Source of the DNA: Promethearchaeota archaeon
GTDB taxonomy: Archaea; Asgardarchaeota; Lokiarchaeia; Sigyniarchaeales; SOKP01
Assembly: GCA_011364975.1 (NCBI GenBank)
Contig: RDOE01000003.1
Span: 14,565-78,564, forward strand
Reading direction: 5' to 3'
DNA length: 64,000 nucleotides
In this document: in pieces, positions 1-64,000 of the stretch
Position numbering within the stretch: position 1 is the stretch's first letter
How the letters are laid out: the number at the start of each line of letters is the position of its first letter
The notes under the pieces: model-generated
What the model was told of the DNA's origin: nothing
The model's database searches: none
What the model saw: only the letters and a program-made list of their open reading frames with translations
Made by a program: the position numbers and the translations under genes

Positions 1-237
1 TTAGATTGCGGAGAAGAAAGATTACGACAAATCATTACGGGTATATCTCAATTTTATAAAGAAGAAGAATTAATTGGGCGTAAAATAGTAATTCTTATGA
101 ATTTAAAACCAAAAATCATTATGGGTGAGCTAAGTGAAGGTATGCTTCTTGCTGCTGATTTTAAAGGAGAACCATTTCTATTACTGATAGATGAAAGAAA
201 TGGAAAAGATGTGCCGCCAGGCTCTAAAATAAAGTAA
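1..237 (+). CDS. 3' part of a tRNA-binding OB-fold protein (MetRS C-terminal/Trbp111/CsaA-like), cut by the window edge
   Basis: Frame 1 is open from base 1 to TAA at 235-237: LDCGEERLRQIITGISQFYKEEELIGRKIVILMNLKPKIIMGELSEGMLLAA. The RQI..GI, NLKP and S.GMLLAA motifs are typical. Not in the ORF track. Confidence 0.85.
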   Translation, partial: LDCGEERLRQIITGISQFYKEEELIGRKIVILMNLKPKIIMGELSEGMLLAADFKGEPFLLLIDERNGKDVPPGSKIK

Positions 238-657
238 TTAGAATCCTTTCAATTTCACACCAGTTTGTAACTCTTTCTTTTTCTTAAATCGTTCTGTTTT
301 AAAAAAATATTTCTTCTTCTCCGGTAAAATATCAATATATTTTCGTAAAATATCTTCAACAAAAGACTTAGTAGCTTTATTCGGAATTTTACCGGGATCT
401 GTGAGGTTAGATAAAATCTCTTTATCCTTAACATCATCCGAAAGGCCTAAATTCTTAAGAGGTATATGAAAAGAATGAGTAAACCATCCTTTGCTCTTCT
501 CTTCATGTGCAATGACTCTTAATATATTTTCTTCTTCCTTTTTAATTTTGAAATCGACAAGTTTCTTGCCAGGGCGTACGATAATAGAAGCGTAAAGTGG
601 AATTTTATTTTTTGGGTCATGTATTTTTTTATAAAATTCCTTTAATTTATCACTCAT
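238..657 (-). CDS. Hypothetical basic protein
   Basis: 139-aa ORF with ATG start, abutting the convergent upstream gene; no motif recognised. Confidence 0.7.
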   Translation of the reverse strand: MSDKLKEFYKKIHDPKNKIPLYASIIVRPGKKLVDFKIKKEEENILRVIAHEEKSKGWFTHSFHIPLKNLGLSDDVKDKEILSNLTDPGKIPNKATKSFVEDILRKYIDILPEKKKYFFKTERFKKKKELQTGVKLKGF

Positions 658-753
658 AGTAGTTCTATAAACCTATTATTCCTAAGATATAAATAGTTTA
701 AAGTAAAATACCTAATTAAATTTATTATAACAAATAATTACAGAGAAAAAATA

Positions 754-1173
754 ATGATTGTATTAAAGTCATTTGAAATAAAAACTAAACCTTTTTGTGA
801 TGTAATTAATATTACAAATCAAGTCCAAAATACTTTAAAAGAAAGTGGTCTGCATAGCGGGATTGTAAATGTCCATGTAGCAGGATCAACTGCATCAATT
901 TCAACTACAGAATTTGAACCTGGGTTAGTACAACATGATATCAAGGATTTTCTGGAAAACCTGTTACCATATGATGCCCATTATAGACACCATCAAACGT
1001 GGGGAGACCATAATGGAAGTGGTCATTTAAGAAGCTTTCTACTTAAAACTTCACAAACCTTTCCATTTCATAATACAACTTTGATTTTAGGAACCTGGCA
1101 ACAAATTATTTTTATCGAATGCGATGAAAAGCCCCGGAATCGAAAAATTTATTGTCAAATTATAGGAGAGTAG
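754..1173 (+). CDS. YjbQ/UPF0047 family protein
   Basis: Motifs NIT..V, GSTASI.T.E.EP, HH..WGD.NG..HLRS and LGTWQQI...E.D..PR.R. Confidence 0.9.
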   Translation: MIVLKSFEIKTKPFCDVINITNQVQNTLKESGLHSGIVNVHVAGSTASISTTEFEPGLVQHDIKDFLENLLPYDAHYRHHQTWGDHNGSGHLRSFLLKTSQTFPFHNTTLILGTWQQIIFIECDEKPRNRKIYCQIIGE

Positions 1174-1197
1174 AAAAAAAATACTCTAATTAATAAA

Positions 1198-1419
1198 TTA
1201 TTTCTTATCCATAATGTTACCAAATTCATTTAGTAACATATGATATACTTCGCGACGTCGAACATCTTCGAATTTACTTATCATTTTTAAAACTGTTTTA
1301 TGCCTTTCTTGTATCATGCTTTTAAACATGGGAATTTTTCTTATAATATTATCAAATTTATTTTTTTGGTGGATTTGATAATTAAGAAATTCTAAAAATT
1401 TATTATCTTCTTCGAACAC
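1198..1419 (-). CDS. Small hypothetical protein
   Basis: 73-aa ORF; GTG start preceded by GAGGA. Confidence 0.5.
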   Translation of the reverse strand: MFEEDNKFLEFLNYQIHQKNKFDNIIRKIPMFKSMIQERHKTVLKMISKFEDVRRREVYHMLLNEFGNIMDKK

Positions 1420-1667
1420 TCTAATCCTCTTTATTGAATATTAACTTGACAATAATATCACTGATTCGAATTAAAAATAATAGTATCATGTAAATGTTGT
1501 TCAAGTAATATTCAAAGTATGAGATATGTTGAAGAAAATTCTAAGATACACATAAGATTAAAAATAAGAATTTTCTCCTTCTAATAAAAAATTACTTGTA
1601 AATAAAAAGAAGAGATTTAAATCTCTATTTTTAAAATTAATGTTACTTATATGATAAAGGGAATATT

Positions 1668-2600
1668 ATGGATGATTTGTTAAAGATTATTATAGCTGGG
1701 CTTGATAATGCTGGTAAAACCTCTATTTTAACGGCCTTAAACAAGAAATACGACTTCCACAAAGATATCGTTTCTCTCACTCCAACCATAAGAGTAGAAT
1801 ATCATGCTACTGAATTTTTAAAAAAAAAAGTTATTTTCTGGGATCTTGGAGGTCAAAAACAATACAGAGCCCTCTATGAAGAAAAGCAAGATCTATATTT
1901 TGCAGATACTGATTTACTGGTATATATCATTGATATCCAAGATAAAGAACGTTATAACACCTCCCTTGAATATTTAGATATGATCTTACATCATTTCGAT
2001 ACACATAAGATGGATATTCCTCTTATCATAAGTTTCCATAAATTTGATCCAGAAATTCATGGAAATAATGACATTCTTTTTGAAATTGAAAAATTTAAAT
2101 CAAAAATTAATAGGACTTACAATTCATTTAAGATTCTCTATCAACAAACCTCTATATATGATATTATTTCAATAGTACAATTAGTCTCTTATGGACTCTC
2201 GGTTTTTGATGATAAATTTTTCGCCCTTTCAGAGTTATTAGAAGACTATCTTAATGAATTTGGCAGTAAATCCCTTATTTTATTTGATAAAAATGGAATT
2301 ATAATTAGTGAATTTTACAGCGAGTTAATCGAACCTGAGATCTATTTAGAACTTATAGAATCAATTAAAGACCATTTATTTCTTCTTAAAAGAATGCAGG
2401 AAGAATCTTACGAGACTGAATATACGTTCTCTTCTATTGGAGATGACTTAATTTCTTATTTACATAGAATTGAACTAAAAGGAGAATCTATTTTTGTATC
2501 TGTTATCATCAACGAACACCTTAAAGAACAATTCCTGATAAGATTTACAGATTTCATATCAGATTTAACAAGTATCTTAATTCCACTCTTAGTTTCTTGA
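1668..2600 (+). CDS. Rag/Arf-like small GTPase with C-terminal roadblock/longin-like domain
   Basis: G1 GLDNAGKTS, G2 PT, G3 WDLGGQ, G4 HKFD, G5 TSIYD; about 130-aa alpha/beta C-terminal extension (SLILFDKNGIIISE). Confidence 0.85.
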   Translation: MDDLLKIIIAGLDNAGKTSILTALNKKYDFHKDIVSLTPTIRVEYHATEFLKKKVIFWDLGGQKQYRALYEEKQDLYFADTDLLVYIIDIQDKERYNTSLEYLDMILHHFDTHKMDIPLIISFHKFDPEIHGNNDILFEIEKFKSKINRTYNSFKILYQQTSIYDIISIVQLVSYGLSVFDDKFFALSELLEDYLNEFGSKSLILFDKNGIIISEFYSELIEPEIYLELIESIKDHLFLLKRMQEESYETEYTFSSIGDDLISYLHRIELKGESIFVSVIINEHLKEQFLIRFTDFISDLTSILIPLLVS

Positions 2601-2623
2601 TGATTTTTTAAAATAAACCTAAT

Positions 2624-3733
2624 TTAATCGAGATGGAGTAATTTCTTTGATTTATCTATTAACTTTTCTTTTCTTTCTCGATGCTTTTTAATAAAAGATA
2701 AAACTTTATCTGCACATTGCTTTTTATGATCTCCACACATTAATTCACCCTTAACACATCCTTGAAAATCCTCAGAAATCTGTTTATCATCATCTTCAAA
2801 AAAGTATATCAACATTTTATAAATCATACATTTCTGAGGTTCTCCGCCCAATTCTTTCTGTTCAGCTTTATTCCTTCTTCCACCCGTAAGTGATCCCATT
2901 ACTTTTTTCCTAATTGATTCTAAAGATTCATTGAATGTAAAATAACTGTTTGGATTCCTTTTTGACATTTTATCTGCTCCATCTATTCCCGCTAATAGAA
3001 AATGATAGGTCGATGCTGGTCGAAAGAAGGTCTTATAACTTCTCTGGGTCAAATCTCTTGTTAGTCTCAAGTGTGGTGCTTGATCTATCCCTACTGGTAC
3101 CACTGTTGGTTGCTCACCATCTAGGATCTGAGGTAAAAGGATATCTCCAACCTGTATTAAGGATGCAATGTATAATCCAAATGTTCTTTCTCCATATATT
3201 GCATTTAGCATATTCTGAGTGACAAGACGGCTAACTCTAAAACATATATCCTTTACAATCGGTTCTTTTGATTGTCTCCAAATATAAGCCTTTTTAGGGG
3301 ATGGATCTAATCCTAAAGCTAATATATCTGCTAAATTATCGATTGCAGTTGTTTCGGCCTCTTCAAATGTAATACCATTGTCTTCCCAAGATTCTATATC
3401 AGCGATACAATAATATGCTTTACCCCCTAATTTCTGAAAATCCACGATTTCCATAGCAGTTGTTAATGTTCCTAGATGAAACGGGCCTGATGGTTTGATT
3501 CCGCTCATAACAGCCCAATTTTGGTTATTTTCAATAGCTTTAAGAATTAAATCTAAATCAATATGCCCAAAAATAATTTTTCTCCGAATAAATTTATGTT
3601 GGAATAATTTTAGTTTTACATTATCACTTATTTCTTCAATACCGAAATCTTTTATTAATCTTGTATAGTCCTCATCTTCTAACTTACCAGAACCCCATGG
3701 ATCAATTTTAAATCCGTTATAATTTTTAGACAT
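2624..3733 (-). CDS. trpS: Tryptophanyl-tRNA synthetase, archaeal type
   Basis: N-terminal IDPWGS, GIKPSGPFHLG (HIGH-like), VPVGIDQAPH, KMSK and GG.P..C; likely start is ATG 3733 (MSKNY) rather than the track's 3805. Confidence 0.95.
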   Translation of the reverse strand: MSKNYNGFKIDPWGSGKLEDEDYTRLIKDFGIEEISDNVKLKLFQHKFIRRKIIFGHIDLDLILKAIENNQNWAVMSGIKPSGPFHLGTLTTAMEIVDFQKLGGKAYYCIADIESWEDNGITFEEAETTAIDNLADILALGLDPSPKKAYIWRQSKEPIVKDICFRVSRLVTQNMLNAIYGERTFGLYIASLIQVGDILLPQILDGEQPTVVPVGIDQAPHLRLTRDLTQRSYKTFFRPASTYHFLLAGIDGADKMSKRNPNSYFTFNESLESIRKKVMGSLTGGRRNKAEQKELGGEPQKCMIYKMLIYFFEDDDKQISEDFQGCVKGELMCGDHKKQCADKVLSFIKKHRERKEKLIDKSKKLLHLD

Positions 3734-3893
3734 AATGATCAACTTCGAAAATTCTTTGTTAATAATAAAAATAAAACCCAAATAAAAAATTTTAAGATAA
3801 GTCAATTAATTTATTTTTTAAAGCTTTCAAAGCTGTTTCAAAATGATGTATAAATTTCTAGGAAGAAATAGATAAAATTATCGATTACATAAT

Positions 3894-4382
3894 TTGCGAG
3901 TTAAAAGCATGAGTATTATAAATTCATCTACTTTTCCCAAAATTGATAATCAAGCTGATCTCGAACGTAAAAGGGAAATGGGTAAAACCTTTTTATTTTG
4001 CGTACTTTTTATTCTATTAATTTTTCTGTTTTCTAATGTTTACATGTATGGGGATTTAATAAGCCTATTTACAATTATTACTATTATACTTACAATCCTT
4101 TTACTCTATTTGTATCCAAAAATCCACAATACTATCAATCAAAACCAATCGAGTAAAAAACCTAATGAAATGGTTATACTCGAGCAAGATATTTTTAATT
4201 TTTTGGTGAAGAACCAAGGAATATCTTATAGAAAGGAAGAAATAATCAATATTTATCTTAATAATAAAAAATTTGATGTAGATTCAACCATTATCAAAGA
4301 AGCAATATCTAATTTAGCAAACTCGAACAAAGTAACCTGCATTATTATATCTGGCGAACTCTCATTTCTTGTTGAAAAATAG
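3894..4382 (+). CDS. Hypothetical membrane protein (2 TM) with possible C-terminal winged helix
   Basis: Two hydrophobic segments, then an IFNFL..N.G..Y...EI...AISNL pattern; start probably ATG 3910 or later. Confidence 0.6.
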   Translation: MRVKSMSIINSSTFPKIDNQADLERKREMGKTFLFCVLFILLIFLFSNVYMYGDLISLFTIITIILTILLLYLYPKIHNTINQNQSSKKPNEMVILEQDIFNFLVKNQGISYRKEEIINIYLNNKKFDVDSTIIKEAISNLANSNKVTCIIISGELSFLVEK

Positions 4383-4555
4383 ATTATTTTGTATGGAATT
4401 TAATTATTTCCTCATTGAAATATTTTTAAATATCAACTTTATAATTTAAATTGATTCTTCTCTAACTTTTTTTTAAAATGCCATCAATTATAATATTTTT
4501 ATACAAAATTATAAACCGTATCAATATTAGTTTAAACTTTCTTTATTACAATACA

Positions 4556-4957
4556 ATGATAGAAAATGAAAAAAAATCTGATGAGTATTGGAAAAAAAAA
4601 TTAACAAAAGATCAATATTATGTATTAAGAGAAAAAGGGACTGAAGCTCCATTTACAGGAAAATATTTAGATAATAAAGAGAAAGGCATATATTATTGTG
4701 CTGGATGTGGTACGCCCTTATTTGATTCAGGCACTAAGTTCAAATCTGGTACAGGATGGCCTAGCTTTTATACTGCAATAGAAAAAGATAATATTAAAGA
4801 AATTAAAGACACGAGCTACGGAATGATAAGAACTGAAGTTTTATGTAGTAAATGTGGAGGGCATCTAGGACATGTGTTCAACGATGGCCCTCGTCCTACG
4901 GGAATGAGATATTGTATAAATTCTATTTCATTAGATATTATATCAGAAAAGGAATAA
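4556..4957 (+). CDS. msrB: Peptide methionine sulfoxide reductase MsrB
   Basis: [15 protein letters not shown], two CxxC, GWPSF, HLGHVF.DGP.PTG.RYCINS; likely ATG 4556, about 25 nt after TTTAAA. Confidence 0.97.
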
Positions 4958-4981
4958 TTTTTTTCTTCCTTTAAGGTTAAT

Positions 4982-5434
4982 TTAAAGTGTTACTATTGAT
5001 GAATTTTTATATTCTTTTAAAACCATATTTGAAATGGTTTTAGTTACGAATTGTTCTTCATTTAATTCTCTAATAAAGTTGTGCACATCACCCGCTTCTT
5101 TGAAACGGCAGATCAAAGCTGCGGATTGTTCCCCTGTTGTATGGAATACTGAACAAACTTCTGGTTTACTTTTAATCTTCTCTAAAATTTCCTGAGTGTG
5201 TTTTCCATCTATTTGAATTCGGATTAAAAAAGTAAGTTTAAATCCTAACTGTTCATTGTTTAATTTAACGGTATATCCCTCAATAATCTTATTATTTTCG
5301 AGCTTTGAGATTCGATTGTGTATTGTTCCAATTGATATTCCTAACATATCTTGAATTTCGCGATAACTTGTTTTTGCATTCTCCTGAAGAATTTTAATTA
5401 TATCCTTATCTATTTCATCAAGAGCTTTCTTCAT
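4982..5434 (-). CDS. Lrp/AsnC family transcriptional regulator
   Basis: LDEIDKDIIKILQENAKTSY..I...LGIS.GT.HNRI..L HTH plus RAM domain; divergent from the thermosome gene. Confidence 0.92.
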   Translation of the reverse strand: MKKALDEIDKDIIKILQENAKTSYREIQDMLGISIGTIHNRISKLENNKIIEGYTVKLNNEQLGFKLTFLIRIQIDGKHTQEILEKIKSKPEVCSVFHTTGEQSAALICRFKEAGDVHNFIRELNEEQFVTKTISNMVLKEYKNSSIVTL

Positions 5435-5623
5435 TTTCTCATATATAAAAAATTAATTATTATTAAATTAAACGAATTTCAGAATATGTTAAAATAATTA
5501 AACAAGCTTTATAATTTTTGGAAAATTAATTTGATTTTTATATAATGATCTCTAAATCACAAAATTCTTAAAATCCATCTCATTTAATAGATTAATTATA
5601 ATAAAAATGATTAAGTGAAAATC

Positions 5624-7210
5624 ATGTCTGTACCAATATTAATATTAAAGGAAGGAACAGAAGAAACAAAAGAAAAAGAAGCTCGGATGCAAAACATAAA
5701 TGCAATAATGGCAATAACCGATACTGTAAAATCAACTTTAGGGCCAAAAGGTATGAATAAAATGATCGTGGACTCCGTTGGAGATGTTACGATTACAAAT
5801 GATGGCGCGGAAATCTTAAAACAACTAGATATTGAAAATGTGGCTGCTAATATGATGGTTAATGTAGCAAAATCTATCGATGAAGATATCGGAGATGGTA
5901 CAACCACAGCTGTAATCTTTTCAGCTGCATTATTAAGTAACGCTTTGGAATTGATAGAACAAGATGTTCACCCCAAACCTATCACCCATGGTTACAAATT
6001 AGCAGCAGATAAAGCATTGGAACTGGTTAATCAATTAGCTATAAAAGTATCAAAAGACGATGAAAACATTTTTAGAAATGTTGCCAAAACAGCGATGAAT
6101 TCTAAAGATATAGTCGGTATTAAAGACTTTTTTGCGAATCTAGCGTATGATGCTATAAAACATATTAGAGATGAGGATGGAAATACTTTTTCAAAAGTTG
6201 CAAATGTAAAAATTGTCAAAGCTCCTGGAAAATCTCTTAAAGATACAGAATTAATTAACGGAGTTTATATTGAGAAAGAAAAAGTAGATTCTGGGATGCC
6301 TGATGTGTTAAAAAATGCTAAAATTGCAGTGATCCGGAGAAAGTTAGATGTAGTAAAAACTGAATTTGATGCTCAAATTAGAATTTCGAATCCAGAAGAT
6401 ATACAGAAGTTTTTGGATCAAGAAGATAAAATGCTCCAAAAACACCTCTCTAAATTCAAGGAATTGGGCGTAAATATGATTGTAAATAGTCAAGACATCT
6501 CAGATAAATTTGGAGCTTATTTAGCACGTGAAGGAATAGCAGCAATAAAGAATCTCGGAGACAATGATATAAAGGCAGTCTCTAAAGCTACAGGAGCAAC
6601 CAGAGTAGATGATATTAGTTCATTAAGCGCCAACGATTTAGGCTATGCCGAGACTATCAAATTTCATAAGCTTGAAAAGAATGATTATACTTTATTTACA
6701 GGATGTAAAAATCCAAAATCGGTATCAATTCTTCTGAAAGGTGGGTTAGAGAAGGTTTTAAACTCTGCTGAAATAAGTTTACATGATGTGTTATGTGTAA
6801 TCGCGAAAGTCATGGATACTGAAAGCGTTATAGCCGGAGGAGGCGCAATATATATAGAAATTGCTAAGAAGTTACGAGATTATGCTAATAAAATAAGTGG
6901 TAAAGAACAACTTGCCATAAACGCGTTTGCGCTTGCATTAGAGGAAATCCCAAAGACTCTAATTCGAAATGCTGGTTTAGATGAAATTGAAAAAATGACT
7001 GAACTACGAGCAGCCCATAAGACTGATACAGATAAATGGATGGGCATCGATACCATTAATAACGAGATAAGTGATAATTTTAAGAAAGGGATCGTCGAAC
7101 CTGCTGCTTTAATTAATCATGTTATCAAAGCTGGAAGCGAATTAGCTAATTTAATATTGAGAGTAGACCGAATTATTAGTGCTAAAGGTTCTAAGTCTAA
7201 AGAAATGTAA
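5624..7210 (+). CDS. Thermosome (group II chaperonin) subunit
   Basis: STLGPKGMNKM, TITNDGA, GDGTTT and GIVEP; start ATG 5624 or GTG 5615; no C-terminal GGM tail. Confidence 0.95.
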   Translation: MSVPILILKEGTEETKEKEARMQNINAIMAITDTVKSTLGPKGMNKMIVDSVGDVTITNDGAEILKQLDIENVAANMMVNVAKSIDEDIGDGTTTAVIFSAALLSNALELIEQDVHPKPITHGYKLAADKALELVNQLAIKVSKDDENIFRNVAKTAMNSKDIVGIKDFFANLAYDAIKHIRDEDGNTFSKVANVKIVKAPGKSLKDTELINGVYIEKEKVDSGMPDVLKNAKIAVIRRKLDVVKTEFDAQIRISNPEDIQKFLDQEDKMLQKHLSKFKELGVNMIVNSQDISDKFGAYLAREGIAAIKNLGDNDIKAVSKATGATRVDDISSLSANDLGYAETIKFHKLEKNDYTLFTGCKNPKSVSILLKGGLEKVLNSAEISLHDVLCVIAKVMDTESVIAGGGAIYIEIAKKLRDYANKISGKEQLAINAFALALEEIPKTLIRNAGLDEIEKMTELRAAHKTDTDKWMGIDTINNEISDNFKKGIVEPAALINHVIKAGSELANLILRVDRIISAKGSKSKEM

Positions 7211-7345
7211 TTTTTTATTAATTTTTTCTATTTTTTTTTACCTCTATTAAATATTTTAAAGATTTTATCTTCTTTAATAAGGTTTAAAATGATTATAAAA
7301 CTCTTTATCCTATTGAGATTGAAAGCTTTTTATTTTCTATAACAA

Positions 7346-9259
7346 TTGAGTGAAATGGATATTTCTAGAGAATTATTAAGATATGTGGATGTGGGTTTAT
7401 TATCCCGCAGTGATTTTGAGAAATTATTAGAATTGAAAAATGAGCATGTATTAAAGATAATTACTCAATTCGTTGATTTATGCTCCCCAAATAAACTTAC
7501 AGTGATTTCTGATGCACAAGATGATATAGAGTATGTAAGAAACATGGCTATCATAAATAGAGAAGAAATTGAGCTGGCCTTGGCTGGTCATACTGTTCAT
7601 TACGACGGTTTCTTTACTATGTCAAATCACGATCAAGCAAGAGATAAAAACAATACACAAGTACTTATTCCAAAAGAAGAACAGGGCAAATATCCTTGGA
7701 TTAATACTATGGAAAGAGAACAAGGATTAAAAGAGATATTTGAGATTATGAAAGGATGTATGAAAGATCATGAATGTATCGTACGTTTCTTTTGTTTAGG
7801 TCCGAAAGGATCCCGATTTTCTATTCTAGCCCTTCAATTAACGGATTCGTTTTATGTAGCACATAGTGAGGATCTTCTATATCGGGAAGGATATGAAGAA
7901 TTTAAAAGATTAAAAGGATCCAACGATTTTTTTTATTTTATCCATTCTTCTGGAGAATTAATAGGGAATCCTCCAGTTACTAAGAACTTAGAAAAAAGAA
8001 GAATCTATATTGATTTACAAGAAGGCCGAGTTCTAACGGTTAATAATCAATATGCTGGTAATTCCCTTGGTCTTAAAAAACTAGCATTGAGATTAGGTAT
8101 TTATAAAGCTAATAATGAAGATTGGCTAACAGAGCATTATTTTATAATGGGATTGCATCCTAGGGGAAAAAGTAGAACAACATATGCTTGCGGAGCATAT
8201 CCTAGTGCATGTGGTAAAACATCTACAGCAATGTTACCAGGACAAACAATAATTGGAGATGATATTGCGTATATTAGAAAATGGGAAGATGGATATTGTC
8301 ATGGAGTAAATATTGAGCATGGGATATTTGGAATTATAAAAGATGTTAATTTGCAAGATGATCCTGAAATCTTTAAAGCACTGACTTCTCCTAGAGAAAC
8401 TATTTTTTCAAATGTATTGATAAAAGATAATGTTCCTTATTGGTTAGGTGATGGAAGAAAACATCCAGAAACCGGTTTTAATTTTTCTGGTGATTGGTAT
8501 CATGGAAAAGAAGACATTGATGGAATCGAAATTCCTCTAGCACATCCAAATGCTCGTTATACAATAAGAATAAGCGAGCTTCCTAATGCAAATCCAAATT
8601 TGAATGCTTCTAATGGAGTTCCTATCCATTTGATATTCTATGGTGGAAGAGATTCTGATACTATGCCCCCTATTATAGAAAGTTTTAATTGGGAACATGG
8701 TGTTTATTTAGGAGCAACCATCGAATCTGAAACAACTTCAGCTACTATTGGAAAAGAAGGTGTTAGAACCATGCAACCAATGGCGAATTTGGATTTTCTA
8801 GTGGTAAGTATGGGAAGGTATTTAAAAAATCATCAAGTTTTTGGCAAAAATTTAAAATATCCGCCTAAAGTCTTTACTACAAATTACTTTTTGAAGAATG
8901 AAAAAGGTAAATATCTAAATGGTATCCTTGATAAATTAGTTTGGGTAATGTGGGCAGAATTAAGAGTTCATAATGACATTACAGCTATTGAAACTCCAAT
9001 TGGATATATCCCATTATATTCAGATTTAAAGTTTCTCTTCAGGGAATATCTTAACAAGGATTATTCTAAAGAAGAATACACGCAACAATTTTCTTTAAGG
9101 ATAACTAAATTATTATCAAAACTAGATAGAGTTGAAAAAATGTATAGCAGGGAAGAAAATATACCTGATTTCTTCTGGAATACACTAATGCAACAGAGAA
9201 AGAAACTTAATTTCTTGAAGAGTGAAAAAGGAGATATAATCTCTCCTTTAGACCTATAA
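7346..9259 (+). CDS. pckG: Phosphoenolpyruvate carboxykinase (GTP)
   Basis: DQAR, YAGNSLGLKK, WLTEH, PSACGKTS, GDDIA, HPNARYT and YGGRD. Confidence 0.95.
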   Translation: MSEMDISRELLRYVDVGLLSRSDFEKLLELKNEHVLKIITQFVDLCSPNKLTVISDAQDDIEYVRNMAIINREEIELALAGHTVHYDGFFTMSNHDQARDKNNTQVLIPKEEQGKYPWINTMEREQGLKEIFEIMKGCMKDHECIVRFFCLGPKGSRFSILALQLTDSFYVAHSEDLLYREGYEEFKRLKGSNDFFYFIHSSGELIGNPPVTKNLEKRRIYIDLQEGRVLTVNNQYAGNSLGLKKLALRLGIYKANNEDWLTEHYFIMGLHPRGKSRTTYACGAYPSACGKTSTAMLPGQTIIGDDIAYIRKWEDGYCHGVNIEHGIFGIIKDVNLQDDPEIFKALTSPRETIFSNVLIKDNVPYWLGDGRKHPETGFNFSGDWYHGKEDIDGIEIPLAHPNARYTIRISELPNANPNLNASNGVPIHLIFYGGRDSDTMPPIIESFNWEHGVYLGATIESETTSATIGKEGVRTMQPMANLDFLVVSMGRYLKNHQVFGKNLKYPPKVFTTNYFLKNEKGKYLNGILDKLVWVMWAELRVHNDITAIETPIGYIPLYSDLKFLFREYLNKDYSKEEYTQQFSLRITKLLSKLDRVEKMYSREENIPDFFWNTLMQQRKKLNFLKSEKGDIISPLDL

Positions 9260-9332
9260 ATTAAAATTTTTTAATTATAATCCAAAGGTTTTTTTAAAAA
9301 TATTAATTAAGATTTTAAAAAAGATTGATGAG

Positions 9333-9980
9333 ATGAAAAATATGGCTTCAACTGGTGGAATAACTTATTCTGTTGCAGAATTTAACACTATTGTTACTAT
9401 GTTAGGTTGTTTATGTGCTACAGTACAACTTTACACAGGGTGGTATAGTGCTTATTATAAGAAAAAAATAGCGCTAATTAAAACGAATGACATCTTATTT
9501 CGAACACATAGGGCATTTGGAGGATTTGCTACAACCCTTTACTTTCTTGGTTTATTTGCAGGATTAACTGGATTTATTGGTGCTTTAATTTTTAATATTC
9601 CTCCTTTTGAAGGTACAGATTTAAGTTTTATGGTTCATGTATGGCCAAGTTTTGCAGTAATGATTGTAATAATTTGGAAAACCTATATTTCCTATTTTCG
9701 GAAACCTTCCATCTATAAGAAAGGAAAGTGGTTAGGGATCGCAACATTTCTTGCTTGGGCATTTACTTGGATTTCATCTGCTTTCTCATATTATTTAAGA
9801 ACTTTACCCTCAAACCCCCAACATCCTTCTCCAACATATTTGCTACCATTTGATCTATTATGGCTTCAAATATTAATCCCATTTTTAATAGGAACGTTGA
9901 TTAGTTACTTTGTACTACAGACTGCACATAAATTAGAATTAAGAAAAGAACAAAGTTCTATGAAAAAAGCTGAAAAATAA
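9333..9980 (+). CDS. Multi-pass membrane protein, possibly cytochrome b561-like
   Basis: About 5 TM helices with His at TM starts (THRAFG, VHVW); heme binding is only inferred. Confidence 0.55.
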   Translation: MKNMASTGGITYSVAEFNTIVTMLGCLCATVQLYTGWYSAYYKKKIALIKTNDILFRTHRAFGGFATTLYFLGLFAGLTGFIGALIFNIPPFEGTDLSFMVHVWPSFAVMIVIIWKTYISYFRKPSIYKKGKWLGIATFLAWAFTWISSAFSYYLRTLPSNPQHPSPTYLLPFDLLWLQILIPFLIGTLISYFVLQTAHKLELRKEQSSMKKAEK

Positions 9981-9981
9981 T

Positions 9982-10662
9982 TTATGCTAAAAATTTAAGG
10001 CCATCTTTTACTTTATAAGTACGATTAAAACGATCTACTTCAATAAACCTTTTAATTTCAAGATTATTTAAGAGATCTCTCATTTCAATAGAACTTTTAT
10101 TTAACTTCTCGGAAAGGCCTTCTATATCATTTTCATAATTACGTAATACTACTAGTAGTGAAGAATAATTATCATATATTTGATTAACCAAATACTTTAA
10201 CGATTCTTGTAGATTCTCACCAGTTCGGGTACTCGTTGGGAAGACCATTACATCATCTTTTAAATAATTCTGGGACCTAATTATCTCTGGATGGCGTGCC
10301 CCGGCTAAATCTTGTTTATTTGCAAGATATACAATTGGAGTCTCAGGTTCAATAGCTTTCCTAATCGCATTTAAAATTATTATTGCATCTTCATCCTTTT
10401 CTGGATGCACCGCATCGAAAATAAAAATAACCCCATCAGTTCCTCTGATTAGCACGTCTCTCATGACGTTAAATCTTAATAATCCTGGAGTACCAAAAAG
10501 AAAGACATCAAACCCATTTAATTTAACACAACCGAGATCCATACCAACGGTATAGTATTTGTTATCTCTTGCTTTGGCTTCTACATTTAACGCTTTATCA
10601 TCAAGATATTTAATAAAACTTGATTTACCAGCTTGCAAAGCCCCGCTCACAACAATTTTCAA
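9982..10662 (-). CDS. Small GTPase (MglA/CvnD-like) with C-terminal winged-helix-like extension
   Basis: G1 GALQAGKSS, TVGMDLG, FGTPG, G4 NKQD, G5 TST; TTG start behind GAGGT. Confidence 0.85.
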   Translation of the reverse strand: MKIVVSGALQAGKSSFIKYLDDKALNVEAKARDNKYYTVGMDLGCVKLNGFDVFLFGTPGLLRFNVMRDVLIRGTDGVIFIFDAVHPEKDEDAIIILNAIRKAIEPETPIVYLANKQDLAGARHPEIIRSQNYLKDDVMVFPTSTRTGENLQESLKYLVNQIYDNYSSLLVVLRNYENDIEGLSEKLNKSSIEMRDLLNNLEIKRFIEVDRFNRTYKVKDGLKFLA

Positions 10663-10957
10663 TGTAAAGACCTCTTTAATTAATTTCGTCGGATTCTAAT
10701 TGTATTATATGGCTTATTATTAAATTATTAACTTAATTTGTTTTATTATTATGATTAATATTTGGATAATATCAATTCCTAAATTTAAAAATAAGCTCTG
10801 ACAATTTTGTTTTCTTTTTACGTACGACAAAAGATTGTTAGCGGTTGTGTGTACAAATCTTAATTTTTAAGTTTTAATGCTTAGAAATAAACATTTCTGA
10901 CAAGAACATAATAAATGAGAAAATTCTTTTGAAATGTATTTTTTTTTAGCTTTAATA

Positions 10958-11620
10958 ATGGATAATTTAGAAAATCAATACCAAGATATCATAAAGCATT
11001 TTCCTAATGTTAAGCTTAATAATAATTTAATATCTCATCTTTCAATTACCATAAAGAATGGAAACATTTTGGAAATTGATTATAGAAATTTTCCCAAAAA
11101 ACCTAAAGTTAAACTACTCAATCAAAAGGGGGAGGTATATAGAAAACTTGATAGGGTGATTTATTCCTTAAATACTTGGAAATCAAATCATCCTAAAAAA
11201 ATCTCAGAAATAATCAATGAAATCATAATTTTTATTAACAATTTGGAATCTAACACTATTTTAATAAAAGCTGAATTATTAGAGGGAATTTTGCGTTTAT
11301 GTCATGAACATCATCCAAGAGAAATCTTAGGAATTTTGAAAACGGAAAAAAATATTTTTACTGAATTCATTTTGCCTCCAGGCACACTTACTTCAAATAC
11401 ATCTGGGATATATTCTTCCTCTAGACTGCCATTAGATAATTTTTATCAGGCAAGTGTTCATTCACATCCTTCTGGAAATCTTCGTCCCTCACCACAAGAT
11501 TTAGGGGATATTTTTAAAAAGTTCAAATGTCATTTCATAATAGGATTCCCTTATGGACCAAAAAATATAAGATGTTATGATAAAAATGGAAAAATACTAA
11601 ACATTAAAGTTATAAAATAA
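10958..11620 (+). CDS. JAMM/MPN+ metalloprotease fused to an N-terminal UBC/UEV-like domain
   Basis: HPREILG plus HSHPSGNLRPSPQD gives E..HxHx7SxxD; the N-terminal part has IDY.NFP.KP.V and L.TW....P..ISEII; likely ATG 10958. Confidence 0.8.
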   Translation: MDNLENQYQDIIKHFPNVKLNNNLISHLSITIKNGNILEIDYRNFPKKPKVKLLNQKGEVYRKLDRVIYSLNTWKSNHPKKISEIINEIIIFINNLESNTILIKAELLEGILRLCHEHHPREILGILKTEKNIFTEFILPPGTLTSNTSGIYSSSRLPLDNFYQASVHSHPSGNLRPSPQDLGDIFKKFKCHFIIGFPYGPKNIRCYDKNGKILNIKVIK

Positions 11621-11992
11621 TCCAACAGTAAGAAATAATGCCAATTTTATTCTTTCTTATAAAGAATAAATTTTATTTTATCTCTATTAACAACGAAATT
11701 TTACTAAAATGAAAAAGTTATTTTTTTCAATTTTTTTTACCTTTTAAGATGAAAACTCAGTAATTATATTGTTTAATCTGATCTATATAGTAACTTTTAA
11801 TGACATTTTTATGCTAAAAATTAACATAATCCGTCATTTCAATAAATTTTAAATACTCTTTTAGGATTAGTTTACATTATAAAAGATATTATTACTAGAT
11901 TTAACAATATACTTTTTTTTTAATTGTTAATTCTTAACTCATGTAAATTTTTTAATAAAAATCAAACATAAATTTTTGAATTCAGAAAGAAA

Positions 11993-14900
11993 ATGTCGGA
12001 AAATAAGTTAAGTTCAATAATGATTATAGGAGCAGGTATTTCGGGGATTGAAGCAAGTTTATCGTTGGCAGAACAAGGTTATAAAGTGATACTTGTAGAA
12101 AGAACCTCCTCAGTTGGAGGTAGAATGGCACAACTAGACAAAACATTTCCTACTTTGGATTGTTCTATATGTATTCTCGCACCAAAAATGGTTGAAAGTA
12201 GTAGACATCCTAATATCGAACTTCTTCCTTATTCTGAAGTGGAAGAAATCAATGGTGAAGCAGGCAAATTTACCGTTAAAATAAAGAAGAAGGCTAAATA
12301 CGTGAATTGGGATGTTTGCACTGGTTGTGGAGCCTGTAGTGAAAAATGCCCTATGAAAAAAATACCTTCCGAATTTGAAGAATCTATGGGAAATCGTACA
12401 GCAATATATATTCCATTTCCTCAAGCAGTTCCACGTAAAGCAGTGATAGATGCTAAAAAGTGTCTTTATCTAACGAAGGGAGCCTGTCAATTATGTGAAA
12501 AAGAATGTGAAGCTGGAGCGATAAATTGGGAGGATAAAGATGAATTAAAAACCTATGACGTTGCTTCTATTATCGTTGCTACTGGGTATGATCAACTTAA
12601 TCCTTCTGTAATAGATAGATATCATTTTGAAGAATATCCAAACGTTATAACTGCCATGCAATATGAGAGATTATTGAGTGCATCGGGCCCTACTGGAGGA
12701 GAACTAATACGTCCATCTGATAAAAAACATGCTCATAATATAGCTTTTGTTGCATGTGTTGGATCTCGTAATGAGGATCTATGTGCATATTGTTCTAAAT
12801 TTTGTTGCATGTATATGGCAAAAGAAGGAGTGGTAACGAGAGAACATGCTCCAGAAACAGATGTACATATTTATTTCAATGATATTCGCGTTATTGGAAA
12901 AAATCAAGAAGAATTTATAGAGAGAGCAAAAGAAGAATATGATTTACATTATCATCATGGAATCCCGGGGGATGTAAGAGAAAATCCGGAAAATCATAAT
13001 TTGTACGTTAAATCAGCTAATTTAGATACAGGAGAAGTTGAAACAAGAGAATTTGACCTTGTAGTGTTAGCAAATGCCGTAAAACCAAGAGAAGATGCCG
13101 AACAGTTAGCTAAAATACTGGGAATTGAACGAAATGAATTAGGTTTTTTCAAAACAGATAATTCTACGGAAGACCTAAAATCTACTCGTGAGGGCATCTT
13201 CGTAACAGGATCATGTCAATCTCCTGATGATATTGCAAATTCTGTGGCTAAAGCAGGTGGAGCTGCAGCATTAGCTGCTACATATGCCGTTCCGTTAAGT
13301 GCGGAAGAGACTAAAGTAGAACTCCCACCATTAAGAGAAGTAAAACCTAGTGATGCACCTAAGATAGGTGTGTTCATATGTAGATGCGGGATAAACATCG
13401 GAGGATATATGGACATTCCCAATTTAGTTGATTATGCTAAGTCATTACCTCACGTTGCCTTTGCGATGGAAAACAAATATAGTTGTTCCCAATTAACACA
13501 AGATATTATTAAAGAAAAGATATCCGAGCTAGATTTGAATAGGGTTGTTGTTGCGGCATGTACTCCACGAACCCATGAACCGTTATTCCAGAAAACTATC
13601 AGGGAGGCAGGACTAAACGAATATTTATTCAATTTTGTCAGTATTCGTGAATTAGATTCATGGGTACATATGCATGACAATCCTAGAGCTACAGATAAAG
13701 CGAAAGACCTTATTAGAATGGGTGTTGCTCGAGTAAGTAATCAAAAACCAGAGTATAAAATTAAAGGAAAGGTCGTTCCAGAGGCTCTGGTGGTAGGTGG
13801 AGGAATCTCAGGAATAAGTGCCGCAATTGAAATTGCAAATAAAGGCTTTAAAGTGCATCTTGTTGAACAAACCGATAAATTAGGGGGTCAATTAAATTTA
13901 ATCTACAAAATCAATTTTGACCGTATTGATTCAAAACAATTCTTAGAAGGAACATTAAAGCAATATAATCAAATGAAGAACATCATCACTTACTTAAATT
14001 CGAATGTCTTGGATGTTAAAGGATCCATTGGAGATTTTAAAGTTAAAGTCAAAAATAAAATTGAAAACAAAGAATTCGATTTAAATGTGGGTACAATTAT
14101 CACTGCGACAGGTGCTTATGAATATAAGCCCAAAGGGTGGTACCATTATGGAGAGAATGAGAATGTAATGACTCAATTAGAACTTTCAGAAAAGCTAAGA
14201 AAAAATGAGCTAAAAGATGGTGAGACGTTTGTTTTCATACATTGTGTTGGGTCTAGACAACCAGAAGGTGGTAACGGAGTAACATATTGTTCCTTAATCT
14301 GCTGTTCTGAATCGATCAGACATGCTTTATATGTTAAAGAGAATTACCCTAATTCAAATCTTTACGTATTATATCGAGATATTCGCGTAGGAACAGACGA
14401 AGAACCTTATTACTGGAAAGCTCGGGAAAATATTAACTATATACGATTTAATGATTATCCCACTGTTGATATCAAAAATGGAAAACTAATGGTAAATGTA
14501 AAAGATATATTAACACAAGTCGATCTTAATATTGAAGCAGATAAAGTAATATTATCCACTCCATTAATTCCAAATGACACCCAAAAGTTAGGAGAGATGA
14601 TCAAATGTGCAAGAGACCAAAACGGGTTTTTCTTAGAAGCACATATTAAATTGCGACCTGTTGATTTTGCAACAGACGGAATATATTTATCAGGTACCTG
14701 CCATGGCCCAAAAGGAATCGCAGATTCTATTTCTCAAGGACGAGCCGCTGCAGCGCATGCGTTAATTCCCCTAATTTCAGGAGAAGTTGAAAATGAACCA
14801 CTAGTATCAGTTGTAAACTCTGCATTATGCATTGCATGTCAGAAGTGTGAAGAAGTGTGTAATTTTGGTGCTATTGGAGTCAACTTTGATAACGAAATAT

Positions 14901-15490
14901 TAGTATCTGAATCTAATCCATTACTTTGTAAAGGTTGTGGAGATTGTGCTGCCGCTTGTCCTGCAGGAGCAATTACTATGAGTCATTTTGCTGATGAGCA
15001 AATTACTCCCATGATCCGGGAAGCTGTAAAAGGTGATTTTGTTGATGAAAGACCTCGTATTGTAGCGTTCTTATGCAATTGGTGTAGTTATGCCGGAGCC
15101 GATACTTGTGGAGTAAGTAGGTTTCAATATCCTACCAATATAAGACCCATCAGAGTCATGTGTACAGGTAGAATTCCAAAAAGTTTCATTTTACAGGCAT
15201 TTCTGGAAGGTGCAGACGGTGTTTTTGTTGGGGGTTGTCATATTGGCGATTGTCATTATTTAGAAGGGAATTATGATATGTTAAGACGATATAATGAAGT
15301 TCATGAAATCTTAGAAAAGGTAGGAATTAATCGAGAGAGATATCGATTAGAATGGGTTTCAGCAAGTGAGGGAAAGCGATTTTCTCAAGTTGTTACTGAG
15401 TTTGTAGATAAAGTAAAAGAGTTAGGTCCTATGCCAAAAACAGGAGATAGAATTGAACCTAAAAAAGAAAAAGTTAAGGAGAGTGCATAA
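11993..15490 (+). CDS. hdrA: Heterodisulfide reductase subunit A-like flavoprotein (two FAD modules) fused to MvhD
   Basis: Two GxGxxG FAD motifs, DKTFPTLDCSIC, CVGSR...CS..CC twice, internal CRCGINI..AACTPRTHE domain, ferredoxin modules; C-terminal MvhD CNWCSY..RVMCTGR..GCHIGDCHY. Confidence 0.95.
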   Translation: MSENKLSSIMIIGAGISGIEASLSLAEQGYKVILVERTSSVGGRMAQLDKTFPTLDCSICILAPKMVESSRHPNIELLPYSEVEEINGEAGKFTVKIKKKAKYVNWDVCTGCGACSEKCPMKKIPSEFEESMGNRTAIYIPFPQAVPRKAVIDAKKCLYLTKGACQLCEKECEAGAINWEDKDELKTYDVASIIVATGYDQLNPSVIDRYHFEEYPNVITAMQYERLLSASGPTGGELIRPSDKKHAHNIAFVACVGSRNEDLCAYCSKFCCMYMAKEGVVTREHAPETDVHIYFNDIRVIGKNQEEFIERAKEEYDLHYHHGIPGDVRENPENHNLYVKSANLDTGEVETREFDLVVLANAVKPREDAEQLAKILGIERNELGFFKTDNSTEDLKSTREGIFVTGSCQSPDDIANSVAKAGGAAALAATYAVPLSAEETKVELPPLREVKPSDAPKIGVFICRCGINIGGYMDIPNLVDYAKSLPHVAFAMENKYSCSQLTQDIIKEKISELDLNRVVVAACTPRTHEPLFQKTIREAGLNEYLFNFVSIRELDSWVHMHDNPRATDKAKDLIRMGVARVSNQKPEYKIKGKVVPEALVVGGGISGISAAIEIANKGFKVHLVEQTDKLGGQLNLIYKINFDRIDSKQFLEGTLKQYNQMKNIITYLNSNVLDVKGSIGDFKVKVKNKIENKEFDLNVGTIITATGAYEYKPKGWYHYGENENVMTQLELSEKLRKNELKDGETFVFIHCVGSRQPEGGNGVTYCSLICCSESIRHALYVKENYPNSNLYVLYRDIRVGTDEEPYYWKARENINYIRFNDYPTVDIKNGKLMVNVKDILTQVDLNIEADKVILSTPLIPNDTQKLGEMIKCARDQNGFFLEAHIKLRPVDFATDGIYLSGTCHGPKGIADSISQGRAAAAHALIPLISGEVENEPLVSVVNSALCIACQKCEEVCNFGAIGVNFDNEILVSESNPLLCKGCGDCAAACPAGAITMSHFADEQITPMIREAVKGDFVDERPRIVAFLCNWCSYAGADTCGVSRFQYPTNIRPIRVMCTGRIPKSFILQAFLEGADGVFVGGCHIGDCHYLEGNYDMLRRYNEVHEILEKVGINRERYRLEWVSASEGKRFSQVVTEFVDKVKELGPMPKTGDRIEPKKEKVKESA

Positions 15491-15493
15491 AAA

Positions 15494-16027
15494 GTGACTG
15501 AGATGTTAAAGAAAAATGCGGATAATTTAGATCATTCATTTAGATATGAAATAAGTGCAAAAGTTGGGGCTAAATCACTTCTTAAATGCATTCAGTGCGG
15601 TGTTTGTAGTAGTGGTTGTACTGTGACTGAATATGTAGACTTACAACCCCATAGAGTCGTTGCTTCGTGTCTTTTAGGCTTAAAAGAGGAAGTGTTATCC
15701 AGTAATGCAATTTGGACTTGTTCATTGTGCCATAGATGTACTGAGAGATGCCCTAAAAACGTTGATTATTCCTTTATTTTAGCGTTATTAAGAAATTTGG
15801 CAGTAAAGGAAGGAAAAATTCCGAAAGAATACTCAAGTACTGTGGTCACTATCTATAATAATGGATATGTTGTTCCATATACGGGGGGATTGAAAGATAA
15901 TATTGATAGACGACGAGGAAAAATGGGATTACCAGAATTAGTCCCCCCGGACCTCAAAGAGATTCAATTTATAATTGAAGAAACAGGTCTTGGGGCTCTT
16001 GCAAAAGAAAAGGAGGATGATAAATAA
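15494..16027 (+). CDS. hdrC: Heterodisulfide reductase subunit C
   Basis: CIQCGVCSSGC and WTCSLCHRCTERCP; lies between hdrA and hdrB. Confidence 0.93.
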   Translation: MTEMLKKNADNLDHSFRYEISAKVGAKSLLKCIQCGVCSSGCTVTEYVDLQPHRVVASCLLGLKEEVLSSNAIWTCSLCHRCTERCPKNVDYSFILALLRNLAVKEGKIPKEYSSTVVTIYNNGYVVPYTGGLKDNIDRRRGKMGLPELVPPDLKEIQFIIEETGLGALAKEKEDDK

Positions 16028-16914
16028 TGAAAAAAGAATTGGGATTTTTTATTGGATGCACAATACCGCTTAAATTACCTCATTTAGAAAAGGCTTTTAG
16101 GGATGTAGCAAATATATTAGGCTTGAAACTTAGGGAAATGGAAGGTGTTAGCTGCTGCCCAGAACCAGTTTCTCTTCAATCATTAAATATGGATACTTGG
16201 GTAACCTTAGGGGCTAGAAATTTAGCTATCGCTGAAAAGATGGGTGTAGACATTTTAACCATATGTTCTGGGTGTTATGAAACGTTAAAGACAGTAAGTG
16301 TATTACTAAAGGAGGATAAAGAATATCTGAAGAAGATAAATACAATTTTGAATAAAATCAATTACAAATATACTGGTAAAACTAAAGTATATCACTTTGT
16401 AGAATTATTTAGTGAACCTGAATGGTTAGAAAAGATAAAAAGTTTAGTAGTAAAGCCACTAGATGATTTGAATTTAGCAGTTCATTACGGTTGCCATTTG
16501 GTTAGACCAAGTAAAATCATGCAATTCGATCACCCTGAAAAACCAGAGAAAATTGATGTCATTCTTCAAGCGCTTGGTGCTAAAACGCTAGATTTTGCCA
16601 ATAAACTTGAATGTTGTGGATACTGTGCTAGATTACAAGAGGAGATTGGTGAAAAATTGGTTGAAGATAAAATGACGGAATTATGTGAGCTTGAGGAAGG
16701 AGTAGATGGGTTGATTGCAGTCTGTCCTGCTTGTGTTACACAATATGATAGAAAAGAGAAAATTATAGCAAGAAAATCCGGTAAAGAGTTAGATATCCCT
16801 GTACTCTATTTAGCAGAAATGATGGCAGTAGCACTAGGTGTAGAATTAGAAGATCTAAGTTTAAAAAATAGAAGTGTAAAACCCGATAAGTTAATTGAGA
16901 AATTAACATCCTAA
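16027..16914 (+). CDS. hdrB: Heterodisulfide reductase subunit B
   Basis: CCG domains: GC...SCCP..CSGC and HYGCH..RP..CCG..CPAC..QYD. Confidence 0.95.
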   Translation: MKKELGFFIGCTIPLKLPHLEKAFRDVANILGLKLREMEGVSCCPEPVSLQSLNMDTWVTLGARNLAIAEKMGVDILTICSGCYETLKTVSVLLKEDKEYLKKINTILNKINYKYTGKTKVYHFVELFSEPEWLEKIKSLVVKPLDDLNLAVHYGCHLVRPSKIMQFDHPEKPEKIDVILQALGAKTLDFANKLECCGYCARLQEEIGEKLVEDKMTELCELEEGVDGLIAVCPACVTQYDRKEKIIARKSGKELDIPVLYLAEMMAVALGVELEDLSLKNRSVKPDKLIEKLTS

Positions 16915-17006
16915 GAAGTGTATTTTTTTTCAAAACACAAATTAAGATTAAATTAATGAATCAAAACAAAAAAATGAAAGAAATTTGAAAAAAGGAGTTA
17001 TGTAAT

Positions 17007-17705
17007 ATGATTATTACTCAACAAAAAGATATAAACGAAATTTACGAGATGGTAAAAAACTACAAAAAAATTTTAATTGCTGGCTGTGATGGATGTTGTC
17101 AACCACCTCGCTCTTTAAATGAAGCTAAAGTACTTGGGCAGCTTTTGGAATTAAAGGCGAGAACTGAAGGGAAGGAGTTAAAATGGAAAGCTATAACAGT
17201 TCTAAGGCAATGTGATGATAGAATAGCGGCTACTACTGTAAGTCCCCATATTGAGAATTACGATGCTATTGTATCATTAGCTTGTGGTCTTGGAGTAGTG
17301 ATGTTAAATAAGGTATTGCCAAAAATTTTGACTTTTCCTGCTCAAAATAGCATGTTTGGAGGAGCCCAAAATAGTGGTGAAAATAGCTTTATTGAATACT
17401 GCGAGGAATGTGGTGATTGTATAATTGGAGAAACCGGTGGAGTTTGTCCGAGAGCAGGGTGTGCTAAACATCTTAGCAACGGACCCTGTGGAGGGATGGT
17501 AGATGGAAAGTGTGAAGTTGGTGGATATACTATTCCTTGTGCCTGGGTACAAATGTGGACTAGATTAAAAGAATTTAATAGGCTAGACTTATTTAAGAAA
17601 TATCGAGGCCCTAGAGATTATCGTACTTCAACCAGCCCAAGTTACTTAACAATCTATAAAGAATATACTAATGAAAAAGAAGAGAAGGTGGAGGCGAAAG
17701 AATAA
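17007..17705 (+). CDS. metV: Methylenetetrahydrofolate reductase Fe-S/FMN subunit MetV
   Basis: GCDGC, RQCD, ACGLG, CEECGDC....TGGVCP...CAK.L.NGPCGG...GKCEV and CAW. Confidence 0.92.
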   Translation: MIITQQKDINEIYEMVKNYKKILIAGCDGCCQPPRSLNEAKVLGQLLELKARTEGKELKWKAITVLRQCDDRIAATTVSPHIENYDAIVSLACGLGVVMLNKVLPKILTFPAQNSMFGGAQNSGENSFIEYCEECGDCIIGETGGVCPRAGCAKHLSNGPCGGMVDGKCEVGGYTIPCAWVQMWTRLKEFNRLDLFKKYRGPRDYRTSTSPSYLTIYKEYTNEKEEKVEAKE

Positions 17706-17706
17706 A

Positions 17707-18660
17707 ATGACTAAAAGACCGGCATATAGTAAATTATGCAAAGCTATCGAAGATGGTCATTTCGTATTCACTGGAGAACTTGAGCCTAAAAAAATCTTGG
17801 ATCTTAGTGAGATTTTTCATTCTGCTGAAGAAATGAAGAAAACAGGCAAAATTGTCGCAGCTAACGTGACCGACGGACCACAAGGAGATGCATATATGTC
17901 ATCATTAGTCCCGAGTTATCTTATTCAAGATAAGGTAGGTATTGAAGCGGTTTGGCAAGTTACCGTTCGAGATCGTAATCGTGTAGCCTTATTTGGAGAT
18001 GTAGTCGCAGGTTCGGTTTTAGGTTTAAAGAACATCTTAACGCTTACCGGAGATCATACAGCTTTGGGTGATCATAAAAAAGGACGTCCAGTTTACGATA
18101 TTGATAGCACTCAATTCTGTGAAATGCTTTCCAAGATGATTGATGAAGGAACTGATTATGAAGGTAATCCTCTTGAAGGGGGAAAAATTGAAATGAACTT
18201 TGGATGCGTAGCCAACCCAAATAGCAACCCAAGGGAACCAGAAATTTTTAAAGTAGGCCGTAAAGTCGAACAAGGAGTAGATTTCATTCAAACCCAAACT
18301 GCTTTTGACATAGATCAAGCAAAAGAATTTCTTAAGGAATTAGAGCAATTCAATGTTCCCGTATTACTAGGAGTGTTTCCTCTCAAATCTTATGGTATAG
18401 CCTGGTATTTTGATGCTTACATACCTGGAGTTTCAGTTCCTAAGGATTTATTAGGGGCCTTAAAGAAAGCTGAAAAAGATAACAAGGGAGATAAACAGGC
18501 AAAATATGATGCCCTCGATAAGATCAATATTGAATTTTTCGAACCATTTATCAAAGAAATCAAGAAAAGTACGAAAGCAGCGGGGATTCATTGCATGGCA
18601 GTTGAATACGAAAGACTTTTTGATCCTTTACTTAGAGAATATCCGAAATACGTCAAGTAA
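17707..18660 (+). CDS. metF: Methylenetetrahydrofolate reductase catalytic subunit MetF
   Basis: TGELEP, NVTD, RDRN, LTGDH and FIQTQ; likely ATG 17707. Confidence 0.92.
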   Translation: MTKRPAYSKLCKAIEDGHFVFTGELEPKKILDLSEIFHSAEEMKKTGKIVAANVTDGPQGDAYMSSLVPSYLIQDKVGIEAVWQVTVRDRNRVALFGDVVAGSVLGLKNILTLTGDHTALGDHKKGRPVYDIDSTQFCEMLSKMIDEGTDYEGNPLEGGKIEMNFGCVANPNSNPREPEIFKVGRKVEQGVDFIQTQTAFDIDQAKEFLKELEQFNVPVLLGVFPLKSYGIAWYFDAYIPGVSVPKDLLGALKKAEKDNKGDKQAKYDALDKINIEFFEPFIKEIKKSTKAAGIHCMAVEYERLFDPLLREYPKYVK

Positions 18661-18758
18661 ATTTCTTTAAAACAAAAAAATCTGAGAAAAAATATATTTT
18701 TAATTTTTATTTAACATTTTTTTAAAAAAAAAGAATAAAAGAAGGAGTATGTAAAAAT

Positions 18759-19232
18759 ATGAAAAATTTAGATGATAAAGATAAACGAATTTTAGAAATG
18801 CTTATAGAAGATTCAAGAAGAGCCTACAAAGAAATAGCTGATCAATTATCTAATGAAGGTATGGCATTATCAGAGTCAACCGTTAGAAAGCGTGTAATCA
18901 AATTACAAGAGGATGGTGTAATCGAAAAGTTTACGATTAAAGTTTGTAGGGAGGATGAAAGATGTATTATAGCATTTCTTACTTTAATCCCAAAGTCCGA
19001 ATCGGAGATTAAAGAATTATTACGAGAAACCCAGATTCTTCCACAATGTGATGAAGTTTATTTTCTTGCTGGACAATGTGGGATATTATTAAAAGTTCAA
19101 GTCCCAGAAATTACAGAATTAGATGCAGTTATTGAGAATTTCCGTGGACGAAGTGACGTAAAAAGCGTTGAAAGAGTATGTGTAGTTCTTAAATCATTAA
19201 AAGAATCTAAAGATAGTCGTGTACCTCTATAA
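18759..19232 (+). CDS. Lrp/AsnC family regulator, last co-oriented gene of the hdr-met cluster
   Basis: LDDKDKRIL..L.EDSRR.Y.EIA...SESTVRKRV.KL...GVI..FT. Confidence 0.9.
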   Translation: MKNLDDKDKRILEMLIEDSRRAYKEIADQLSNEGMALSESTVRKRVIKLQEDGVIEKFTIKVCREDERCIIAFLTLIPKSESEIKELLRETQILPQCDEVYFLAGQCGILLKVQVPEITELDAVIENFRGRSDVKSVERVCVVLKSLKESKDSRVPL

Positions 19233-19254
19233 CGTAATCTCTATTTAAGAGATA

Positions 19255-20277
19255 TTAGCTCTGATAATACAATTTTCCATCTTTTAAATGTTTCTGAACA
19301 ATGCCTTTATCCTCAAGATATAATAAATGGCCTACTACCTCACTAAGAGCCATATAAGAATTAATATCATCCATATCATTTCCAAAATGAATTCTAGCTA
19401 TTTCAAAAGGTGTTTTCGGTGCGTTTTTTATTACTTCTGATATTTCTTTTAATCTTATTCTATGATGCTCCTTGATTTCTTGTATTCTTTCATGGGGATT
19501 ATAAATTATTTCTTGGTGCGCGGGAAATATAATTTTTGGATTTAATCTATCTATTATATCCAAGGAATTAAGATATTGATCTAATACATTATTGAAGTTA
19601 TACTCTTTATATTGTTCATATAAGAATTTCGGCACGATAAAATTACCTATGTGAGGAGTAATTCGACTCAGAATATGATCTCCGGAAAATAAATACTTTC
19701 TACTGGTATCGAATATACAAATATGGCCAAAACTATGTCCTGGAGTCCAAATTACTTCTAAGTTGTTTAATATCTTATCACCATTATGCACAATAATATC
19801 TGGCTTTTCAAATATTCTTAATTTTGGCCAGTAAGTAAAGTATTGTATGATTCTTTGTCGATCCTCTTCAGTAAGTCCATATCTTTTCATCTGATAAGAC
19901 ATCTCAATAGCTTGTTTTTCAATTTCCGGAAGTTTTGCTTTATCTGTTTCCCAACTTAAGACTTGCTGGGTAATATCGTGCATTATTATTTTAGTGTTTG
20001 GGCTTTTGCGCCTTAAAGTTTTAATCAATCCAATATGATCTAAATGATGATGTGTAATAATACAGTAATCAATATCTTCCGCCTTAAATCCAAGGCTATG
20101 AAGTTCAGAAAAAAATAAATTAATCCAATTTGCATTATTCAATCCGGCATCAATCAAAACATTCTTCCCTTCTACTTCAACTATATATAGTCTTGTGAAT
20201 TTTACAGGAAAAGGGACATCGATTTTAATTTGGAAGATATCCTCAATCTGCGCTGATTCAGAGGTAATTTTTACCAT
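19255..20277 (-). CDS. Metallo-beta-lactamase fold hydrolase
   Basis: LIDAG, THHHLDH, TPGHS.GH, SGDH and PAH. Confidence 0.9.
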   Translation of the reverse strand: MVKITSESAQIEDIFQIKIDVPFPVKFTRLYIVEVEGKNVLIDAGLNNANWINLFFSELHSLGFKAEDIDYCIITHHHLDHIGLIKTLRRKSPNTKIIMHDITQQVLSWETDKAKLPEIEKQAIEMSYQMKRYGLTEEDRQRIIQYFTYWPKLRIFEKPDIIVHNGDKILNNLEVIWTPGHSFGHICIFDTSRKYLFSGDHILSRITPHIGNFIVPKFLYEQYKEYNFNNVLDQYLNSLDIIDRLNPKIIFPAHQEIIYNPHERIQEIKEHHRIRLKEISEVIKNAPKTPFEIARIHFGNDMDDINSYMALSEVVGHLLYLEDKGIVQKHLKDGKLYYQS

Positions 20278-20394
20278 AGTAATTTCCTTACTTAATCAAA
20301 TATCCTTTATTAAGAAAAATGAGCTCTGTATATTTATTTTATGGTTATTAACCAATATTCTAATTGATATTATCAATACAACCAAAATAGTCTC

Positions 20395-21582
20395 TTATTG
20401 GGGATAAATACCTTCTTCTTCACGGGTTGAAACCATTGCTAGGAAATTCTCCAATTTAACTGATGGATTGATGCTATGCCCAGAACTAAATATATATCCA
20501 CCCCCAGGTCCTAAAGCTCTTATTAGCTTCTTAGAATATTCTTTGATAAAAATGGGTTCTTTATCTGCTAAATCTTGAGGAGAAACGTTTCCGATAAAAG
20601 TTACATCATTTCCATATCGTTCATGCAATTTAAAAATATCATATTTTGGGTTAGCTGTTGTGGGTTCAATAGGATGAATTGCATCAAACCCTACTTTTAC
20701 TAAATCACCAAAAATAGGTTCTAAATCTCCGCAGCTGTGAAATAGGACATTAATACCTTTAGAATGACAATAATTGCAAAGTTTTTCGTACCAAGGAAAC
20801 AAGATCTCCTTATAGTTATTAGGATTTGTTAGTAATCCTGATTTAAAGCCAAGGTCATCAAATAACATAATTGCTGTTGATTCGCCCCATTCAATCAATC
20901 TTTTAGCTAATTCTAGTGCGAAATTTCCATATTTATCGATGACCTTTTTTGCGAATTTTTTTCCAATTAATAATTTGCTAAACTGAGTAAACCCAAATGC
21001 TTGCCATGATGATTCAAAAATGCCCCATATAGTTGGTATAACCGCGATATTTCCTTCAAATTCCTTTTCTACCTTTTTCATCATGTCATAAATACGTTTT
21101 CTTCTTGGGTTGTCGGGATCGAGCAAAGAAAATTTCTCAAAATCTTCGAAACTTTTAAAATAACCATCTTTGTAATATGCTATGTCCATATTATCTGATG
21201 GATTTTTTTTCAAATCGAAAATCCTACCATATTCATCAATAAATCCCTCCTTCATACAGAAAGTTGGAAAGAAGATATAGCCAGATAAAGGAATTTGAGC
21301 CAAATCAATTCCTATCTTAGAAAAAAGACCAAGATATTGTTTTATGGTGTTTTTTAGATATGATCGGGATTCAGTAGCAGCTAATATGGTGTTAGTGAAC
21401 TCATCAATTATTCCCCTACAAAGGTTATACGTATCTGCAAAACTCTTTGCCATACCTTGTAAATAGTAACCTTCAGAATAATGATCACAGATTTTTAAAT
21501 TATCTATGGATAATTCGAACCAGGGAATCTTATCCGGTTCTTCATGATCTAGTTCTCTTAAAACTCTATCCCTAGCTTTCAT
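20395..21582 (-). CDS. Uroporphyrinogen decarboxylase/MtaA-CmuA methyltransferase-like family protein
   Basis: RDRV...L.HEEPD.IP, DDLG, FHSCG, GNV and GGGYIFSSGHSI. Confidence 0.8.
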   Translation of the reverse strand: MKARDRVLRELDHEEPDKIPWFELSIDNLKICDHYSEGYYLQGMAKSFADTYNLCRGIIDEFTNTILAATESRSYLKNTIKQYLGLFSKIGIDLAQIPLSGYIFFPTFCMKEGFIDEYGRIFDLKKNPSDNMDIAYYKDGYFKSFEDFEKFSLLDPDNPRRKRIYDMMKKVEKEFEGNIAVIPTIWGIFESSWQAFGFTQFSKLLIGKKFAKKVIDKYGNFALELAKRLIEWGESTAIMLFDDLGFKSGLLTNPNNYKEILFPWYEKLCNYCHSKGINVLFHSCGDLEPIFGDLVKVGFDAIHPIEPTTANPKYDIFKLHERYGNDVTFIGNVSPQDLADKEPIFIKEYSKKLIRALGPGGGYIFSSGHSINPSVKLENFLAMVSTREEEGIYPQ

Positions 21583-21676
21583 ACTTTTATTTATTATATA
21601 TCGTTATTAAACTTAATTTTGCCTAAAAATCGCTCTAAAAAGAATCAATATCTTAAAAATAAAAAAAAAGATTTTT

Positions 21677-22387
21677 TTAATCTTTTAATCCATAATACAT
21701 AAGCCAAAAACTGCTTAAATACCCGATCCTTACAAAAATTATTGTAAATCCTGGTATTGTTAATCCTTCTAATAGTCCAAAAACGCAAAAGCATAGAGAT
21801 CCCATAGAAATGAGGAAAAACTTTTTTTTTAGGATACCAGTTGATTGAAAAGCCTTTATTAAAAATCCAGTACTAAGGAGAACGATAACAGTTAATAAAA
21901 AGAATGCCATCAACATACCTGCTAAAGAAAATATATTAAGATTGTAATCAATTAATCCCTCTCCCAACACTGCTGGGTAAGCAAAATTAAAAGAATCAAA
22001 AGGAGTTGTAATTACTATAATTTCGAAAACAATGCCAAGTATAATAAATAGAGAGACAACATACCATTTTGCTTTAGGAATTAATAATTTTTCTCCTATA
22101 AAAATTGCTGTTATAACCGCTAGAGGAAGCCAGATATAACTTAAAATACCCACCAATCCAAATGTATTATCTAAATTAGTGTGTATAAAAATTACAAGAA
22201 GGAAATCTAAAAATACTCCTAGAAAAGCTAATCCCGCAAATAAATTGGCTAAACCCAAGTAAAATAAGATATTGGCTTTTGTTTTTCTTGATTTATAAAT
22301 AAAGAACAATCCAAAAATTATTCCAAAAATAACTACTCCCGATGCTGTTATTCCATCAATCCAAAAGAAAATGTCAACCATATTCAC
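21677..22387 (-). CDS. Hypothetical seven-TM membrane protein
   Basis: Seven hydrophobic segments and no soluble output domain. Confidence 0.7.
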   Translation of the reverse strand: MNMVDIFFWIDGITASGVVIFGIIFGLFFIYKSRKTKANILFYLGLANLFAGLAFLGVFLDFLLVIFIHTNLDNTFGLVGILSYIWLPLAVITAIFIGEKLLIPKAKWYVVSLFIILGIVFEIIVITTPFDSFNFAYPAVLGEGLIDYNLNIFSLAGMLMAFFLLTVIVLLSTGFLIKAFQSTGILKKKFFLISMGSLCFCVFGLLEGLTIPGFTIIFVRIGYLSSFWLMYYGLKD

Positions 22388-22511
22388 TCACAATAATTTT
22401 TCAATTTTTAAATTATTATAAAAAGCTAAATTTCATTCTTAGAATAATTATGCAAGAACTTTTTTATAAATTCTATTGAAAAAAATTGTTAATCGAAAAG
22501 ATTTTGAAATC

Positions 22512-22823
22512 TCAAAAGGCAGATTTGGGTTTATCTTTCTTCTTTTCCTGGTTTTTATCTTTTTCAAAAAATAAAGACTTTTTCATGTCAAATTCCAAAT
22601 CTCTTAATTTTTTTTTTATTTCAATAGGATTATAATCATGTTTTAAAAGATCGATAATTGTTTCTCGCAAATTCTCTAAATTATCTACTGCACATTGATA
22701 AAAAATGTTACTCTCATCCATGCTCATGTTTAATATTTCATATATTCCTGTTAGAGCGTCTCGAATTTTTTCATAATATTCCCAAGCTTTTTCTACATCT
22801 GATGGATGATCTTCATCTGACAT
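22512..22823 (-). CDS. Hypothetical helical protein
   Basis: 103-aa ORF with ATG start, co-oriented with 22863..23201. Confidence 0.7.
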   Translation of the reverse strand: MSDEDHPSDVEKAWEYYEKIRDALTGIYEILNMSMDESNIFYQCAVDNLENLRETIIDLLKHDYNPIEIKKKLRDLEFDMKKSLFFEKDKNQEKKKDKPKSAF

Positions 22824-22862
22824 AATAAATAAAATAAGGTAAATAAAAAAAAGAAGTTTACT

Positions 22863-23201
22863 TTATAACACAGCTTTTATTTTCTTGGAAAGCTCTTTTG
22901 CTTCTGAATCAGAAGATTCAAGAAGTTTGAATGTTGCTTCTGCATTTACTTTAAGTGCACCATGTAATAACTTTTGAAGTCCAATTCTGGTAGATATTCT
23001 TTCATTTTTTTGTAAGTGAAAAATAACCATTCCTAATTCGTTTTTCAGAGCTCCTTCAGCGGAGTTTAAACAAATATTCAATAAGGCAGGACATACTTCC
23101 TCAATGGTATCCATACTTACATGATTTGCTAAAGTATAAATATCTTTTAATTTCTCATCAGAGAGCTGAGCAACTTTTTCCTGAAGTTTTAACATCGACA
23201 T
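22863..23201 (-). CDS. Hypothetical helical protein
   Basis: 112-aa ORF; ATG preceded by GTGAT. Confidence 0.75.
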   Translation of the reverse strand: MSMLKLQEKVAQLSDEKLKDIYTLANHVSMDTIEEVCPALLNICLNSAEGALKNELGMVIFHLQKNERISTRIGLQKLLHGALKVNAEATFKLLESSDSEAKELSKKIKAVL

Positions 23202-23854
23202 TTTTTTATCACATTTTTTAATTTTTATGACTAAATAATGTAAGAATAATCTAATATTTAAATGTTTTCGGCTAAAATTCTTCGTACTTTTTACGAGATC
23301 GGGAAAAATTTATAAAAAATTACTTTTTTTGAATACTGTTTGACAGAAATCGGAATTATTATTCTTTTTAGGAAAGCTTTCCCATTTTTACTATTTTACA
23401 AAATATTATTATTCTAAAGAAAGCCTTTTTCTGGCATTAACCTAACCTATTTCGGAATACAATCCAGAATTCACGAACGAATCAGTCATATATATCACAA
23501 AAAAAGTTATGAAAAAATGATCACAACTGAATAATTTGGTGCTTAAAATTATATAAATAATGCAAACATTTTTTATAGGCAATTAAAATTGAACAAATTA
23601 TGTACTAAAGTATAAACTAAATAAAAACGTGATTTAAAGGGATAATCATATAAGATAATAAAAAAGAAATCGATAATTTTTTTCATTTTTGATGATATAA
23701 AGTATATAAATTTAGGTTTTAAGAAAGAATTGAAAAATATTTATTTATGAATACAAAAATTTACTAACTATTCACTGTAAATATCAATTTTTCTTTTTAT
23801 ATTATTAAAATTCTCTAATAAATCTATTTATAAAATCTTAAATTCCAATGTATT

Positions 23855-25351
23855 ATGAAAGAATATAGTATCTCTCAAATACAAGAATTAATGCATAAAC
23901 ATAAAATTTCAGGTAAGCAATTAGTACAACAATTTCTGGACAGAATTAATACAATTGATAAAAGTGGACCTAATCTAAATTCAGTTATTGAACTTAATCC
24001 CGATGCTTTAATTATTGCTGAAAATCTTGATAAGGAGAGAGAAAAAAACCAAATACGTAGCCCATTACACGGTATTCCTATTTTAATAAAGGATAATATC
24101 AATACCGCCGATAAAATGATGACGACAGCTGGTTCAATGGCTCTTCAAGGACATATTGCCACGGAAGATGCATTTATAGTTAAAAAGCTTCGAACTGCCG
24201 GTGCTGTTATTTTAGGTAAAACTAACTTAAGTGAATGGGCAAATTTTCGTTCTATACGATCAACTTCAGGATGGTGTTCCCGAGGGGGTCAAACAAAGAA
24301 TCCTTATTGCCTTAATCGTAGTCCTTGCGGTTCAAGTTCTGGCTCTGCTGTAGCAGTCGCTGCTAATCTCTGTACGGCCGCAATTGGTACTGAAACTGAT
24401 GGATCTATTATATGTCCATCACAAGTAAATTCTATCGTAGGTATTAAACCTACAGTAGGCCTTATAAGTCGTACTGGGATAATTCCTATTTCCCATAATC
24501 AGGACACTGCGGGACCTATGGCGAGAACTGTTACTGATGCCGCAATACTCCTAACAATCCTGATTGGGGAAGACCATCAAGATTCAAAAACAATTAAATT
24601 AACCAATAAATTGCCTAAAGATTATATGGAATTTTTAGATATAGATGGGTTAAAAGGGACAAGAATAGGCGTTGCAAGAAACTATTTTGGAAAAAATAAT
24701 CTCGTAGATCAGATAATGGAAAAATCAATAGAAGTAATGCAATCCCAAGGTGCTATTATAATTGATCCTACGGACATTACGACCTTGAATGGTATAGAAG
24801 AGCCAGAAATTCAAGTTCTTCATTTTGACTTTAAGCATGATATTAATGAGTATCTGGGTAAAATAAAATCAAAAGGATATCCTAAAAATCTAAAAGAACT
24901 CATTCAATTTAATAATGAACATAAGAATGAAGTGATGCCTTATTTTGGTCAAGAATTACTTTTAGAAGCTGAACAAAAAGGCTCATTAGATTGTGAGGAA
25001 TATAAAACTGCCCTTGAATTATGTCATCGTTATTCAAGAAAAGAAGGCATTGATGCCGTACTAAACGAGTATCAACTCGATGCCATTATTGCACCAAGTG
25101 GTGGACCAAGTTGGTTAATTGATTATATTAACGGTGATCATTTCACTGGAGGGAGTTCCTCAATAGCTGCAGTTGCTGGGTATCCAAATATAACCGTTCC
25201 TGCAGGATATGTTTTTGGACTTCCTATCGGAATCTCTTTTTTTGGAGGCCAGTTTCAAGAACCAAAGCTTTTGAAAATAGCTTATGCTTTTGAACAAGTT
25301 ACAAATATCCGGAAACCCCCTAAATTCTTAAACGCGATTGAATTTAATTAA
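23855..25351 (+). CDS. Amidase signature family protein
   Basis: PLHGIPILIKDNI, GKTNLSEWANF, GSSSGS and GTETDGSIICPS. Confidence 0.95.
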   Translation: MKEYSISQIQELMHKHKISGKQLVQQFLDRINTIDKSGPNLNSVIELNPDALIIAENLDKEREKNQIRSPLHGIPILIKDNINTADKMMTTAGSMALQGHIATEDAFIVKKLRTAGAVILGKTNLSEWANFRSIRSTSGWCSRGGQTKNPYCLNRSPCGSSSGSAVAVAANLCTAAIGTETDGSIICPSQVNSIVGIKPTVGLISRTGIIPISHNQDTAGPMARTVTDAAILLTILIGEDHQDSKTIKLTNKLPKDYMEFLDIDGLKGTRIGVARNYFGKNNLVDQIMEKSIEVMQSQGAIIIDPTDITTLNGIEEPEIQVLHFDFKHDINEYLGKIKSKGYPKNLKELIQFNNEHKNEVMPYFGQELLLEAEQKGSLDCEEYKTALELCHRYSRKEGIDAVLNEYQLDAIIAPSGGPSWLIDYINGDHFTGGSSSIAAVAGYPNITVPAGYVFGLPIGISFFGGQFQEPKLLKIAYAFEQVTNIRKPPKFLNAIEFN

Positions 25352-25448
25352 ATGTTGATATTATTAAAATATCTAAGCTAATCGCATTTTTATTATAAAC
25401 TTACTAGTTTTTCAAAAGTTTAATAGAGCTCATTATATTAATGTAAAT

Positions 25449-26558
25449 ATGAGTCATATGGAATATGATAATCTTGCAGAATTAGTCGTTAAATACTCTG
25501 TTAAAGTTGAAAAAGGAGATAGAGTTCTATTAGAGGGTCCAACATTAGCTAAAGAACTTATCCAAGCACTATATGTACAAATTCTCAAAGCTGGAGGGCA
25601 TCCATTAGTAAACTTAGAATTTGAAGGACGTCAAGAGTTATTTTTTAAATTTGCCTCTATTGAACAATTGGAATATATTGATGAAGTTCGTCAAAAAATG
25701 ATAGAAGAATTTAATTGTTTTATAAGAATTAATGCTGATTATAATCCTAAAAAGCTATCTCTTGTAGATACAAAATTATTAACACTTTTTGGTACTGCTC
25801 CAGCCCGTAGAAAACTAAACGAAACATATATTAATCGTATAGCAAATGGTGATTTAAGATGGGTTTATGTTCCATATCCTTGCCAATCCTATGCCCAAGA
25901 AGCTTCTATGGATTTATTCTCCTATACTGAATTTGTAAAAGAGACTTTATTTCTTGATCGAGAAAATCCTATAGAAGAATGGCAAACCCTAGAAAAGAAT
26001 CAAGAAAAAATTGTAAATTATCTTCAAAATTGTGAATCTTTTCATATTATCGGAGAGGATACCAGTTTAGAACTAAAAATAAAAGGTAGAATTTGGAAGA
26101 ATTCTTGTGGCCATGAAAATTTACCAGATGGTGAGATTTTTACTTCTCCATTAGATAATTCTGTCAATGGACAAATAAGATTTTCATATCCTGGAATTTA
26201 TTCTGGGAAAGAAATTGAAAATATTTTTCTGAAATTTAACGATGGAAAAGTAATTCAAGCCACTGCAGACAAAGGAAATGATTTTCTCCATGAAATTTTA
26301 GAAATTGAAAATGCCAATGTTCTAGGGGAGTTTGCATTTGGTACAAATTATGGAATAACTAGGTTTACAAAAAATATGGCCTTTGATGAGAAAATGGGGG
26401 GTACAATCCATTGTGCTTTAGGATTAGCTTTTCCAGAATGTGGGGGTACAAACAAAAGCGCTATTCATTGGGATCTCCTTAAAGATATGAAACCTTCAGG
26501 ATCGAAAGTTATTGCTGACGGGAAAGTAATCTATGAGGAAGGGAAATTTCTAATTTAA
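25449..26558 (+). CDS. Aminopeptidase, M29 (AmpS/AmpT) family
   Basis: NLPDGEIFTSP, GEFAFG, FDEKMGGTIHCALG and SAIHWD. Confidence 0.93.
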   Translation: MSHMEYDNLAELVVKYSVKVEKGDRVLLEGPTLAKELIQALYVQILKAGGHPLVNLEFEGRQELFFKFASIEQLEYIDEVRQKMIEEFNCFIRINADYNPKKLSLVDTKLLTLFGTAPARRKLNETYINRIANGDLRWVYVPYPCQSYAQEASMDLFSYTEFVKETLFLDRENPIEEWQTLEKNQEKIVNYLQNCESFHIIGEDTSLELKIKGRIWKNSCGHENLPDGEIFTSPLDNSVNGQIRFSYPGIYSGKEIENIFLKFNDGKVIQATADKGNDFLHEILEIENANVLGEFAFGTNYGITRFTKNMAFDEKMGGTIHCALGLAFPECGGTNKSAIHWDLLKDMKPSGSKVIADGKVIYEEGKFLI

Positions 26559-27170
26559 AAAGAGGAATTCAAGAGAAATCTTAAAACAACCCTTTAAAAA
26601 ATCAAAAAAAACAAAAATACTCGAGTAGTAGAAGTTACAAAAGATTTAAAAGCATCTCCTATAAAATTCTCCTCCATTGGATTTCTACTTGGTGGCCTTG
26701 CGGTACTCTTGGCAAACATCATTCCAAATATTCTCAATATTTAATTTTTTAAATTTTTTCGTTTTACTTCATCTGATTTTTTTAAATTACACTTTAGTTA
26801 CAGAATTATTTTTCATGGGTGATTATTAGTAGATTAATAATATTAAAAATGCTTAAAAAAGAACTCTTTGAGCTTTCTTTTTCTATTGAAATTGAAGAAT
26901 TTCCAATTTTCAAGTTTTTTTCTTTTTTTTACATAAAGTTATAGATAAATTCGTGTGAAAAATCCTTTAATTTAATCATAAAAATCCATAAAATAGATCA
27001 TAAATATCTATTACGATCATTTAGATTTTGAATTATCCAAAATCAATTGCCCTTTTCAAATGGTAGATAATTTTTTTTATCAAAATTTTGTTTATGATAA
27101 TAAATAATAATAAATACTTTCATTAATTTTTTTTTCATAATACTATTAAAAAAAAATTGAGGATATTAAA

Positions 27171-27836
27171 ATGACCATTATAACAACAAAAAAACCTTTT
27201 GAGGAGGTTTTAGGAGCCATCAAGAATGCAAAGAGATTAACGATCGTATCTTGTGGATCCTGTGCAGCGATGTGTCAAACCGGAGGAACAGAAGGAGCGA
27301 AAGAGATGGCTGATAAGCTTGAGAAAGAGGGTTTTCAAATCACTACAGTTATTGTTCCAGAGGAAGTATGCGATAATCGTGTTATGAAGCAAGATTTCCG
27401 TAAAATTGAAGAAGATCTAGAAAATACCGACGCTATCTTAACTTTAAGTTGTGGTCTTGGCGTAGCTAGCATAACAGAAGTGCTAAGTAAAAAGTTTCCG
27501 AATATTCCAGTATTTATTGGCACCAACACGGAGTTTATGGGCATGACGGAGCGCATCGGAAGATTTTTTATGCGTTGTCGAGGGTGTGGTGATTGTCTTC
27601 TCAATGAAACTGGAGGAATTTGTCCTATTACAACTTGTGCGAAATCTCTCATGAATGGGCCCTGCGGTGGTATGGTAGATGGAAAATGTGAGGTTGGAAA
27701 GTACGAAAAAGATTGTGGCTGGATTTTAATTTATAATCGATTGAAAGAATTAGGCCGATTAGATTTTTTCGAAAAATTAAGAGACCCAGTTGATTGGAGC
27801 GAATCTGGGCATCAAAGAGAAGTAGTATGGAGGTAG
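27171..27836 (+). CDS. metV: MetV, second copy
   Basis: CGSCA..C.TGG, SCGLG and CRGCGDC....TGGICP...CAKSL.NGPCGG..DGKCEV. Confidence 0.92.
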   Translation: MTIITTKKPFEEVLGAIKNAKRLTIVSCGSCAAMCQTGGTEGAKEMADKLEKEGFQITTVIVPEEVCDNRVMKQDFRKIEEDLENTDAILTLSCGLGVASITEVLSKKFPNIPVFIGTNTEFMGMTERIGRFFMRCRGCGDCLLNETGGICPITTCAKSLMNGPCGGMVDGKCEVGKYEKDCGWILIYNRLKELGRLDFFEKLRDPVDWSESGHQREVVWR

Positions 27837-27844
27837 ATAAAAAA

Positions 27845-28783
27845 ATGGGAGAAAAAAAGTTTTTTTCTAAGTTGGGAGAAGCTTTATCTAAAGGAGACTT
27901 TATTCTCACTGGTGAATTAGAACCAGAAAAAACTACTGATCTTAGCCATACAGTCGAAGAAGCTAGAGAAATGGCTCCTTATGTTGTTGCCGCTAATGTT
28001 ACTGACAGCCCCTTAGGAATTGTGACTATAAATAGTATGGCTGCATCTCATATTATTCAGAGTGAAACTGGGCTAGAATGCATCTGGCAATTGACTGTTA
28101 GAGATGTAAATAAGTTAGGAATTGTGGGCATGCTTATGGGGGGTCATGCGTTAGGATTGAGAAACATTCTTTCTCTTACTGGGGATCATACAGCGTTAGG
28201 TGATATGCCTGAATCCAAACCAGTATTTGATCTCGATTCAGCCACCTTAGTTAAGCTCGTACGAGAGGTGGTTGATAAAGGAACAATTAACGGTCATGAG
28301 ATAGAGCATCCTCCCACCATTCATGTGGGGGCTGCTGCGAATCCCAATGCTAATCCAATGGATGCAGAGGTATTAAAAATAAAAAGAAAGGCACAAGCAG
28401 GAGCTGAATTTTTACAAACTCAAGTGGTATATGACCTAGATAAAACTATCGAATTTTTATCCGCAATAAAAAAGTATAATGTTCCTATTTTACTTGGAAT
28501 CTTCCCAATGAAAAGCTATGCAATTGCCAAAGGTTTTGATGAGTTTGTCCCCGGTGTAAGTGTCCCAAAAGATATATTAGCTCGATGGAAGGGTATTAAA
28601 AACGATTACTCTACTGACAAGAAAATGATGAATGAAGTTTATGACCAAGCAAATTATGAATTTTTCAAACCATTTATTACGGAGCTAAGAAAGAAAAAAC
28701 TTCTCGATGGAATCCATTGTATGGCGGTTCATTACCCTAGAATCTTTCCCAAGTTGACGGAAGTAATCAAAAATACTAATTAA
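27845..28783 (+). CDS. metF: MetF, second copy
   Basis: TGELEP, NVTDSP, RD.N, LTGDH and FLQTQ; likely ATG 27845 behind GGAGGT. Confidence 0.92.
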   Translation: MGEKKFFSKLGEALSKGDFILTGELEPEKTTDLSHTVEEAREMAPYVVAANVTDSPLGIVTINSMAASHIIQSETGLECIWQLTVRDVNKLGIVGMLMGGHALGLRNILSLTGDHTALGDMPESKPVFDLDSATLVKLVREVVDKGTINGHEIEHPPTIHVGAAANPNANPMDAEVLKIKRKAQAGAEFLQTQVVYDLDKTIEFLSAIKKYNVPILLGIFPMKSYAIAKGFDEFVPGVSVPKDILARWKGIKNDYSTDKKMMNEVYDQANYEFFKPFITELRKKKLLDGIHCMAVHYPRIFPKLTEVIKNTN

Positions 28784-28835
28784 CCAAAATTATAATATAC
28801 TAAACTTAGTTTTGGTTAACTTAATCTCTTTTTTT
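28780..28835 (+). terminator. Possible terminator hairpin plus T tract after the second metF
   Basis: TTAACCAAAA (28780-28789) and TTTTGGTTAA (28810-28819) form an inverted repeat, followed by a T run. Confidence 0.35.
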
Positions 28836-28919
28836 ATATTTTATAATAATATTATTTAAATCAACCTGCAAGATTGATATTTTAAATAAAAATTTAAATA
28901 TTTATTGAATGTGAATATA

Positions 28920-30056
28920 ATGTTTCAAGACATTAATGAGGAAACTATATTTTTACTAAAAGTCGGATTTGAGCGCTCTCCAAATTCTCAAGTGTTAGCC
29001 GAGTATAGAAACGGAGATGTGCATATTTTAAAGGTCAATAAAGCGTTTACAGAATTTTATGGGTATAGTCAAGATGAGGTGTTAGATGGAAACCCTAGAA
29101 TTTTGAATTCAAATAAGCAGGACCCACATTTTTTCATAACTATGTGGGATGCCATTTTAGATCCCAAGATTGGGTTTTGGAGGGATGAAATTATAAACAA
29201 GCGTAAGGATGGCAGTTTGATCAATGTAATTCTCACCATTAACACTATTTTTGATGAAGATAACTCTCCAAAATATTTTACTGCCTATCATGTTGATATT
29301 ACCAAACGAAAGATTGCTGAAGAAAAGTTGAGGAAATCAGAAGAAAAGTATCATTTAGCATATGAGCAAGCAGATTTATATAAAGATATCGTAGCTCATG
29401 ATATTAATAATGTGTTACAAGTTATCAAATCTTCGCTAGAATTAAGTTCTTTATATTTTAATTCTCCAGAGAAAATGAGTAAAATAAAGGAATTATATGA
29501 GATTATGGAGGAACAAGTTATTCGAGGTTCTAATATTATTTCAAATGTAGTTAAATTATCTGAACTCGATAAGGAACAAATTCTATCCGAAAAAGTTGAA
29601 AGTATAAATTTTCTAAAGAGATCAATAACTTACATAAAAGAAAGTTATCCAAGTAGAGAAATAAAAATTCAAACAAATTTCTATAAAGAAAGTGTTTACG
29701 TTTTAGCGAATAATTTGCTGTTAGATGTGTTTGAGAATCTTTTAATTAATTCAATTAGACATAATGATAATCTAACTATTGAATTATTCGTTAAAGTCTC
29801 ACCCATAGTAAAGGAAGGAAAAAATTATATTCTTTTTGAAATCAGCGATAACGGACGGGGAATTAACGATGAAAGAAAGCCAATTATATTTGAACATAGA
29901 AAAAATTTAAGAACTAAAACTATGGGAATGGGTTTAGGTTTATCTCTTGTGAAAAAGATAATTAATTCCTATAATGGGAGTATTTGGGTAGAGGATAGGG
30001 TAAAAGGAGCTTACCAAAAAGGAAGCTCATTTAAATTTTTAATTCCAGAAGCTTAA
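28920..30056 (+). CDS. PAS-domain sensor histidine kinase (orphan)
   Basis: PAS VNKAFTEFYGYS..EV.G.NPRIL; H-box HDINN, N-box NLLINSIRHN, DNGRGI and GMGLGL; no response regulator nearby. Confidence 0.92.
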   Translation: MFQDINEETIFLLKVGFERSPNSQVLAEYRNGDVHILKVNKAFTEFYGYSQDEVLDGNPRILNSNKQDPHFFITMWDAILDPKIGFWRDEIINKRKDGSLINVILTINTIFDEDNSPKYFTAYHVDITKRKIAEEKLRKSEEKYHLAYEQADLYKDIVAHDINNVLQVIKSSLELSSLYFNSPEKMSKIKELYEIMEEQVIRGSNIISNVVKLSELDKEQILSEKVESINFLKRSITYIKESYPSREIKIQTNFYKESVYVLANNLLLDVFENLLINSIRHNDNLTIELFVKVSPIVKEGKNYILFEISDNGRGINDERKPIIFEHRKNLRTKTMGMGLGLSLVKKIINSYNGSIWVEDRVKGAYQKGSSFKFLIPEA

Positions 30057-30564
30057 TTAATTTCATTTTTGCTTTAAGAAAATTGGTACCCTCTCTTAAA
30101 ACACTTCTGCTAATATTTTAAAGCATAATTACAGTTTATAGGAATTTAAATATCATGAATTGGATTTGTAAATATCTATCCTATTGAATGAAATAAATTT
30201 AATAGCATAGTTATCCTATGATATTGATAGAGAAGCTTAGAATTCTAATGGTTAGTATTATTAAGTTAAATAAATTTAAAAATATGATAATAATATCATC
30301 CCTAGCCATCCCGCATTTATAAGATAATTTCCTATTTGGTTAAAATATCAAAATTATTTTGATAAGCAACTGGCATCACGAATAAATGAGCCCTTTATGA
30401 ATTTATGAATTATTGGTTAGATAATGATTATTATTAGAACAATTAGGTTTCTATTCGTGATTTCAGAAAGGTACGTAATTTACTATATCTTCTTTAGCAA
30501 AGCTTGATTTATCTTTTAAATCATTACTAAAAACTTTAAAAGTAATCTCAATACCATATGAAAT

Positions 30565-32091
30565 ATGGATACATATGATTTAGTTGTTGTTGGGTCTGGG
30601 GCGGGCTTAAATCTTCTTAATTATGGACTTGAAATGGGTCTTAATTGTGCTTTAGTAGAAGATACTAAACTTGGCGCTACTTGTTTAACACGAGGGTGTA
30701 TTCCCTCAAAAGTATTAGTGCATCCTGCAGATTTAATAAGAGAAGCAGAACATGCAAAAAAAGTAGGACTTACTTTTAAGGTAGAAGAAATTAACTGGGA
30801 TTTCATTGCTAAAAGGATGTGGAGCCAAATCGATGAGAGTAGAGAGATAGAAAAAGGGCTTTCTGAAGTCCCCAATTTGAAATTATATAAGGGTATTGGA
30901 GAATTCATAGGAGAATATGAAATGCAAGTTAAATCGGTAAAATCTGGAGAAGTGATCGGGCATTTCAAAGCTGAGAAATTTGTATTAACTTCTGGAGCAA
31001 GATCATTTATTCCACCCATCGAAGGATTAGAAGAAGCAGGTTATATAACGAACGAAAACTTTTTTGGTGAAAAGTTCCCTAATAAACCGTGGGAAAGCTT
31101 AATAATTATTGGCGGTGGTGTAATAGCCGCTGAATTTGCGCATATTTTTTCAAGTTTTGGAACTGAAGTAACTATCGTAGAAATGCTTCCACGATTAGTT
31201 ATGACAGAGGAACCTGAAATAAGTCAATTTATAGAGACTAATTTTAAGAAAAGTATGAAGGTTTTTGTAAATCATAAAGCAATACGAGTAAAATTAAAGA
31301 AAAAGATAAAAGTTATTACAATCCAAAATGTAAAAACAGGCGAGGAAATCGATCTTCACGCAGAAGAGGTATTAGTAGCCACAGGTCGTAAGTCTAATGC
31401 TGATCTTCTTAGAGTTGAAAAAACGGGAGTAGAAACAGATCAAAGGGGCTGGATAAAAACGAATGAGTATCTGGAGACTACTAAGCCGAAAATTTGGTGT
31501 TTTGGAGATGCTAATGGGCTTTATCAATTTCGCCATAAAGCAAATTACGAATCTGAAATATGTGCGAATAATATGTTTGGACCTCCTGAGGAAAAACGTA
31601 CAGTAGATTATTCGGCTGTTCCATGGGCGATATTCACTTATCCTCAAATTGGCCATGTAGGAATGACTCAAGAAGATGCGATAAATAAAGGGCATGAGAT
31701 TTTTGTCGCGTTAAAAAATTACTCAAGTGTGGCAAAAGGTTTTGCCATGGGATATACTGAAAATGATGTTGATGATGGCTTCGTCAAATTAGTGATTGAT
31801 AAATCCTATAAAATTTTAGGTGCCCACGTGGTTGGACCTCATGCGGCAGTTTTAGTCCAACCTTTTGTTTATTTAATGAATTCTGGATATACATGTGATA
31901 TGGAAGAATTTCCTGGAAGAGGAGGCCTTATGAAATTAGGAAGAGCTTGCCCTGAAGCTGGCTCGTTTATGCCCATTTATAAGTCTATGGTAATTCATCC
32001 CTCCCTCAACGAAGTAGCAGGTTGGGCTATTGGAAACATGAAACCAATAAATATTAAAATGGAACATCACCATCATCATCATGATGAATAA
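30565..32091 (+). CDS. Class I pyridine nucleotide-disulfide oxidoreductase (dihydrolipoamide dehydrogenase/mycothione reductase-like)
   Basis: VVGSGAG, GATCLTRGCIPSK, IIGGGVIAAE, ATGR, GD and HPSLNE; C-terminal His6. Confidence 0.88.
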   Translation: MDTYDLVVVGSGAGLNLLNYGLEMGLNCALVEDTKLGATCLTRGCIPSKVLVHPADLIREAEHAKKVGLTFKVEEINWDFIAKRMWSQIDESREIEKGLSEVPNLKLYKGIGEFIGEYEMQVKSVKSGEVIGHFKAEKFVLTSGARSFIPPIEGLEEAGYITNENFFGEKFPNKPWESLIIIGGGVIAAEFAHIFSSFGTEVTIVEMLPRLVMTEEPEISQFIETNFKKSMKVFVNHKAIRVKLKKKIKVITIQNVKTGEEIDLHAEEVLVATGRKSNADLLRVEKTGVETDQRGWIKTNEYLETTKPKIWCFGDANGLYQFRHKANYESEICANNMFGPPEEKRTVDYSAVPWAIFTYPQIGHVGMTQEDAINKGHEIFVALKNYSSVAKGFAMGYTENDVDDGFVKLVIDKSYKILGAHVVGPHAAVLVQPFVYLMNSGYTCDMEEFPGRGGLMKLGRACPEAGSFMPIYKSMVIHPSLNEVAGWAIGNMKPINIKMEHHHHHHDE

Positions 32092-32131
32092 TTCATTAAC
32101 TCTTTTCCTCTTTTTTACCCAATTATCCCTC

Positions 32132-33295
32132 CTAAATTTTAAAAAATTTTGAATCATGTTCTTTTAGAGAATCAGTAAGGACTAAACATAGTTTCTCTAA
32201 AACATTCGTATCAATTTTATCGATCCTATCATTAACAGTATGCATATAGGCATGTGTTTCCACTCCACCAATTCCATATCCTTGAAACCCACGATCTCCT
32301 AAAAACCCTCCATCAGAATGAGTACCAAAAATTCTTTTTGTAATATGGGTTTTAATCGTAAGATTTCTATTATTATTTAATAGTAATCTATTGACATCTA
32401 CTGCGTGATCCCCTTCGCTTCCTCCTGGGAACAAAAATATATGCTTAGCTATAGATTCAAAATTAAATATTATCGACTTACTGGCATCAAAATTTTCTAA
32501 GTTATTATAAAAATGTCTTATACCCATTGTTCCGCATTCTTCTGCTCCAGTAAAAAGAAACCACATGCTGTAATTTCGTAATCTATTTTCATGACTACTA
32601 TAATAGTTTACCAGCTCTAAATTGCACGCTATTCCAGAGGCATTATCAATAGCTCCATCAGAACTATTATCAGTATTGTTAAGAAGCATCATTATTGAGG
32701 GAATTATATTTAAAATTAAAGGAAATAGTCCGATAATATAAAATATCATTTGAAATCCAATAAATATTAAATTTTTAAGGCCTATAATAACCAATAGAAT
32801 GATTGATGTATTGATCCAAAGCTTAATTATTTTTATCCTGATTTCAACTTTAAATCTCTGCCCTTTGGAGTCTAAATGACTCATAAACATTACAATTCTA
32901 TCATTATGCTTCATTTGAGACGATTCAGGATCAATCTTTACTAAAAGGTTTTGCGAATTGAATTTTGAAATAAAATGAATTTTTTCGGGCTTTCTTGTTA
33001 TTATAATGGAAATTATCAATATTCCAAGTAATATGAGGGTAATTATCATAGAGAACATCATAGTCATATTCAAGTATAGTAATAATAGAATAAAAGAAAT
33101 GGATAAAAATGCTATTTTGGGATACCATCTTGAATAAAACGAACTAAAAGTAAAATTTTGGACTTCAAAATTTAAATTTAAATTTTCTATCTGTTGCTTT
33201 AATTTACTAAAGGCTTCAAATTCAAATTTCGTTCCAGATAAACGAGGAAAAGCAAAATCCTTAAGGTTTTTTTTAATCCGTGCTTCTTCAATCAT
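32132..33295 (-). CDS. M28 family peptidase with inserted TM helices
   Basis: SHLDS, GAIDNASG, GAEE, HSD and HT..D; likely ATG 33295. Confidence 0.85.
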   Translation of the reverse strand: MIEEARIKKNLKDFAFPRLSGTKFEFEAFSKLKQQIENLNLNFEVQNFTFSSFYSRWYPKIAFLSISFILLLLYLNMTMMFSMIITLILLGILIISIIITRKPEKIHFISKFNSQNLLVKIDPESSQMKHNDRIVMFMSHLDSKGQRFKVEIRIKIIKLWINTSIILLVIIGLKNLIFIGFQMIFYIIGLFPLILNIIPSIMMLLNNTDNSSDGAIDNASGIACNLELVNYYSSHENRLRNYSMWFLFTGAEECGTMGIRHFYNNLENFDASKSIIFNFESIAKHIFLFPGGSEGDHAVDVNRLLLNNNRNLTIKTHITKRIFGTHSDGGFLGDRGFQGYGIGGVETHAYMHTVNDRIDKIDTNVLEKLCLVLTDSLKEHDSKFFKI

Positions 33296-33535
33296 TATAT
33301 ACTTAATAAAAAAAAGAAACAAAAATAGTTTATTTTATTTAATTTATCTACTTCCAATGATTTTTAGCAATAGTTTTCTATCCTTAAAATATGAAAATTC
33401 TAGGAAGAAACAGGTAGTTAATTCTATTACGCATCAAAATAGATTATATTAATTTGATTCCCTATTATAAATTTCAGAAAAAGAAACATTGAATGTAAAA
33501 TTCAAATATTTAGTTTCTTTCAACAATACTAGTAA

Positions 33536-35473
33536 ATGATGCATTTAAAAAATAATCAGTTAGGTCAAATTTTTACTCCCGATTACGTAGCAGAATTTAT
33601 GGTTAAGAATCTTAAAAAATATTATTCTGTTATTCATAATATAGAAAATTTTGATAATGTAAAAGTTCTTGAACCATGTGCCGGGAAGGGAATATTTTTG
33701 AAATATCTCTTAAGGGAGGGATTTACTAATATCACTGCTTATGAATTAGATAAGAGTATTAAACCTTTTCTATTAAAAAAGTTCCCAAATATGAAATTTA
33801 AATTTGAGAATTTCTTAGGGGCTGACCCTGGTGATAAATTTGATATAATCATTGGAAATCCCCCCTATTTAGGTCAAAACTATAATGCAGAATTTTTTCA
33901 AGACTTAGTAAAAGAACATCCAATTTGTCAGAAATTTTTTATTGGAAATATGGATCTATTTTACTTCTTTATTCATTTGGGTATTATTAAATTAAATCCC
34001 GGGGCACTTCTTAGTTATATCACTACAAATTATTGGATTACTAAATCTGAGAGAACGGGAATTAAAAAATTAAAACCCCATATCAAAAATGAGTGTTTTT
34101 TACTAGAATATATTGATTTATCAAAATTACAAATTTTTGAAAAAGCAACAGGCCAGCATAATTGTATATTTACATTACAAAAGAAAAGTAAAGCCGAAGT
34201 ACAAAATAAAACGGATAAATCAATTAATATTATCCAAATTGGAAAGTCTTACAATACTAATCGAAATAAAAATAACTCATTTGAATTTATTTTTAATCAG
34301 ATTCCGTTAGAAAGTCGGGTTCCTAATATTATAAAATATAAGTCAGCTTTATCGAATAATGATTTAAGTTTAACTAATAGTTGGAATGTTATATTTCCAA
34401 TAGAAACTGCCGAATTAATTAAAAAAATTGAGAATCAATGTAAAGTTGACAATGACATAACCTACTTAAAGGATTACTTTATCATTAGAAATGGATTAAT
34501 ACTGATTCAGGATGAAATTTTCATACTTAAAGAAGATGTGAACATAAAAGTAAAAGGAAATGATATATATATCAAAGTTCAAGACGGATTCATTAAAATA
34601 AATGAAAAAGAAAAAGCTAGATTAAAAAAAATATATAAAAGCAATGCGATAATTCCCTATAATTACAAAAAAGATAAACTCTCAGGATTTTTAATATATT
34701 TTAATAAAGAAGAATTCAACAATCAAGACTTAACTGTTCGGAACAAAAAAATAACACTGAAATATCCTAACCTAATAAAATACTTGAATCAGTTTAAGGA
34801 TCAGTTGGAACAAATTTTAATTAATGCTAAAGAAAATGTTTTTGACATTTATTTTCCTCGAAGAGGAAGCTTTATCATTCAATATAATCAATCTAATAAG
34901 AGACAACTAACCAATCTTGAAAGATATTATGATAAATTTCCTAAAATTATATTTAAATACATCTCCAATTCGAATACGTTCGGTTATACAACAGAATCCT
35001 ATTATGCTACATCGGATACCTACTTTATCTGGCCTAGGAATATGGAGCAAAAGCTTGATTATCTATTTCTTATCGCTTATCTTAATTCAAAACTAGTTAA
35101 ATTCCTATTTATAGCAAAAAATATGTTTATTAAAAGGAGTAAAACAAAGTTAGAGGATAATTTACCATTACCAAATCTCAACCAATATCATGGAATCACA
35201 GATAAAAATACAATTAATTTGATCAGATCACTTACAAGGTTAATTTTAAAAATGCAAAATGGTGAAGATATTAATAATTTTACGGAACGAGTAGTAGAAC
35301 TAGAACAGTTAGGTGAAGTTTTAAAAAAAGATATATTAAGTCAATTTAAAGAAAATAAAAAAAATTTGGATGTAGATTTTATTCAAAAAATTATTGATTC
35401 TCTCTTTTTTAAATTATTTAATGTAGAAGAGAAGCAAATTGATGATCTAATAAAGAAATACTACAAATTTTAA
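33536..35473 (+). CDS. N6-adenine DNA methyltransferase (gamma class, TaqI/Eco57I-like), no adjacent endonuclease
   Basis: GQIFTP, motif I LEPCAGKGIF, motif IV IIGNPPY, DLFYFF; C-terminal TRD-like region ending LNSKL...LP.P. Confidence 0.9.
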   Translation: MMHLKNNQLGQIFTPDYVAEFMVKNLKKYYSVIHNIENFDNVKVLEPCAGKGIFLKYLLREGFTNITAYELDKSIKPFLLKKFPNMKFKFENFLGADPGDKFDIIIGNPPYLGQNYNAEFFQDLVKEHPICQKFFIGNMDLFYFFIHLGIIKLNPGALLSYITTNYWITKSERTGIKKLKPHIKNECFLLEYIDLSKLQIFEKATGQHNCIFTLQKKSKAEVQNKTDKSINIIQIGKSYNTNRNKNNSFEFIFNQIPLESRVPNIIKYKSALSNNDLSLTNSWNVIFPIETAELIKKIENQCKVDNDITYLKDYFIIRNGLILIQDEIFILKEDVNIKVKGNDIYIKVQDGFIKINEKEKARLKKIYKSNAIIPYNYKKDKLSGFLIYFNKEEFNNQDLTVRNKKITLKYPNLIKYLNQFKDQLEQILINAKENVFDIYFPRRGSFIIQYNQSNKRQLTNLERYYDKFPKIIFKYISNSNTFGYTTESYYATSDTYFIWPRNMEQKLDYLFLIAYLNSKLVKFLFIAKNMFIKRSKTKLEDNLPLPNLNQYHGITDKNTINLIRSLTRLILKMQNGEDINNFTERVVELEQLGEVLKKDILSQFKENKKNLDVDFIQKIIDSLFFKLFNVEEKQIDDLIKKYYKF

Positions 35474-35542
35474 TTTTTAAGTAAATTTAACCTAATTTTT
35501 AACTTGATCGCCATAAAAACTTTGTTTCAGAAGTGAATATTT

Positions 35543-36601
35543 TTAACCAAACGAAATACCACCTGATTTTGTTAACAAGCTAACATCATTCCATATATAA
35601 CTGGTGTCTATCATGGTAGGGGAATTACAACTATAGCATTTTTCGCTTTCTTCAATAAAATTCTTAAAAATGGGAAGTTGTAAGACTTTATTTACAGAAA
35701 TTTCTCTTAAGTTAGCAATTGGTTTATCTAATTTAAGACAATTTTCAATATCTCCATTGGAATTAACAAACATAAAAATTTTTTTTGTATGACAATCATA
35801 GGGCTTTTTCCCTCCAATAAAGTGGTTTAAGTATGGTTCAGAATTTACTATTTTTGAACCACTTCTTTTTGCTTTCAAAATTTTTTCAAATGCTGTATTT
35901 ATTTCGTCATCAGTAGCAGAAAGGCTTCCTTTTTCATCTATACTACCTGTTGAGAAATGGCGAATAGTATTAATTATATTAAATGCAACGGGAATGTCCA
36001 TCTTATTTGATAATTGAATCATCTCTTCAACACGATTAATATTGTATTTGCTTATTGAGAAGCTAAATTGTAATGAGATATAAGGATAACAGTTTTTAAT
36101 AATATTAATAGATTCCATTATTTTATTATATAATCCCTTCAGTCCTCTGATATTGTCATGCTCTTCCAACCTGGGTGAATCCAGAGAGATAAGAACAAAA
36201 TCTAAATCGTTTCCAATCTCTTTGATCTTTTGTGGAAGAAACCACCCATTAGTAACTATTCCAACGATAGTAAATTCACATGTATTTTTAACAAACTTGA
36301 TAATTTCCACAATATCCTTCCTAATAAGGGGTTCTCCACCCCATAATATTGTAACTATAAATCCAGCTTCTTTTGCTTCTCTATATATTCGTTTTATTTC
36401 CTCTAATGATAACTCATCTTTCTTTTGATTATCCTTCCAAAGGCAGGTTTCACAGCTACAATTACATTTCAGCGTAGTAAGGAAATGAAAAATGAATGGT
36501 TTGTATTTGCTTTCTTTTGCTTCTTTTGCGGCTATCGCTAATTTAGCAAGTTGTACTTTTCTTTTCCTTTTAATTTGTTTCATGATTGACTCTTCTTCCA
36601 T
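35543..36601 (-). CDS. Radical SAM protein with C-terminal SPASM/twitch-like region
   Basis: CNCSCETC, WGGEPL, TNG, SLD and C-terminal C...G....C..C..C. Confidence 0.9.
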   Translation of the reverse strand: MEEESIMKQIKRKRKVQLAKLAIAAKEAKESKYKPFIFHFLTTLKCNCSCETCLWKDNQKKDELSLEEIKRIYREAKEAGFIVTILWGGEPLIRKDIVEIIKFVKNTCEFTIVGIVTNGWFLPQKIKEIGNDLDFVLISLDSPRLEEHDNIRGLKGLYNKIMESINIIKNCYPYISLQFSFSISKYNINRVEEMIQLSNKMDIPVAFNIINTIRHFSTGSIDEKGSLSATDDEINTAFEKILKAKRSGSKIVNSEPYLNHFIGGKKPYDCHTKKIFMFVNSNGDIENCLKLDKPIANLREISVNKVLQLPIFKNFIEESEKCYSCNSPTMIDTSYIWNDVSLLTKSGGISFG

Positions 36602-36668
36602 AACTATATGTGTTTTAGTAAATTATTTATCATTAACGGAACTAATATTGAAATCTCCATGAAATTTA

Positions 36669-37730
36669 ATGAATGAATTTCCTCAATTTGATGATGTAGG
36701 TAGCTTTCCCTTACCGCAAAATATAGATAAAGAAACTTTCAATAAATTTTATTGGATTGCTTACAAAGCTTTTGTTAATAATGTCGATATTTATGAAAAT
36801 CGGGGTATTTTAACCTATTATATAAATCCACTTATCGAGGCTTTTAGATTTAAATTGAATGCAGGAGTTCAAATTATAAATTATCCGCAATTAATGGATA
36901 TGCATAACCAATTCTTAAAACCTATTGCTGATTTTGAGTTAGAGCCTGGACTAATTCAAGATGACAAAGCAGTAATATCTGAGGCTACCCTTATTTATCA
37001 ATTTGCCAAAAAGTATTATGAAAACAATTCAAAACCAATAAAATTAAAATTATGTGTCACTGGTCCAGTAGAACTTTATGTTAAAAAGCATAAATTCACA
37101 GTTTATTATGATTTGGCCCTAAATTATGCAAAATCAGTAAATAAATTTTTAAAAAATTCAATAATCAATAATAAATTTATACAAACTTCGATCATTTCAA
37201 TAGATGAGCCCTCATTTGGCTATGTCGATTTATTAAATATCAGCGATGACGAAATTGTTAGATTATTTGACAAATCTCTTGAAGGAACAAAATCTCATGG
37301 GAGTAATGTTCAAATTCATATTCATACTTTAAATAGAGCTGATGTTCCGCTTAAATCTAAATATATTGATATCTTGACATGTGAATATGCCTCAAATAAA
37401 TCAAACAAAATCCCCTATAAAACCTTAGAACAATACGACAAATTTATTCGGGTTGGAATCTGTAGAACCAATATTGATAATATCATTGCTGAAAATCTAG
37501 ATAAAGGAAAAAAATTGGAATATTTGCAAACACCACAAGGAATGTCTAGTCTAATTGACTCAAAAGACATGATTAAAAAAAATCTAATGGAAAGTATAAC
37601 TTTATATGGTTCCCGTTTAAAATATATTGGTCCAGATTGTGGATTAGGCGGTTGGCCTTCTCAAAAGGCGGCTTTTGAACTTCTTTCGCGAACTGAATCG
37701 GTTATTCGCGAAGTAAAATATGAACTATAA
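36669..37730 (+). CDS. Core (MetE C-terminal-like) methionine synthase family protein
   Basis: DDVGSFP, TGPVEL, SIDEPS, HIH, CEY and GPDCGL; single barrel with no folate-binding N-terminal half. Confidence 0.75.
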   Translation: MNEFPQFDDVGSFPLPQNIDKETFNKFYWIAYKAFVNNVDIYENRGILTYYINPLIEAFRFKLNAGVQIINYPQLMDMHNQFLKPIADFELEPGLIQDDKAVISEATLIYQFAKKYYENNSKPIKLKLCVTGPVELYVKKHKFTVYYDLALNYAKSVNKFLKNSIINNKFIQTSIISIDEPSFGYVDLLNISDDEIVRLFDKSLEGTKSHGSNVQIHIHTLNRADVPLKSKYIDILTCEYASNKSNKIPYKTLEQYDKFIRVGICRTNIDNIIAENLDKGKKLEYLQTPQGMSSLIDSKDMIKKNLMESITLYGSRLKYIGPDCGLGGWPSQKAAFELLSRTESVIREVKYEL

Positions 37731-37796
37731 TATAATTTAGTTTCTCAAAAAAATAGAGCTTAAAATAGTTTATCGAAGAATAAGAATCAAAAGATA

Positions 37797-38405
37797 TTGT
37801 CATTATTTAGCATGATAATTGATCATTTGACTCAATCAATCCAATTAAAGATTTGTTATTTTGGACCAGCTCTATCTGGAAAAACTACTTCGATTAAAGC
37901 GCTTTTTAATCATTTTGGAATAGAAGAAAGAGTATTATGTATTGAAAGTAGTGTAAATCGTACCCTTTTCTTTGATTATGGAACAATAACTTTTGAAAAT
38001 CAAAAATGGCTGCTCAAACTTCATCTTTATTCAACAACCGGACAAGACTTTTATATAATTACAAGACCAACCACTCTAAAAGCATTAGATGGCATGATTT
38101 TTGTCATCGATTCCCAAGAAGATGCGTATTATCGAAATTTGACTTCATGGTATGAGTTATATAATTACTTTGAGGATGAGCTCATTAATTTACCAAAAGT
38201 TTTTGCTTTTAACAAGCAAGATTTATTTGATTTATTTGAACCTTCCCTTTTCTTAGAAAATATCAATTATTTTAAACTTAATAATCTATTAATTAACAAC
38301 ACAATTGCAATTGAGGGGGAGGGCATTCTAAACTGCTTTGAAGATTTACTATCCCTGATCTTTAACAATTTAAATAAAACACCATTAGCTACGCTACCTA
38401 CTTAA
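37797..38405 (+). CDS. MglA-like small GTPase
   Basis: KICYFGPALSGKTT, RTLFFDY, STTGQ, FVIDS and NKQD. Confidence 0.85.
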   Translation: MSLFSMIIDHLTQSIQLKICYFGPALSGKTTSIKALFNHFGIEERVLCIESSVNRTLFFDYGTITFENQKWLLKLHLYSTTGQDFYIITRPTTLKALDGMIFVIDSQEDAYYRNLTSWYELYNYFEDELINLPKVFAFNKQDLFDLFEPSLFLENINYFKLNNLLINNTIAIEGEGILNCFEDLLSLIFNNLNKTPLATLPT

Positions 38406-38547
38406 ATCATAATGGATTTATATTTAATATTTTATTTTCTATTTCCTTCTTATTTTATTGGATATCTTTAGTATTATTAAAAGTAATAAATTCATATCTA
38501 GACAGTTATTCTTCATAAAAAACAAGTTTTTATAGGTGAATTCGTAT

Positions 38548-38569
38548 TCATTTAATGTAAATTAAATGA
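38548..38569. promoter_or_regulatory. Candidate operator upstream of the hsp20-cdc48 operon
   Basis: Perfect inverted repeat TCATTTAAT-GTAA-ATTAAATGA, 13 nt downstream of TATA-like TTTTTATA (38527-38534). Confidence 0.5.
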
Positions 38570-38620
38570 TGTTAATTTGTTCTTTACAAATAATTAAAAA
38601 AAAAAAGGATTGAACATAAA

Positions 38621-39238
38621 ATGTCTGATGAGTTTGATGATGATTATAATGATTTTTTTGAACGTATACGGGATTATTTGAAAATTGATCCTGAAAAGTT
38701 TGATTTTGACATTATATTCATGCCCGAATTAGATTTAAATCAAAATTTTAATCCAGATAACCAAGAATTTAATGGGTTTAAAGTGAACTATCATTTTGAA
38801 AAAGGAATGGACAAGCCCGAGATAAAAATTGAAGGAGATTTTGATAATGAAAAACTTAAGGATTATTTTAAAAATTTAAATGTTCAAAACTATCCTCGAT
38901 TAAAGCCCTTTATAAGAAAGCAAAATAAGAATATAATTGAGAGTCGTTCCTTAACATTACAGCCAAGAGAAGAGGAGTTTGTAATCAAAAAAAAGGATCT
39001 TTACTATGAATTAAATTTAACAACGAATGGTGCTGAAATAGTAGTCGAAGCTCCGGGTGTAGAAAAAGGGCATGTCATTTTATCATTAACTGACAACGGA
39101 AAGAAATTGAAAATTATTATTCGAAATAGATTTGATGAATTTGAGAAGATAATACCATTACCATTTGAATCTATTTTGGAGAATCACAGTTTAGAAATAA
39201 ATAATGGTATCATTTCAATTGAGATTTATAAAAAATGA
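38621..39238 (+). CDS. hsp20: Small heat shock protein (Hsp20/alpha-crystallin domain)
   Basis: IVVEAPGVEK..V.L and I.LP......INNGII.I; GF...Y......KP.I archaeal N-terminus; directly upstream of cdc48. Confidence 0.8.
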   Translation: MSDEFDDDYNDFFERIRDYLKIDPEKFDFDIIFMPELDLNQNFNPDNQEFNGFKVNYHFEKGMDKPEIKIEGDFDNEKLKDYFKNLNVQNYPRLKPFIRKQNKNIIESRSLTLQPREEEFVIKKKDLYYELNLTTNGAEIVVEAPGVEKGHVILSLTDNGKKLKIIIRNRFDEFEKIIPLPFESILENHSLEINNGIISIEIYKK

Positions 39239-39312
39239 AATTAAAATCATAAAAATAAAGAAAAAAAATTATAATTATAGATATTAAATAAGATTATAAC
39301 TGATGGGGAATC

Positions 39313-41628
39313 ATGAGTGGAATATCAACACGATATAAAGATAAGAATAATAGATTAAGAGTAAGAGATGCATTTAAAGAAGATTCTGGTGCTGGTCGAG
39401 TAAGAATCGATGCTGAAATAGCGAAATCCTTAAAGTTACAAAATGGTGATGCTATCGAGATCGTCAATCCTACGACCAAATCAAGAACGGTGGGATTATT
39501 ATTTCCGAGTAAACAAGAAGATGAATCCACCGGAATAATAAGACTAGACCAATATTTAAGAAGAAATATTAATATAGCGATAGATGATATTGTAGAGATA
39601 CGTAAAATTAAGGCAGTTGCTGCTGAAGAAGTAAAACTTGCTGGATTAAAAGAGGCTGTTATTATAAGTCCTAAATATTTGGCGAATGTTTTAGAAAATA
39701 GAGTTATAACTAATGGTGACATTTTAACTTTTTATAATTATAACAAGAGATATGATTTTGTTGTTGTAGACTTCTTTCCAAAAGCAGAAGCAGTTCAGAT
39801 TCAATTAGATTCAAAAATTACATTTAGTAAAGAAACTCATAAAGAATTAATTGAAAGAGAAAAAATTAGAGTTAGTTATGAAGATATTGGTGGATTAGGA
39901 GATGAAATTCAAAAGATTCGGGAAATGATTGAATTACCGATTAGACATCCGGAACTATTCAAAAGAATAGGGATTGACCCTCCAAAAGGAGTATTACTTC
40001 ATGGACCCCCCGGTACTGGTAAAACGCTATTAGCACGGGCAGTTGCTTTTGAGACTGAAGCTCACTTTATAACAATCAGTGGTCCCGAAATAATGAGCAA
40101 ATTCTATGGTCAAAGTGAAGAAAATCTGAGGAAAGTTTTTGAGGAAGCAAAAAAAGAGGCACCCTCGATTATTTTTATTGACGAATTAGATTCTATTGCT
40201 CCAAAAAGAGGAGAAGTCACTGGAGAAGTTGAAAGAAGAGTAGTTGCACAGTTATTATCTTTATTGGACGGATTAGAAGGGCGAGGAGAGGTTATTGTTA
40301 TTGGTGCGACTAATCGAGTAAATGATATTGATCCTGCTTTAAGACGGCCAGGAAGATTTGACCGAGAGATTGAGATTGGTGTACCTGACACTAGTGGTCG
40401 CCATGAAATTTTACAGATTCATACACGCGGTATGCCTTTAGATGAAAAAGTTAATTTAAAAGAAATATCCGAAAAAACTCACGGTTTTGTGGGTGCTGAC
40501 ATTGAAGCGTTAGCAAAAGAGGCTGCCATGTTAGCAATTAGAGAGATACTTCCAACAATTAATTTAGATAAACCTATACCTTTTGAAGTTTTAGACTCAA
40601 TAAAGATTAAAATGGATAACTTTACTACAGCTTTAAGTAGTATCGAACCTTCTGCCTTAAGGGAAGTAGTAATATCGCAGCCCAAGGAAACCTGGGATGA
40701 TGTTGGAGGATTAGAGGACGCTAGATTGCAATTACAAGAAGTAATTGAATGGCCTCTGAAATATCCTGAGTTGTATAAACATCTTAGCGCTAAACCCCCT
40801 AATGGTATCCTATTATATGGCCCACCAGGTTCAGGTAAAACACTAATCGCAAAAGCATTAGCTCATGAGAGTGAAATCAATTTTATTTCAGTAAAAGGTC
40901 CTGAATTCTTATCAAAGTGGGTTGGAGAGAGTGAGAAGGCAGTGAGGGAGACCTTTAGAAAAGCACGTTCTGCAGCACCTTGTATCATATTTTTTGATGA
41001 AATTGATGCCATAGCAGGCATACGAGGAAGATTCGCTGGTTCAGAAGTGACAGAACAAGTGGTATCTCAGCTATTAACTGAAATGGATGGTTTAGAAGAC
41101 CTAAAAGATGTAATCTTAGTAGCAGCAACAAATAGACCGGATATGTTGGATCCTGCTCTATTACGATCGGGAAGGTTTGGAAGGCACATTGAAATCCCTA
41201 TTCCTGATTATGAAGCGAGAAAACAGATATTTAAAATTCATCTTAAAAATAAACCTATTTCTAAAGAGATATCAATAGAACAACTTACTGAGCAATTAGA
41301 GGGTTATACTGGAGCAGATATTCAAGCAATATGTGAGGAAGCTACTCTTTTCACAATAAGAGAGGCAATTTCCTTAGTAAATGAAAGAAGACGTGAATTA
41401 TTTGATTACAATCAAAAATTAGAGCTATTAAAAATTGAGAAACCTAACAATCCAGAAATTACCCAACTAACCGATAAAATAAAGGAGCTACAATCTAAAA
41501 TGTTAAGTAAAATATCTATCTCAAAAGAAGCTTTAGATAAAGCTATTGATAAGGTTCTCAAAGGAGCTGAGAGAGCTAAGAAGGCTCAGGAAAATTATTC
41601 AAAAGCAGCTGAAGATTTGTATCGATAA
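39313..41628 (+). CDS. cdc48: Cdc48/VAT AAA+ ATPase
   Basis: N domain, two AAA modules ([40 protein letters not shown]) and C-terminal LYR. Confidence 0.97.
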
Positions 41629-41668
41629 CATCAATAATATGAAAAAGGTATCATAGGAGGAAAAAATT

Positions 41669-42487
41669 ATGGAATTAGAAGAAAGTGAAAGAGAAGAGCA
41701 GTTAATTAGTTTAGACGCTTTATTAGAAATTCTTGGAAATCCTACAAGACGGATGATTTTATCAAAATTGGCTAAAGTCCCTCATTCTGCGCCCGAGTTG
41801 GCAACTTCTTTAGGTATAACACGGCAAGCAGTACATAGTCAGTTGAATACGCTAATTGATAATAATATTATAGAAGATATTGATCCCGAGGAAAAGAGAG
41901 GAGGAAAATATAGAATTAAAAGCAATTTATCAGTACGGATTGATATTTCTCCTGATTATTATGATATTAGATATCATACCAGAGAATCTGGATCTGGAGC
42001 TGATATTAAAGAATTAAAAGATCTTACATGCTCCATAGATTATTCTAAAATTAAAACAGCAGAAGAAAAACTCATCTTTATTGGAGATCAGATAAGAAAT
42101 ATAGAAAAAGACATTCTTAATCTCGAAAGCAATAGAAGGGAACTTGTAAATCAAAAAGAATGCCTTATATTAGAGCTTAAAGATATAATGAATAACCAGT
42201 ATAAGCAAAAACTCGTGAACTTGTTAAAGGAAAGTGGTTTGAGCGAGAAAAATTTGCGAACTAGCTTAAATCTAAGCGAAGAGATCTTTTTTACAATGTT
42301 TTTTCATCCTGAACGATATTTTGATCGAATCAACATCAATGAATTATTAGATGATTTATTCTTCTCAAATATGGACAGATATGAAAGGCCTCAGAAATTT
42401 GGTTCTGTAAAACAACTCTTAGAAGATTTGTCTCGTTTAATGGGATTCCTAAGAGAGGATGATGATGATTGGTTTTTTAATTTCTAA
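41669..42487 (+). CDS. ArsR-type wHTH regulator with coiled coil (Phr/HSR1-like heat-shock regulator)
   Basis: LLEILGNPTRRMIL..LA..P....ELA..LGITRQAV..QL..L followed by a heptad region; in operon with hsp20-cdc48. Confidence 0.8.
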   Translation: MELEESEREEQLISLDALLEILGNPTRRMILSKLAKVPHSAPELATSLGITRQAVHSQLNTLIDNNIIEDIDPEEKRGGKYRIKSNLSVRIDISPDYYDIRYHTRESGSGADIKELKDLTCSIDYSKIKTAEEKLIFIGDQIRNIEKDILNLESNRRELVNQKECLILELKDIMNNQYKQKLVNLLKESGLSEKNLRTSLNLSEEIFFTMFFHPERYFDRININELLDDLFFSNMDRYERPQKFGSVKQLLEDLSRLMGFLREDDDDWFFNF

Positions 42488-42554
42488 TTACTTTATTTCA
42501 TTTTACAATTTTTAACTTAAAAATGGTTTAATATAACACTAAATTGGTGGGATT

Positions 42555-43061
42555 ATGGATTTACAAGAATTGAAAACAGAGTTACCTGAAATATTTAAAC
42601 AAGTCAAAAAAGATGTACGAAAGGTTTTAGGTCGTAATGTGCATCGGGCTGGCTTAAGCTTAGGTCTCGTCGAAATGGGAATGTTTCAGGGGGGTTTTAT
42701 AGGTGGTATGCATTTTGCTCCCGGAACCGATATAGTAATGAATAAAACCCCGTTAAAAATCATCCTATCATCTCAACCTTATGAAGTAGTTTGGGCTTAT
42801 GTTTATCATATACTTTTACATGAATATATTCATTCTTTAGGGATAATTAATGAGCATATATGCAGAGAAAAAACTCTTGAAGTGAGTAAAGAGATATTTA
42901 AAGAAGCTGATCATCCCGCAATTATTCTTGCTGAAAAAGGTATTGGTTTTTTTATACCAAACTTGAAAATAACCTATATTCCTCCTGAAATGCGGCCAGA
43001 TGGTTTGCTGATTGAATATATCTCCAATTTTGATCAAGACAGTATGACTTATTATTCCTAA
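42555..43061 (+). CDS. Zincin-like (HExxH) hypothetical metalloprotein
   Basis: HILLHEYIHSLG. Confidence 0.7.
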   Translation: MDLQELKTELPEIFKQVKKDVRKVLGRNVHRAGLSLGLVEMGMFQGGFIGGMHFAPGTDIVMNKTPLKIILSSQPYEVVWAYVYHILLHEYIHSLGIINEHICREKTLEVSKEIFKEADHPAIILAEKGIGFFIPNLKITYIPPEMRPDGLLIEYISNFDQDSMTYYS

Positions 43062-43155
43062 TCTAAATAGGTTATTTCAATTATCAGTTAATATTAATAA
43101 AGTAGAGTAATTAGTATAATTTGAACATATTAATTATACGTGCTGGAGATATATC

Positions 43156-44220
43156 ATTACTGAAGCTTCAAAAAATCAAGATCATGAGCTCGATGAAATC
43201 GAAAAAACATTAGATCTTGCATTAAACGAATTACTTTTAAAATGGAAATTTAAAAATGTAAATAAAACTTTACACTATGACATTAAAAAATGTATCGGAT
43301 GTTCTTTATGTAAGCTGGTTTGTCCTGTTGATGCAATAGAACTTGGACCTATACCTGAAATAGCTCAAAATATATTAGATGACACTAATCCAAAATTGCT
43401 CATAGACCATGAAAAATGTTGTTATTGCTTATTATGTGTAATAGTATGCCCTACTGATGCTTTTCATGAAAATATTGAACCTGAAGGACATATTTCTTTA
43501 GATGAGTTTCCCTCAATAGGTAAATTCTATAAAATTGATATAGATAATTGTATAGAAGATATAAATAATGAAATCTGTCAATTATGCTTAAATGTTCGTG
43601 AACGTAATCAGATTAAGGAGTATTATAAAATATCAAAAGAATGCCCGACAAATTGTTTTTCTATTGATTCTCCTATAAATGGAGATGTACTCATTAAAAA
43701 AAATATGCTGCATAAATGTGATCCCCAAGGATGTAAAGCTTGTATTAATATATGTCCTGTGGAATCATTTTTTATCCCTGAGAGTGCCGAAGATGTAGTA
43801 AAGTATGGGAAAATAGCTTGTAATGAGGATAAGTGCTTTTACTGTGGCGCATGTGAAAATTCGTGCCCAGATGATTTAATAAAAGTCAATCGAACTGATA
43901 TCCGAATCTTAAATCCTAAAAAGAAAGGTAATTACCCATGGATAGAAGGTTGGCTAAATAGTATAAAGAAAATATTACGTACGGCTTTAATTGAGGGAAA
44001 AGAGCAAATTCAAATTCCAACAGTAGAAGAATATATAGAACAAATTAAGACAAAAGAATTGAGAGATGTACCTCAACTTTCTGAAGAGGATAAGAAGCAA
44101 TTTAATGCTTTAAACGGAAAAATTCAGAATATGCTAAGTTCATCAAAAATTAGATATTGGATCAAGGATAAAAAAGTAGATAAAGTAGTTAAGGAATTAA
44201 GAAAATTTCTTAATCCGTAA
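43156..44220 (+). CDS. FwdF-like polyferredoxin; true start is upstream of the track's 43396
   Basis: The frame is open back to TAA at 43117 and adds KTLHYDIKKCIGCSLCKLVCPVDAIELGP; that segment has no in-frame ATG/GTG/TTG; ATT 43156 follows GGAGAT; several CxxCxxCxxxCP motifs. Confidence 0.85.
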   Translation: MTEASKNQDHELDEIEKTLDLALNELLLKWKFKNVNKTLHYDIKKCIGCSLCKLVCPVDAIELGPIPEIAQNILDDTNPKLLIDHEKCCYCLLCVIVCPTDAFHENIEPEGHISLDEFPSIGKFYKIDIDNCIEDINNEICQLCLNVRERNQIKEYYKISKECPTNCFSIDSPINGDVLIKKNMLHKCDPQGCKACINICPVESFFIPESAEDVVKYGKIACNEDKCFYCGACENSCPDDLIKVNRTDIRILNPKKKGNYPWIEGWLNSIKKILRTALIEGKEQIQIPTVEEYIEQIKTKELRDVPQLSEEDKKQFNALNGKIQNMLSSSKIRYWIKDKKVDKVVKELRKFLNP

Positions 44221-44224
44221 AAAA

Positions 44225-44761
44225 ATGAAAAATAGCTTATCATTTAAAAACAAACCAAGAATTTTAGTGTTCCTACATGGAACCAGTATCATGCATAGAA
44301 ACGCCTTAGGACTTTCAAGAGAGAAAATAATACAACAAATTGTAGAAGGGATTGATGATTCAATCATTGATTTTATTTCATATATTCCAATTGGTAATGT
44401 TGTAGAAAAATTAACTACATGGCAGAAACAAGGTGCTCAGATATCTTATCTGAGTTCACATTTCTCTCTTGAAGATGTTAAAAAAGATGAACTAGTATTA
44501 AAGAGATATAGGTTTCCAAAAGGACTTATATTCTACCGAAAAGAGAAAAATTGGAATTTACCAATTGAAGAAGCTAAACCAGATATACTAATTGAGGATA
44601 ATTGTGAGAGTATTGGTGGTGAGTATCAAATGACTTATCCTAATCTTAACCTTAAATTGAAATCTAAAATACATTCAATTGTTATAAAAGAATTTAGCGG
44701 AATTGATCAGCTTCCCGATGATATCGAAGAATTAAAAAAATTTAAATCTCTCTCTTTTTAG
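44225..44761 (+). CDS. Hypothetical protein, degenerate HAD-like
   Basis: ILVFLHGT, YLSS and ILIEDN resemble HAD motifs but lack the nucleophilic Asp. Confidence 0.55.
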   Translation: MKNSLSFKNKPRILVFLHGTSIMHRNALGLSREKIIQQIVEGIDDSIIDFISYIPIGNVVEKLTTWQKQGAQISYLSSHFSLEDVKKDELVLKRYRFPKGLIFYRKEKNWNLPIEEAKPDILIEDNCESIGGEYQMTYPNLNLKLKSKIHSIVIKEFSGIDQLPDDIEELKKFKSLSF

Positions 44762-44889
44762 ATTACTTAATATTGAAAATCTAGCAAGGGATTGATAAAC
44801 CAACTTACTGAATAATAAATTCTTTAAAAATCATCCTAAAATCTTTTATTTAATAAAATTAATATTAATCTTTATAGAGGTGGATTTTA

Positions 44890-45159
44890 ATTAGTCAAAA
44901 AATTTTTAAAATAGTCGGAACCATTAAAGATGTTAAAGGACATTGTACTGCTAACCATAAAAAAGGTGAGCACTTTGAATTAAGTGGTCATAGTGCTAAT
45001 GGATTATGTGGATTTTTTTATCATGATATTTTTCCATCTATCTTAACACTACAATTTGGTGGAACCTTCCCTTGGTCGTCAAATCCAGACATCGTTGAAG
45101 TAGAATGCCCGGATCGAATGAATACGGTAAAGATGGAATTAAAACGAATAAGAAACTAA
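44890..45159 (+). CDS. TIGR04076-like small Cys-motif protein (89 aa), ATT start, absent from the ORF track
   Basis: (M)SQKIFKIVGTIKDVKGHCTANHKKGEHFELSGHSANGLCGFFYHDIFPSILTLQFGGTFPWSSNPDIVEVECPDRMNTVKMELKRIRN; GAGGTGG 6 nt before ATT; in-frame TAG at 44875. Confidence 0.85.
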   Translation: MSQKIFKIVGTIKDVKGHCTANHKKGEHFELSGHSANGLCGFFYHDIFPSILTLQFGGTFPWSSNPDIVEVECPDRMNTVKMELKRIRN

Positions 45160-45305
45160 AATATTAGAAGTTATGTGAACTTCTCTAATTTTTTCTTACT
45201 TTTTCAATAATTTTATTGAGACTAAAAACCTGTTTGTTTTTATAATTAAAATTGAACCTAAGTACAATTAATCAATAAAAATGAAAAATATTAGTACATT
45301 TTATT

Positions 45306-45578
45306 ATGATTCTAAAATTAAAAATTAAATCAAATCATACTACTAATAAAAAACAAATCTTCGTTTGGATACAGAATAATAAAGAGTTTAAGAATGATAT
45401 TGACCAACTTTTACAATTCTTTAAGGATAATACTAAGATAAAGACAATTTACAAGCTTCATAAATATTACAAAATAACTTCCCGAAATCCAGCTATTATG
45501 CTCTCTCTTCTTAGCACGATTCAAGAAATAATACCAGAAATATATTTTACATCCGATGGAACCATCGATCTTGAGTAA
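45306..45578 (+). CDS. Hypothetical protein
   Basis: 90-aa ORF with ATG start; no motif recognised. Confidence 0.6.
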   Translation: MILKLKIKSNHTTNKKQIFVWIQNNKEFKNDIDQLLQFFKDNTKIKTIYKLHKYYKITSRNPAIMLSLLSTIQEIIPEIYFTSDGTIDLE

Positions 45579-45682
45579 TTTACTAAAGCTTGATTCTTTA
45601 ATTTCTATTTAATCCATCCCTATAATTAGTAAATTTCTCTCTTCTTTACAATTTCATAACTTTAAATTTTAAGTAGAATGAG

Positions 45683-45784
45683 TGGGAGAGGGGGGATTCG
45701 AACCCCCGGCCCCTTGGTCCCAAACCAAGATTCATGCTGTAGAAAGGCACACTACAGTATCATACCAGGCTAGACCACCCTCCC
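45683..45784 (-). tRNA. tRNA-Pro(TGG) with a 28-nt intron (45731-45758) at position 25/26
   Basis: GGGAGGG TG GTCT AGCCTGGTA TGAT [intron] T CTTGG TTTGGGA CCAAG GGGCC GGGGG TTCGAAT CCCCC CTCTCCC A; full 74-nt cloverleaf after removing the BHB-bounded intron; CCA not encoded. Confidence 0.95.
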
Positions 45785-45975
45785 GTTAACATATGGGATG
45801 AGATACTTTAACATTACATCCAAATCATTTCAAGAAAAAACGATTGATTGTAAATTTTTTACTTATTCAATTTATATGATGATATAGATAACAAAAAATA
45901 GTAAAGTAAAAAAATTTTACCTTTGGTAATAAAGGTCATTTGTAACAAAATATTAAACTAAATTCACCTTATAAA

Positions 45976-46554
45976 ATGAAAATATCTATTAATTTACAAC
46001 AGATCGGAGAATTGGATAGGACTATTTTAAGAACTCTTAAAAAAAATCTAAAATGGGCATTAAAAAGCTTTAATATTAATCTTGAAATTCTTGAAGAAGT
46101 TATCCCATTAACAACTGCAGAATATAATCCTTTTAAGAGACAGTATGATGCAAATTTGATCATGCAAAATCTCTTTAAATCTTATAAAGAGAAAGGCCTT
46201 TTTCGAATTCTTGGAATTCTGGATAATGATATTTATGTAAACCGATATAATTTCATATTTGGTTCGGCGAGACATCCAGATAAAATATATTCACCGTATT
46301 CACCAGTTGCTTTAATCTCCATTTTTCGCTTACGAGAGGAATTTTGGGGGTTTCAAGCGGATCAAGCACTATTTGAATTAAGGATTTTAAAAGAAGCTTT
46401 ACATGAACTAGGTCATACGTTCGGATTAATTCATTGTGAAAATGATTGCATTATGATTTTTTCAAATTCTATTGATGATACTGATAATAAACCTCCAAAA
46501 TTTTGTGAAAGCTGTAAGTCAAGTATAGAAATCTTTCTTAAAAACGAAATCTAA
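45976..46554 (+). CDS. Archaemetzincin (M54) zinc metalloprotease
   Basis: R.QY.A, NFIFG, KEALHELGHTFGLIHC...CIM.FSNS...D.K...FC..C. Confidence 0.93.
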   Translation: MKISINLQQIGELDRTILRTLKKNLKWALKSFNINLEILEEVIPLTTAEYNPFKRQYDANLIMQNLFKSYKEKGLFRILGILDNDIYVNRYNFIFGSARHPDKIYSPYSPVALISIFRLREEFWGFQADQALFELRILKEALHELGHTFGLIHCENDCIMIFSNSIDDTDNKPPKFCESCKSSIEIFLKNEI

Positions 46555-47570
46555 CCGTATCTCTCTTTAAATTTATTATATAAATCTGAACTGAGTTTTA
46601 AAATTCGCTTAGACCCTTTTACAATCTTAACTAAATCCTCAGGAATGTTTTTTAATCCAAAATAAGCTCCAGCTAAACCACCTCCAATAGCTCCTACTGT
46701 ATCACTATCTCCACCCGCAGTTGCTAAGCTATATAAACAATCTTTAAATGAGGATAAACTTTTTAAGAAAATAAAGATGGCACATGCCACTGTACTTAAA
46801 GTATAGGGATGTACAAATGCTTTTCCCAAATATTGCTCAATGAAATAGGGAGATCTAACCCCTGCCTGCGAGAACTTTATTAATCCCGCTTCAATTGGAA
46901 TATTTAAATTTTGCTTCACTTTGTCTAAAATTTCAACAAGCTCATTCCATATTGGCTCATTAGAATCCAAGATTGGGGAGGTTATTGTAGTAAAGAAACG
47001 ATCAATAGGAATCGAAGTCTCTGGAGTTAATTCAATCAAATATGCAATTGCTCGTGCAATTACTATAGCTCCAGCTGAGGCTGCTGGATGGGAGTGTGTA
47101 AGTTGGCTTGTCTTTAAAACTGTATCGCATAAATTAGTAATATCTTTGCAGTAAAATAATCCTAAGGGTGAAATTCTCATTGCTGTGCCGTTTCCTCCTG
47201 AGTTTGAAGCAGCATTTTCCCATGGTATCCCATATCGTAACTTTTTAATTGAAGAGATACATCCAAACCCAGGACCAATAGGTGGATCATCCAGCCATGC
47301 TATATATTCTCTGATAAAATTATCTAGGTTAAATCCTGAACCTTGAATAAGGGCTTGAGTAGTATGTATTGTTAATTGGGTATCATCCGTATATGTATTA
47401 AATAAATGTTTGTGTTTATTAAGGTAATCTTCGAAAATTGTGAACTTAGCATATATCTCTTCTCTTATCATACCTTCAAATGGATGGCCTAAGGTATCAC
47501 CAATACTCACACCTAAAAGGGTTCCAGAAAATTTATCTAGATAATCTATAAATCTCACTTCATACTTCAA
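46551..47570 (-). CDS. ADP-ribosylglycohydrolase family protein
   Basis: GDTLG, YTDDT, GNGTAMR, THSH and GGDSDT. Confidence 0.93.
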   Translation of the reverse strand: MKYEVRFIDYLDKFSGTLLGVSIGDTLGHPFEGMIREEIYAKFTIFEDYLNKHKHLFNTYTDDTQLTIHTTQALIQGSGFNLDNFIREYIAWLDDPPIGPGFGCISSIKKLRYGIPWENAASNSGGNGTAMRISPLGLFYCKDITNLCDTVLKTSQLTHSHPAASAGAIVIARAIAYLIELTPETSIPIDRFFTTITSPILDSNEPIWNELVEILDKVKQNLNIPIEAGLIKFSQAGVRSPYFIEQYLGKAFVHPYTLSTVACAIFIFLKSLSSFKDCLYSLATAGGDSDTVGAIGGGLAGAYFGLKNIPEDLVKIVKGSKRILKLSSDLYNKFKERYG

Positions 47571-47720
47571 TCATGTATTATTTAATCTATTAACTAATTA
47601 AGATAAGGATCTGAGTAATCCTTATAAATGAATCTTACTGATTAATATTTTAATTAATTTTTCTTTAAATAATTTTAAAGATTTATACTATTCAAATATT
47701 AAATTTTTATTGATTGAAAT

Positions 47721-48620
47721 ATGAAAAAGTTAGAAAAACTTCAAAATGTAATCACTGCATTGATTACTCCTTTTAATGAGGATTATTCACTAGATGTAGA
47801 TAAATATAGAGAATTTATTCGCTTTCAGATTGAAAATGGTTGTCAACCATTAACCATGGGCACTACTGGAGAGTCAGCTACCCTTTCTCACGAGGAACAT
47901 CATCAAGCAATAGACATTACTGTTGATGAGGCAAAAAAGTCAGGAAAAGATCCATTTGTATTAGCTGGAGCAGGAAGTAATTCTACTAAAGAATCTATTT
48001 CGTTATGTCAGTATGCTGAAAAAGCTGGGGCAGACGGTCTTCTAGTTGTCACACCTTATTATAATAAACCAGCACAACATTCTCTAATTGATCATTATAG
48101 TGCCCTGGCAGATGCAGTATCTTTGCCCATTATCATATACAACGTTCCCGGTCGAACTGGGTGTAACATTGAACCCGAAACAGTCTCTAAATTGGCTAAT
48201 TCCAAAGATAATATTGTTGGTATTAAATGTGCAAGTGGAAATATTGATCAGATCACTAGATATTTTAAATTATGCCCCGAAGATTTTATTGTTCTGAGTG
48301 GTGATGATGTTCTTACTTACCATATAATGGCTCTTGGAGGAAAAGGTGTAATCAGTGTTGCATCAAATATTATGCCTGTTAAATTATTTGAATTTACTTC
48401 TAGTATGCTGGATGGAAATTGGGGAAAAGCCAGGAAAATGCAATTAGAATTGTATGATTTATTCAAGATATTATTTATAGAAACCAATCCTGGTCCCGTT
48501 AAATATGCGGCAGAACTCATGGGACTTATGAATAAGAGAATGCGCTTACCTTTAACACCTCCCTTAGAACAAAGTCAAAATAAAATTAAGGATGTACTTA
48601 TAAATTTAAAATTAATCTAA
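47721..48620 (+). CDS. dapA: 4-hydroxy-tetrahydrodipicolinate synthase
   Basis: TALITPF, GTTGES, PYYNKP, YNVPGRT, GIK and ETNP.PVK. Confidence 0.96.
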   Translation: MKKLEKLQNVITALITPFNEDYSLDVDKYREFIRFQIENGCQPLTMGTTGESATLSHEEHHQAIDITVDEAKKSGKDPFVLAGAGSNSTKESISLCQYAEKAGADGLLVVTPYYNKPAQHSLIDHYSALADAVSLPIIIYNVPGRTGCNIEPETVSKLANSKDNIVGIKCASGNIDQITRYFKLCPEDFIVLSGDDVLTYHIMALGGKGVISVASNIMPVKLFEFTSSMLDGNWGKARKMQLELYDLFKILFIETNPGPVKYAAELMGLMNKRMRLPLTPPLEQSQNKIKDVLINLKLI

Positions 48621-48644
48621 TAATGTAATTTTTGAGGGAAAAAA

Positions 48645-49466
48645 TTGATTAAATTATTAATTTTTGGTCCAACGGGTTCTATGGGAAGATTGATTACGGA
48701 ATTAGCCTTAAAAGATAACGAAATTCAGATAGTTGCTGTATGTGATATTAATAATGTGGGAACTACTTTACAATCACTAATTGCTGTTGAAGATAAGAAT
48801 AAATTAATAATCGAAGATGTTAATAACCTTCAACAAATAATTGAAAAGACAAAACCTGAAGTTGCAGTTGATTTCACTATTGCGAAAGCAACTGAAAAGA
48901 ATTGCATGATATGCGTAGAGAACGGAGTAAGATGCATAATAGGTACAACTGCACTCACGGATGAATTTTTAAAAAAATTTAGTGATTTAGTTAAAAAAAA
49001 TAATGCTCCTGCTGTTATATCTCCCAATATGGCCACGGGTGTAAATTTAATATTTAAAGTGGCAGGGATCTTAGCACAATATTTAAGTGATTGGGATATT
49101 GAAATAATTGAAGCTCATCATAAACGAAAACTAGATTCTCCTAGTGGTACTGCTTTGAAGATTGGTAAAATCATTGCTGAATCTCTCGGTAAAAGTTTAG
49201 AGACCGTTGCCAAATTTGGAAGGAATAAGGGACTCAATAAAAGAGAAGTAGGCGCTAAGAATGAGATTGGATTTCATGCAATTCGGGGGGGAGATATTGT
49301 GGGGGATCACACAATTTTATATGCTGGGCCAGGAGAAAGGATAGAATTAAAACATCAAGCTCATAGTCGGATGTGTTTCGCAGAAGGAGCAATTAAAGCT
49401 ATAAAGTTTATTGTAAATGCTAAAGAAAACAAAATTTATAATACTAATGAAATCTTAGGTCTATAA
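48645..49466 (+). CDS. dapB: 4-hydroxy-tetrahydrodipicolinate reductase
   Basis: G.MG, DFT, GTT, EAHH..K.DSPSGTA, R.GDIVGDH and ERIEL.H.A.SR. Confidence 0.96.
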   Translation: MIKLLIFGPTGSMGRLITELALKDNEIQIVAVCDINNVGTTLQSLIAVEDKNKLIIEDVNNLQQIIEKTKPEVAVDFTIAKATEKNCMICVENGVRCIIGTTALTDEFLKKFSDLVKKNNAPAVISPNMATGVNLIFKVAGILAQYLSDWDIEIIEAHHKRKLDSPSGTALKIGKIIAESLGKSLETVAKFGRNKGLNKREVGAKNEIGFHAIRGGDIVGDHTILYAGPGERIELKHQAHSRMCFAEGAIKAIKFIVNAKENKIYNTNEILGL

Positions 49467-49505
49467 ATTTCCATTCCTTTTTTAACTATCCTCATTTTTA
49501 AAATA

Positions 49506-49644
49506 GAGATAAAATTATAAAGATTTCAGAGCAGATCAGTATTATCATTAATCCAGTGATACCAGATTTCATTACGCCAACTCTTCATTTAACTACGTAA
49601 AGGGTATCCAAGCCTCACATAGTTCACTTTTATAATTTTATCTC
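49506..49644. repeat. 16-bp perfect inverted repeat enclosing the candidate sRNA
   Basis: GAGATAAAATTATAAA (49506-49521) and TTTATAATTTTATCTC (49629-49644). Confidence 0.85.
49523..49626 (-). ncRNA. Candidate box C/D sRNA with an extra 5' hairpin
   Basis: Minus strand: hairpin AACUAUGUGAGG/CUUUACGUAGUU, C box AUGAAGA (49588-49582), D' AUGA (49572-49569), 8-bp stem AAUCUGGU/ACUGGAUU, C' AUGAUAA (49548-49542), D CUGA (49529-49526); G-U pairs favour the minus strand. Confidence 0.6.
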
Positions 49645-49698
49645 ATATAATTAAAAGCGATACTTTGTTATAACCTTTTTCCACAGAAAAAAATAAGG

Positions 49699-51015
49699 TT
49701 ATCCTAAATGCTTTGGAATAGATTGACCTTCTAATAAATTTTCCAAAGTTTCTGCTTTTCGAATTTTAAACACGGATTTGTTATTAATTAATAATTCACC
49801 AGGGCGAGGTCTTGAATTATAGGAACTTGCCATAGCAAAACCATACGCACCTGCATCAAGAATTGCCAATATATCCCCTTCTTCTAATTTTGGGAGCATT
49901 CTTTTTCTTCCTAAGATGTCTCCTGATTCACAAATTGGTCCTGCTATATCATATTCTATAATATCTTCCCTTCCCTGCTTATTACAAAGTTCGATATGAT
50001 GATAGGAACCATACATTGTTGGACGGATTAACGTATTAAAGCCTGCATCTATACCAGCAAATAATTTAAACCCGTTATTTTTTATAGTATTAATTTGAGT
50101 TAAAATAATAGTAGATTCTGCACATAAAAATCTCCCCGGCTCAATTTTGAATGTTGGAGTACCAATAACGCCTGTCTCAACGATTTCTTTAAAAGGTCTA
50201 ATTACCATATCTCTATAAATATCTATATCTAAAGGCTCTTCTTCAGGTTTATACGGAATTCCTAATCCACCTCCGAAATCAACAAATTCAAACTTAATAT
50301 CTAAGGAAGATGCTAGAGTTTTAACTATGGAAAGGTAATTTTCTGCTGCTTTTTCAAAATCCTTCGGATTGATAATACCAGAGCCTATATGTTGATGAAT
50401 TCCAAACTTTTTAAATCCTGCATTTTGAGCTAACTTATATGCATCTAATACTTGATCTTCTAAAATTCCAAACTTTATTTCCTTTCCCGCAGTAATGGTA
50501 TGTGCATGATGCCCCGCTCCAAATTCGGGATTAATTCGAAATGATATAATATTTTTTTGTTTACCTAATTTATTATGAACTTTGATTAATCTATCTAATT
50601 GGCTTACACTATCTAAATTGATTATGATATTATTATTTACTGCAAATTCAAAATCTTTATTAGTAAACATATTTCCTGTATAAAGAATACTTTTGGGGTC
50701 TACCCCTACTTTTAAACAAGCAAAGATTTCGCCTTGAGAAGTACAATCATAACCACTTCCTTCAGATTTTAAAATCTTCAGAATTGCTAAGTTTGAATTA
50801 GCTTTTACTGCATAATGAATTTGATTATTTTTATATTCTGTATCTAATAAGTTTTTTAATTCTCTATAACGCTTTCTTATTATATGCTCATCAGTAATAT
50901 AGATTGGCGTTCCATATTGTTCTGCTAATTCTAAAGTATTCATATCAGCAAAATATAAAACACCATCTCTATAATCCAAACCTTTATTCCTTAACCATTC
51001 TTTATATTCCGTCAA
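49699..51015 (-). CDS. lysA: Diaminopimelate decarboxylase
   Basis: YGTP.Y, YAVKAN, KFG, HIGS, DFGGG, EPGR, GPICESGD, GAYG and YNSRPRP. Confidence 0.97.
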   Translation of the reverse strand: MTEYKEWLRNKGLDYRDGVLYFADMNTLELAEQYGTPIYITDEHIIRKRYRELKNLLDTEYKNNQIHYAVKANSNLAILKILKSEGSGYDCTSQGEIFACLKVGVDPKSILYTGNMFTNKDFEFAVNNNIIINLDSVSQLDRLIKVHNKLGKQKNIISFRINPEFGAGHHAHTITAGKEIKFGILEDQVLDAYKLAQNAGFKKFGIHQHIGSGIINPKDFEKAAENYLSIVKTLASSLDIKFEFVDFGGGLGIPYKPEEEPLDIDIYRDMVIRPFKEIVETGVIGTPTFKIEPGRFLCAESTIILTQINTIKNNGFKLFAGIDAGFNTLIRPTMYGSYHHIELCNKQGREDIIEYDIAGPICESGDILGRKRMLPKLEEGDILAILDAGAYGFAMASSYNSRPRPGELLINNKSVFKIRKAETLENLLEGQSIPKHLG

Positions 51016-51029
51016 CTCTCACCTTGAAT

Positions 51030-51914
51030 TTATAACTTTATTTCATCAATCGTGCCTCTAAACACTCTTGTAGCAGGACCTTCCATAAAAACAGTTTCTC
51101 CTGTGTATGTAATGATTAAATCGCCACCATCATTATGTACAGTTACAGATTGATCTTTTTTGAACATTCCAGTGATAGAACCAGCAACTACTGCAGCACA
51201 CGTACCAGTGCCACATGAATTTGTGATACCAACACCTCGTTCAAATACTCTCAGTGTAGCTTCATTTTGAGATTGAACTTTTACAAATTCAACATTTATT
51301 TTTTTTGGAAACATGGAATTTGAACTAATAGTAGCACCATAACGATTCAATTCTTCATTGTTTGGAAGATTTTCTGTAAATATGATCGCATGAGGATTTC
51401 CCATAGATACTGCGGTAAACTTAAATATCTTATCTATAGCTACAATTGTTTCATTTACACATTTATCATTCAAACCTTCATTAATTACAGGTATTTCATC
51501 ACAGGATAATATAGGGGCACCCATGTCAATCTTAACAGATTCCACAATATCATCCATTACTTTTAATTCCGCATTAACAATCCGTTTTAAGGTCTCAACT
51601 TCGATCTTAAGCTTTTTACAAATATCATTCTCGTATATGTATTTAGAGAAACATCGAATGCCATTACCACACATTTCTGCTTCTGACCCATCTGGATTAA
51701 ATATCCTCATACTTAAATCTTTTTCTTTAGCAGGGCAAACTAATATCAATCCATCCGCCCCAATAGAAAAGTGCGGTTGACATAATATTTTTGCTAAATT
51801 TCCCATTTTATTTTCTGGTATTTTCCATTTCAGATTATTAATTAGGATATAATCGTTACCAAGCCCATGAAACTTCTCAAAATCAACATTTTGTAAAAAA
51901 TAATCATTTACCAA
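51030..51914 (-). CDS. dapF: Diaminopimelate epimerase
   Basis: KFHGLGNDY, NPDGSEAEMCGNG.RC, SMGNPH and ERGVG.T.SCGTG; TTG start behind GGAGTGAT. Confidence 0.97.
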   Translation of the reverse strand: MVNDYFLQNVDFEKFHGLGNDYILINNLKWKIPENKMGNLAKILCQPHFSIGADGLILVCPAKEKDLSMRIFNPDGSEAEMCGNGIRCFSKYIYENDICKKLKIEVETLKRIVNAELKVMDDIVESVKIDMGAPILSCDEIPVINEGLNDKCVNETIVAIDKIFKFTAVSMGNPHAIIFTENLPNNEELNRYGATISSNSMFPKKINVEFVKVQSQNEATLRVFERGVGITNSCGTGTCAAVVAGSITGMFKKDQSVTVHNDGGDLIITYTGETVFMEGPATRVFRGTIDEIKL

Positions 51915-52074
51915 TATTATATCACTCCAAATTCATGAATTAAATAATAATCCTTACAGATAAAAAAACCTAATACATATATTAGCAAATTCACATCATT
52001 GTTCATAAAAATTACTATTATGCTTTACAAAAAGCTTAAGATATTTTATTTATTATGAATCTTATCAATAGTAT

Positions 52075-52605
52075 ATGTCTCTAATTATGAAACAGAAACT
52101 TTTAACCTTATCACTTTTCTCATTGTTGTTCCTAATACCATTATCTAATGCATTAGCTTTTGATCACATCGATAATATTAATGATGGAATTTCGGTTTTC
52201 TTTTTAACACATTTAGATAATTCAGATTATTTTGAAGTTAATATTACGCACCTCGGAGAAGGGAACTTTACATTATTTTTATTTGATTCAAGACCCACTG
52301 AATCCTTCGTTAAAGCTGAGAAAACTTTGGATTCTCGAATTTATGAATATGCAATTAATTATAGTATAGATGATAATCCTTATCTTTTCCATAATATTTC
52401 AGAATCAGGAATTTATTATATCCAATTGATTTTAGTGAACAACGGACCAGATACATTTTTTCTTTACAGCAATAAAGAATTAACTCGATATTACTTACCA
52501 CTCATTCCAGGATACTCAGTAGGATTAACGATTGTTGTTTTATTATTATCAAGTACTTTTATAATAACTTATAGAAAGAGAATTTTCCATTTAAAAGGCG
52601 AATAA
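52075..52605 (+). CDS. Secreted/surface protein with Loki-CTERM-like sorting tail
   Basis: N-terminal signal peptide; C-terminal IPGY plus TM helix plus RKR. Confidence 0.7.
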   Translation: MSLIMKQKLLTLSLFSLLFLIPLSNALAFDHIDNINDGISVFFLTHLDNSDYFEVNITHLGEGNFTLFLFDSRPTESFVKAEKTLDSRIYEYAINYSIDDNPYLFHNISESGIYYIQLILVNNGPDTFFLYSNKELTRYYLPLIPGYSVGLTIVVLLLSSTFIITYRKRIFHLKGE

Positions 52606-52808
52606 TTCTTTATTTATCATAATGTTAAATATTATTACTTGGACGAAAATTATTTTGAACTAATTTTGTATAAAAAACCCCTTTAAATAACGAATTTCGA
52701 AGTCAAACCTATTTAAAGTATGTTTAATTTCTAAAAATATATTATCAAAAATCGAAAGCGTGATTAAAAATTTCATTTGAGGAGATTAGCAAACAGTTTG
52801 CAAAATTA

Positions 52809-53960
52809 TTGAAAGATACTGAGGAGGTTGAATTAAAAAATGTCGATCTCTTTGCGGAGTATCTGGAATTTCAAATGCTTCCTAGCATCGTACAAGCAGC
52901 TGCTCAAGCCGTCTTACCCGGTATTGGAAAAGCAGAATGGACATCAACTAAATTTTCTCTTGATATAAACTTCCCTGGGAAAATTGAAACTATCGAATTT
53001 ATTCGATCAAATGGGAAAAAGGCAGTTATAGGGGGAGAAGTTGTTCCACCATTTTACAATTTTCTTGGTCTTGATAAAAGAAATCCCCATCCACCGTTGG
53101 TCACTTACGACGTATTTGATATGGGAAGTGAAATGATGCTCCCAAAACCAATTAAAGAAGAATATAAAGATGTATTAGCTAAACCCCCACAATGGGCTAA
53201 ATTTGCAGTAGATAAATTCGGAGCAGAATGCATTACTTTTCACTCTCTTGGTATTGATCCAGGTACATTAAATTGGCCTGTCTCTAAATCGAAAAAATTA
53301 TTTGAAGATATCTTACAAGCGGTTGACGTGCCGGTGATTATTGGCTGTTCTGGAAACAAAGAAAAAGATGTTGAAATGTTTAAAGAATTGGCCGCAGTTT
53401 CCGAAAGCGAAGTATTAATGTTATCGGCAGCAGATAAAGCTACATGGGAAGAGGTTATACCTTTAGCAGTTAAGTATGACCATAATTGTCTTCTCTGGAC
53501 CAGTCTAGACTTAAATAATCAAATAAAAATGAACAAAGATGCATTAGAGTTAGGTTTACCAAAAAATAGAATTGTAATGGACCCAACTTGCGCCACTTTA
53601 GGCTACGGTATGGAGTATTCCTTCAGTATATATCAGAGGATGCGAGTTGCTGGGCTTTTAGGAGAAACTGATTTAGCATATCCAATCAGTGGAGGTACTA
53701 CTAATGCATGGGGAGCACGCGAGGCATGGATGAGTGAAAAGCAAGCACCTGAGTGGGGACCAAGAGATTACAGAGGACCAATCTGGGAAATTATTAATGC
53801 GTTATCCCTTTCTCTTGTAGGTTTAGATTTGGCCATGATGTTTCACCCTATTGCTGCAAAACATGTTAAGGAGATTACAAAACAATTCTTCGCGGAAATC
53901 CCGAAGCATCTCGAAGATAAAGGCTATTACGATTGGGTTTCTGCTCGGATTAAACGATAA
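52809..53960 (+). CDS. cdhD: Acetyl-CoA decarbonylase/synthase delta subunit (CoFeSP small subunit); start may lie a little upstream
   Basis: IGGE..PPFY.F, YDVFD, QAVDVP.IIG.SG..EKD, IVMDPT...LGYG.EYS, NAWGAREAW and WG....RGP.WE; frame open back to TGA at 52761. Confidence 0.92.
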   Translation: MKDTEEVELKNVDLFAEYLEFQMLPSIVQAAAQAVLPGIGKAEWTSTKFSLDINFPGKIETIEFIRSNGKKAVIGGEVVPPFYNFLGLDKRNPHPPLVTYDVFDMGSEMMLPKPIKEEYKDVLAKPPQWAKFAVDKFGAECITFHSLGIDPGTLNWPVSKSKKLFEDILQAVDVPVIIGCSGNKEKDVEMFKELAAVSESEVLMLSAADKATWEEVIPLAVKYDHNCLLWTSLDLNNQIKMNKDALELGLPKNRIVMDPTCATLGYGMEYSFSIYQRMRVAGLLGETDLAYPISGGTTNAWGAREAWMSEKQAPEWGPRDYRGPIWEIINALSLSLVGLDLAMMFHPIAAKHVKEITKQFFAEIPKHLEDKGYYDWVSARIKR

Positions 53961-54071
53961 GCTTCAAAAGTTTAAAACTTTATTTTTTTAAAATTATTAA
54001 ACCTTCTTTATCTCTAAATTTAAATCTATAAGTCAACTTTAATAAGTTGAATAACACCTTTTTTATGTAAA

Positions 54072-54362
54072 ATGATAGAATTTACTATAAACGAGCTTTT
54101 GGTCCTTAGACTCGAAGGTGGCTGCACCAACATCTACATAGGAGGAGAATACTTTTTTAATTGTAAGCGTCTTATATTGAACATTCCAAAAGAAAGCATA
54201 CGACTATTTGATGAAATTGATTCTATTGACGAAGCAGTAGAGATTTACGGTCATTCCATTTACGAAGGGGAAGTTCTTCGAGAAGGAGGGGGTGAGCCCG
54301 AAATAAAGGTGGAGTTTGAAGCTCCATTGATAAAATTCAAGAGATTTTTTAGGGATTTTTAA
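54072..54362 (+). pseudogene. Probable truncated copy of a lokiarchaeal multi-copy N-terminal domain often found on LRR proteins
   Basis: EF.IN..L.LRLE...TNIY..G..F..CK.L.LNIP......DEIDSIDEA pattern; ends before the EFWGHCSN-type motif I recall from full-length members. Confidence 0.5.
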
Positions 54363-54374
54363 TTCGCCAAAATT

Positions 54375-55292
54375 TTATTTAATTAAGACTTCTAAATTTC
54401 TTTTCAATCTTGGAAGGAATCGCAAACCATCAGATGGGTCGAACATTTTTATCTTAGAACTTAATGATGATATTAAGGGGTCATTAAAGTCACCATTAAG
54501 TAGCATCTTGGTTTCTTCTTCGGATACATCTTCAAATCGACCAGCTTTTTTAATCTCTTCCCTATTTCCCGGACAAAAGTATTGACATTTCATACAGCCC
54601 ATTAGGGCATTATGAACATTCATATCCATCCATTTCGGAAATTCTCCATCAATTTCATTATAGAGAGATAAACATTTTCCAGCATCAATTACAAAAGGTT
54701 CACCTCTAATCGCATTTGTAGGACAATTCTTTATGCAATAGATACAGTTTTCGCATTGGTCTATCATTTTAAGATCATGCCAGCTATCGTGTTCCATTTT
54801 ATAATTCGTATAGAAAGCATGTAGTGAAAAAAAACTGCCCATTCCATCAATATAACAAATGTTATTCCTACCGTATCTCCCAAGTCCACTCCTAACAGCT
54901 AATATTTTTAAATGAAGTTGATTTCTTGCTTTTACAATATCATAACCTGGTTTCTTTATTATTACATTTAATACAAGCCCGTCAAGATCTTCAAGGGTTA
55001 ATCCATCATCATAATATGGAGGGGGTATCATTATATTGAATACTTTTCCATTTAGATGAAAATTTGCATACATCATTTTTGTAGAAGTTGCGAGAATTAT
55101 CAGAGATTTTGCATCAGGAAGTGTTTCTGGTATCACAAACTCCTTATTACTTAAGTAATAACGATACGTTTTATGATTACTAAGGACTCCTATGCGATTT
55201 AGTCTATCAAAATCTTCTTGTAAATCATCAAGATGGTCAACAGACACAGATTTATAATGATATCTGATTCCTTTAATATTTGGATAACTCAT
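54375..55292 (-). CDS. QueG/reductive dehalogenase-like 2x[4Fe-4S] protein
   Basis: K.LAVRSGLG.YGRNN, CENCIYCIKNCP..A, C.S and GCMKCQYFCP. Confidence 0.8.
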   Translation of the reverse strand: MSYPNIKGIRYHYKSVSVDHLDDLQEDFDRLNRIGVLSNHKTYRYYLSNKEFVIPETLPDAKSLIILATSTKMMYANFHLNGKVFNIMIPPPYYDDGLTLEDLDGLVLNVIIKKPGYDIVKARNQLHLKILAVRSGLGRYGRNNICYIDGMGSFFSLHAFYTNYKMEHDSWHDLKMIDQCENCIYCIKNCPTNAIRGEPFVIDAGKCLSLYNEIDGEFPKWMDMNVHNALMGCMKCQYFCPGNREEIKKAGRFEDVSEEETKMLLNGDFNDPLISSLSSKIKMFDPSDGLRFLPRLKRNLEVLIK

Positions 55293-55512
55293 TGAAATAG
55301 AAATTTATATAATTATTTACATAATGCGTTAGTCAACTTATATAGTCTTTTACGATACACCCTATAATTACTTACTTAAAGAACTTTAATTCAATAAAAA
55401 AAGATAAATAAATTTTGTTAAATTTACTAACTTAGAGACTATATAGCTAAGCTTTTTATACTTTATTTAAGAAGATAGATTGGGAATAAGAAAAAGTATG
55501 GGGGTTGAATAA

Positions 55513-55620
55513 ATGAATTTTACTAAAATTTATACTTATTTACTAACTATTATTGGTATTTCAGCATTATCTGCGTTGGGTTATTTAATAATCCTTTTCG
55601 CAAGTTTAATTTTTCATTAA
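55513..55620 (+). CDS. Small single-TM peptide (35 aa)
   Basis: MNFTKIYTYLLTIIGISALSALGYLIILFASLIFH; GGGGTTGA SD-like motif just upstream. Confidence 0.5.
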   Translation: MNFTKIYTYLLTIIGISALSALGYLIILFASLIFH

Positions 55621-55832
55621 TTTAACTTTCCTTGATTTCACGCAAAAATTAGAATCTTCTTATTCACTATAGTGTCAATTTATAATGATTGATCAGAAAG
55701 GAAAAATTACTGTAATATTAAGATCAAAAATAATGAATATTAATAACTTTAATTTAGATTTTTACTACCCTAATCAATTCTTCTTCTTTCTTCAAATCAC
55801 AATTAACAACGAAATATCCTCGATTTATTATC

Positions 55833-56039
55833 CTATCGAGGAGACTGAGCATCGGGACGGGATTCAGTAGCGGGTTTTCCATCAATTCCCCAATGTGATT
55901 TTGGAATTTCATACACAATTACTTCTACTGCTTGAGAAGGAATACCCATCTTTACAAAGACTTCTGTAATTCCCGTAATTATTTGTTTAACCCTTTCTTC
56001 AGAGATTCCTTTCCACATATTAACATGTACAACTGGCAT
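55833..56039 (-). CDS. 4-oxalocrotonate tautomerase family protein
   Basis: (M)PVVHV catalytic Pro1, I..IT.VF...G.P..AV.V...E.P..HWGI.G. Confidence 0.9.
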   Translation of the reverse strand: MPVVHVNMWKGISEERVKQIITGITEVFVKMGIPSQAVEVIVYEIPKSHWGIDGKPATESRPDAQSPR

Positions 56040-56177
56040 ACATCTTATCTATTTATTCAAGTTCTTAAAATTTTTGAACGCGTAAAATTTGATTTAGGGG
56101 ATATTTTATTATTAATTAAAATAAATAAGGTTTATAGTAGATTAAAATTACCAATAAATCTTTGGAAGGTAAACAAG

Positions 56178-57389
56178 ATGTGGGTAAATGCTTGGGCATC
56201 TATGAGGATGGATAAAGATCAACGATGGTGGAGTTTTGAGTGGAATTTCATGGAATCCATAAGGAACCAAATGAATTTACCAGAAAGAATCATCATAAAA
56301 GATGATACTCTCCGAGAAGGAGAAGAAACACCTGGAACTTATTTCTCTATCGATCAGAAAATTGAGATCGCTAAATTATTAGAAGAAATGGGGATTCCAG
56401 AGGTAGAAGTCGGTTATGCTGCGGGTATTAAGGAACATGCGGAAACCTTTAAAGCTTTAAAAAAAGAGGGCATAAAAATGAAATTATCATCGCATGCAAG
56501 AATGTATGTTGAAGATATAAAAAAGGAAGTTGATGATATTTTAGCAGCAGAAGCAGATCATATTAACTTTTTACTAGTCCCTGGCCCTACTTTAAAGACA
56601 AAAAATGATGTATTGAATAGAATTTCTGAGGGAATCAGTTATGCCAAGGATCAAGGAGTTTATGTAGCATTTGGCTCTGGACGTGTGATTCCAAGGTATT
56701 GGGAAAGATTTCTCCATCTTGCGGTTGAGGCTGGAGTTGATAGAGTCGTAGTATATGATGGAAATGGATGTGCTCTCCCATTAGCATTTAAGGACGTAGT
56801 AATGGTTACTAAAAATATCGTAAAAAATATTCCTGTTGAAGTTCATACTCATCAAGATCTAGGGCTTGCCGTGGCAAATACACTTGCTGGGGTTGAAGGA
56901 GGAGCTGAAGTGGTCGATGTTGTCTTTAATGGTTTAGGAGATCGAGCTGGTAATGCGGCAACCGAGGAAGTTATTATGGCTCTTGAAATTTTATACGGAA
57001 TCAATTTAAATTTAAAACTAGACATGATTATGGAGGTTTCTCAGCTTATAGAGAAATATAGTAAAACCCCGTTACAACCTCATAAAGCGATAGTAGGAAA
57101 AAATTGCTTTATTCATGAATCAGATTTACATATTGAACAAATTATAAGAGGGAATTGGGTGACCTGGGAACTATTTCAGCCTCAAGTAGTAGGACAATCG
57201 CGTAAGTTAATATTTGGTTCTACGACGTTACAAAATAGGGCGATAAGAGCAAAATTAGAGAAAATGGGCTTAGAACCAAATGAAGAGCAACTAACAGTCA
57301 TACTAGATCATATTAAAGAAAAAATATTATCCCAAAACTTCATATCTGAGAAAGAGCTCGAAGAATTAGCTAAGGGAGTCATAAAATAG
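56178..57389 (+). CDS. DRE-TIM acyl-CoA condensing enzyme (homocitrate/isopropylmalate/citramalate synthase-like), no regulatory domain
   Basis: DDTLREGEET, HTHQDLGLAVAN, NGLGDRAGNA..EE and KAIVG.N.F.HES; likely start ATG 56178 or slightly later, not the track's 55932. Confidence 0.85.
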   Translation: MWVNAWASMRMDKDQRWWSFEWNFMESIRNQMNLPERIIIKDDTLREGEETPGTYFSIDQKIEIAKLLEEMGIPEVEVGYAAGIKEHAETFKALKKEGIKMKLSSHARMYVEDIKKEVDDILAAEADHINFLLVPGPTLKTKNDVLNRISEGISYAKDQGVYVAFGSGRVIPRYWERFLHLAVEAGVDRVVVYDGNGCALPLAFKDVVMVTKNIVKNIPVEVHTHQDLGLAVANTLAGVEGGAEVVDVVFNGLGDRAGNAATEEVIMALEILYGINLNLKLDMIMEVSQLIEKYSKTPLQPHKAIVGKNCFIHESDLHIEQIIRGNWVTWELFQPQVVGQSRKLIFGSTTLQNRAIRAKLEKMGLEPNEEQLTVILDHIKEKILSQNFISEKELEELAKGVIK

Positions 57390-57425
57390 GTTTTTTAATT
57401 TTCAAATCATAACTCTTTAGAATTC

Positions 57426-58013
57426 TTATTTCAAGAATTTATTTAGGATTTCAATTGCTCGAGAGAAGTTGAAAATTCCACAAATACATGGTTTGGCTAG
57501 CCGTTGTGCGGCTCTTTCAACAGAAATTTTTCCTTCTTCAACTAATTTGAGATAATATTCAACAGATTGAGGGGATATGCAGTGATGTCCACACATTGTT
57601 GTTATTTCTAAAATTTCGGGATCTTTAGGAAGTAAATCTTTATTTCCAAATACTCCTAAAGAAAGATGAACAGTATGCATCTTCAATTCCGATTCCCTTA
57701 ACAGTTCTTTAATTTCTGATATTAAACCACTAATTACAATTGAAATTCCTAAATTCTCCTTCTTCAAAGCGTTAATTATCATTTTCACATTATCTATATC
57801 ATCATAAACAGCTGTGATGACCGGGCTAACACTCCAAGTAAATTTTTGTATCATATTTACAGGGTTGTTTCGATTGAAAATCTCAGCAATTTTTATTATT
57901 TTTTCACGAGCTTTAGGGTCTTCCCTATTATAATCTTTTGCTAAGCACGACAAGAGCACAATATCTTTTCTTAAACTTTCCACATTTCCTTGTCTATGTA
58001 AAGAATGAGTAAT
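57426..58013 (-). CDS. Conserved hypothetical Cys/His-motif protein; ATT start upstream of the track's 57983
   Basis: The extension reads (M)THSLHRQGNVESL with GAGGT before ATT 58013; C-terminal TTMCGHHCI and CICGIFN. Confidence 0.75.
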   Translation of the reverse strand: MTHSLHRQGNVESLRKDIVLLSCLAKDYNREDPKAREKIIKIAEIFNRNNPVNMIQKFTWSVSPVITAVYDDIDNVKMIINALKKENLGISIVISGLISEIKELLRESELKMHTVHLSLGVFGNKDLLPKDPEILEITTMCGHHCISPQSVEYYLKLVEEGKISVERAAQRLAKPCICGIFNFSRAIEILNKFLK

Positions 58014-58029
58014 CTTGTTTACCTCTCAG

Positions 58030-58731
58030 TTATAGTTTTCCTAAACCTATATTTATTTTAGCATTAGGCTGGATGGTAAACCCTTTCCTTTCTACTGAAT
58101 CTATTACTGGGATTGTATTATCTTGGTTTACTCTAGTAATTATTCCAACACTAAATACAGTATCGATGATTTTTTCTACCTCTCTAATCATTTCGAGAAT
58201 TGCGTCTAACTTATATTCAGGTATCTTAAATTCGATGAATGCCGAAAGCACTCTCTCCCCTCTTAATGTTGGGTCAATATGGCCTTGATTATCGCTTATA
58301 ATAGCGGTTATTGGACTATCTTTTTCATAAGAAACTCCTATTGTAGATAGTCGAGTAGTGAATATTTCAATATCTCCTAATTGAGTACCAACACCAGGTC
58401 TTCCAAGCTCTATTGAAAAACCTATTTCATTCTGTTTAAAACGCTCTGTAATATCATTAGTTTTCATTTCTTCAGTTCCTCTTCCAGGTATACCTGTAAG
58501 TTTATGAGTTGCTACAACACTACTGAAGGGGTTCCTAATTATTCTAGGCCATTTAAGTTTTTCTGGTTTAATTGCTTTAGTTGGGCAATCAGAGTTGTGA
58601 TAACAAACACTACATTCAACACATTTTTCTCTATCAATTTCTGCTTTTTCATTTACTAATTCAATTGCTTGAACAGGACAAATAATCATACATTGTCTGC
58701 AACCAATGCATAGATCTTTATTAATTAACAT
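58030..58731 (-). CDS. 2x[4Fe-4S] ferredoxin-domain protein with an uncharacterised C-terminal domain
   Basis: CIGCRQCMIICP and CVECSVC.....CP; GRGTEEMKTND and ELGRPG motifs. Confidence 0.85.
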   Translation of the reverse strand: MLINKDLCIGCRQCMIICPVQAIELVNEKAEIDREKCVECSVCYHNSDCPTKAIKPEKLKWPRIIRNPFSSVVATHKLTGIPGRGTEEMKTNDITERFKQNEIGFSIELGRPGVGTQLGDIEIFTTRLSTIGVSYEKDSPITAIISDNQGHIDPTLRGERVLSAFIEFKIPEYKLDAILEMIREVEKIIDTVFSVGIITRVNQDNTIPVIDSVERKGFTIQPNAKINIGLGKL

Positions 58732-58748
58732 CTTCGAAACACTATAGT

Positions 58749-60038
58749 TTACGATTTTCCTGAGTTAATTCTTTCCATATCTTTTGAAAGATTTTTAAAT
58801 ATAGGTATGCAAAATAGACTACAAATTAACGCTAAGATTGCTAATAATACATAACCTGGGCTATAATAATTATTAAAAGTTAGAAAGAATTGACCAAGAA
58901 GGATCAGACTTATACTTCTTCCAAATGAATATGCTAAGTAATTAATTGAGTAAATCGTGGATCTTATTTGAGGCGGATTTACCTCTCCAAGAGTAGCTTG
59001 AGTAAGTGGATCTATCCCTCCAAACAAAAATGCTCCTGAAAATGCAAATATGAGAAATATGAATGCTGAAATAAGGCTAGTAGAAATAAAAAATAAAGAA
59101 AATCCAATTATGTAAAGGATCGATCCACAAGAAAGACATATAAGAGCTATTTTCATACGACCATTAATATCTTTTATGTGTAATTTATCCCCTAATTTTC
59201 CAAAAATAGGACCACTCGGTACTTGGCTCCCAAAAACTACAATTAAAAATATAGTTGCCAACGTAGAACTAAGAAGGTAATCATTCTTGAGCATAGAAAT
59301 AAAAAATGATGATATTGACCCTATTGCGATAAACATGGCAAAATTAAATAACAAAATCCAAATGGTTGACTTTATTTTTCCAATTTTTTTTATGTCTTCG
59401 ATCCGTATTTTGTAGTCAATTTTTTCTTGTTCTTTATCCAATTGGTTATAAACTTTATCCAAACCTCCTCTCCTCGGTTCATTAACGAAAAATAATAATC
59501 CCGCACAAATAAAACCCCCAACAGAAACGATTATAAGAGGAGTTTGCCATGGATATGCATCAATTAAGAATCCAGAAAGAACTTGACCTAATCCATTTCC
59601 TAAAACATATATTGCACTTAATAACCCAAATTCTTTCCCTCTTTTTTCGGGTTCAACAAAATCAACGGTTAAAGAAAAAACTAAAGGTAAGGCGGCTCCA
59701 AAACCTATTGCGGTAAATATTTGAAATAATAAAAGGGAAAAAAAATCAAAGGCAATAGTAGTGAGCATAATAAGAATTGACCATTCAAACGTGGCAATAA
59801 TTAACAAAATTTTTCGGCTGATTTTATCTCCTAATAAAGCCCAGAAGATTGAACTAATCGCAGCAACCATTAAAAATATTGAATTTATTGTACTTATTGC
59901 TTCTTCGCTTTCTAGAGCTAACGCAATCGAAAGCTCTTTCGCCATCGGCGTAATTACACTAAATAAAGCAGATGAGAAAAACGTTAATAATATTAATATT
60001 TTCAAAGAAGAAAGTTTTTTCATCAATACCAATTGCAT
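58749..60038 (-). CDS. MFS transporter
   Basis: About 12 TM helices, motif A-like LGDKISRK, D.V.PEKRG and VNPPQIRS. Confidence 0.9.
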   Translation of the reverse strand: MQLVLMKKLSSLKILILLTFFSSALFSVITPMAKELSIALALESEEAISTINSIFLMVAAISSIFWALLGDKISRKILLIIATFEWSILIMLTTIAFDFFSLLLFQIFTAIGFGAALPLVFSLTVDFVEPEKRGKEFGLLSAIYVLGNGLGQVLSGFLIDAYPWQTPLIIVSVGGFICAGLLFFVNEPRRGGLDKVYNQLDKEQEKIDYKIRIEDIKKIGKIKSTIWILLFNFAMFIAIGSISSFFISMLKNDYLLSSTLATIFLIVVFGSQVPSGPIFGKLGDKLHIKDINGRMKIALICLSCGSILYIIGFSLFFISTSLISAFIFLIFAFSGAFLFGGIDPLTQATLGEVNPPQIRSTIYSINYLAYSFGRSISLILLGQFFLTFNNYYSPGYVLLAILALICSLFCIPIFKNLSKDMERINSGKS

Positions 60039-60228
60039 AACTAAATTAATTAATAATAACTAGATTGTTCCATATTTAATTCTTTAATTTTTTGGGATTT
60101 ATATGAAAAATTAATAAAGGTATAAAAAAAATGGAATATCAATTAAGAGAAATTTATTTCTCCCATATATAATTCATTTATATCTACTTTACACCATCAA
60201 ATTACCATTAAAGAGGATTAATATTTTG

Positions 60229-61464
60229 ATGAAAGAGACAAAATGGTTTAATAATAAATGGTGGGTTTCTCCAATAAATTATTTTGAAGAATTAAGGGAA
60301 AATTTTCAACTTCCTCCCAAAGTGTTTGTACGAGATTCCACTATCAGAGAGGGTGAAGAAACACCTGGAGTTTATTATGATTTAGAAGAAAAAGTAAAAA
60401 TCGTCGAGAAATTGGAAGAAGTTAATGTAAGGCATATTGATTGCGGTTATATCGGTCAGGTGCAAGACCAATGGGATTTGGCAAATAAAATTAAGGAATT
60501 GGGTATTAATATGAAAACTTACACCCATTTGAGTTCAAATCCTGCAAGATGGAATGATGAAATAAATAAATCACTCAAAGCTAAATGTGACTATATTGGT
60601 TTTGGCATAGTTTTAACCGATTGGCAATTAGGATTATTTACAAATAATGAAAAAATTACACCTGAAGTGATTATTTCACTTATTCCTTCAATAGTGAAGA
60701 GAGTTAAACGTTTAGGAGGTAATACAATTCTTGATTGTGTTGATGCCACACGATCTGATGTATCAATTCTTTTGAAAGCAATAGAGAAGGGTATTAAATA
60801 TGGTGTAAAAATGGTAATGTTATATGATACAGTCGGAGCATGCAACGTATCGGCGATTTCTTATTTGATAAAAAAAATTAAACCTATTGCAAAAGATATT
60901 CCAATAGGAATTCACGTTCATGATGATTTTGGATTAGGGACAGCTTCTACTATAGCTGCAGTAGAACAAGGAGCTACTTTTATGGACTTAATAGTAAATA
61001 AATTAGGAGATCGCGCTGGAAATACCTCTTTAGAAGAAGTGGTTGTTGCATTAGAGATGCTCTATGGAATAGATACAGGGATTGATCTTTCAAAACTATT
61101 TGAACTAAGTAAGCTTGTCGAAAAGTATTCAAAAGTACCAATTCCATTTAATAAGCCTGTTGTTGGCAAAAATACCTTCTTACATGAGAGCGAACTTCAT
61201 GTAATGAGTGCTTTAAAGAAAGATAAATACTGGATGTGCTTTACTCCGTATCGCCCCGAAATCGTCGGTCAAAAAGAGCATTTGATTTTTGGCCCCACCA
61301 CCCTACATGGAGATGCTATTAAAATAAAGTGTGAACAATTAGGATATCAAAATTACAATAATTATATCGATGAGATTCTAAATAGAGTTCATTTAATTAT
61401 ATCCAAGAGAAAATATGTTACAGAAAAAGAGTTGGAAGATGTTATAAAAGAAATTATTATCTAA
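60229..61464 (+). CDS. Second DRE-TIM acyl-CoA condensing enzyme, no regulatory domain
   Basis: DSTIREGEET, YDTVG, HVHDDFGLG, GDRAGN..LEE and KPVVG.N.F.HES. Confidence 0.87.
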   Translation: MKETKWFNNKWWVSPINYFEELRENFQLPPKVFVRDSTIREGEETPGVYYDLEEKVKIVEKLEEVNVRHIDCGYIGQVQDQWDLANKIKELGINMKTYTHLSSNPARWNDEINKSLKAKCDYIGFGIVLTDWQLGLFTNNEKITPEVIISLIPSIVKRVKRLGGNTILDCVDATRSDVSILLKAIEKGIKYGVKMVMLYDTVGACNVSAISYLIKKIKPIAKDIPIGIHVHDDFGLGTASTIAAVEQGATFMDLIVNKLGDRAGNTSLEEVVVALEMLYGIDTGIDLSKLFELSKLVEKYSKVPIPFNKPVVGKNTFLHESELHVMSALKKDKYWMCFTPYRPEIVGQKEHLIFGPTTLHGDAIKIKCEQLGYQNYNNYIDEILNRVHLIISKRKYVTEKELEDVIKEIII

Positions 61465-61561
61465 AATTAAGACACCTCAAATAATTTTTGATACCAAATC
61501 CTGATAATTCTCTATTGCATAACATGATAAAATAAAGGAATTTCTTACTTACGATTTGTAA

Positions 61562-61789
61562 TTATGCTTTTTGGATTTTAGCATAATAATGTTCCCCATC
61601 AAATCTAATTTCTAAAAGTTTATCATCAACCTTTTCGAGATATCGCTTAATATTCTCACCAGCTTCAGCAAAATCTCCCGTAACTTCCAAAATATCCCCA
61701 ATTTGCATTTCCATTAACTTTCTTTTAGTTTTCGCAACTGGTAATGGACAAACCAATCCGGATAAATCCAATTTTTGAGTATTAACCAT
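61562..61789 (-). CDS. tusA: TusA/SirA family sulfur carrier
   Basis: LDLSGLVCPLPV...K..L..M..G..LEV. Confidence 0.9.
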   Translation of the reverse strand: MVNTQKLDLSGLVCPLPVAKTKRKLMEMQIGDILEVTGDFAEAGENIKRYLEKVDDKLLEIRFDGEHYYAKIQKA

Positions 61790-61811
61790 ATTTTACAACA
61801 CCTCCTAATTT

Positions 61812-62171
61812 CTAACTAAACAAAATGTTATCCGCTTCTGCACACATTTCTACAAATCCATGCATAGTGGTTTTAGATATACCTGGTATTAATTCATCAT
61901 CAGTTAATCCGCGGGCTTTCATACAAACACCACATGCCAATACTTTAGCCCCTTCTTCAATTACATCAGTCATCCATTTTCCAACATTATCATATGTTGA
62001 AGGTTCTTGATTTTTCTTTCCAACAAAAATACCATCTTCTACTAAAAAAATATTTATCTTATGACCTTCCAATAAAGCTGTATAGGCGAACCTAAGCATG
62101 GTGTAAGGTCGCTCTGAAGTATAAGCGCCATTTGCAATAACTACTGTAAATATCTTATTCTTAGATGCCAT
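61812..62171 (-). CDS. DsrE/TusD family sulfur relay protein
   Basis: AY.SERPY..LRFA, IFL.EDG....KK.Q and ACGVC..ARG. Confidence 0.9.
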   Translation of the reverse strand: MASKNKIFTVVIANGAYTSERPYTMLRFAYTALLEGHKINIFLVEDGIFVGKKNQEPSTYDNVGKWMTDVIEEGAKVLACGVCMKARGLTDDELIPGISKTTMHGFVEMCAEADNILFS

Positions 62172-62201
62172 TCAAAATTTCACTTTTTCAATTTAAGATC
62201 A

Positions 62202-62286
62202 ATTACCTATTAATGATAGAGGTAATAAAATTTCAAATATTAATTTTTTCGTAATAATCTATTTATAATATCGATAAATAATCTAT
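62202..62286. promoter_or_regulatory. Candidate operator sites in the divergent dsrE/lysR spacer
   Basis: ATTACCT-N11-AGGTAAT (62202-62226) and imperfect ATCGAT-AAATA-ATCTAT (62270-62286). Confidence 0.35.
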
Positions 62287-62327
62287 CATAGAGTTTGACT
62301 ATAATATATATAAAGAAGTAAAATCCT

Positions 62328-63239
62328 ATGAATATAGAATATTTACGGAATTTTATTAAATTAATAGAATATAAGAGCTTCTCAGATTTAGCAAGAGATT
62401 TACCTATCACACAAAGCACACTTTCTCATCAAATTTCTCAGTTAGAGAAAGATTTGGATGTAATTCTAATCGACCGGTCAACAAAAAAGTTTGAAATAAC
62501 TGAAGTAGGAAAGCTATTCTTAAAATATGCAAAGCAGATTATAGAATTATATGATAATGCAATTCAAGAGTTATCAAAATATCGAAACCAAGATTATGAA
62601 ACAATTGTCATTTCAGCGTCTACAATTCCGGGTTCACACATATTACCTAAATATATAGCCCTATTTAGAAACCAAAATCCGAATGTAAATTTCAAGGTGT
62701 TAATTAATAATTCTCAAAAATCCATTGAGAATTTAATCAAAAAGTTAGCCGATTTTGCTGGGATCGGTAGTTTTATCACTTTTAATAAGAATGATTTTGA
62801 ATTCATTCAAATTGGAGAAGATCAATTCAAATTCATATGTGCTCCTAATCACGATTTATTAAAAAGTGGAAATAATATAATCAAATTTGAAGATTTATTA
62901 AATTACCCTTTCGTTTGGCGAGAAAAAGGTTCCGGAATGCGAGATACATTTAGTCAACAATTTCCCGATTATGAAAAGCTGAATATTGAATTAGAGATTA
63001 ATGATAATGATTCTATTATTTCTACAGTTAGTGAATCAAATTATATTAGTATAATGAGTGAAATAATGGCAATAAAGGCTGAAAATGCTGGTTTGATAAA
63101 AATGTTAGAGATAAAGAATCATCCGGTTATTGTTAAGAGACCTTTATACTTTATTCGAAGAAAAGAAGAAGAACAGACTGATCTAAAGGAATATTTCTGG
63201 AAATCTATAGCAAATAAATTAAAAAGAAATGATAAATAG
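62328..63239 (+). CDS. LysR family regulator (CysL/selenium-associated-like)
   Basis: SFS..A..L..TQSTLS.QI..LE..L...L.DR, ISASTIPG..ILP and WREKGSG.R. Confidence 0.92.
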   Translation: MNIEYLRNFIKLIEYKSFSDLARDLPITQSTLSHQISQLEKDLDVILIDRSTKKFEITEVGKLFLKYAKQIIELYDNAIQELSKYRNQDYETIVISASTIPGSHILPKYIALFRNQNPNVNFKVLINNSQKSIENLIKKLADFAGIGSFITFNKNDFEFIQIGEDQFKFICAPNHDLLKSGNNIIKFEDLLNYPFVWREKGSGMRDTFSQQFPDYEKLNIELEINDNDSIISTVSESNYISIMSEIMAIKAENAGLIKMLEIKNHPVIVKRPLYFIRRKEEEQTDLKEYFWKSIANKLKRNDK

Positions 63240-63244
63240 AATCT

Positions 63245-64000
63245 CTATTTTATTAGCATCCCAGTTTTATCGAAATTTAGAAAATAACTAATTTTTTCCT
63301 TGAGAGGATAAATACCTTCTTTAAAGAGTGTAATCAGAAAAATTGTAATAAATGCTATGGAACCTAAACCTGGAGCAAAATTGCTAAGTAAATCGACAAA
63401 CGTTGATGAAGAATCGATTGAAAAAATAGTATAAATCAAAGAAACAGCAGCGATTACAACCGAGAGAAAAGAAACTATAATTGCAGCCTTTTTACTAACA
63501 TTCAGGTGAAATGGACCTATATCTAAGTGAAAATGTTTTGGTTGTACTATTATTGATAAGATTGAATGATTAATCACTTTTTCTTCAAAATCAACATATA
63601 CATGAAGAAAACGACGTTCTCCTTCCTTTTTTTCCTTTTTCGAACGATCTTTATTCTTGAGAGCTAAAACGGAGAAGATAATCACTGGTGGATTTACAGC
63701 ATCTTTTTTTACTTCAACTTTACCATATAAGGGATGAACTTCAAACCCCTCACCCTCTACTCGTAAATTCAAGATAGGAGGCTCTTTTTTAGTAGTGACC
63801 ACTTTAAAAGAGGTTTCAAATATAGTTTTTCCCTCTTCATCCACAATCTTTAATTCTTTATGAGAAAGATATACATAAAATAAATAACTGTTTTGTTCCA
63901 TCATAACGGAGTAATATTGGAGCCCCATATTTATTTCATATACCGTAGGTTTTGGTTCTTCACCGAATATTTCCTTTATTTCTTTATCTCTAACTGATTC
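63245..64000 (-). CDS. Hypothetical membrane protein (2 C-terminal TM), 5' end beyond the window
   Basis: The frame stays open from the track's ATG 63928 to the window end (ESVRDKEIKEIFGEEPKPTVYEIN-MG). Confidence 0.7.
   Translation of the reverse strand, partial: ESVRDKEIKEIFGEEPKPTVYEINMGLQYYSVMMEQNSYLFYVYLSHKELKIVDEEGKTIFETSFKVVTTKKEPPILNLRVEGEGFEVHPLYGKVEVKKDAVNPPVIIFSVLALKNKDRSKKEKKEGERRFLHVYVDFEEKVINHSILSIIVQPKHFHLDIGPFHLNVSKKAAIIVSFLSVVIAAVSLIYTIFSIDSSSTFVDLLSNFAPGLGSIAFITIFLITLFKEGIYPLKEKISYFLNFDKTGMLIK

What the first reader, a model, noticed from the sequence alone, without database searches (positions are those of the whole stretch)
11993..19232. Archaeal hdrA::mvhD-hdrC-hdrB-metV-metF operon: candidate electron-bifurcating methylene-H4folate/H4MPT reductase
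Seen: tightly spaced co-oriented genes (3 nt, 1-nt overlap, 92 nt, 1 nt) followed by an Lrp regulator. Known: a MetFV-HdrABC-MvhD complex is described in the bacterial acetogen Moorella thermoacetica and proposed to bifurcate electrons; archaea normally use F420-dependent Mer. Inference: this archaeon couples a bacterial-type MetFV to an Hdr module, giving an energy-coupling step in the C1 branch, possibly run oxidatively.
Basis: partly seen in the sequence, partly recalled or inferred. Interest (0 to 1): 0.72.

Follow-up and report, generated by a model that had tools for sequence, protein, structure and literature searches.

The report
Hdr-linked methylene-pterin reductase operon in Lokiarchaeia
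A Lokiarchaeial genome that lacks the usual archaeal enzyme for one step of its carbon-fixing pathway carries a strongly conserved operon joining a bacterial-style replacement enzyme (MetVF) to a heterodisulfide-reductase electron-splitting module, a known kind of gene cluster seen here in a new lineage and alongside a second, unlinked copy of the enzyme.

Summary

- **Conservation.** An hdr gene lies directly upstream of metV in 80 of 80 related Promethearchaeota loci.
- **Genome context.** The genome has the H4MPT pathway markers Mtd, Mch, beta-RFAP synthase and CdhC. It has no Mer and no McrA. Mer was found in none of the 154 genomes of the window's order, but it occurs in many other Asgard families.
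  - A second, Hdr-free metVF pair lies 9 kb downstream.
  - MetF1 (Hdr-linked) and MetF2 (free) are sister clades, which suggests a duplication inside Lokiarchaeia.
  - Sister families with Mtd and no Mer carry only the free pair, so the Hdr-linked copy need not be the Mer substitute.
  - A conserved T-run follows hdrB, so separate transcription of metVF is not excluded.

The six modules match the Moorella MetFV-HdrABC-MvhD complex, and similar archaeal clusters have been noted in Ca. Syntrophoarchaeum. Complex formation, the C1 carrier, the electron partners and bifurcation are all untested here, and bifurcation is unproven even in Moorella.

Verdict: a real, conserved new member of a known kind, of moderate interest.

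The parts
11993..15490 (+). hdrA::mvhD, 1165 aa: two HdrA modules fused to a C-terminal MvhD domain. Module 1 (aa ~1-440) is a thioredoxin-reductase/FAD domain with an inserted ferredoxin domain. It keeps the DCSIC motif (C57, C60 = Cys197 of M. wolfeii HdrA) and has no N-terminal domain and no C-terminal ferredoxin. Module 2 (aa ~454-1010) has the N-terminal Fe-S domain, an FAD domain and the C-terminal ferredoxin. It lacks the Cys197 equivalent and the inserted ferredoxin. MvhD is aa ~1020-1148.
   Evidence: alignment to 5ODC_A: aa 9-381 = HdrA 146-513; aa 454-620 = HdrA 2-168; aa 874-1008 = HdrA 512-646; aa 1020-1147 = MvhD 5odc_D. One search gives the Cys positions.
15494..16027 (+). hdrC, 177 aa, with two 4-Cys ferredoxin motifs (C32/35/38/42 and C76/79/82/86).
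   Evidence: TIGR03290 scores 103 bits, below its cut-off of 160.
16027..16914 (+). hdrB, 295 aa, with both CCG motifs intact: C11-x31-C43C44-x35-C80xxC83 and C156-x39-C196C197-x35-C233xxC236.
   Evidence: (E 5.5e-71 to solved HdrB 8rvu_b). TIGR03288 scores 275 bits, below its cut-off of 345.
16915..17006 (+). hdrB-metV spacer of 92 nt. A T-run (16923-16930) is flanked by GTGT/ACAC, followed by an A-rich stretch and GGAG before the metV ATG. It could be an archaeal terminator or attenuator, with or without an internal promoter.
   Evidence: The window and 65 loci were aligned. Spacers are 46-117 nt, and a TTTTTT column block is conserved in at least 80% of rows.
17007..17705 (+). metV1, 232 aa, 13 Cys. 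The N-terminal half is a Rossmann-like alpha/beta domain and the C-terminal half is the Cys-rich PF12225 domain.
   Evidence: No solved homologue was found.
17707..18660 (+). metF1, 317 aa, of the MTHFR family. It keeps the residues that HMMER aligns to EFFPP, RGD and TQ of the Thermus MTHFR 1v93; that these are the catalytic residues is recalled, not tested.
   Evidence: TIGR00676 scores 43.5 bits, below its cut-off of 293.7.
18759..19232 (+). lrp/asnC-family regulator, 157 aa.
   Evidence: It lies directly downstream of metF in 75 of 80 loci.
27171..27836 (+). metV2, 221 aa: a paralogue 41% identical to MetV1, with no hdr gene beside it.
27845..28783 (+). metF2: a paralogue 45% identical to MetF1. 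The longest ORF starts at TTG 27794. The ATG at 27845 aligns with the MetF1 start.

Best explanation
The operon encodes a MetVF-type methylene-pterin reductase that works as one unit with an HdrABC-MvhD flavin-based electron-bifurcation module. It acts in the methyl branch of the H4MPT Wood-Ljungdahl pathway of a Lokiarchaeon that has no Mer.

Proposed path, all inferred by analogy with the solved Mvh-Hdr and Fdh-Hdr complexes:
1. The MetF flavin interconverts methylene- and methyl-H4MPT.
2. The MetV Fe-S clusters connect MetF to the [2Fe-2S] MvhD domain fused to HdrA. MetVF thus takes the place that the hydrogenase, formate dehydrogenase or FrhB occupies in other Hdr complexes.
3. The tandem HdrA folds as its own heterodimer with a single set of branches. 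One branch runs through the inserted ferredoxin domain of module 1 and the N-terminal cluster of module 2, which Cys60 completes, to ferredoxin. The other runs through HdrC to the two non-cubane clusters of HdrB and an unknown thiol/disulfide couple.

In the oxidative direction, methyl-H4MPT would reduce ferredoxin plus the disulfide. In the reductive (acetogenic) direction, reduced ferredoxin plus the thiol would confurcate onto methylene-H4MPT.

Shown here: the gene content, the motifs, the conserved linkage, and the genome's lack of Mer and Mcr.
Inferred: the complex itself, the docking site, the C1 carrier, the redox partners and the direction.
For: **Modules and motifs**
- All six modules are present.
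- The two HdrA modules have complementary losses and so form a pseudo-heterodimer. Chadwick et al. describe this pattern for fused HdrA, including the Moorella one (passages read, PMC9012536).
- Both HdrB CCG motifs are intact.

**Conserved linkage**
- An hdr gene is adjacent to metV in 80 of 80 loci. Two architectures both keep HdrA::MvhD next to or near metV.
- The linkage also occurs outside family f1, in G129, G144 and G128.
- HdrB1 orthologues were found in 81 of 135 family genomes. By my reading, 79 of those also carry MetF1, and the two exceptions lie at contig ends.
- Genera g6 (0 of 4) and g8 (0 of 1) lack both genes.

**Genome context**
- Mtd, Mch, beta-RFAP synthase and CdhC are present. 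Mer, Fhs and McrA were not found in a genome estimated 99.25% complete.
- Mer was found in 0 of 153 other genomes of the order.
- In other Asgard families mer lies beside metVF, in G117, G002 and G128. This ties MetVF to H4MPT-level C1 metabolism.
- Two other tandem-HdrA loci of this genome pair FrhB with a CCG protein, HdrAA and MvhD, so input modules look exchangeable.
Against: - No RNA run holds the stretch, so co-transcription is untested.
- A T-run conserved about 10 nt after the hdrB stop, within the ~90-nt spacer, could terminate hdrACB transcripts.
- Families f2 and f4 (G130, G279, G280, G281) and the 100%-complete f1 genome G161 have Mtd and no Mer. They carry only a free MetVF2-type pair, so a free MetVF may be the Mer substitute and the Hdr-linked copy may do something else.
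- By my reading f1 genomes with Mtd show no MetF1. Most of them are incomplete.
- The genome also has FolD, so an H4F pool is possible.
- No McrA was found, so the HdrB substrate is unknown.
- The Moorella complex did not reduce ferredoxin and its bifurcation was never demonstrated (passages read in PMC8578096).
- The redox potentials used in my argument (H4MPT couple about -390 mV, H4F couple about -200 mV) are recalled and come from no call.
Confidence: 0.5

Rival explanations
1. Moorella-like H4F enzyme. MetVF1 reduces methylene-H4F, a high-potential acceptor. It receives the exergonic branch from HdrA via HdrC and HdrB, while an unknown donor enters at MvhD. The free MetVF2 would then be the Mer substitute on H4MPT.
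For: - hdrB is the gene directly beside metV in 66 of 80 loci.
- FolD is present.
- A free MetVF alone accompanies Mtd without Mer in f2, f4 and G161.
- The cluster has the same six modules as the Moorella H4F enzyme.
Against: - No Fhs was found.
- The cultured relatives' family f3 keeps only the free MetVF and lacks Mtd (0 of 14). Zhang et al. 2025 (passage read, PMC12222021) assign the MetF of the two cultivated strains and three related MAGs to the H4F branch. This would make MetVF2 the H4F candidate.
- 14 of 80 loci have hdrA::mvhD, not hdrB, next to metV.
Confidence: 0.22
2. A coupled but non-bifurcating complex. The Hdr-MvhD module acts only as an electron wire or diaphorase that links MetVF1 to a single donor or acceptor, and no energy coupling occurs.
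For: According to the passages read in PMC8578096, the Moorella complex oxidises NADH at HdrA, does not reduce ferredoxin, and has never been shown to bifurcate.
Against: The ferredoxin-side elements (inserted ferredoxin domain, N-terminal cluster ligands and Cys60) and both HdrB non-cubane cluster motifs are all kept. Their retention is hard to explain for a simple wire.
Confidence: 0.18
3. Two independent neighbouring operons, hdrACB and metVF-lrp, stay together by descent, with no functional interaction.
For: - The conserved T-run and the ~90-nt spacer between hdrB and metV.
- The genome holds about 11 HdrA-like and 10 MvhD-like loci, so an Hdr cluster beside any given gene is not rare in a single genome.
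Against: - Adjacency holds in 80 of 80 loci. In those loci HdrA identity falls as low as 44-49% in the 14 loci of the second arrangement and MetF1 identity to 69%, and a rearrangement has occurred.
- The linkage recurs in other families, in Ca. Syntrophoarchaeum (PMC9012536) and in bacteria.
- HdrB1 occurs without MetF1 only at contig ends.
Confidence: 0.1

Closest known systems
MetFV-HdrABC-MvhD methylene-H4F reductase of Moorella thermoacetica (Mock et al. 2014). I did not read that paper; I know it through passages in PMC6085437, PMC9012536 and PMC8578096.
   Same: - The same six modules lie in one cluster.
- MetV is paired with MetF.
- HdrA is a fusion of two HdrA units with complementary loss of Cys197 and of the N-terminal domain.
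   Different: - The host is an archaeon with H4MPT-pathway genes and no Mer.
- MvhD is fused to HdrA rather than being a separate gene.
- The gene order is hdrA::mvhD-hdrC-hdrB-metV-metF, against metF-metV-mvhD-hdrA-hdrB-hdrC in Moorella. The Moorella order is my inference from the consecutive accession numbers in the table of PMC6085437.
- A second, free MetVF paralogue is present.
- The C1 carrier and the electron donor are unknown here.
Archaeal MetF that replaces Mer in ANME-1 and Ca. Syntrophoarchaeum, and the MetFV-HdrA-MvhD clusters of Ca. Syntrophoarchaeum (Chadwick et al. 2022, PMC9012536, passages read).
   Same: - MetF sits next to MetV in archaea without Mer.
- That paper's MetF tree groups ANME-1 MetF with Bathyarchaeota, Verstraetearchaeota and Asgard sequences.
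- It proposes that MetF may feed an HdrA bifurcation or confurcation.
   Different: - Here hdrC and hdrB are also in the cluster.
- The order of the two HdrA modules is the reverse of that described for ANME HdrA3/HdrA4. Here the module with Cys197 comes first.
- No Mcr was found in this genome.
- I did not compare sequences with ANME-1 or Syntrophoarchaeum.
MvhAGD-HdrABC and FdhAB-MvhD-HdrABC of methanogens (solved structures 5ODC, 7BKB, 8RVU).
   Same: - HdrA, HdrB and MvhD are clear homologues (E 3.8e-198, 5.5e-71 and 8.7e-53).
- The CCG motifs and the Fe-S ligands are conserved.
   Different: - There is no hydrogenase or formate dehydrogenase beside them; MetVF stands in that place.
- HdrA is a tandem pseudo-heterodimer.
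- There is no McrA in the genome, so CoM-S-S-CoB is unlikely to be the substrate.

Membership tests
MetFV-HdrABC-MvhD type methylene-tetrahydrofolate reductase (Moorella type) | MetF, MetV, HdrA, HdrB, HdrC and MvhD are encoded in one cluster. | tested here: met
   The arrangement is conserved in 80 of 80 loci.
MetFV-HdrABC-MvhD type methylene-tetrahydrofolate reductase (Moorella type) | HdrA is a double HdrA with complementary loss of Cys197 and of the N-terminal domain. | tested here: met
   The feature itself is taken from PMC9012536. The Moorella sequence was not compared.
MetFV-HdrABC-MvhD type methylene-tetrahydrofolate reductase (Moorella type) | All genes lie on one transcript. | tested here: inconclusive
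   No RNA run holds the stretch. A conserved T-run lies in the hdrB-metV spacer.
MetFV-HdrABC-MvhD type methylene-tetrahydrofolate reductase (Moorella type) | The six subunits form a physical complex. | not testable with these tools
No solved MetV homologue exists.
MetFV-HdrABC-MvhD type methylene-tetrahydrofolate reductase (Moorella type) | H4F is the substrate and HdrA has NADH diaphorase activity. | not testable with these tools
   This needs enzyme assays. The genome context points to H4MPT instead.
CoB-CoM heterodisulfide reductase HdrABC (methanogen type) | The subunits reach the NCBIfam equivalog cut-offs. | tested here: not met
   HdrB scores 275.3 against 345.15 and HdrC scores 103.4 against 160. 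HdrA scores 726.9 against 1400 for the HdrA equivalog. Only the HdrA2 'exception' model passes, at 1161 against 1100, and it is helped by the doubled module.
CoB-CoM heterodisulfide reductase HdrABC (methanogen type) | HdrB carries two CCG motifs for the non-cubane [4Fe-4S] clusters. | tested here: met
CoB-CoM heterodisulfide reductase HdrABC (methanogen type) | The organism makes CoM-S-S-CoB, i.e. Mcr is present. | tested here: not met
   PF02249 gave no match in a genome estimated 99.25% complete.
NAD(P)H-dependent MetF (TIGR00676 / TIGR00677) | The protein reaches the equivalog cut-off. | tested here: not met
   It scores 43.5 against 293.7 and 45.3 against 310.05. It is a member of Pfam MTHFR only (88.8 bits against 24).
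F420-dependent Mer (TIGR03555) | A Mer gene is present in the genome. | tested here: not met
   The best match scores 66.4 bits against a cut-off of 348.7. Mer was found in 0 of 153 other genomes of the order.

The most novel reading that the evidence does not exclude
In Lokiarchaeia, MetVF has replaced the hydrogenase as the electron-input module of an Hdr bifurcase. The methyl-/methylene-H4MPT couple would then be tied directly to ferredoxin and to an unknown thiol/disulfide couple. That would be a previously undescribed energy-coupling site in the archaeal Wood-Ljungdahl pathway. The free MetVF2 and the Hdr-linked MetVF1 would be isoenzymes for different directions or different redox partners. 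This could explain how Mer-less Lokiarchaeia run the pathway both as an electron sink and oxidatively.
Probability: 0.3. Interest if true: 0.75.

Novelty: new member of a known kind. Interest (0 to 1): 0.5.

Why it matters
Lokiarchaeia are abundant in marine sediments and are close relatives of the archaeal ancestor of eukaryotes. Arguments about whether they are hydrogen-dependent, acetogenic or syntrophic rest on how their Wood-Ljungdahl pathway is wired. The step from methylene- to methyl-H4MPT is the one without a canonical enzyme in this whole order.

Several observations give a concrete candidate and a testable design (MetVF1 with Hdr versus MetVF2 alone):
- a strongly conserved Hdr-linked MetVF
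- a free paralogue of it in the same genomes
- mer-metVF neighbourhoods in other Asgard families

The work also offers an archaeal counterpart for the still unresolved Moorella complex.

Tried and rejected
- **RNA evidence.** The look-up of sequencing runs listed no RNA holder, so I did not use read laying.
- **MetV1 structure.**
  - AlphaFold2 gave mean pLDDT 73.4, and the Cys-rich C-terminal half was poorly modelled.
  - Foldseek against the PDB returned only generic Rossmann-like and periplasmic-binding-protein hits. The best had E 3.2e-4 and TM 0.31, which is not informative.
- **PDB by sequence.** There is no MetV relative and only distant MTHFRs for MetF1.
- **URO-D methyltransferase-like gene** at 20395-21582. 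I considered it as a methyl-feeding partner and rejected it, because it is conserved in 0 of 80 loci.
- **Fixed differences between MetF1 and MetF2.** There are 30, clustered at aa 57-63. I could not interpret them in terms of substrate.
- **Literature.**
  - All ten full-text searches found no paper in the held library that describes this Lokiarchaeial hdr-metVF cluster.
  - Spang et al. 2019 and Orsi et al. 2020 are not held. They may mention MetF in Asgard archaea. That is my recollection and is unverified.
- **Recent bacterial import of the whole cluster.** I could not test this, because no bacterial MetF sequences were available to me for the tree.


Full report
**Observation**

| Gene | Coordinates | Junction with previous gene |
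|---|---|---|
| hdrA::mvhD | 11993-15490 | |
| hdrC | 15494-16027 | 3-nt gap |
| hdrB | 16027-16914 | 1-nt overlap |
| metV | 17007-17705 | 92-nt gap |
| metF | 17707-18660 | 1-nt gap, GGTGGAGG upstream |
| lrp/asnC | 18759-19232 | 98-nt gap |

Pfam and NCBIfam confirm the domains.

The window's GC content is about 25-36% in 2-kb windows. It encodes several Arf/Ras/Rag-type small GTPases. Its closest relatives are MAGs labelled Promethearchaeota, that is, Asgard archaea. The genome (G000) has 3.74 Mb in 200 contigs, with completeness 99.25% and contamination 6.09%.

**Anatomy of the Hdr genes**

I aligned HdrA to the solved M. wolfeii HdrA and MvhD and listed its cysteines. HdrA is a tandem.

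| Feature | Module 1 (aa ~1-440) | Module 2 (aa ~454-1010) |
|---|---|---|
| FAD domain | yes | yes |
| Inserted ferredoxin domain | yes | no |
| Cys197 equivalent | yes (C60, in DCSIC) | no |
| N-terminal Fe-S domain | no | yes |
| C-terminal ferredoxin domain | no | yes |

- An MvhD domain (aa ~1020-1148) follows module 2 in the same protein.
- These losses are complementary. Chadwick et al. describe the same pattern for fused HdrA, including the Moorella one, and read it as a built-in heterodimer (passages read, PMC9012536).
- In their ANME HdrA3/HdrA4 the module with the N-terminal domain comes first. Here it comes second.
- HdrB keeps both CX31-39CCX35-36CXXC motifs and HdrC keeps both 4-Cys motifs.
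- HdrB and HdrC fall below the NCBIfam equivalog cut-offs for the methanogen enzyme.

**Conservation of the linkage**

The search for related loci with MetF1 found 109 relatives and kept 80 loci. All are Asgard or unclassified archaeal MAGs, with MetF1 identity of 69-95%. I mapped the window's proteins onto them.

- 66 loci have hdrA::mvhD-hdrC-hdrB-metV-metF.
- 14 loci have hdrA::mvhD, or in L082 and L083 only its MvhD-like end, directly before metV. Most of these also carry a further HdrA set and a distant HdrB upstream.
- So 80 of 80 loci have an hdr gene directly upstream of metV.
- lrp follows metF in 75 of 80. Two of the five exceptions end just after metF.
- Outside family f1 the linkage is present in G129 (f7), G144 (f3) and G128 (f7, hdrA::mvhD-metV-metF).
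- A search of the 135 family genomes with HdrB found orthologues in 81.
- Comparing by hand, 79 of those 81 also carry a MetF1-type gene. The two exceptions, G245 and G206, have hdrB at a contig end.
- Genera g6 (4 genomes) and g8 (1 genome) lack both genes.

**The spacer between hdrB and metV**

I aligned the spacer from the window and from 65 loci.

- Spacer length is 46-117 nt.
- A T-run of at least 5-6 T lies about 10 nt after the hdrB stop and is conserved in at least 80% of rows.
- In the window the run is 16923-16930, flanked by GTGT and ACAC.
- An A-rich stretch and a GGAG follow it.
- Oligo-T tracts are archaeal termination signals; this is established knowledge and was not tested here.
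- The data therefore fit two tightly coupled sub-operons, hdrACB and metVF. Either read-through is attenuated or metVF has its own promoter.
- No RNA run holding this stretch was listed, so this stays open.

**Genome context**

| Marker | Result in G000 |
|---|---|
| Mtd | present, 354 bits |
| Mch | present, 365 bits |
| beta-RFAP synthase | present, 311 bits |
| CdhC | present |
| FolD | present |
| Mer | not found (best 66 bits, cut-off 348.7) |
| Fhs | not found |
| McrA | not found |

- Among 400 Asgard genomes, Mer passes its cut-off in 77.
- Mer was found in 0 of 134 f1, 0 of 1 f2, 0 of 14 f3 and 0 of 4 f4 genomes, which together make up the window's whole order.
- Mer is present in families f5-f7, f9-f11, f19-f21, part of f31, f32 and f33.
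- Mtd in the order: f1 123 of 134, f2 1 of 1, f3 0 of 14, f4 4 of 4.

**A second MetVF pair**

- The window holds another metV-metF pair at 27171-27836 and 27845-28783. No hdr gene lies beside it.
- It is 41% (MetV) and 45% (MetF) identical to the first pair.
- These two pairs are the only MTHFR matches in the genome.
- 13 of the 44 loci that extend at least 8.5 kb downstream show the same second pair.

**MetF tree**

I built an IQ-TREE tree (LG+C20) of 50 MetF rows. To save time I dropped 58 of the 80 near-identical MetF1 rows.

- The Hdr-linked MetF1 clade has support 100/99.
- The Lokiarchaeial free MetF2 clade has support 100/99.
- The two are sisters with support 96/87.
- MetF from other Asgard families lies outside them.
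- With the root on the distant MetF-like rows, this reads as a duplication inside Lokiarchaeia. No bacterial or other archaeal sequences were included, so import from outside is not excluded.

**Which paralogue replaces Mer?**

- By my reading, a MetF1-type gene occurs in 112 of 135 f1 genomes. Outside f1 it occurs only in a few genomes: G144, G129, a partial copy in G282, and G074, which may be a mis-binned contig.
- Families f2 and f4 (G130, G279, G280, G281) and the 100%-complete f1 genome G161 have Mtd and no Mer. Each carries a single, free MetVF2-like pair.
- A free MetVF therefore seems enough to accompany a Mer-less H4MPT branch.
- Family f3 lacks Mtd and keeps only the free pair.
  - Zhang et al. 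2025 assign the metF of the two cultivated strains and three related MAGs to a partial H4F branch (passage read, PMC12222021).
- So the Hdr-linked copy is an additional, specialised system. It is not shown to be the Mer replacement.
- In Asgard families that do have Mer, mer lies next to metVF. This ties MetVF to H4MPT-level C1 metabolism:
  - G117: mer is 322 nt upstream of metV.
  - G002: mer lies between two metVF pairs.
  - G128: mer is about 4 kb from hdrA::mvhD-metVF.

**Mechanism**

- The genome holds about 11 HdrA-like and 10 MvhD-like loci.
- Two other tandem-HdrA loci are FrhB-CCG protein-HdrAA-MvhD. The tandem HdrA/MvhD core therefore seems to accept different input modules.
- By analogy with the solved Mvh-Hdr and Fdh-Hdr complexes, I favour MetV docking on MvhD, with MetVF as the mid-potential input or output module. 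The ferredoxin and HdrB/thiol-disulfide branches would be as in methanogens.
- This fits the H4MPT couple. I recall its potential as about -390 mV, close to H2, formate and F420H2. That value comes from no call.
- The main rival is the Moorella-like scheme, in which methylene-H4F (about -200 mV, recalled) is the high-potential acceptor fed through HdrC and HdrB.
- Neither scheme is tested here. The passages I read in PMC8578096 state that the Moorella complex oxidises NADH at HdrA, does not reduce ferredoxin, and has not been shown to bifurcate.
- The HdrB substrate is unknown here because no McrA was found. A figure legend in Imachi et al. 2020 lists an unnamed thiol/disulfide pair, XSH/X-S-S-X, in the metabolic scheme for MK-D1 (PMC7015854).

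**Known or new?**

- The kind of system is known: the Moorella complex, and MetFV-HdrA-MvhD clusters in Ca. Syntrophoarchaeum.
- It is also known that MetF stands in for Mer in ANME-1, and that Asgard sequences fall in that MetF clade (PMC9012536).
- Poudel et al. 2018 found only one archaeal 'Met' homologue at the time (PMC6085437).
- My ten full-text searches found no description of the Lokiarchaeial cluster in the held library.
  - Spang et al. 2019 and Orsi et al. 2020 are not held and may bear on this.
  - I could not see the supplements of those papers.
  - the family-wide conservation of the linkage
  - the fused hdrA::mvhD with reversed module order
  - the free and Hdr-linked paralogue pair and its origin
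  - the order-wide absence of Mer
  - the mer-metVF neighbourhoods elsewhere in the phylum

Noticed in passing
window 27171-28783 (+): A second metV-metF pair lies here with no hdr gene beside it. It is followed by a PAS histidine kinase (28905-30056) and a pyridine-nucleotide-disulfide oxidoreductase with a dimerisation domain (30565-32091). The oxidoreductase recurs downstream in 4 of 80 loci.
   Followed up: partly
L102 (G000:C145) 3271-10730 and L103 (G000:C177) 76-6080: Two further tandem-HdrA loci of the same genome have the order FrhB-like, CCG protein, HdrAA (1028-1029 aa), then a separate MvhD gene. This suggests F420-linked Hdr complexes built on the same tandem core.
   Followed up: partly
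L099 10584-13463 (G117); L097 8641-15717 (G002); L091 134-10163 (G128): In Asgard families that keep Mer, the mer gene lies next to metV-metF. In G002 it lies between two metVF pairs. In G128 it is about 4 kb from an hdrA::mvhD-metV-metF cluster.
   Followed up: partly
L070-L072, L074, L077, L079, L084, L086, L087 (about 130-8260 in each locus): A variant architecture: a distant hdrB (36-39% identical; seen in six of these nine loci, not in L084, L086 or L087), then an HdrA split or fused in two pieces, then a full hdrA::mvhD directly before metV. No hdrC-hdrB pair lies between.
   Followed up: no
window 11903-11928: A palindrome, AACAAT...T9...ATTGTT, lies about 70-90 nt upstream of the hdrA start. 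A related AA.AA..ATTTT..AA block is conserved at the 70% level among 56 aligned upstream regions. It may be a promoter or an Lrp-binding site.
   Followed up: partly
window 20395-21582 (-): A URO-D-family gene (MtaA/MtbA-like methyltransferase family by Pfam) lies 1.1 kb downstream of lrp. It is absent from this neighbourhood in 80 of 80 related loci, so it is probably a local insertion.
   Followed up: yes
G188 and G189 (family f1, genus g12, single-contig genomes): Both have Mtd. With MetF1 as query, G188 shows no MetF and G189 only a weak match (E 1.2e-19). Neither has Mer. The methylene-reduction step is unaccounted for in these genomes. Their completeness is 81% and 90%.
   Followed up: no
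window 1668-2600, 9982-10662 (-), 37797-38405: Several Arf/Ras/Gtr1-RagA-type small GTPase genes, typical of Asgard archaea.
   Followed up: no

What the first reader, a model, noticed from the sequence alone, without database searches (positions are those of the whole stretch)
49506..49644. Unannotated box C/D-like RNA with an extra 5' hairpin inside a 16-bp terminal stem
Seen on the minus strand, in order: 16-bp arm; 12-bp hairpin with G-U pairs; C box AUGAAGA; spacer GUUGGCGUA; D' AUGA; 8-bp stem; 3-nt bulge into C' AUGAUAA (kink-turn geometry); spacer UACUGAUCUGCU; D box CUGA; complementary arm. C and D can pair further (AGAGU/GCUCU). Known: archaeal C/D guides are mostly 50-70 nt with short or no terminal stems, whereas 5' extensions and long flanking stems are features of eukaryotic snoRNAs such as U3/U8 and of snoRNA precursors. 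Inference: a roughly 105-nt Asgard sRNA of intermediate architecture, possibly processed from the dapF-lysA 3' UTR. I could not identify a target.
Basis: partly seen in the sequence, partly recalled or inferred. Interest (0 to 1): 0.72.

Follow-up and report, generated by a model that had tools for sequence, protein, structure and literature searches.

The report
Oversized box C/D guide RNA, Asgard
This is a real, single-copy gene for a roughly 140-base structured RNA in one family of Asgard (Loki-type) archaea. It looks like an unusually elaborate methylation-guide RNA aimed at a decoding-centre nucleotide of the small-subunit rRNA, the same position that eukaryotes methylate with snoRNA U25/snR56.

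Summary

**Real RNA gene, not a repeat**
- It is a single copy in its genome, so it is not a MITE.
- It was found in 105 of 131 sampled genomes of one Promethearchaeota (Loki-type) family.
- All four helices, including the 16-bp terminal stem, show compensatory changes: 30 of 45 pairs across 75 distinct sequences.
- G-U versus A-C counts assign the RNA to the minus strand.

**Two k-turns**
- The GA dinucleotides of boxes C, D', C' and D never vary among the 75 sequences, apart from one sequence with A for the G of box D, as expected for two k-turns.

**Own promoter**
- A position-fixed BRE/TATA lies at -36 to -24.
- A pyrimidine/G initiator sits exactly at the first base of the stem.
- The RNA is therefore probably a primary transcript of about 140 nt, not a piece processed from the lysA 3' UTR.

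**Predicted target**
- The invariant 12-nt D guide pairs with 16S helix 34.
- The box-D+5 rule points at the G equivalent to E. coli 1197, which is yeast Gm1428 and human Gm1490.
- Other Asgard families carry plainer C/D RNAs with the same guide. One of them has a U-to-C change that makes the pairing fully Watson-Crick.

**Extra hairpin**
- Its invariant loop complements 16S about 125 nt upstream of the target, near helix 34. This is suggestive only.

**Limits**
- No expression data and no methylation data exist.

Verdict: a new variant of the box C/D sRNA kind.

The parts
49668..49680 (-). Promoter: A-rich BRE-like stretch (AAAAAGG) followed by the TATA box TTATAA, at -36 to -24 from the first base of the RNA
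   Evidence: One search covers 80 distinct family sequences anchored on the first base of the 5' arm. A is at least 90% at -34 to -32. There is no G and at most 1% C from -29 to -24 (W-T-A-A-A-A). Pyrimidine is 99% at -1 and G is 90% at +1. The G000 sequence was read.
49629..49644 (-). P1 5' arm (GAGAUAAAAUUAUAAA); its first G (49644) is the inferred transcription start
   Evidence: P1 is 98.1% paired. 12 of 16 pairs have changes on both sides among 75 distinct sequences.
49591..49624 (-). P2: 12-bp hairpin whose 10-nt loop (49603-49612) carries the invariant GGAUACC
   Evidence: 10 of 12 stem pairs have changes on both sides; the loop GGAUACC is identical in all 74 sequences that have letters there; the loop is the Watson-Crick complement of 16S 1032-1038 in relative G008.
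49582..49588 (-). Box C variant AUGAAGA (bulged strand of k-turn 1)
   Evidence: A, U, G, A and the sixth-position G are invariant in 75 of 75. The fifth position varies (A 70, U 3, G 1, C 1), as expected for the 3b position of a k-turn.
49573..49581 (-). D' spacer GUUGGCGUA, only 9 nt; it pairs within the RNA with part of the D guide (P3b) and is probably not a methylation guide
   Evidence: G-C, G-U/A-U, C-G and A-U/G-U pairs, 95.7% paired, with one-sided compatible changes only; its apparent match to 16S helix 18 is not maintained.
49569..49572 (-). Box D' variant AUGA (non-bulged strand of k-turn 2)
   Evidence: the GA is invariant in 75 of 75, and so are the following AA that open P4.
49550..49568 (-). 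P4: 8-bp internal hairpin that acts as the C-stem of k-turn 2
   Evidence: 6 of 8 pairs have changes on both sides. The loop length varies, with a 14-16 nt insertion in genus g18.
49542..49548 (-). Box C' variant AUGAUAA, preceded by the bulge base R (bulged strand of k-turn 2)
   Evidence: A, U, G and A are invariant in 75 of 75. The next base (3b) varies: U 58, A 14, G 3.
49530..49541 (-). D guide UACUGAUCUGCU, 12 nt; the core ACUGAUCUGC is invariant or nearly so
   Evidence: One search gives the conservation; 11 contiguous pairs with 16S 1154-1164 of relative G008; the same 16S 18-mer is exact in 27 family genomes; the same guide occurs in four other Asgard families.
49526..49529 (-). Box D CUGA (non-bulged strand of k-turn 1)
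   Evidence: C 75, U 75, G 74, A 75 of 75.
49506..49521 (-). P1 3' arm (UUUAUAAUUUUAUCUC)
   Evidence: G-U-compatible changes occur on this strand only: 22 G-U against 1 A-C cell in P1.
49500..49505 (-). Pyrimidine-rich stretch with a T run just after the stem; a likely transcription stop
   Evidence: positions +2 to +5 are 59-68% T with no G, in 82 sequences. A run of 4 or more T lies within 14 nt in 32 of 82. That this is a stop signal is inference.

Best explanation
This is an independently transcribed gene for a box C/D-type guide RNA of about 140 nt.

**Architecture (shown by covariation)**
- The RNA folds into a three-way junction.
- A 16-bp terminal stem (P1) encloses a 5' hairpin (P2) and a C/D core.
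- In the core, boxes C and D form one k-turn. Boxes D' and C', closed by hairpin P4, form a second, fully canonical k-turn.

**Mechanism (inferred)**
- L7Ae binds both k-turns, and Nop5 and fibrillarin assemble on them.
- The 12-nt guide between box C' and box D pairs with the 3' strand of helix 34 of 16S rRNA.
- Fibrillarin then 2'-O-methylates the G opposite the fifth guide nucleotide upstream of box D. That G is position 1158 in relative G008 and is equivalent to E. coli 1197.
- The 9-nt D' spacer is too short and too variable to guide. It pairs with part of the D guide in the free RNA.
- The invariant loop of P2 may add a second short pairing with 16S close to helix 34. This is the weakest step.
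- P1 probably protects both ends of the RNA, and its U-rich 3' arm helps termination.
For: **1. Real RNA on the minus strand**
- There is one copy in the genome. The covariance model scores 144.8 bits on the minus strand and 28.1 on the plus strand.
- It is present in 105 of 131 sampled family genomes.
- 94.2% of cells are paired, 30 of 45 pairs have changes on both sides, and 0 of 500 shuffles reach this. A MAFFT-only alignment gives the same result.
- G-U versus A-C cells are 22:1 in P1, 50:1 in P2 and 31:3 in P3a.

**2. Own promoter**
- BRE/TATA lies at -36 to -24, and Y/G sits at -1/+1.

**3. Two k-turns**
- The GA pairs of all four boxes are invariant, while the 3b/3n positions vary.

**4. 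Spacing**
- The spacing from C' to D is exactly 12 nt. The archaeal guide length is given as 10-12 nt with the +5 rule in passages of PMC7994747.

**5. Target**
- There are 11 contiguous pairs with 16S 1154-1164.
- That 16S sequence is identical in 27 family genomes.
- Only 109 of 3000 shuffled guides find an equal match in 16S plus 23S.

**6. Comparative support for the guide**
- The motif C'-N5-CUGAYCUGC-N-CUGA occurs outside this family in f3 (1 of 1), f19 (3 of 19), f21 (6 of 6) and f29 (1 of 1). The reversed control gives 0 hits in 400 genomes.
- In f21 the guide carries C instead of U, which turns the one G-U into G-C. There it sits in the D' position, yet the +5 rule points at the same G.

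**7. Machinery present**
- Fibrillarin and Nop5 genes lie side by side, and two L7Ae-family genes are present.
Against: - No transcript, end-mapping or methylation data exist. No RNA holder was listed among the sequencing runs.
- The 3' half of 16S is not assembled in this genome, so the target is shown only in relatives.
- Box C departs from RUGAUGA: an A at position 5 gives a Watson-Crick 3b-3n pair.
- No ordinary C-stem adjoins boxes C and D. The flanking bases do not covary (read), so k-turn 1 would have to form at a three-way junction.
- The D' spacer is 9 nt rather than 12.
- Part of the D guide is paired inside the free RNA (P3a, P3b).
- Taken alone, the guide-16S match has only modest significance: 3.6% of shuffles do as well.
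- An equally long 10-bp match exists to the D-arm of a tRNA in the spacer after 16S of G008.
- At 139 nt it is twice the usual archaeal size.
- Rfam gives only sub-threshold C/D hits: 17.3 bits against a cut-off of 50.
Confidence: 0.62

Rival explanations
1. It is a k-turn RNP RNA that works mainly as an rRNA-folding or processing chaperone, in the manner of U3 or U14, with methylation absent or secondary. It would hold the two sides of 16S helix 34 through the D guide and the P2 loop.
For: - Two conserved single-stranded elements map to the same 16S region. The D guide pairs with 1154-1164. The P2 loop GGAUACC pairs with 1032-1038. Only 1.1% of shuffled loops find a complement within 990-1200.
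- The stretches between the two k-turns can pair with each other (P3a/P3b), as I recall for the 3' domain of U3.
- In family f19 the related RNA is a double guide whose other guide hits 16S 1000-1008, on the opposite strand of helix 34.
- Chaperone roles for double guides are discussed in passages of PMC7994747.
Against: - The window used for the loop test was chosen after seeing the hit. Over the whole 16S, 5.7% of shuffles match.
- The loop never varies, so there is no covariation with 16S. 16S has GGUAUCC in this family and GGUGUCC in most other Asgards, and both can pair with the loop.
- No complementarity of 8 or more was found between non-arm parts of the RNA and the 1.5 kb upstream of 16S.
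- The exact 12-nt guide spacing fits methylation.
Confidence: 0.17
2. It is a cis-acting element of the lysine-biosynthesis genes. It would be a 3' UTR structure or bidirectional terminator between the convergent dapA-dapB and dapF-lysA units, or a regulator of them.
For: - It lies directly 3' of lysA on the same strand in 12 of 16 loci from other genera, and in this genome.
- The stem followed by a T run could stop transcription.
Against: - It has its own promoter.
- It is kept in 4 of 16 loci where the upstream gene is not lysA: L084, L088, L096 and L098.
- The internal boxes and the guide are invariant, far beyond what a terminator needs.
- No lysine-riboswitch or other Rfam match was found.
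Confidence: 0.05
3. It is another, unrecognised kind of k-turn RNA that binds L7Ae but not Nop5-fibrillarin, with a function unrelated to rRNA modification.
For: - The size, the three-way junction and the non-standard box C are unlike archaeal C/D sRNAs.
- The Rfam C/D hits are far below threshold.
Against: - The same guide sequence, in the same +5 register, occurs in ordinary-looking C/D RNAs of other Asgard families.
- The C' to D spacing is canonical at 12 nt.
Confidence: 0.12
4. It is a miniature inverted-repeat transposable element, or another DNA-level inverted repeat.
For: There are perfect 16-bp terminal inverted repeats.
Against: - There is one full-length copy in a 3.7-Mb genome that is 99% complete.
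- It occupies the same syntenic place across genera.
- The helices covary with a G-U bias on one strand.
- No target-site duplication is evident.
Confidence: 0.01

Closest known systems
Archaeal box C/D sRNAs (methylation guides bound by L7Ae, Nop5 and fibrillarin)
   Same: - The box order is C, D', C', D, with invariant GA dinucleotides.
- The guide upstream of box D is 12 nt.
- It is complementary to a conserved rRNA site in the +5 register.
- The protein genes are present.
   Different: - It is 139 nt against the usual 50-70 nt.
- Box C is AUGAAGA.
- The D' spacer is 9 nt and is probably not a guide.
- C'/D' form a full k-turn closed by an 8-bp hairpin instead of a k-loop.
- An extra 5' hairpin and a 16-bp terminal stem make a three-way junction where the short terminal stem normally sits.
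Eukaryotic snoRNA U25 / snR56 / AtsnoR19 (Rfam clan CL00049), guides for 18S Gm1490 / Gm1428 / Gm1431 in helix 34
   Same: - The predicted target is the equivalent G of helix 34.
- It has a single functional guide.
- The site and its guides are listed for human, yeast, Arabidopsis and Dictyostelium in passages of PMC2794176, PMC3511168 and PMC8817022.
   Different: - No sequence or model similarity was detected. Neither family appears among the E<=10 Rfam hits.
- The positional equivalence rests partly on my recalled yeast and E. coli numbering.
- Common descent cannot be told apart from convergence on the same site.
U3 snoRNA (C'/D and B/C k-turns joined by a helix, with a 5' antisense domain)
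   Same: - Two k-turns are separated by strands that can pair.
- The inner k-turn is capped by a hairpin.
- An additional 5' element carries a conserved single-stranded sequence. (The U3 features are recalled, not tested.)
   Different: - The 5' hairpin lies inside the terminal stem, not outside it.
- There are no A/A' or hinge-like matches to the 16S leader.
- It carries a canonical 12-nt methylation guide.
k-junction (a k-turn formed at a three-way junction; recalled from Lilley and co-workers)
   Same: For k-turn 1, the bulged strand runs straight from hairpin P2 into box C. The non-bulged strand is interrupted by a third helix, P1.
   Different: The comparison is purely topological. No three-dimensional evidence was obtained here.

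Membership tests
Archaeal box C/D sRNA | Box C (RUGAUGA) near the 5' end and box D (CUGA) near the 3' end, with conserved GA dinucleotides | tested here: met
   - Boxes are AUGAAGA and CUGA.
- A, U, G, A and the second G of box C are invariant in 75 of 75.
- Box D is C 75, U 75, G 74, A 75.
- Position 5 of box C departs from the consensus.
Archaeal box C/D sRNA | Internal C' and D' boxes | tested here: met
   Boxes are AUGAUAA and AUGA. Both GA dinucleotides are invariant in 75 of 75. A 3-nt bulge (R-A-U) sits next to the covarying stem P4.
Archaeal box C/D sRNA | Short terminal stem directly adjoining boxes C and D (the C-stem of the k-turn) | tested here: not met
   The bases flanking box C and box D do not covary (read). 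Box C follows hairpin P2, and box D is separated from P1 by 3-7 variable bases.
Archaeal box C/D sRNA | Guides of about 12 nt between C and D' and between C' and D | tested here: inconclusive
   C' to D is 12 nt, which meets the feature. C to D' is 9 nt, which does not.
Archaeal box C/D sRNA | Guide complementary to rRNA or tRNA, with the target opposite the fifth base upstream of box D | tested here: met
   - 11 contiguous pairs with 16S 1154-1164 of G008.
- 109 of 3000 shuffled guides do as well.
- The same guide and register occur in four other Asgard families, one with a G-U to G-C change.
Archaeal box C/D sRNA | Length of 50-70 nt | tested here: not met
   It is 139 nt from arm to arm, and 137-160 nt in relatives. 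The size range is from passages of PMC7994747.
Archaeal box C/D sRNA | Binding by L7Ae, Nop5 and fibrillarin, and methylation of the target | not testable with these tools
   Only the genes are shown: fibrillarin and Nop5 on contig C130, and two L7Ae-family genes.
U3-like snoRNA | 5' domain complementary to the pre-rRNA leader and to the 5' end of the small-subunit rRNA | tested here: not met
   Scans of 1.5 kb upstream of 16S and of 16S itself, in G000 and G008, gave runs of 8 or more only for the A/U-rich arms and other non-conserved stretches.
Box H/ACA sRNA | Hairpin with a pseudouridylation pocket and a 3' ACA box | tested here: not met
   P2 is a continuous 12-bp stem with no pocket. No conserved ANA triplet follows either hairpin (alignments).
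MITE | Many dispersed copies with target-site duplications | tested here: not met
   There is one full-length copy. The other 44 BLAST matches are short A/T-rich stretches of at most 33.7 bits. The covariance model finds one locus.
5S rRNA | Match to the 5S covariance model | tested here: not met
   There is no 5S hit at the locus at E<=10. Weak 5S candidates lie elsewhere in this genome and in relatives.

The most novel reading that the evidence does not exclude
The RNA would be an Asgard counterpart of the LECA-age snoRNA U25/snR56. In one archaeal lineage it would already combine a methylation guide with a second antisense hairpin and a long terminal stem. It would clamp both sides of 16S helix 34 and act as an assembly chaperone as well as a guide. 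That would make it an archaeal precedent for the multi-domain, processing-type snoRNAs of eukaryotes.
Probability: 0.2. Interest if true: 0.78.

Novelty: new variant of a known kind. Interest (0 to 1): 0.62.

Why it matters
In the paper library searched here, I found no description of box C/D guide RNAs in Asgard archaea. I also found no archaeal guide for the helix-34 G that human, yeast, plants and Dictyostelium all methylate.

- **A concrete, testable candidate.** This family supplies a named RNA, a named nucleotide, and simpler relatives in other Asgard lineages for comparison.
- **A departure from the archaeal size rule.** An archaeal guide RNA can carry extra structured domains and a k-turn at a three-way junction, which archaeal guides were thought to lack.
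- **A link to an open evolutionary question.** Whether the shared target reflects common descent or convergence bears on how much of the eukaryotic snoRNA set predates eukaryotes.

It is still one predicted guide RNA with no expression data. Its interest is real but bounded.

Tried and rejected
- **Rfam.** Nothing reached gathering threshold in the whole window. At E<=10 there were only weak hits (snR77, SNORD107, sR44, U6 and others), all far below threshold.
- **D' spacer plus box C against 16S.** These showed 11 contiguous pairs with 16S 489-499, just after the 530 loop. I rejected this. The 16S stretch is identical in the family genomes that have it assembled, including G016, G036 and genus g18. 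In those genomes the RNA's A-to-U change breaks this pairing and is compensated only inside the RNA.
- **D' spacer GUUGGCR against 16S 1014-1020.** This gives 7 pairs, 2 of them G-U. I rejected it as no better than 12 other hits of 7-8 pairs. The G-to-A variants fit the internal helix P3b, not the rRNA.
- **5' arm as the promoter of the RNA.** I rejected this because a TATA box in the arm would put the start inside hairpin P2, which covaries. The real TATA lies 24-29 nt upstream of the arm.
- **5S rRNA identity.** Rejected.
- **tRNA targets in this genome.** ARAGORN found 15 tRNAs, an incomplete set. None has more than 7 contiguous pairs with the D guide.
- **Other families of the order and class.** The covariance model found nothing at E<=10 in 5 genomes. 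It found 0 of 19 at E<=0.01. A pattern search later did find a homologue in f3.
- **Expression.** No RNA holder was listed among the 24 runs returned, which were all DNA or guessed to be DNA.
- **Canonical C/D RNAs in this genome.** A strict four-box pattern gave 0 hits. A relaxed one gave one clear canonical sRNA on contig C87.
- **Mimicry of helix 24.** I considered that the P2 loop mimics the 790 loop of 16S helix 24. I dropped this because covariation fixes a 10-nt loop, not the 9-nt loop of helix 24.
Full report
**1. The observation**

- A 16-nt arm at 49629-49644, with its perfect complement at 49506-49521.
- A 12-bp hairpin with G-U pairs.
- AUGAAGA, then a 9-nt spacer, then AUGA.
- An 8-bp stem.
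- AUGAUAA, then a 12-nt spacer, then CUGA.

ViennaRNA recovers these helices and the extra AGAGU/GCUCU pairing. MFE is -36.1 kcal/mol, z = -3.79, and 1 of 200 shuffles folds as well. The other strand also folds well (z = -4.36), so energy alone does not choose a strand.

Rfam finds nothing at gathering threshold in the window. At E<=10 it finds only weak C/D-type hits. The best is snR77 at 17.3 bits against a cut-off of 50.

**2. Surroundings**

The element sits between convergent lysine-biosynthesis genes.

- dapA (47721-48620) and dapB (48645-49466) are on the plus strand.
- dapF (51030-51914) and lysA (49699-51015) are on the minus strand.
- The element lies 54 nt downstream of the lysA stop codon, on the lysA strand.

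**3. Not a repeat**

The assembly is 3.74 Mb in 200 contigs and 99% complete.

- BLAST finds one full-length copy. The other 44 matches are short A/T-rich stretches of at most 33.7 bits.
- A covariance model built later finds one locus. It scores 144.8 bits on the minus strand and 28.1 bits on the plus strand.

**4. Conservation and structure**

- BLAST against 61 related genomes finds the whole block at 75-83% identity in 29 genomes of the same genus.
- In the MAFFT alignments conservation starts and stops at the arm ends.
- On the 30-sequence MAFFT alignment, the named structure is 95.6% paired. Sixteen pairs have changes on both sides, 0 of 500 shuffles reach the observed values, and sliding the partners drops pairing to 37-49%.
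- The covariance model R1 then finds the RNA in 106 of 151 genomes of the order. All of these are in one family: f1 105 of 131, f2 0 of 14, f3 0 of 1, f4 0 of 4.
- An exact-pattern scan of 185,579 species genomes returns 88 loci. Most record titles read Promethearchaeota or Promethearchaeia, including isolates named CR_4 and Loki_b32. A number read 'uncultured archaeon', some carry other candidate phylum names, and one reads Nanopelagicaceae. I take the odd ones to be submitters' labels. So the host is an Asgard archaeon of the Loki type.

On 100 model-aligned matches (75 distinct), pairing is 94.2% and 30 of 45 pairs have changes on both sides.

| Helix | Pairs with changes on both sides |
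|---|---|
| P1 | 12 of 16 |
| P2 | 10 of 12 |
| P4 | 6 of 8 |

No shuffle in 500 reaches these values. That alignment is fitted to the model, which biases it. The MAFFT-only result agrees, and related genomes are not independent samples.

The strand is settled by G-U versus A-C cells.

| Helix | G-U cells | A-C cells |
|---|---|---|
| P1 | 22 | 1 |
| P2 | 50 | 1 |
| P3a | 31 | 3 |
| P3b | 40 | 0 |
| P4 | 34 | 6 |

**5. Two k-turns**

Across the 75 distinct sequences:

- The A-U-G-A of box C and the G two bases on are invariant.
- The GA of D' and the two A that follow are invariant.
- The A-U-G-A of C' is invariant.
- The CUGA of box D is C 75, U 75, G 74, A 75.
- The positions that would be 3b and 3n vary freely.

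For C'/D' the geometry is textbook. The covarying stem P4 is followed by a three-base bulge (R-A-U), then tandem G-A / A-G, then U-U.

For C/D the GA pairs are followed by Watson-Crick pairs (A-U, G-C). According to the abstract of PMC4382518, seen in a search listing, that predicts folding only with protein.

K-turn 1 has no ordinary C-stem. Box C comes straight out of hairpin P2, and box D is separated from P1 by 3-7 variable bases. The turn would therefore form at a three-way junction. This topology matches what I recall as a k-junction. That is a resemblance, not a test.

**6. An independent gene**

I anchored 80 distinct family sequences on the first base of the 5' arm.

- A is at least 90% at -34 to -32.
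- The stretch -29 to -24 reads W-T-A-A-A-A, with no G and at most 1% C.
- Position -1 is pyrimidine in 99%.
- Position +1 is G in 90%.

This is the spacing of an archaeal BRE/TATA promoter with its initiator (established knowledge). It places the start at window 49644.

In this genome the motif is AAAAAGG-TTATAA at 49668-49680, 18 nt after the lysA stop.

Downstream of the 3' arm, positions +2 to +5 are pyrimidine-rich with no G. A run of four or more T lies within 14 nt in 32 of 82 sequences. The arm itself also contains a T4 run.

The RNA is thus most simply a primary transcript of about 139-145 nt that includes both arms.

Synteny is nevertheless strong. lysA lies directly upstream on the same strand in 12 of 16 examined loci from other genera. 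The exceptions are L084, L088 (dapF instead of lysA), L096 and L098. Four further loci were not examined because my regular expression missed the core.

**7. Target**

The 12-nt C'-to-D spacer has the canonical archaeal length, and its core is invariant.

- The genome's own 16S is cut off after model position 828, so I used a complete 16S from the same genus (G008).
- The guide forms 11 contiguous pairs, one of them G-U, with 16S 1154-1164. In this genome's version the pairing would be 12 pairs with two G-U.
- The 18-nt 16S stretch is exact in 27 family genomes where it is assembled.
- The fifth guide base upstream of box D faces G1158.
- That G lies 205 nt before the C equivalent to E. coli C1402. 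This corresponds to E. coli 1197, using recalled E. coli numbering.
- By my recalled count on yeast 18S from Cm1639, it is the position of yeast Gm1428.

Passages of PMC2794176 place Gm1428 (snR56) in helix 34 and give human Gm1490 and Arabidopsis Gm1431 as its counterparts. PMC3511168 lists U25, snR56 and AtsnoR19 together for this site. PMC8817022 adds Dictyostelium Gm1506. In the table passage of PMC11542601 that I saw, the row for this site has no entry in the columns where archaeal and bacterial sites appear for other rows.

Taken alone the match is only modestly significant: 109 of 3000 shuffled guides find an equal match in 16S plus 23S. A 10-bp match also exists to the D-arm of a tRNA in the spacer after 16S of G008.

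**8. Comparative support for the guide**

A search of 400 genomes of the phylum for the motif TGA-N5-CTGAYCTGC-N-CTGA hits 108 genomes. The reversed control hits none. Outside the family the hits are f3 1 of 1, f19 3 of 19, f21 6 of 6 and f29 1 of 1.

Reading those loci:

- **f3** has the same RNA type, with the P2 hairpin and its GGAUACCC loop but no long P1.
- **f19** has a C/D RNA of about 95 nt with a 7-bp terminal stem and an internal hairpin. Its second 12-nt guide pairs with 16S 1000-1008, the other strand of the helix-34 region.
- **f21** has a C/D RNA of about 85 nt in which the same antisense element sits in the D' position and reads C where this family has U. The pairing with 16S then becomes ten Watson-Crick pairs, and the +5 rule points at the same G.

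The same register is kept in three different architectures, and one change improves pairing with the proposed target. This is the best evidence here that the element is a working guide for that G.

**9. What is probably not a guide**

The C-to-D' spacer is 9 nt and its last three bases vary.

- Together with box C it matches 16S 489-499. That stretch of 16S is identical in the family genomes that have it assembled. In g18, G016 and G036 the RNA's A-to-U change breaks that match and is compensated inside the RNA. I reject this match.
- Its weaker match to 16S 1014-1020 is no better than a dozen others.
- Instead the spacer pairs with the 5' half of the D guide (P3b). All observed changes there are pair-compatible but one-sided.
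- The inner three pairs of P3a hold in genera g1 and g18, with A-U to U-A covariation, but not in g22, g23 or g29.

The free RNA is thus a long irregular hairpin that must open to bind its target.

**10. The extra parts**

**P2.**
- Its stem covaries and its loop GGAUACC never varies (74 of 74 with letters).
- The loop is kept in the f3 homologue and in a paralogue of G073 that lacks P1.
- The loop is the Watson-Crick complement of 16S 1032-1038. By my reading of the 16S fold, this is at the distal end of the helix-34 5' strand, where helix 35 begins.
- 5.7% of shuffled loops find a complement somewhere in 16S. 1.1% find one within 990-1200, but I chose that window after seeing the hit.
- 16S reads GGUAUCC in all 20 family genomes with the region and in most of f2, and GGUGUCC in the other Asgard families. 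Both can pair with the loop, so this is consistent but not discriminating.
- I rate accessory pairing as possible, roughly one chance in four.

**P1.**
- It is a true RNA helix. Its sequence is more conserved than pairing requires.
- I infer that its U-rich 3' arm doubles as part of the stop signal and the A-rich 5' arm follows by complementarity. I also infer that the stem shields both ends.
- None of this was tested.

**11. Machinery and context**

- Nop5 and fibrillarin genes lie side by side on contig C130. Two L7Ae-family genes are present.
- A strict four-box scan finds no canonical C/D RNA in the genome. A relaxed scan finds one clear example on contig C87. This fits the small guide sets of mesophiles (passages of PMC7994747).
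- No RNA sequencing run holding the locus was listed, so expression is untested.

**12. Comparison and verdict**

It works like, and most probably is, a box C/D guide RNA. It fails three of the usual archaeal membership features: size, an adjoining terminal stem, and a second 12-nt spacer. I therefore file it as a new variant of that kind, not as a standard member.

The U3 likeness consists of paired strands between two k-turns, a capped inner k-turn and a 5' element. It is architectural only. No leader or 5'-end complementarity was found.

H/ACA, 5S, MITE and riboswitch readings each fail a defining test.

My literature searches for Asgard C/D RNAs found nothing on point. That is a statement about this library only, and supplements were not consulted.

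Confidence:

- That it is a real structured RNA gene: above 0.95.
- That it is a C/D-type k-turn RNA: about 0.8.
- That it guides methylation of the helix-34 G: about 0.6.

Noticed in passing
G000 contig C95:21101-21211; relatives G110, G112, G073 (loci L102-L105): The Rfam 5S rRNA model does not reach its 38-bit cut-off in this genome or in five relatives, two of them single-contig assemblies. The best hits are 21.7-28.9 bits, and two genomes have no hit at all. The 5S rRNA of this family is either unusually divergent or often unassembled.
   Followed up: partly
L028:3067-3117 (G017), L037:2009-2068 (G021), G028:C46:3266-3316, G153:C107:2622-2731: Several genomes of the genus carry a second, partial copy about 1.4 kb away. 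It holds only the 3' half of the RNA: D', P4, C', D guide, box D and the 3' arm. It looks like a duplication remnant.
   Followed up: partly
L082:2629-2742 (G073) and L101:3584-3716 (G074): G073 has a paralogue 372 nt upstream of the main copy. It has P2 and the C/D core but no P1, and its guide has one extra U. Its main copy has CUAA in place of box D. G074 has a second copy that lacks both P1 and P2.
   Followed up: partly
G000 contig C87:2630-2705 (outside the window): This is the one clear canonical box C/D sRNA found in this genome: AUGACGA, 12 nt, CUGA, a loop, UGAUGA, 12 nt, CUGA, with a 4-bp terminal stem. A stretch resembling the 5' arm of the present RNA lies just upstream of it.
   Followed up: no
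window 51029-51044, minus strand: A 16-mer differing at 2 positions from the 5' arm lies exactly at the dapF-lysA junction. Five matches with at most 2 mismatches were found in the window, against 0.98 expected. It may simply be a recurrent A/T-rich promoter-like word.
   Followed up: no
L106:2990-3200 (G008, downstream of 16S): The spacer after 16S holds what looks like an intron-containing tRNA. Its D-arm gives a 10-bp match to the D guide. The own genome's 16S (contig C78) and 23S (contig C137, 3354 nt) lie on different contigs.
   Followed up: partly
16S rRNA of Asgard genomes: The stretch before helix 35 reads GGUAUCC in this family and most of family f2, and GGUGUCC in the other Asgard families that matched. 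This is a lineage marker that coincides with the perfect complement of the P2 loop.
   Followed up: partly
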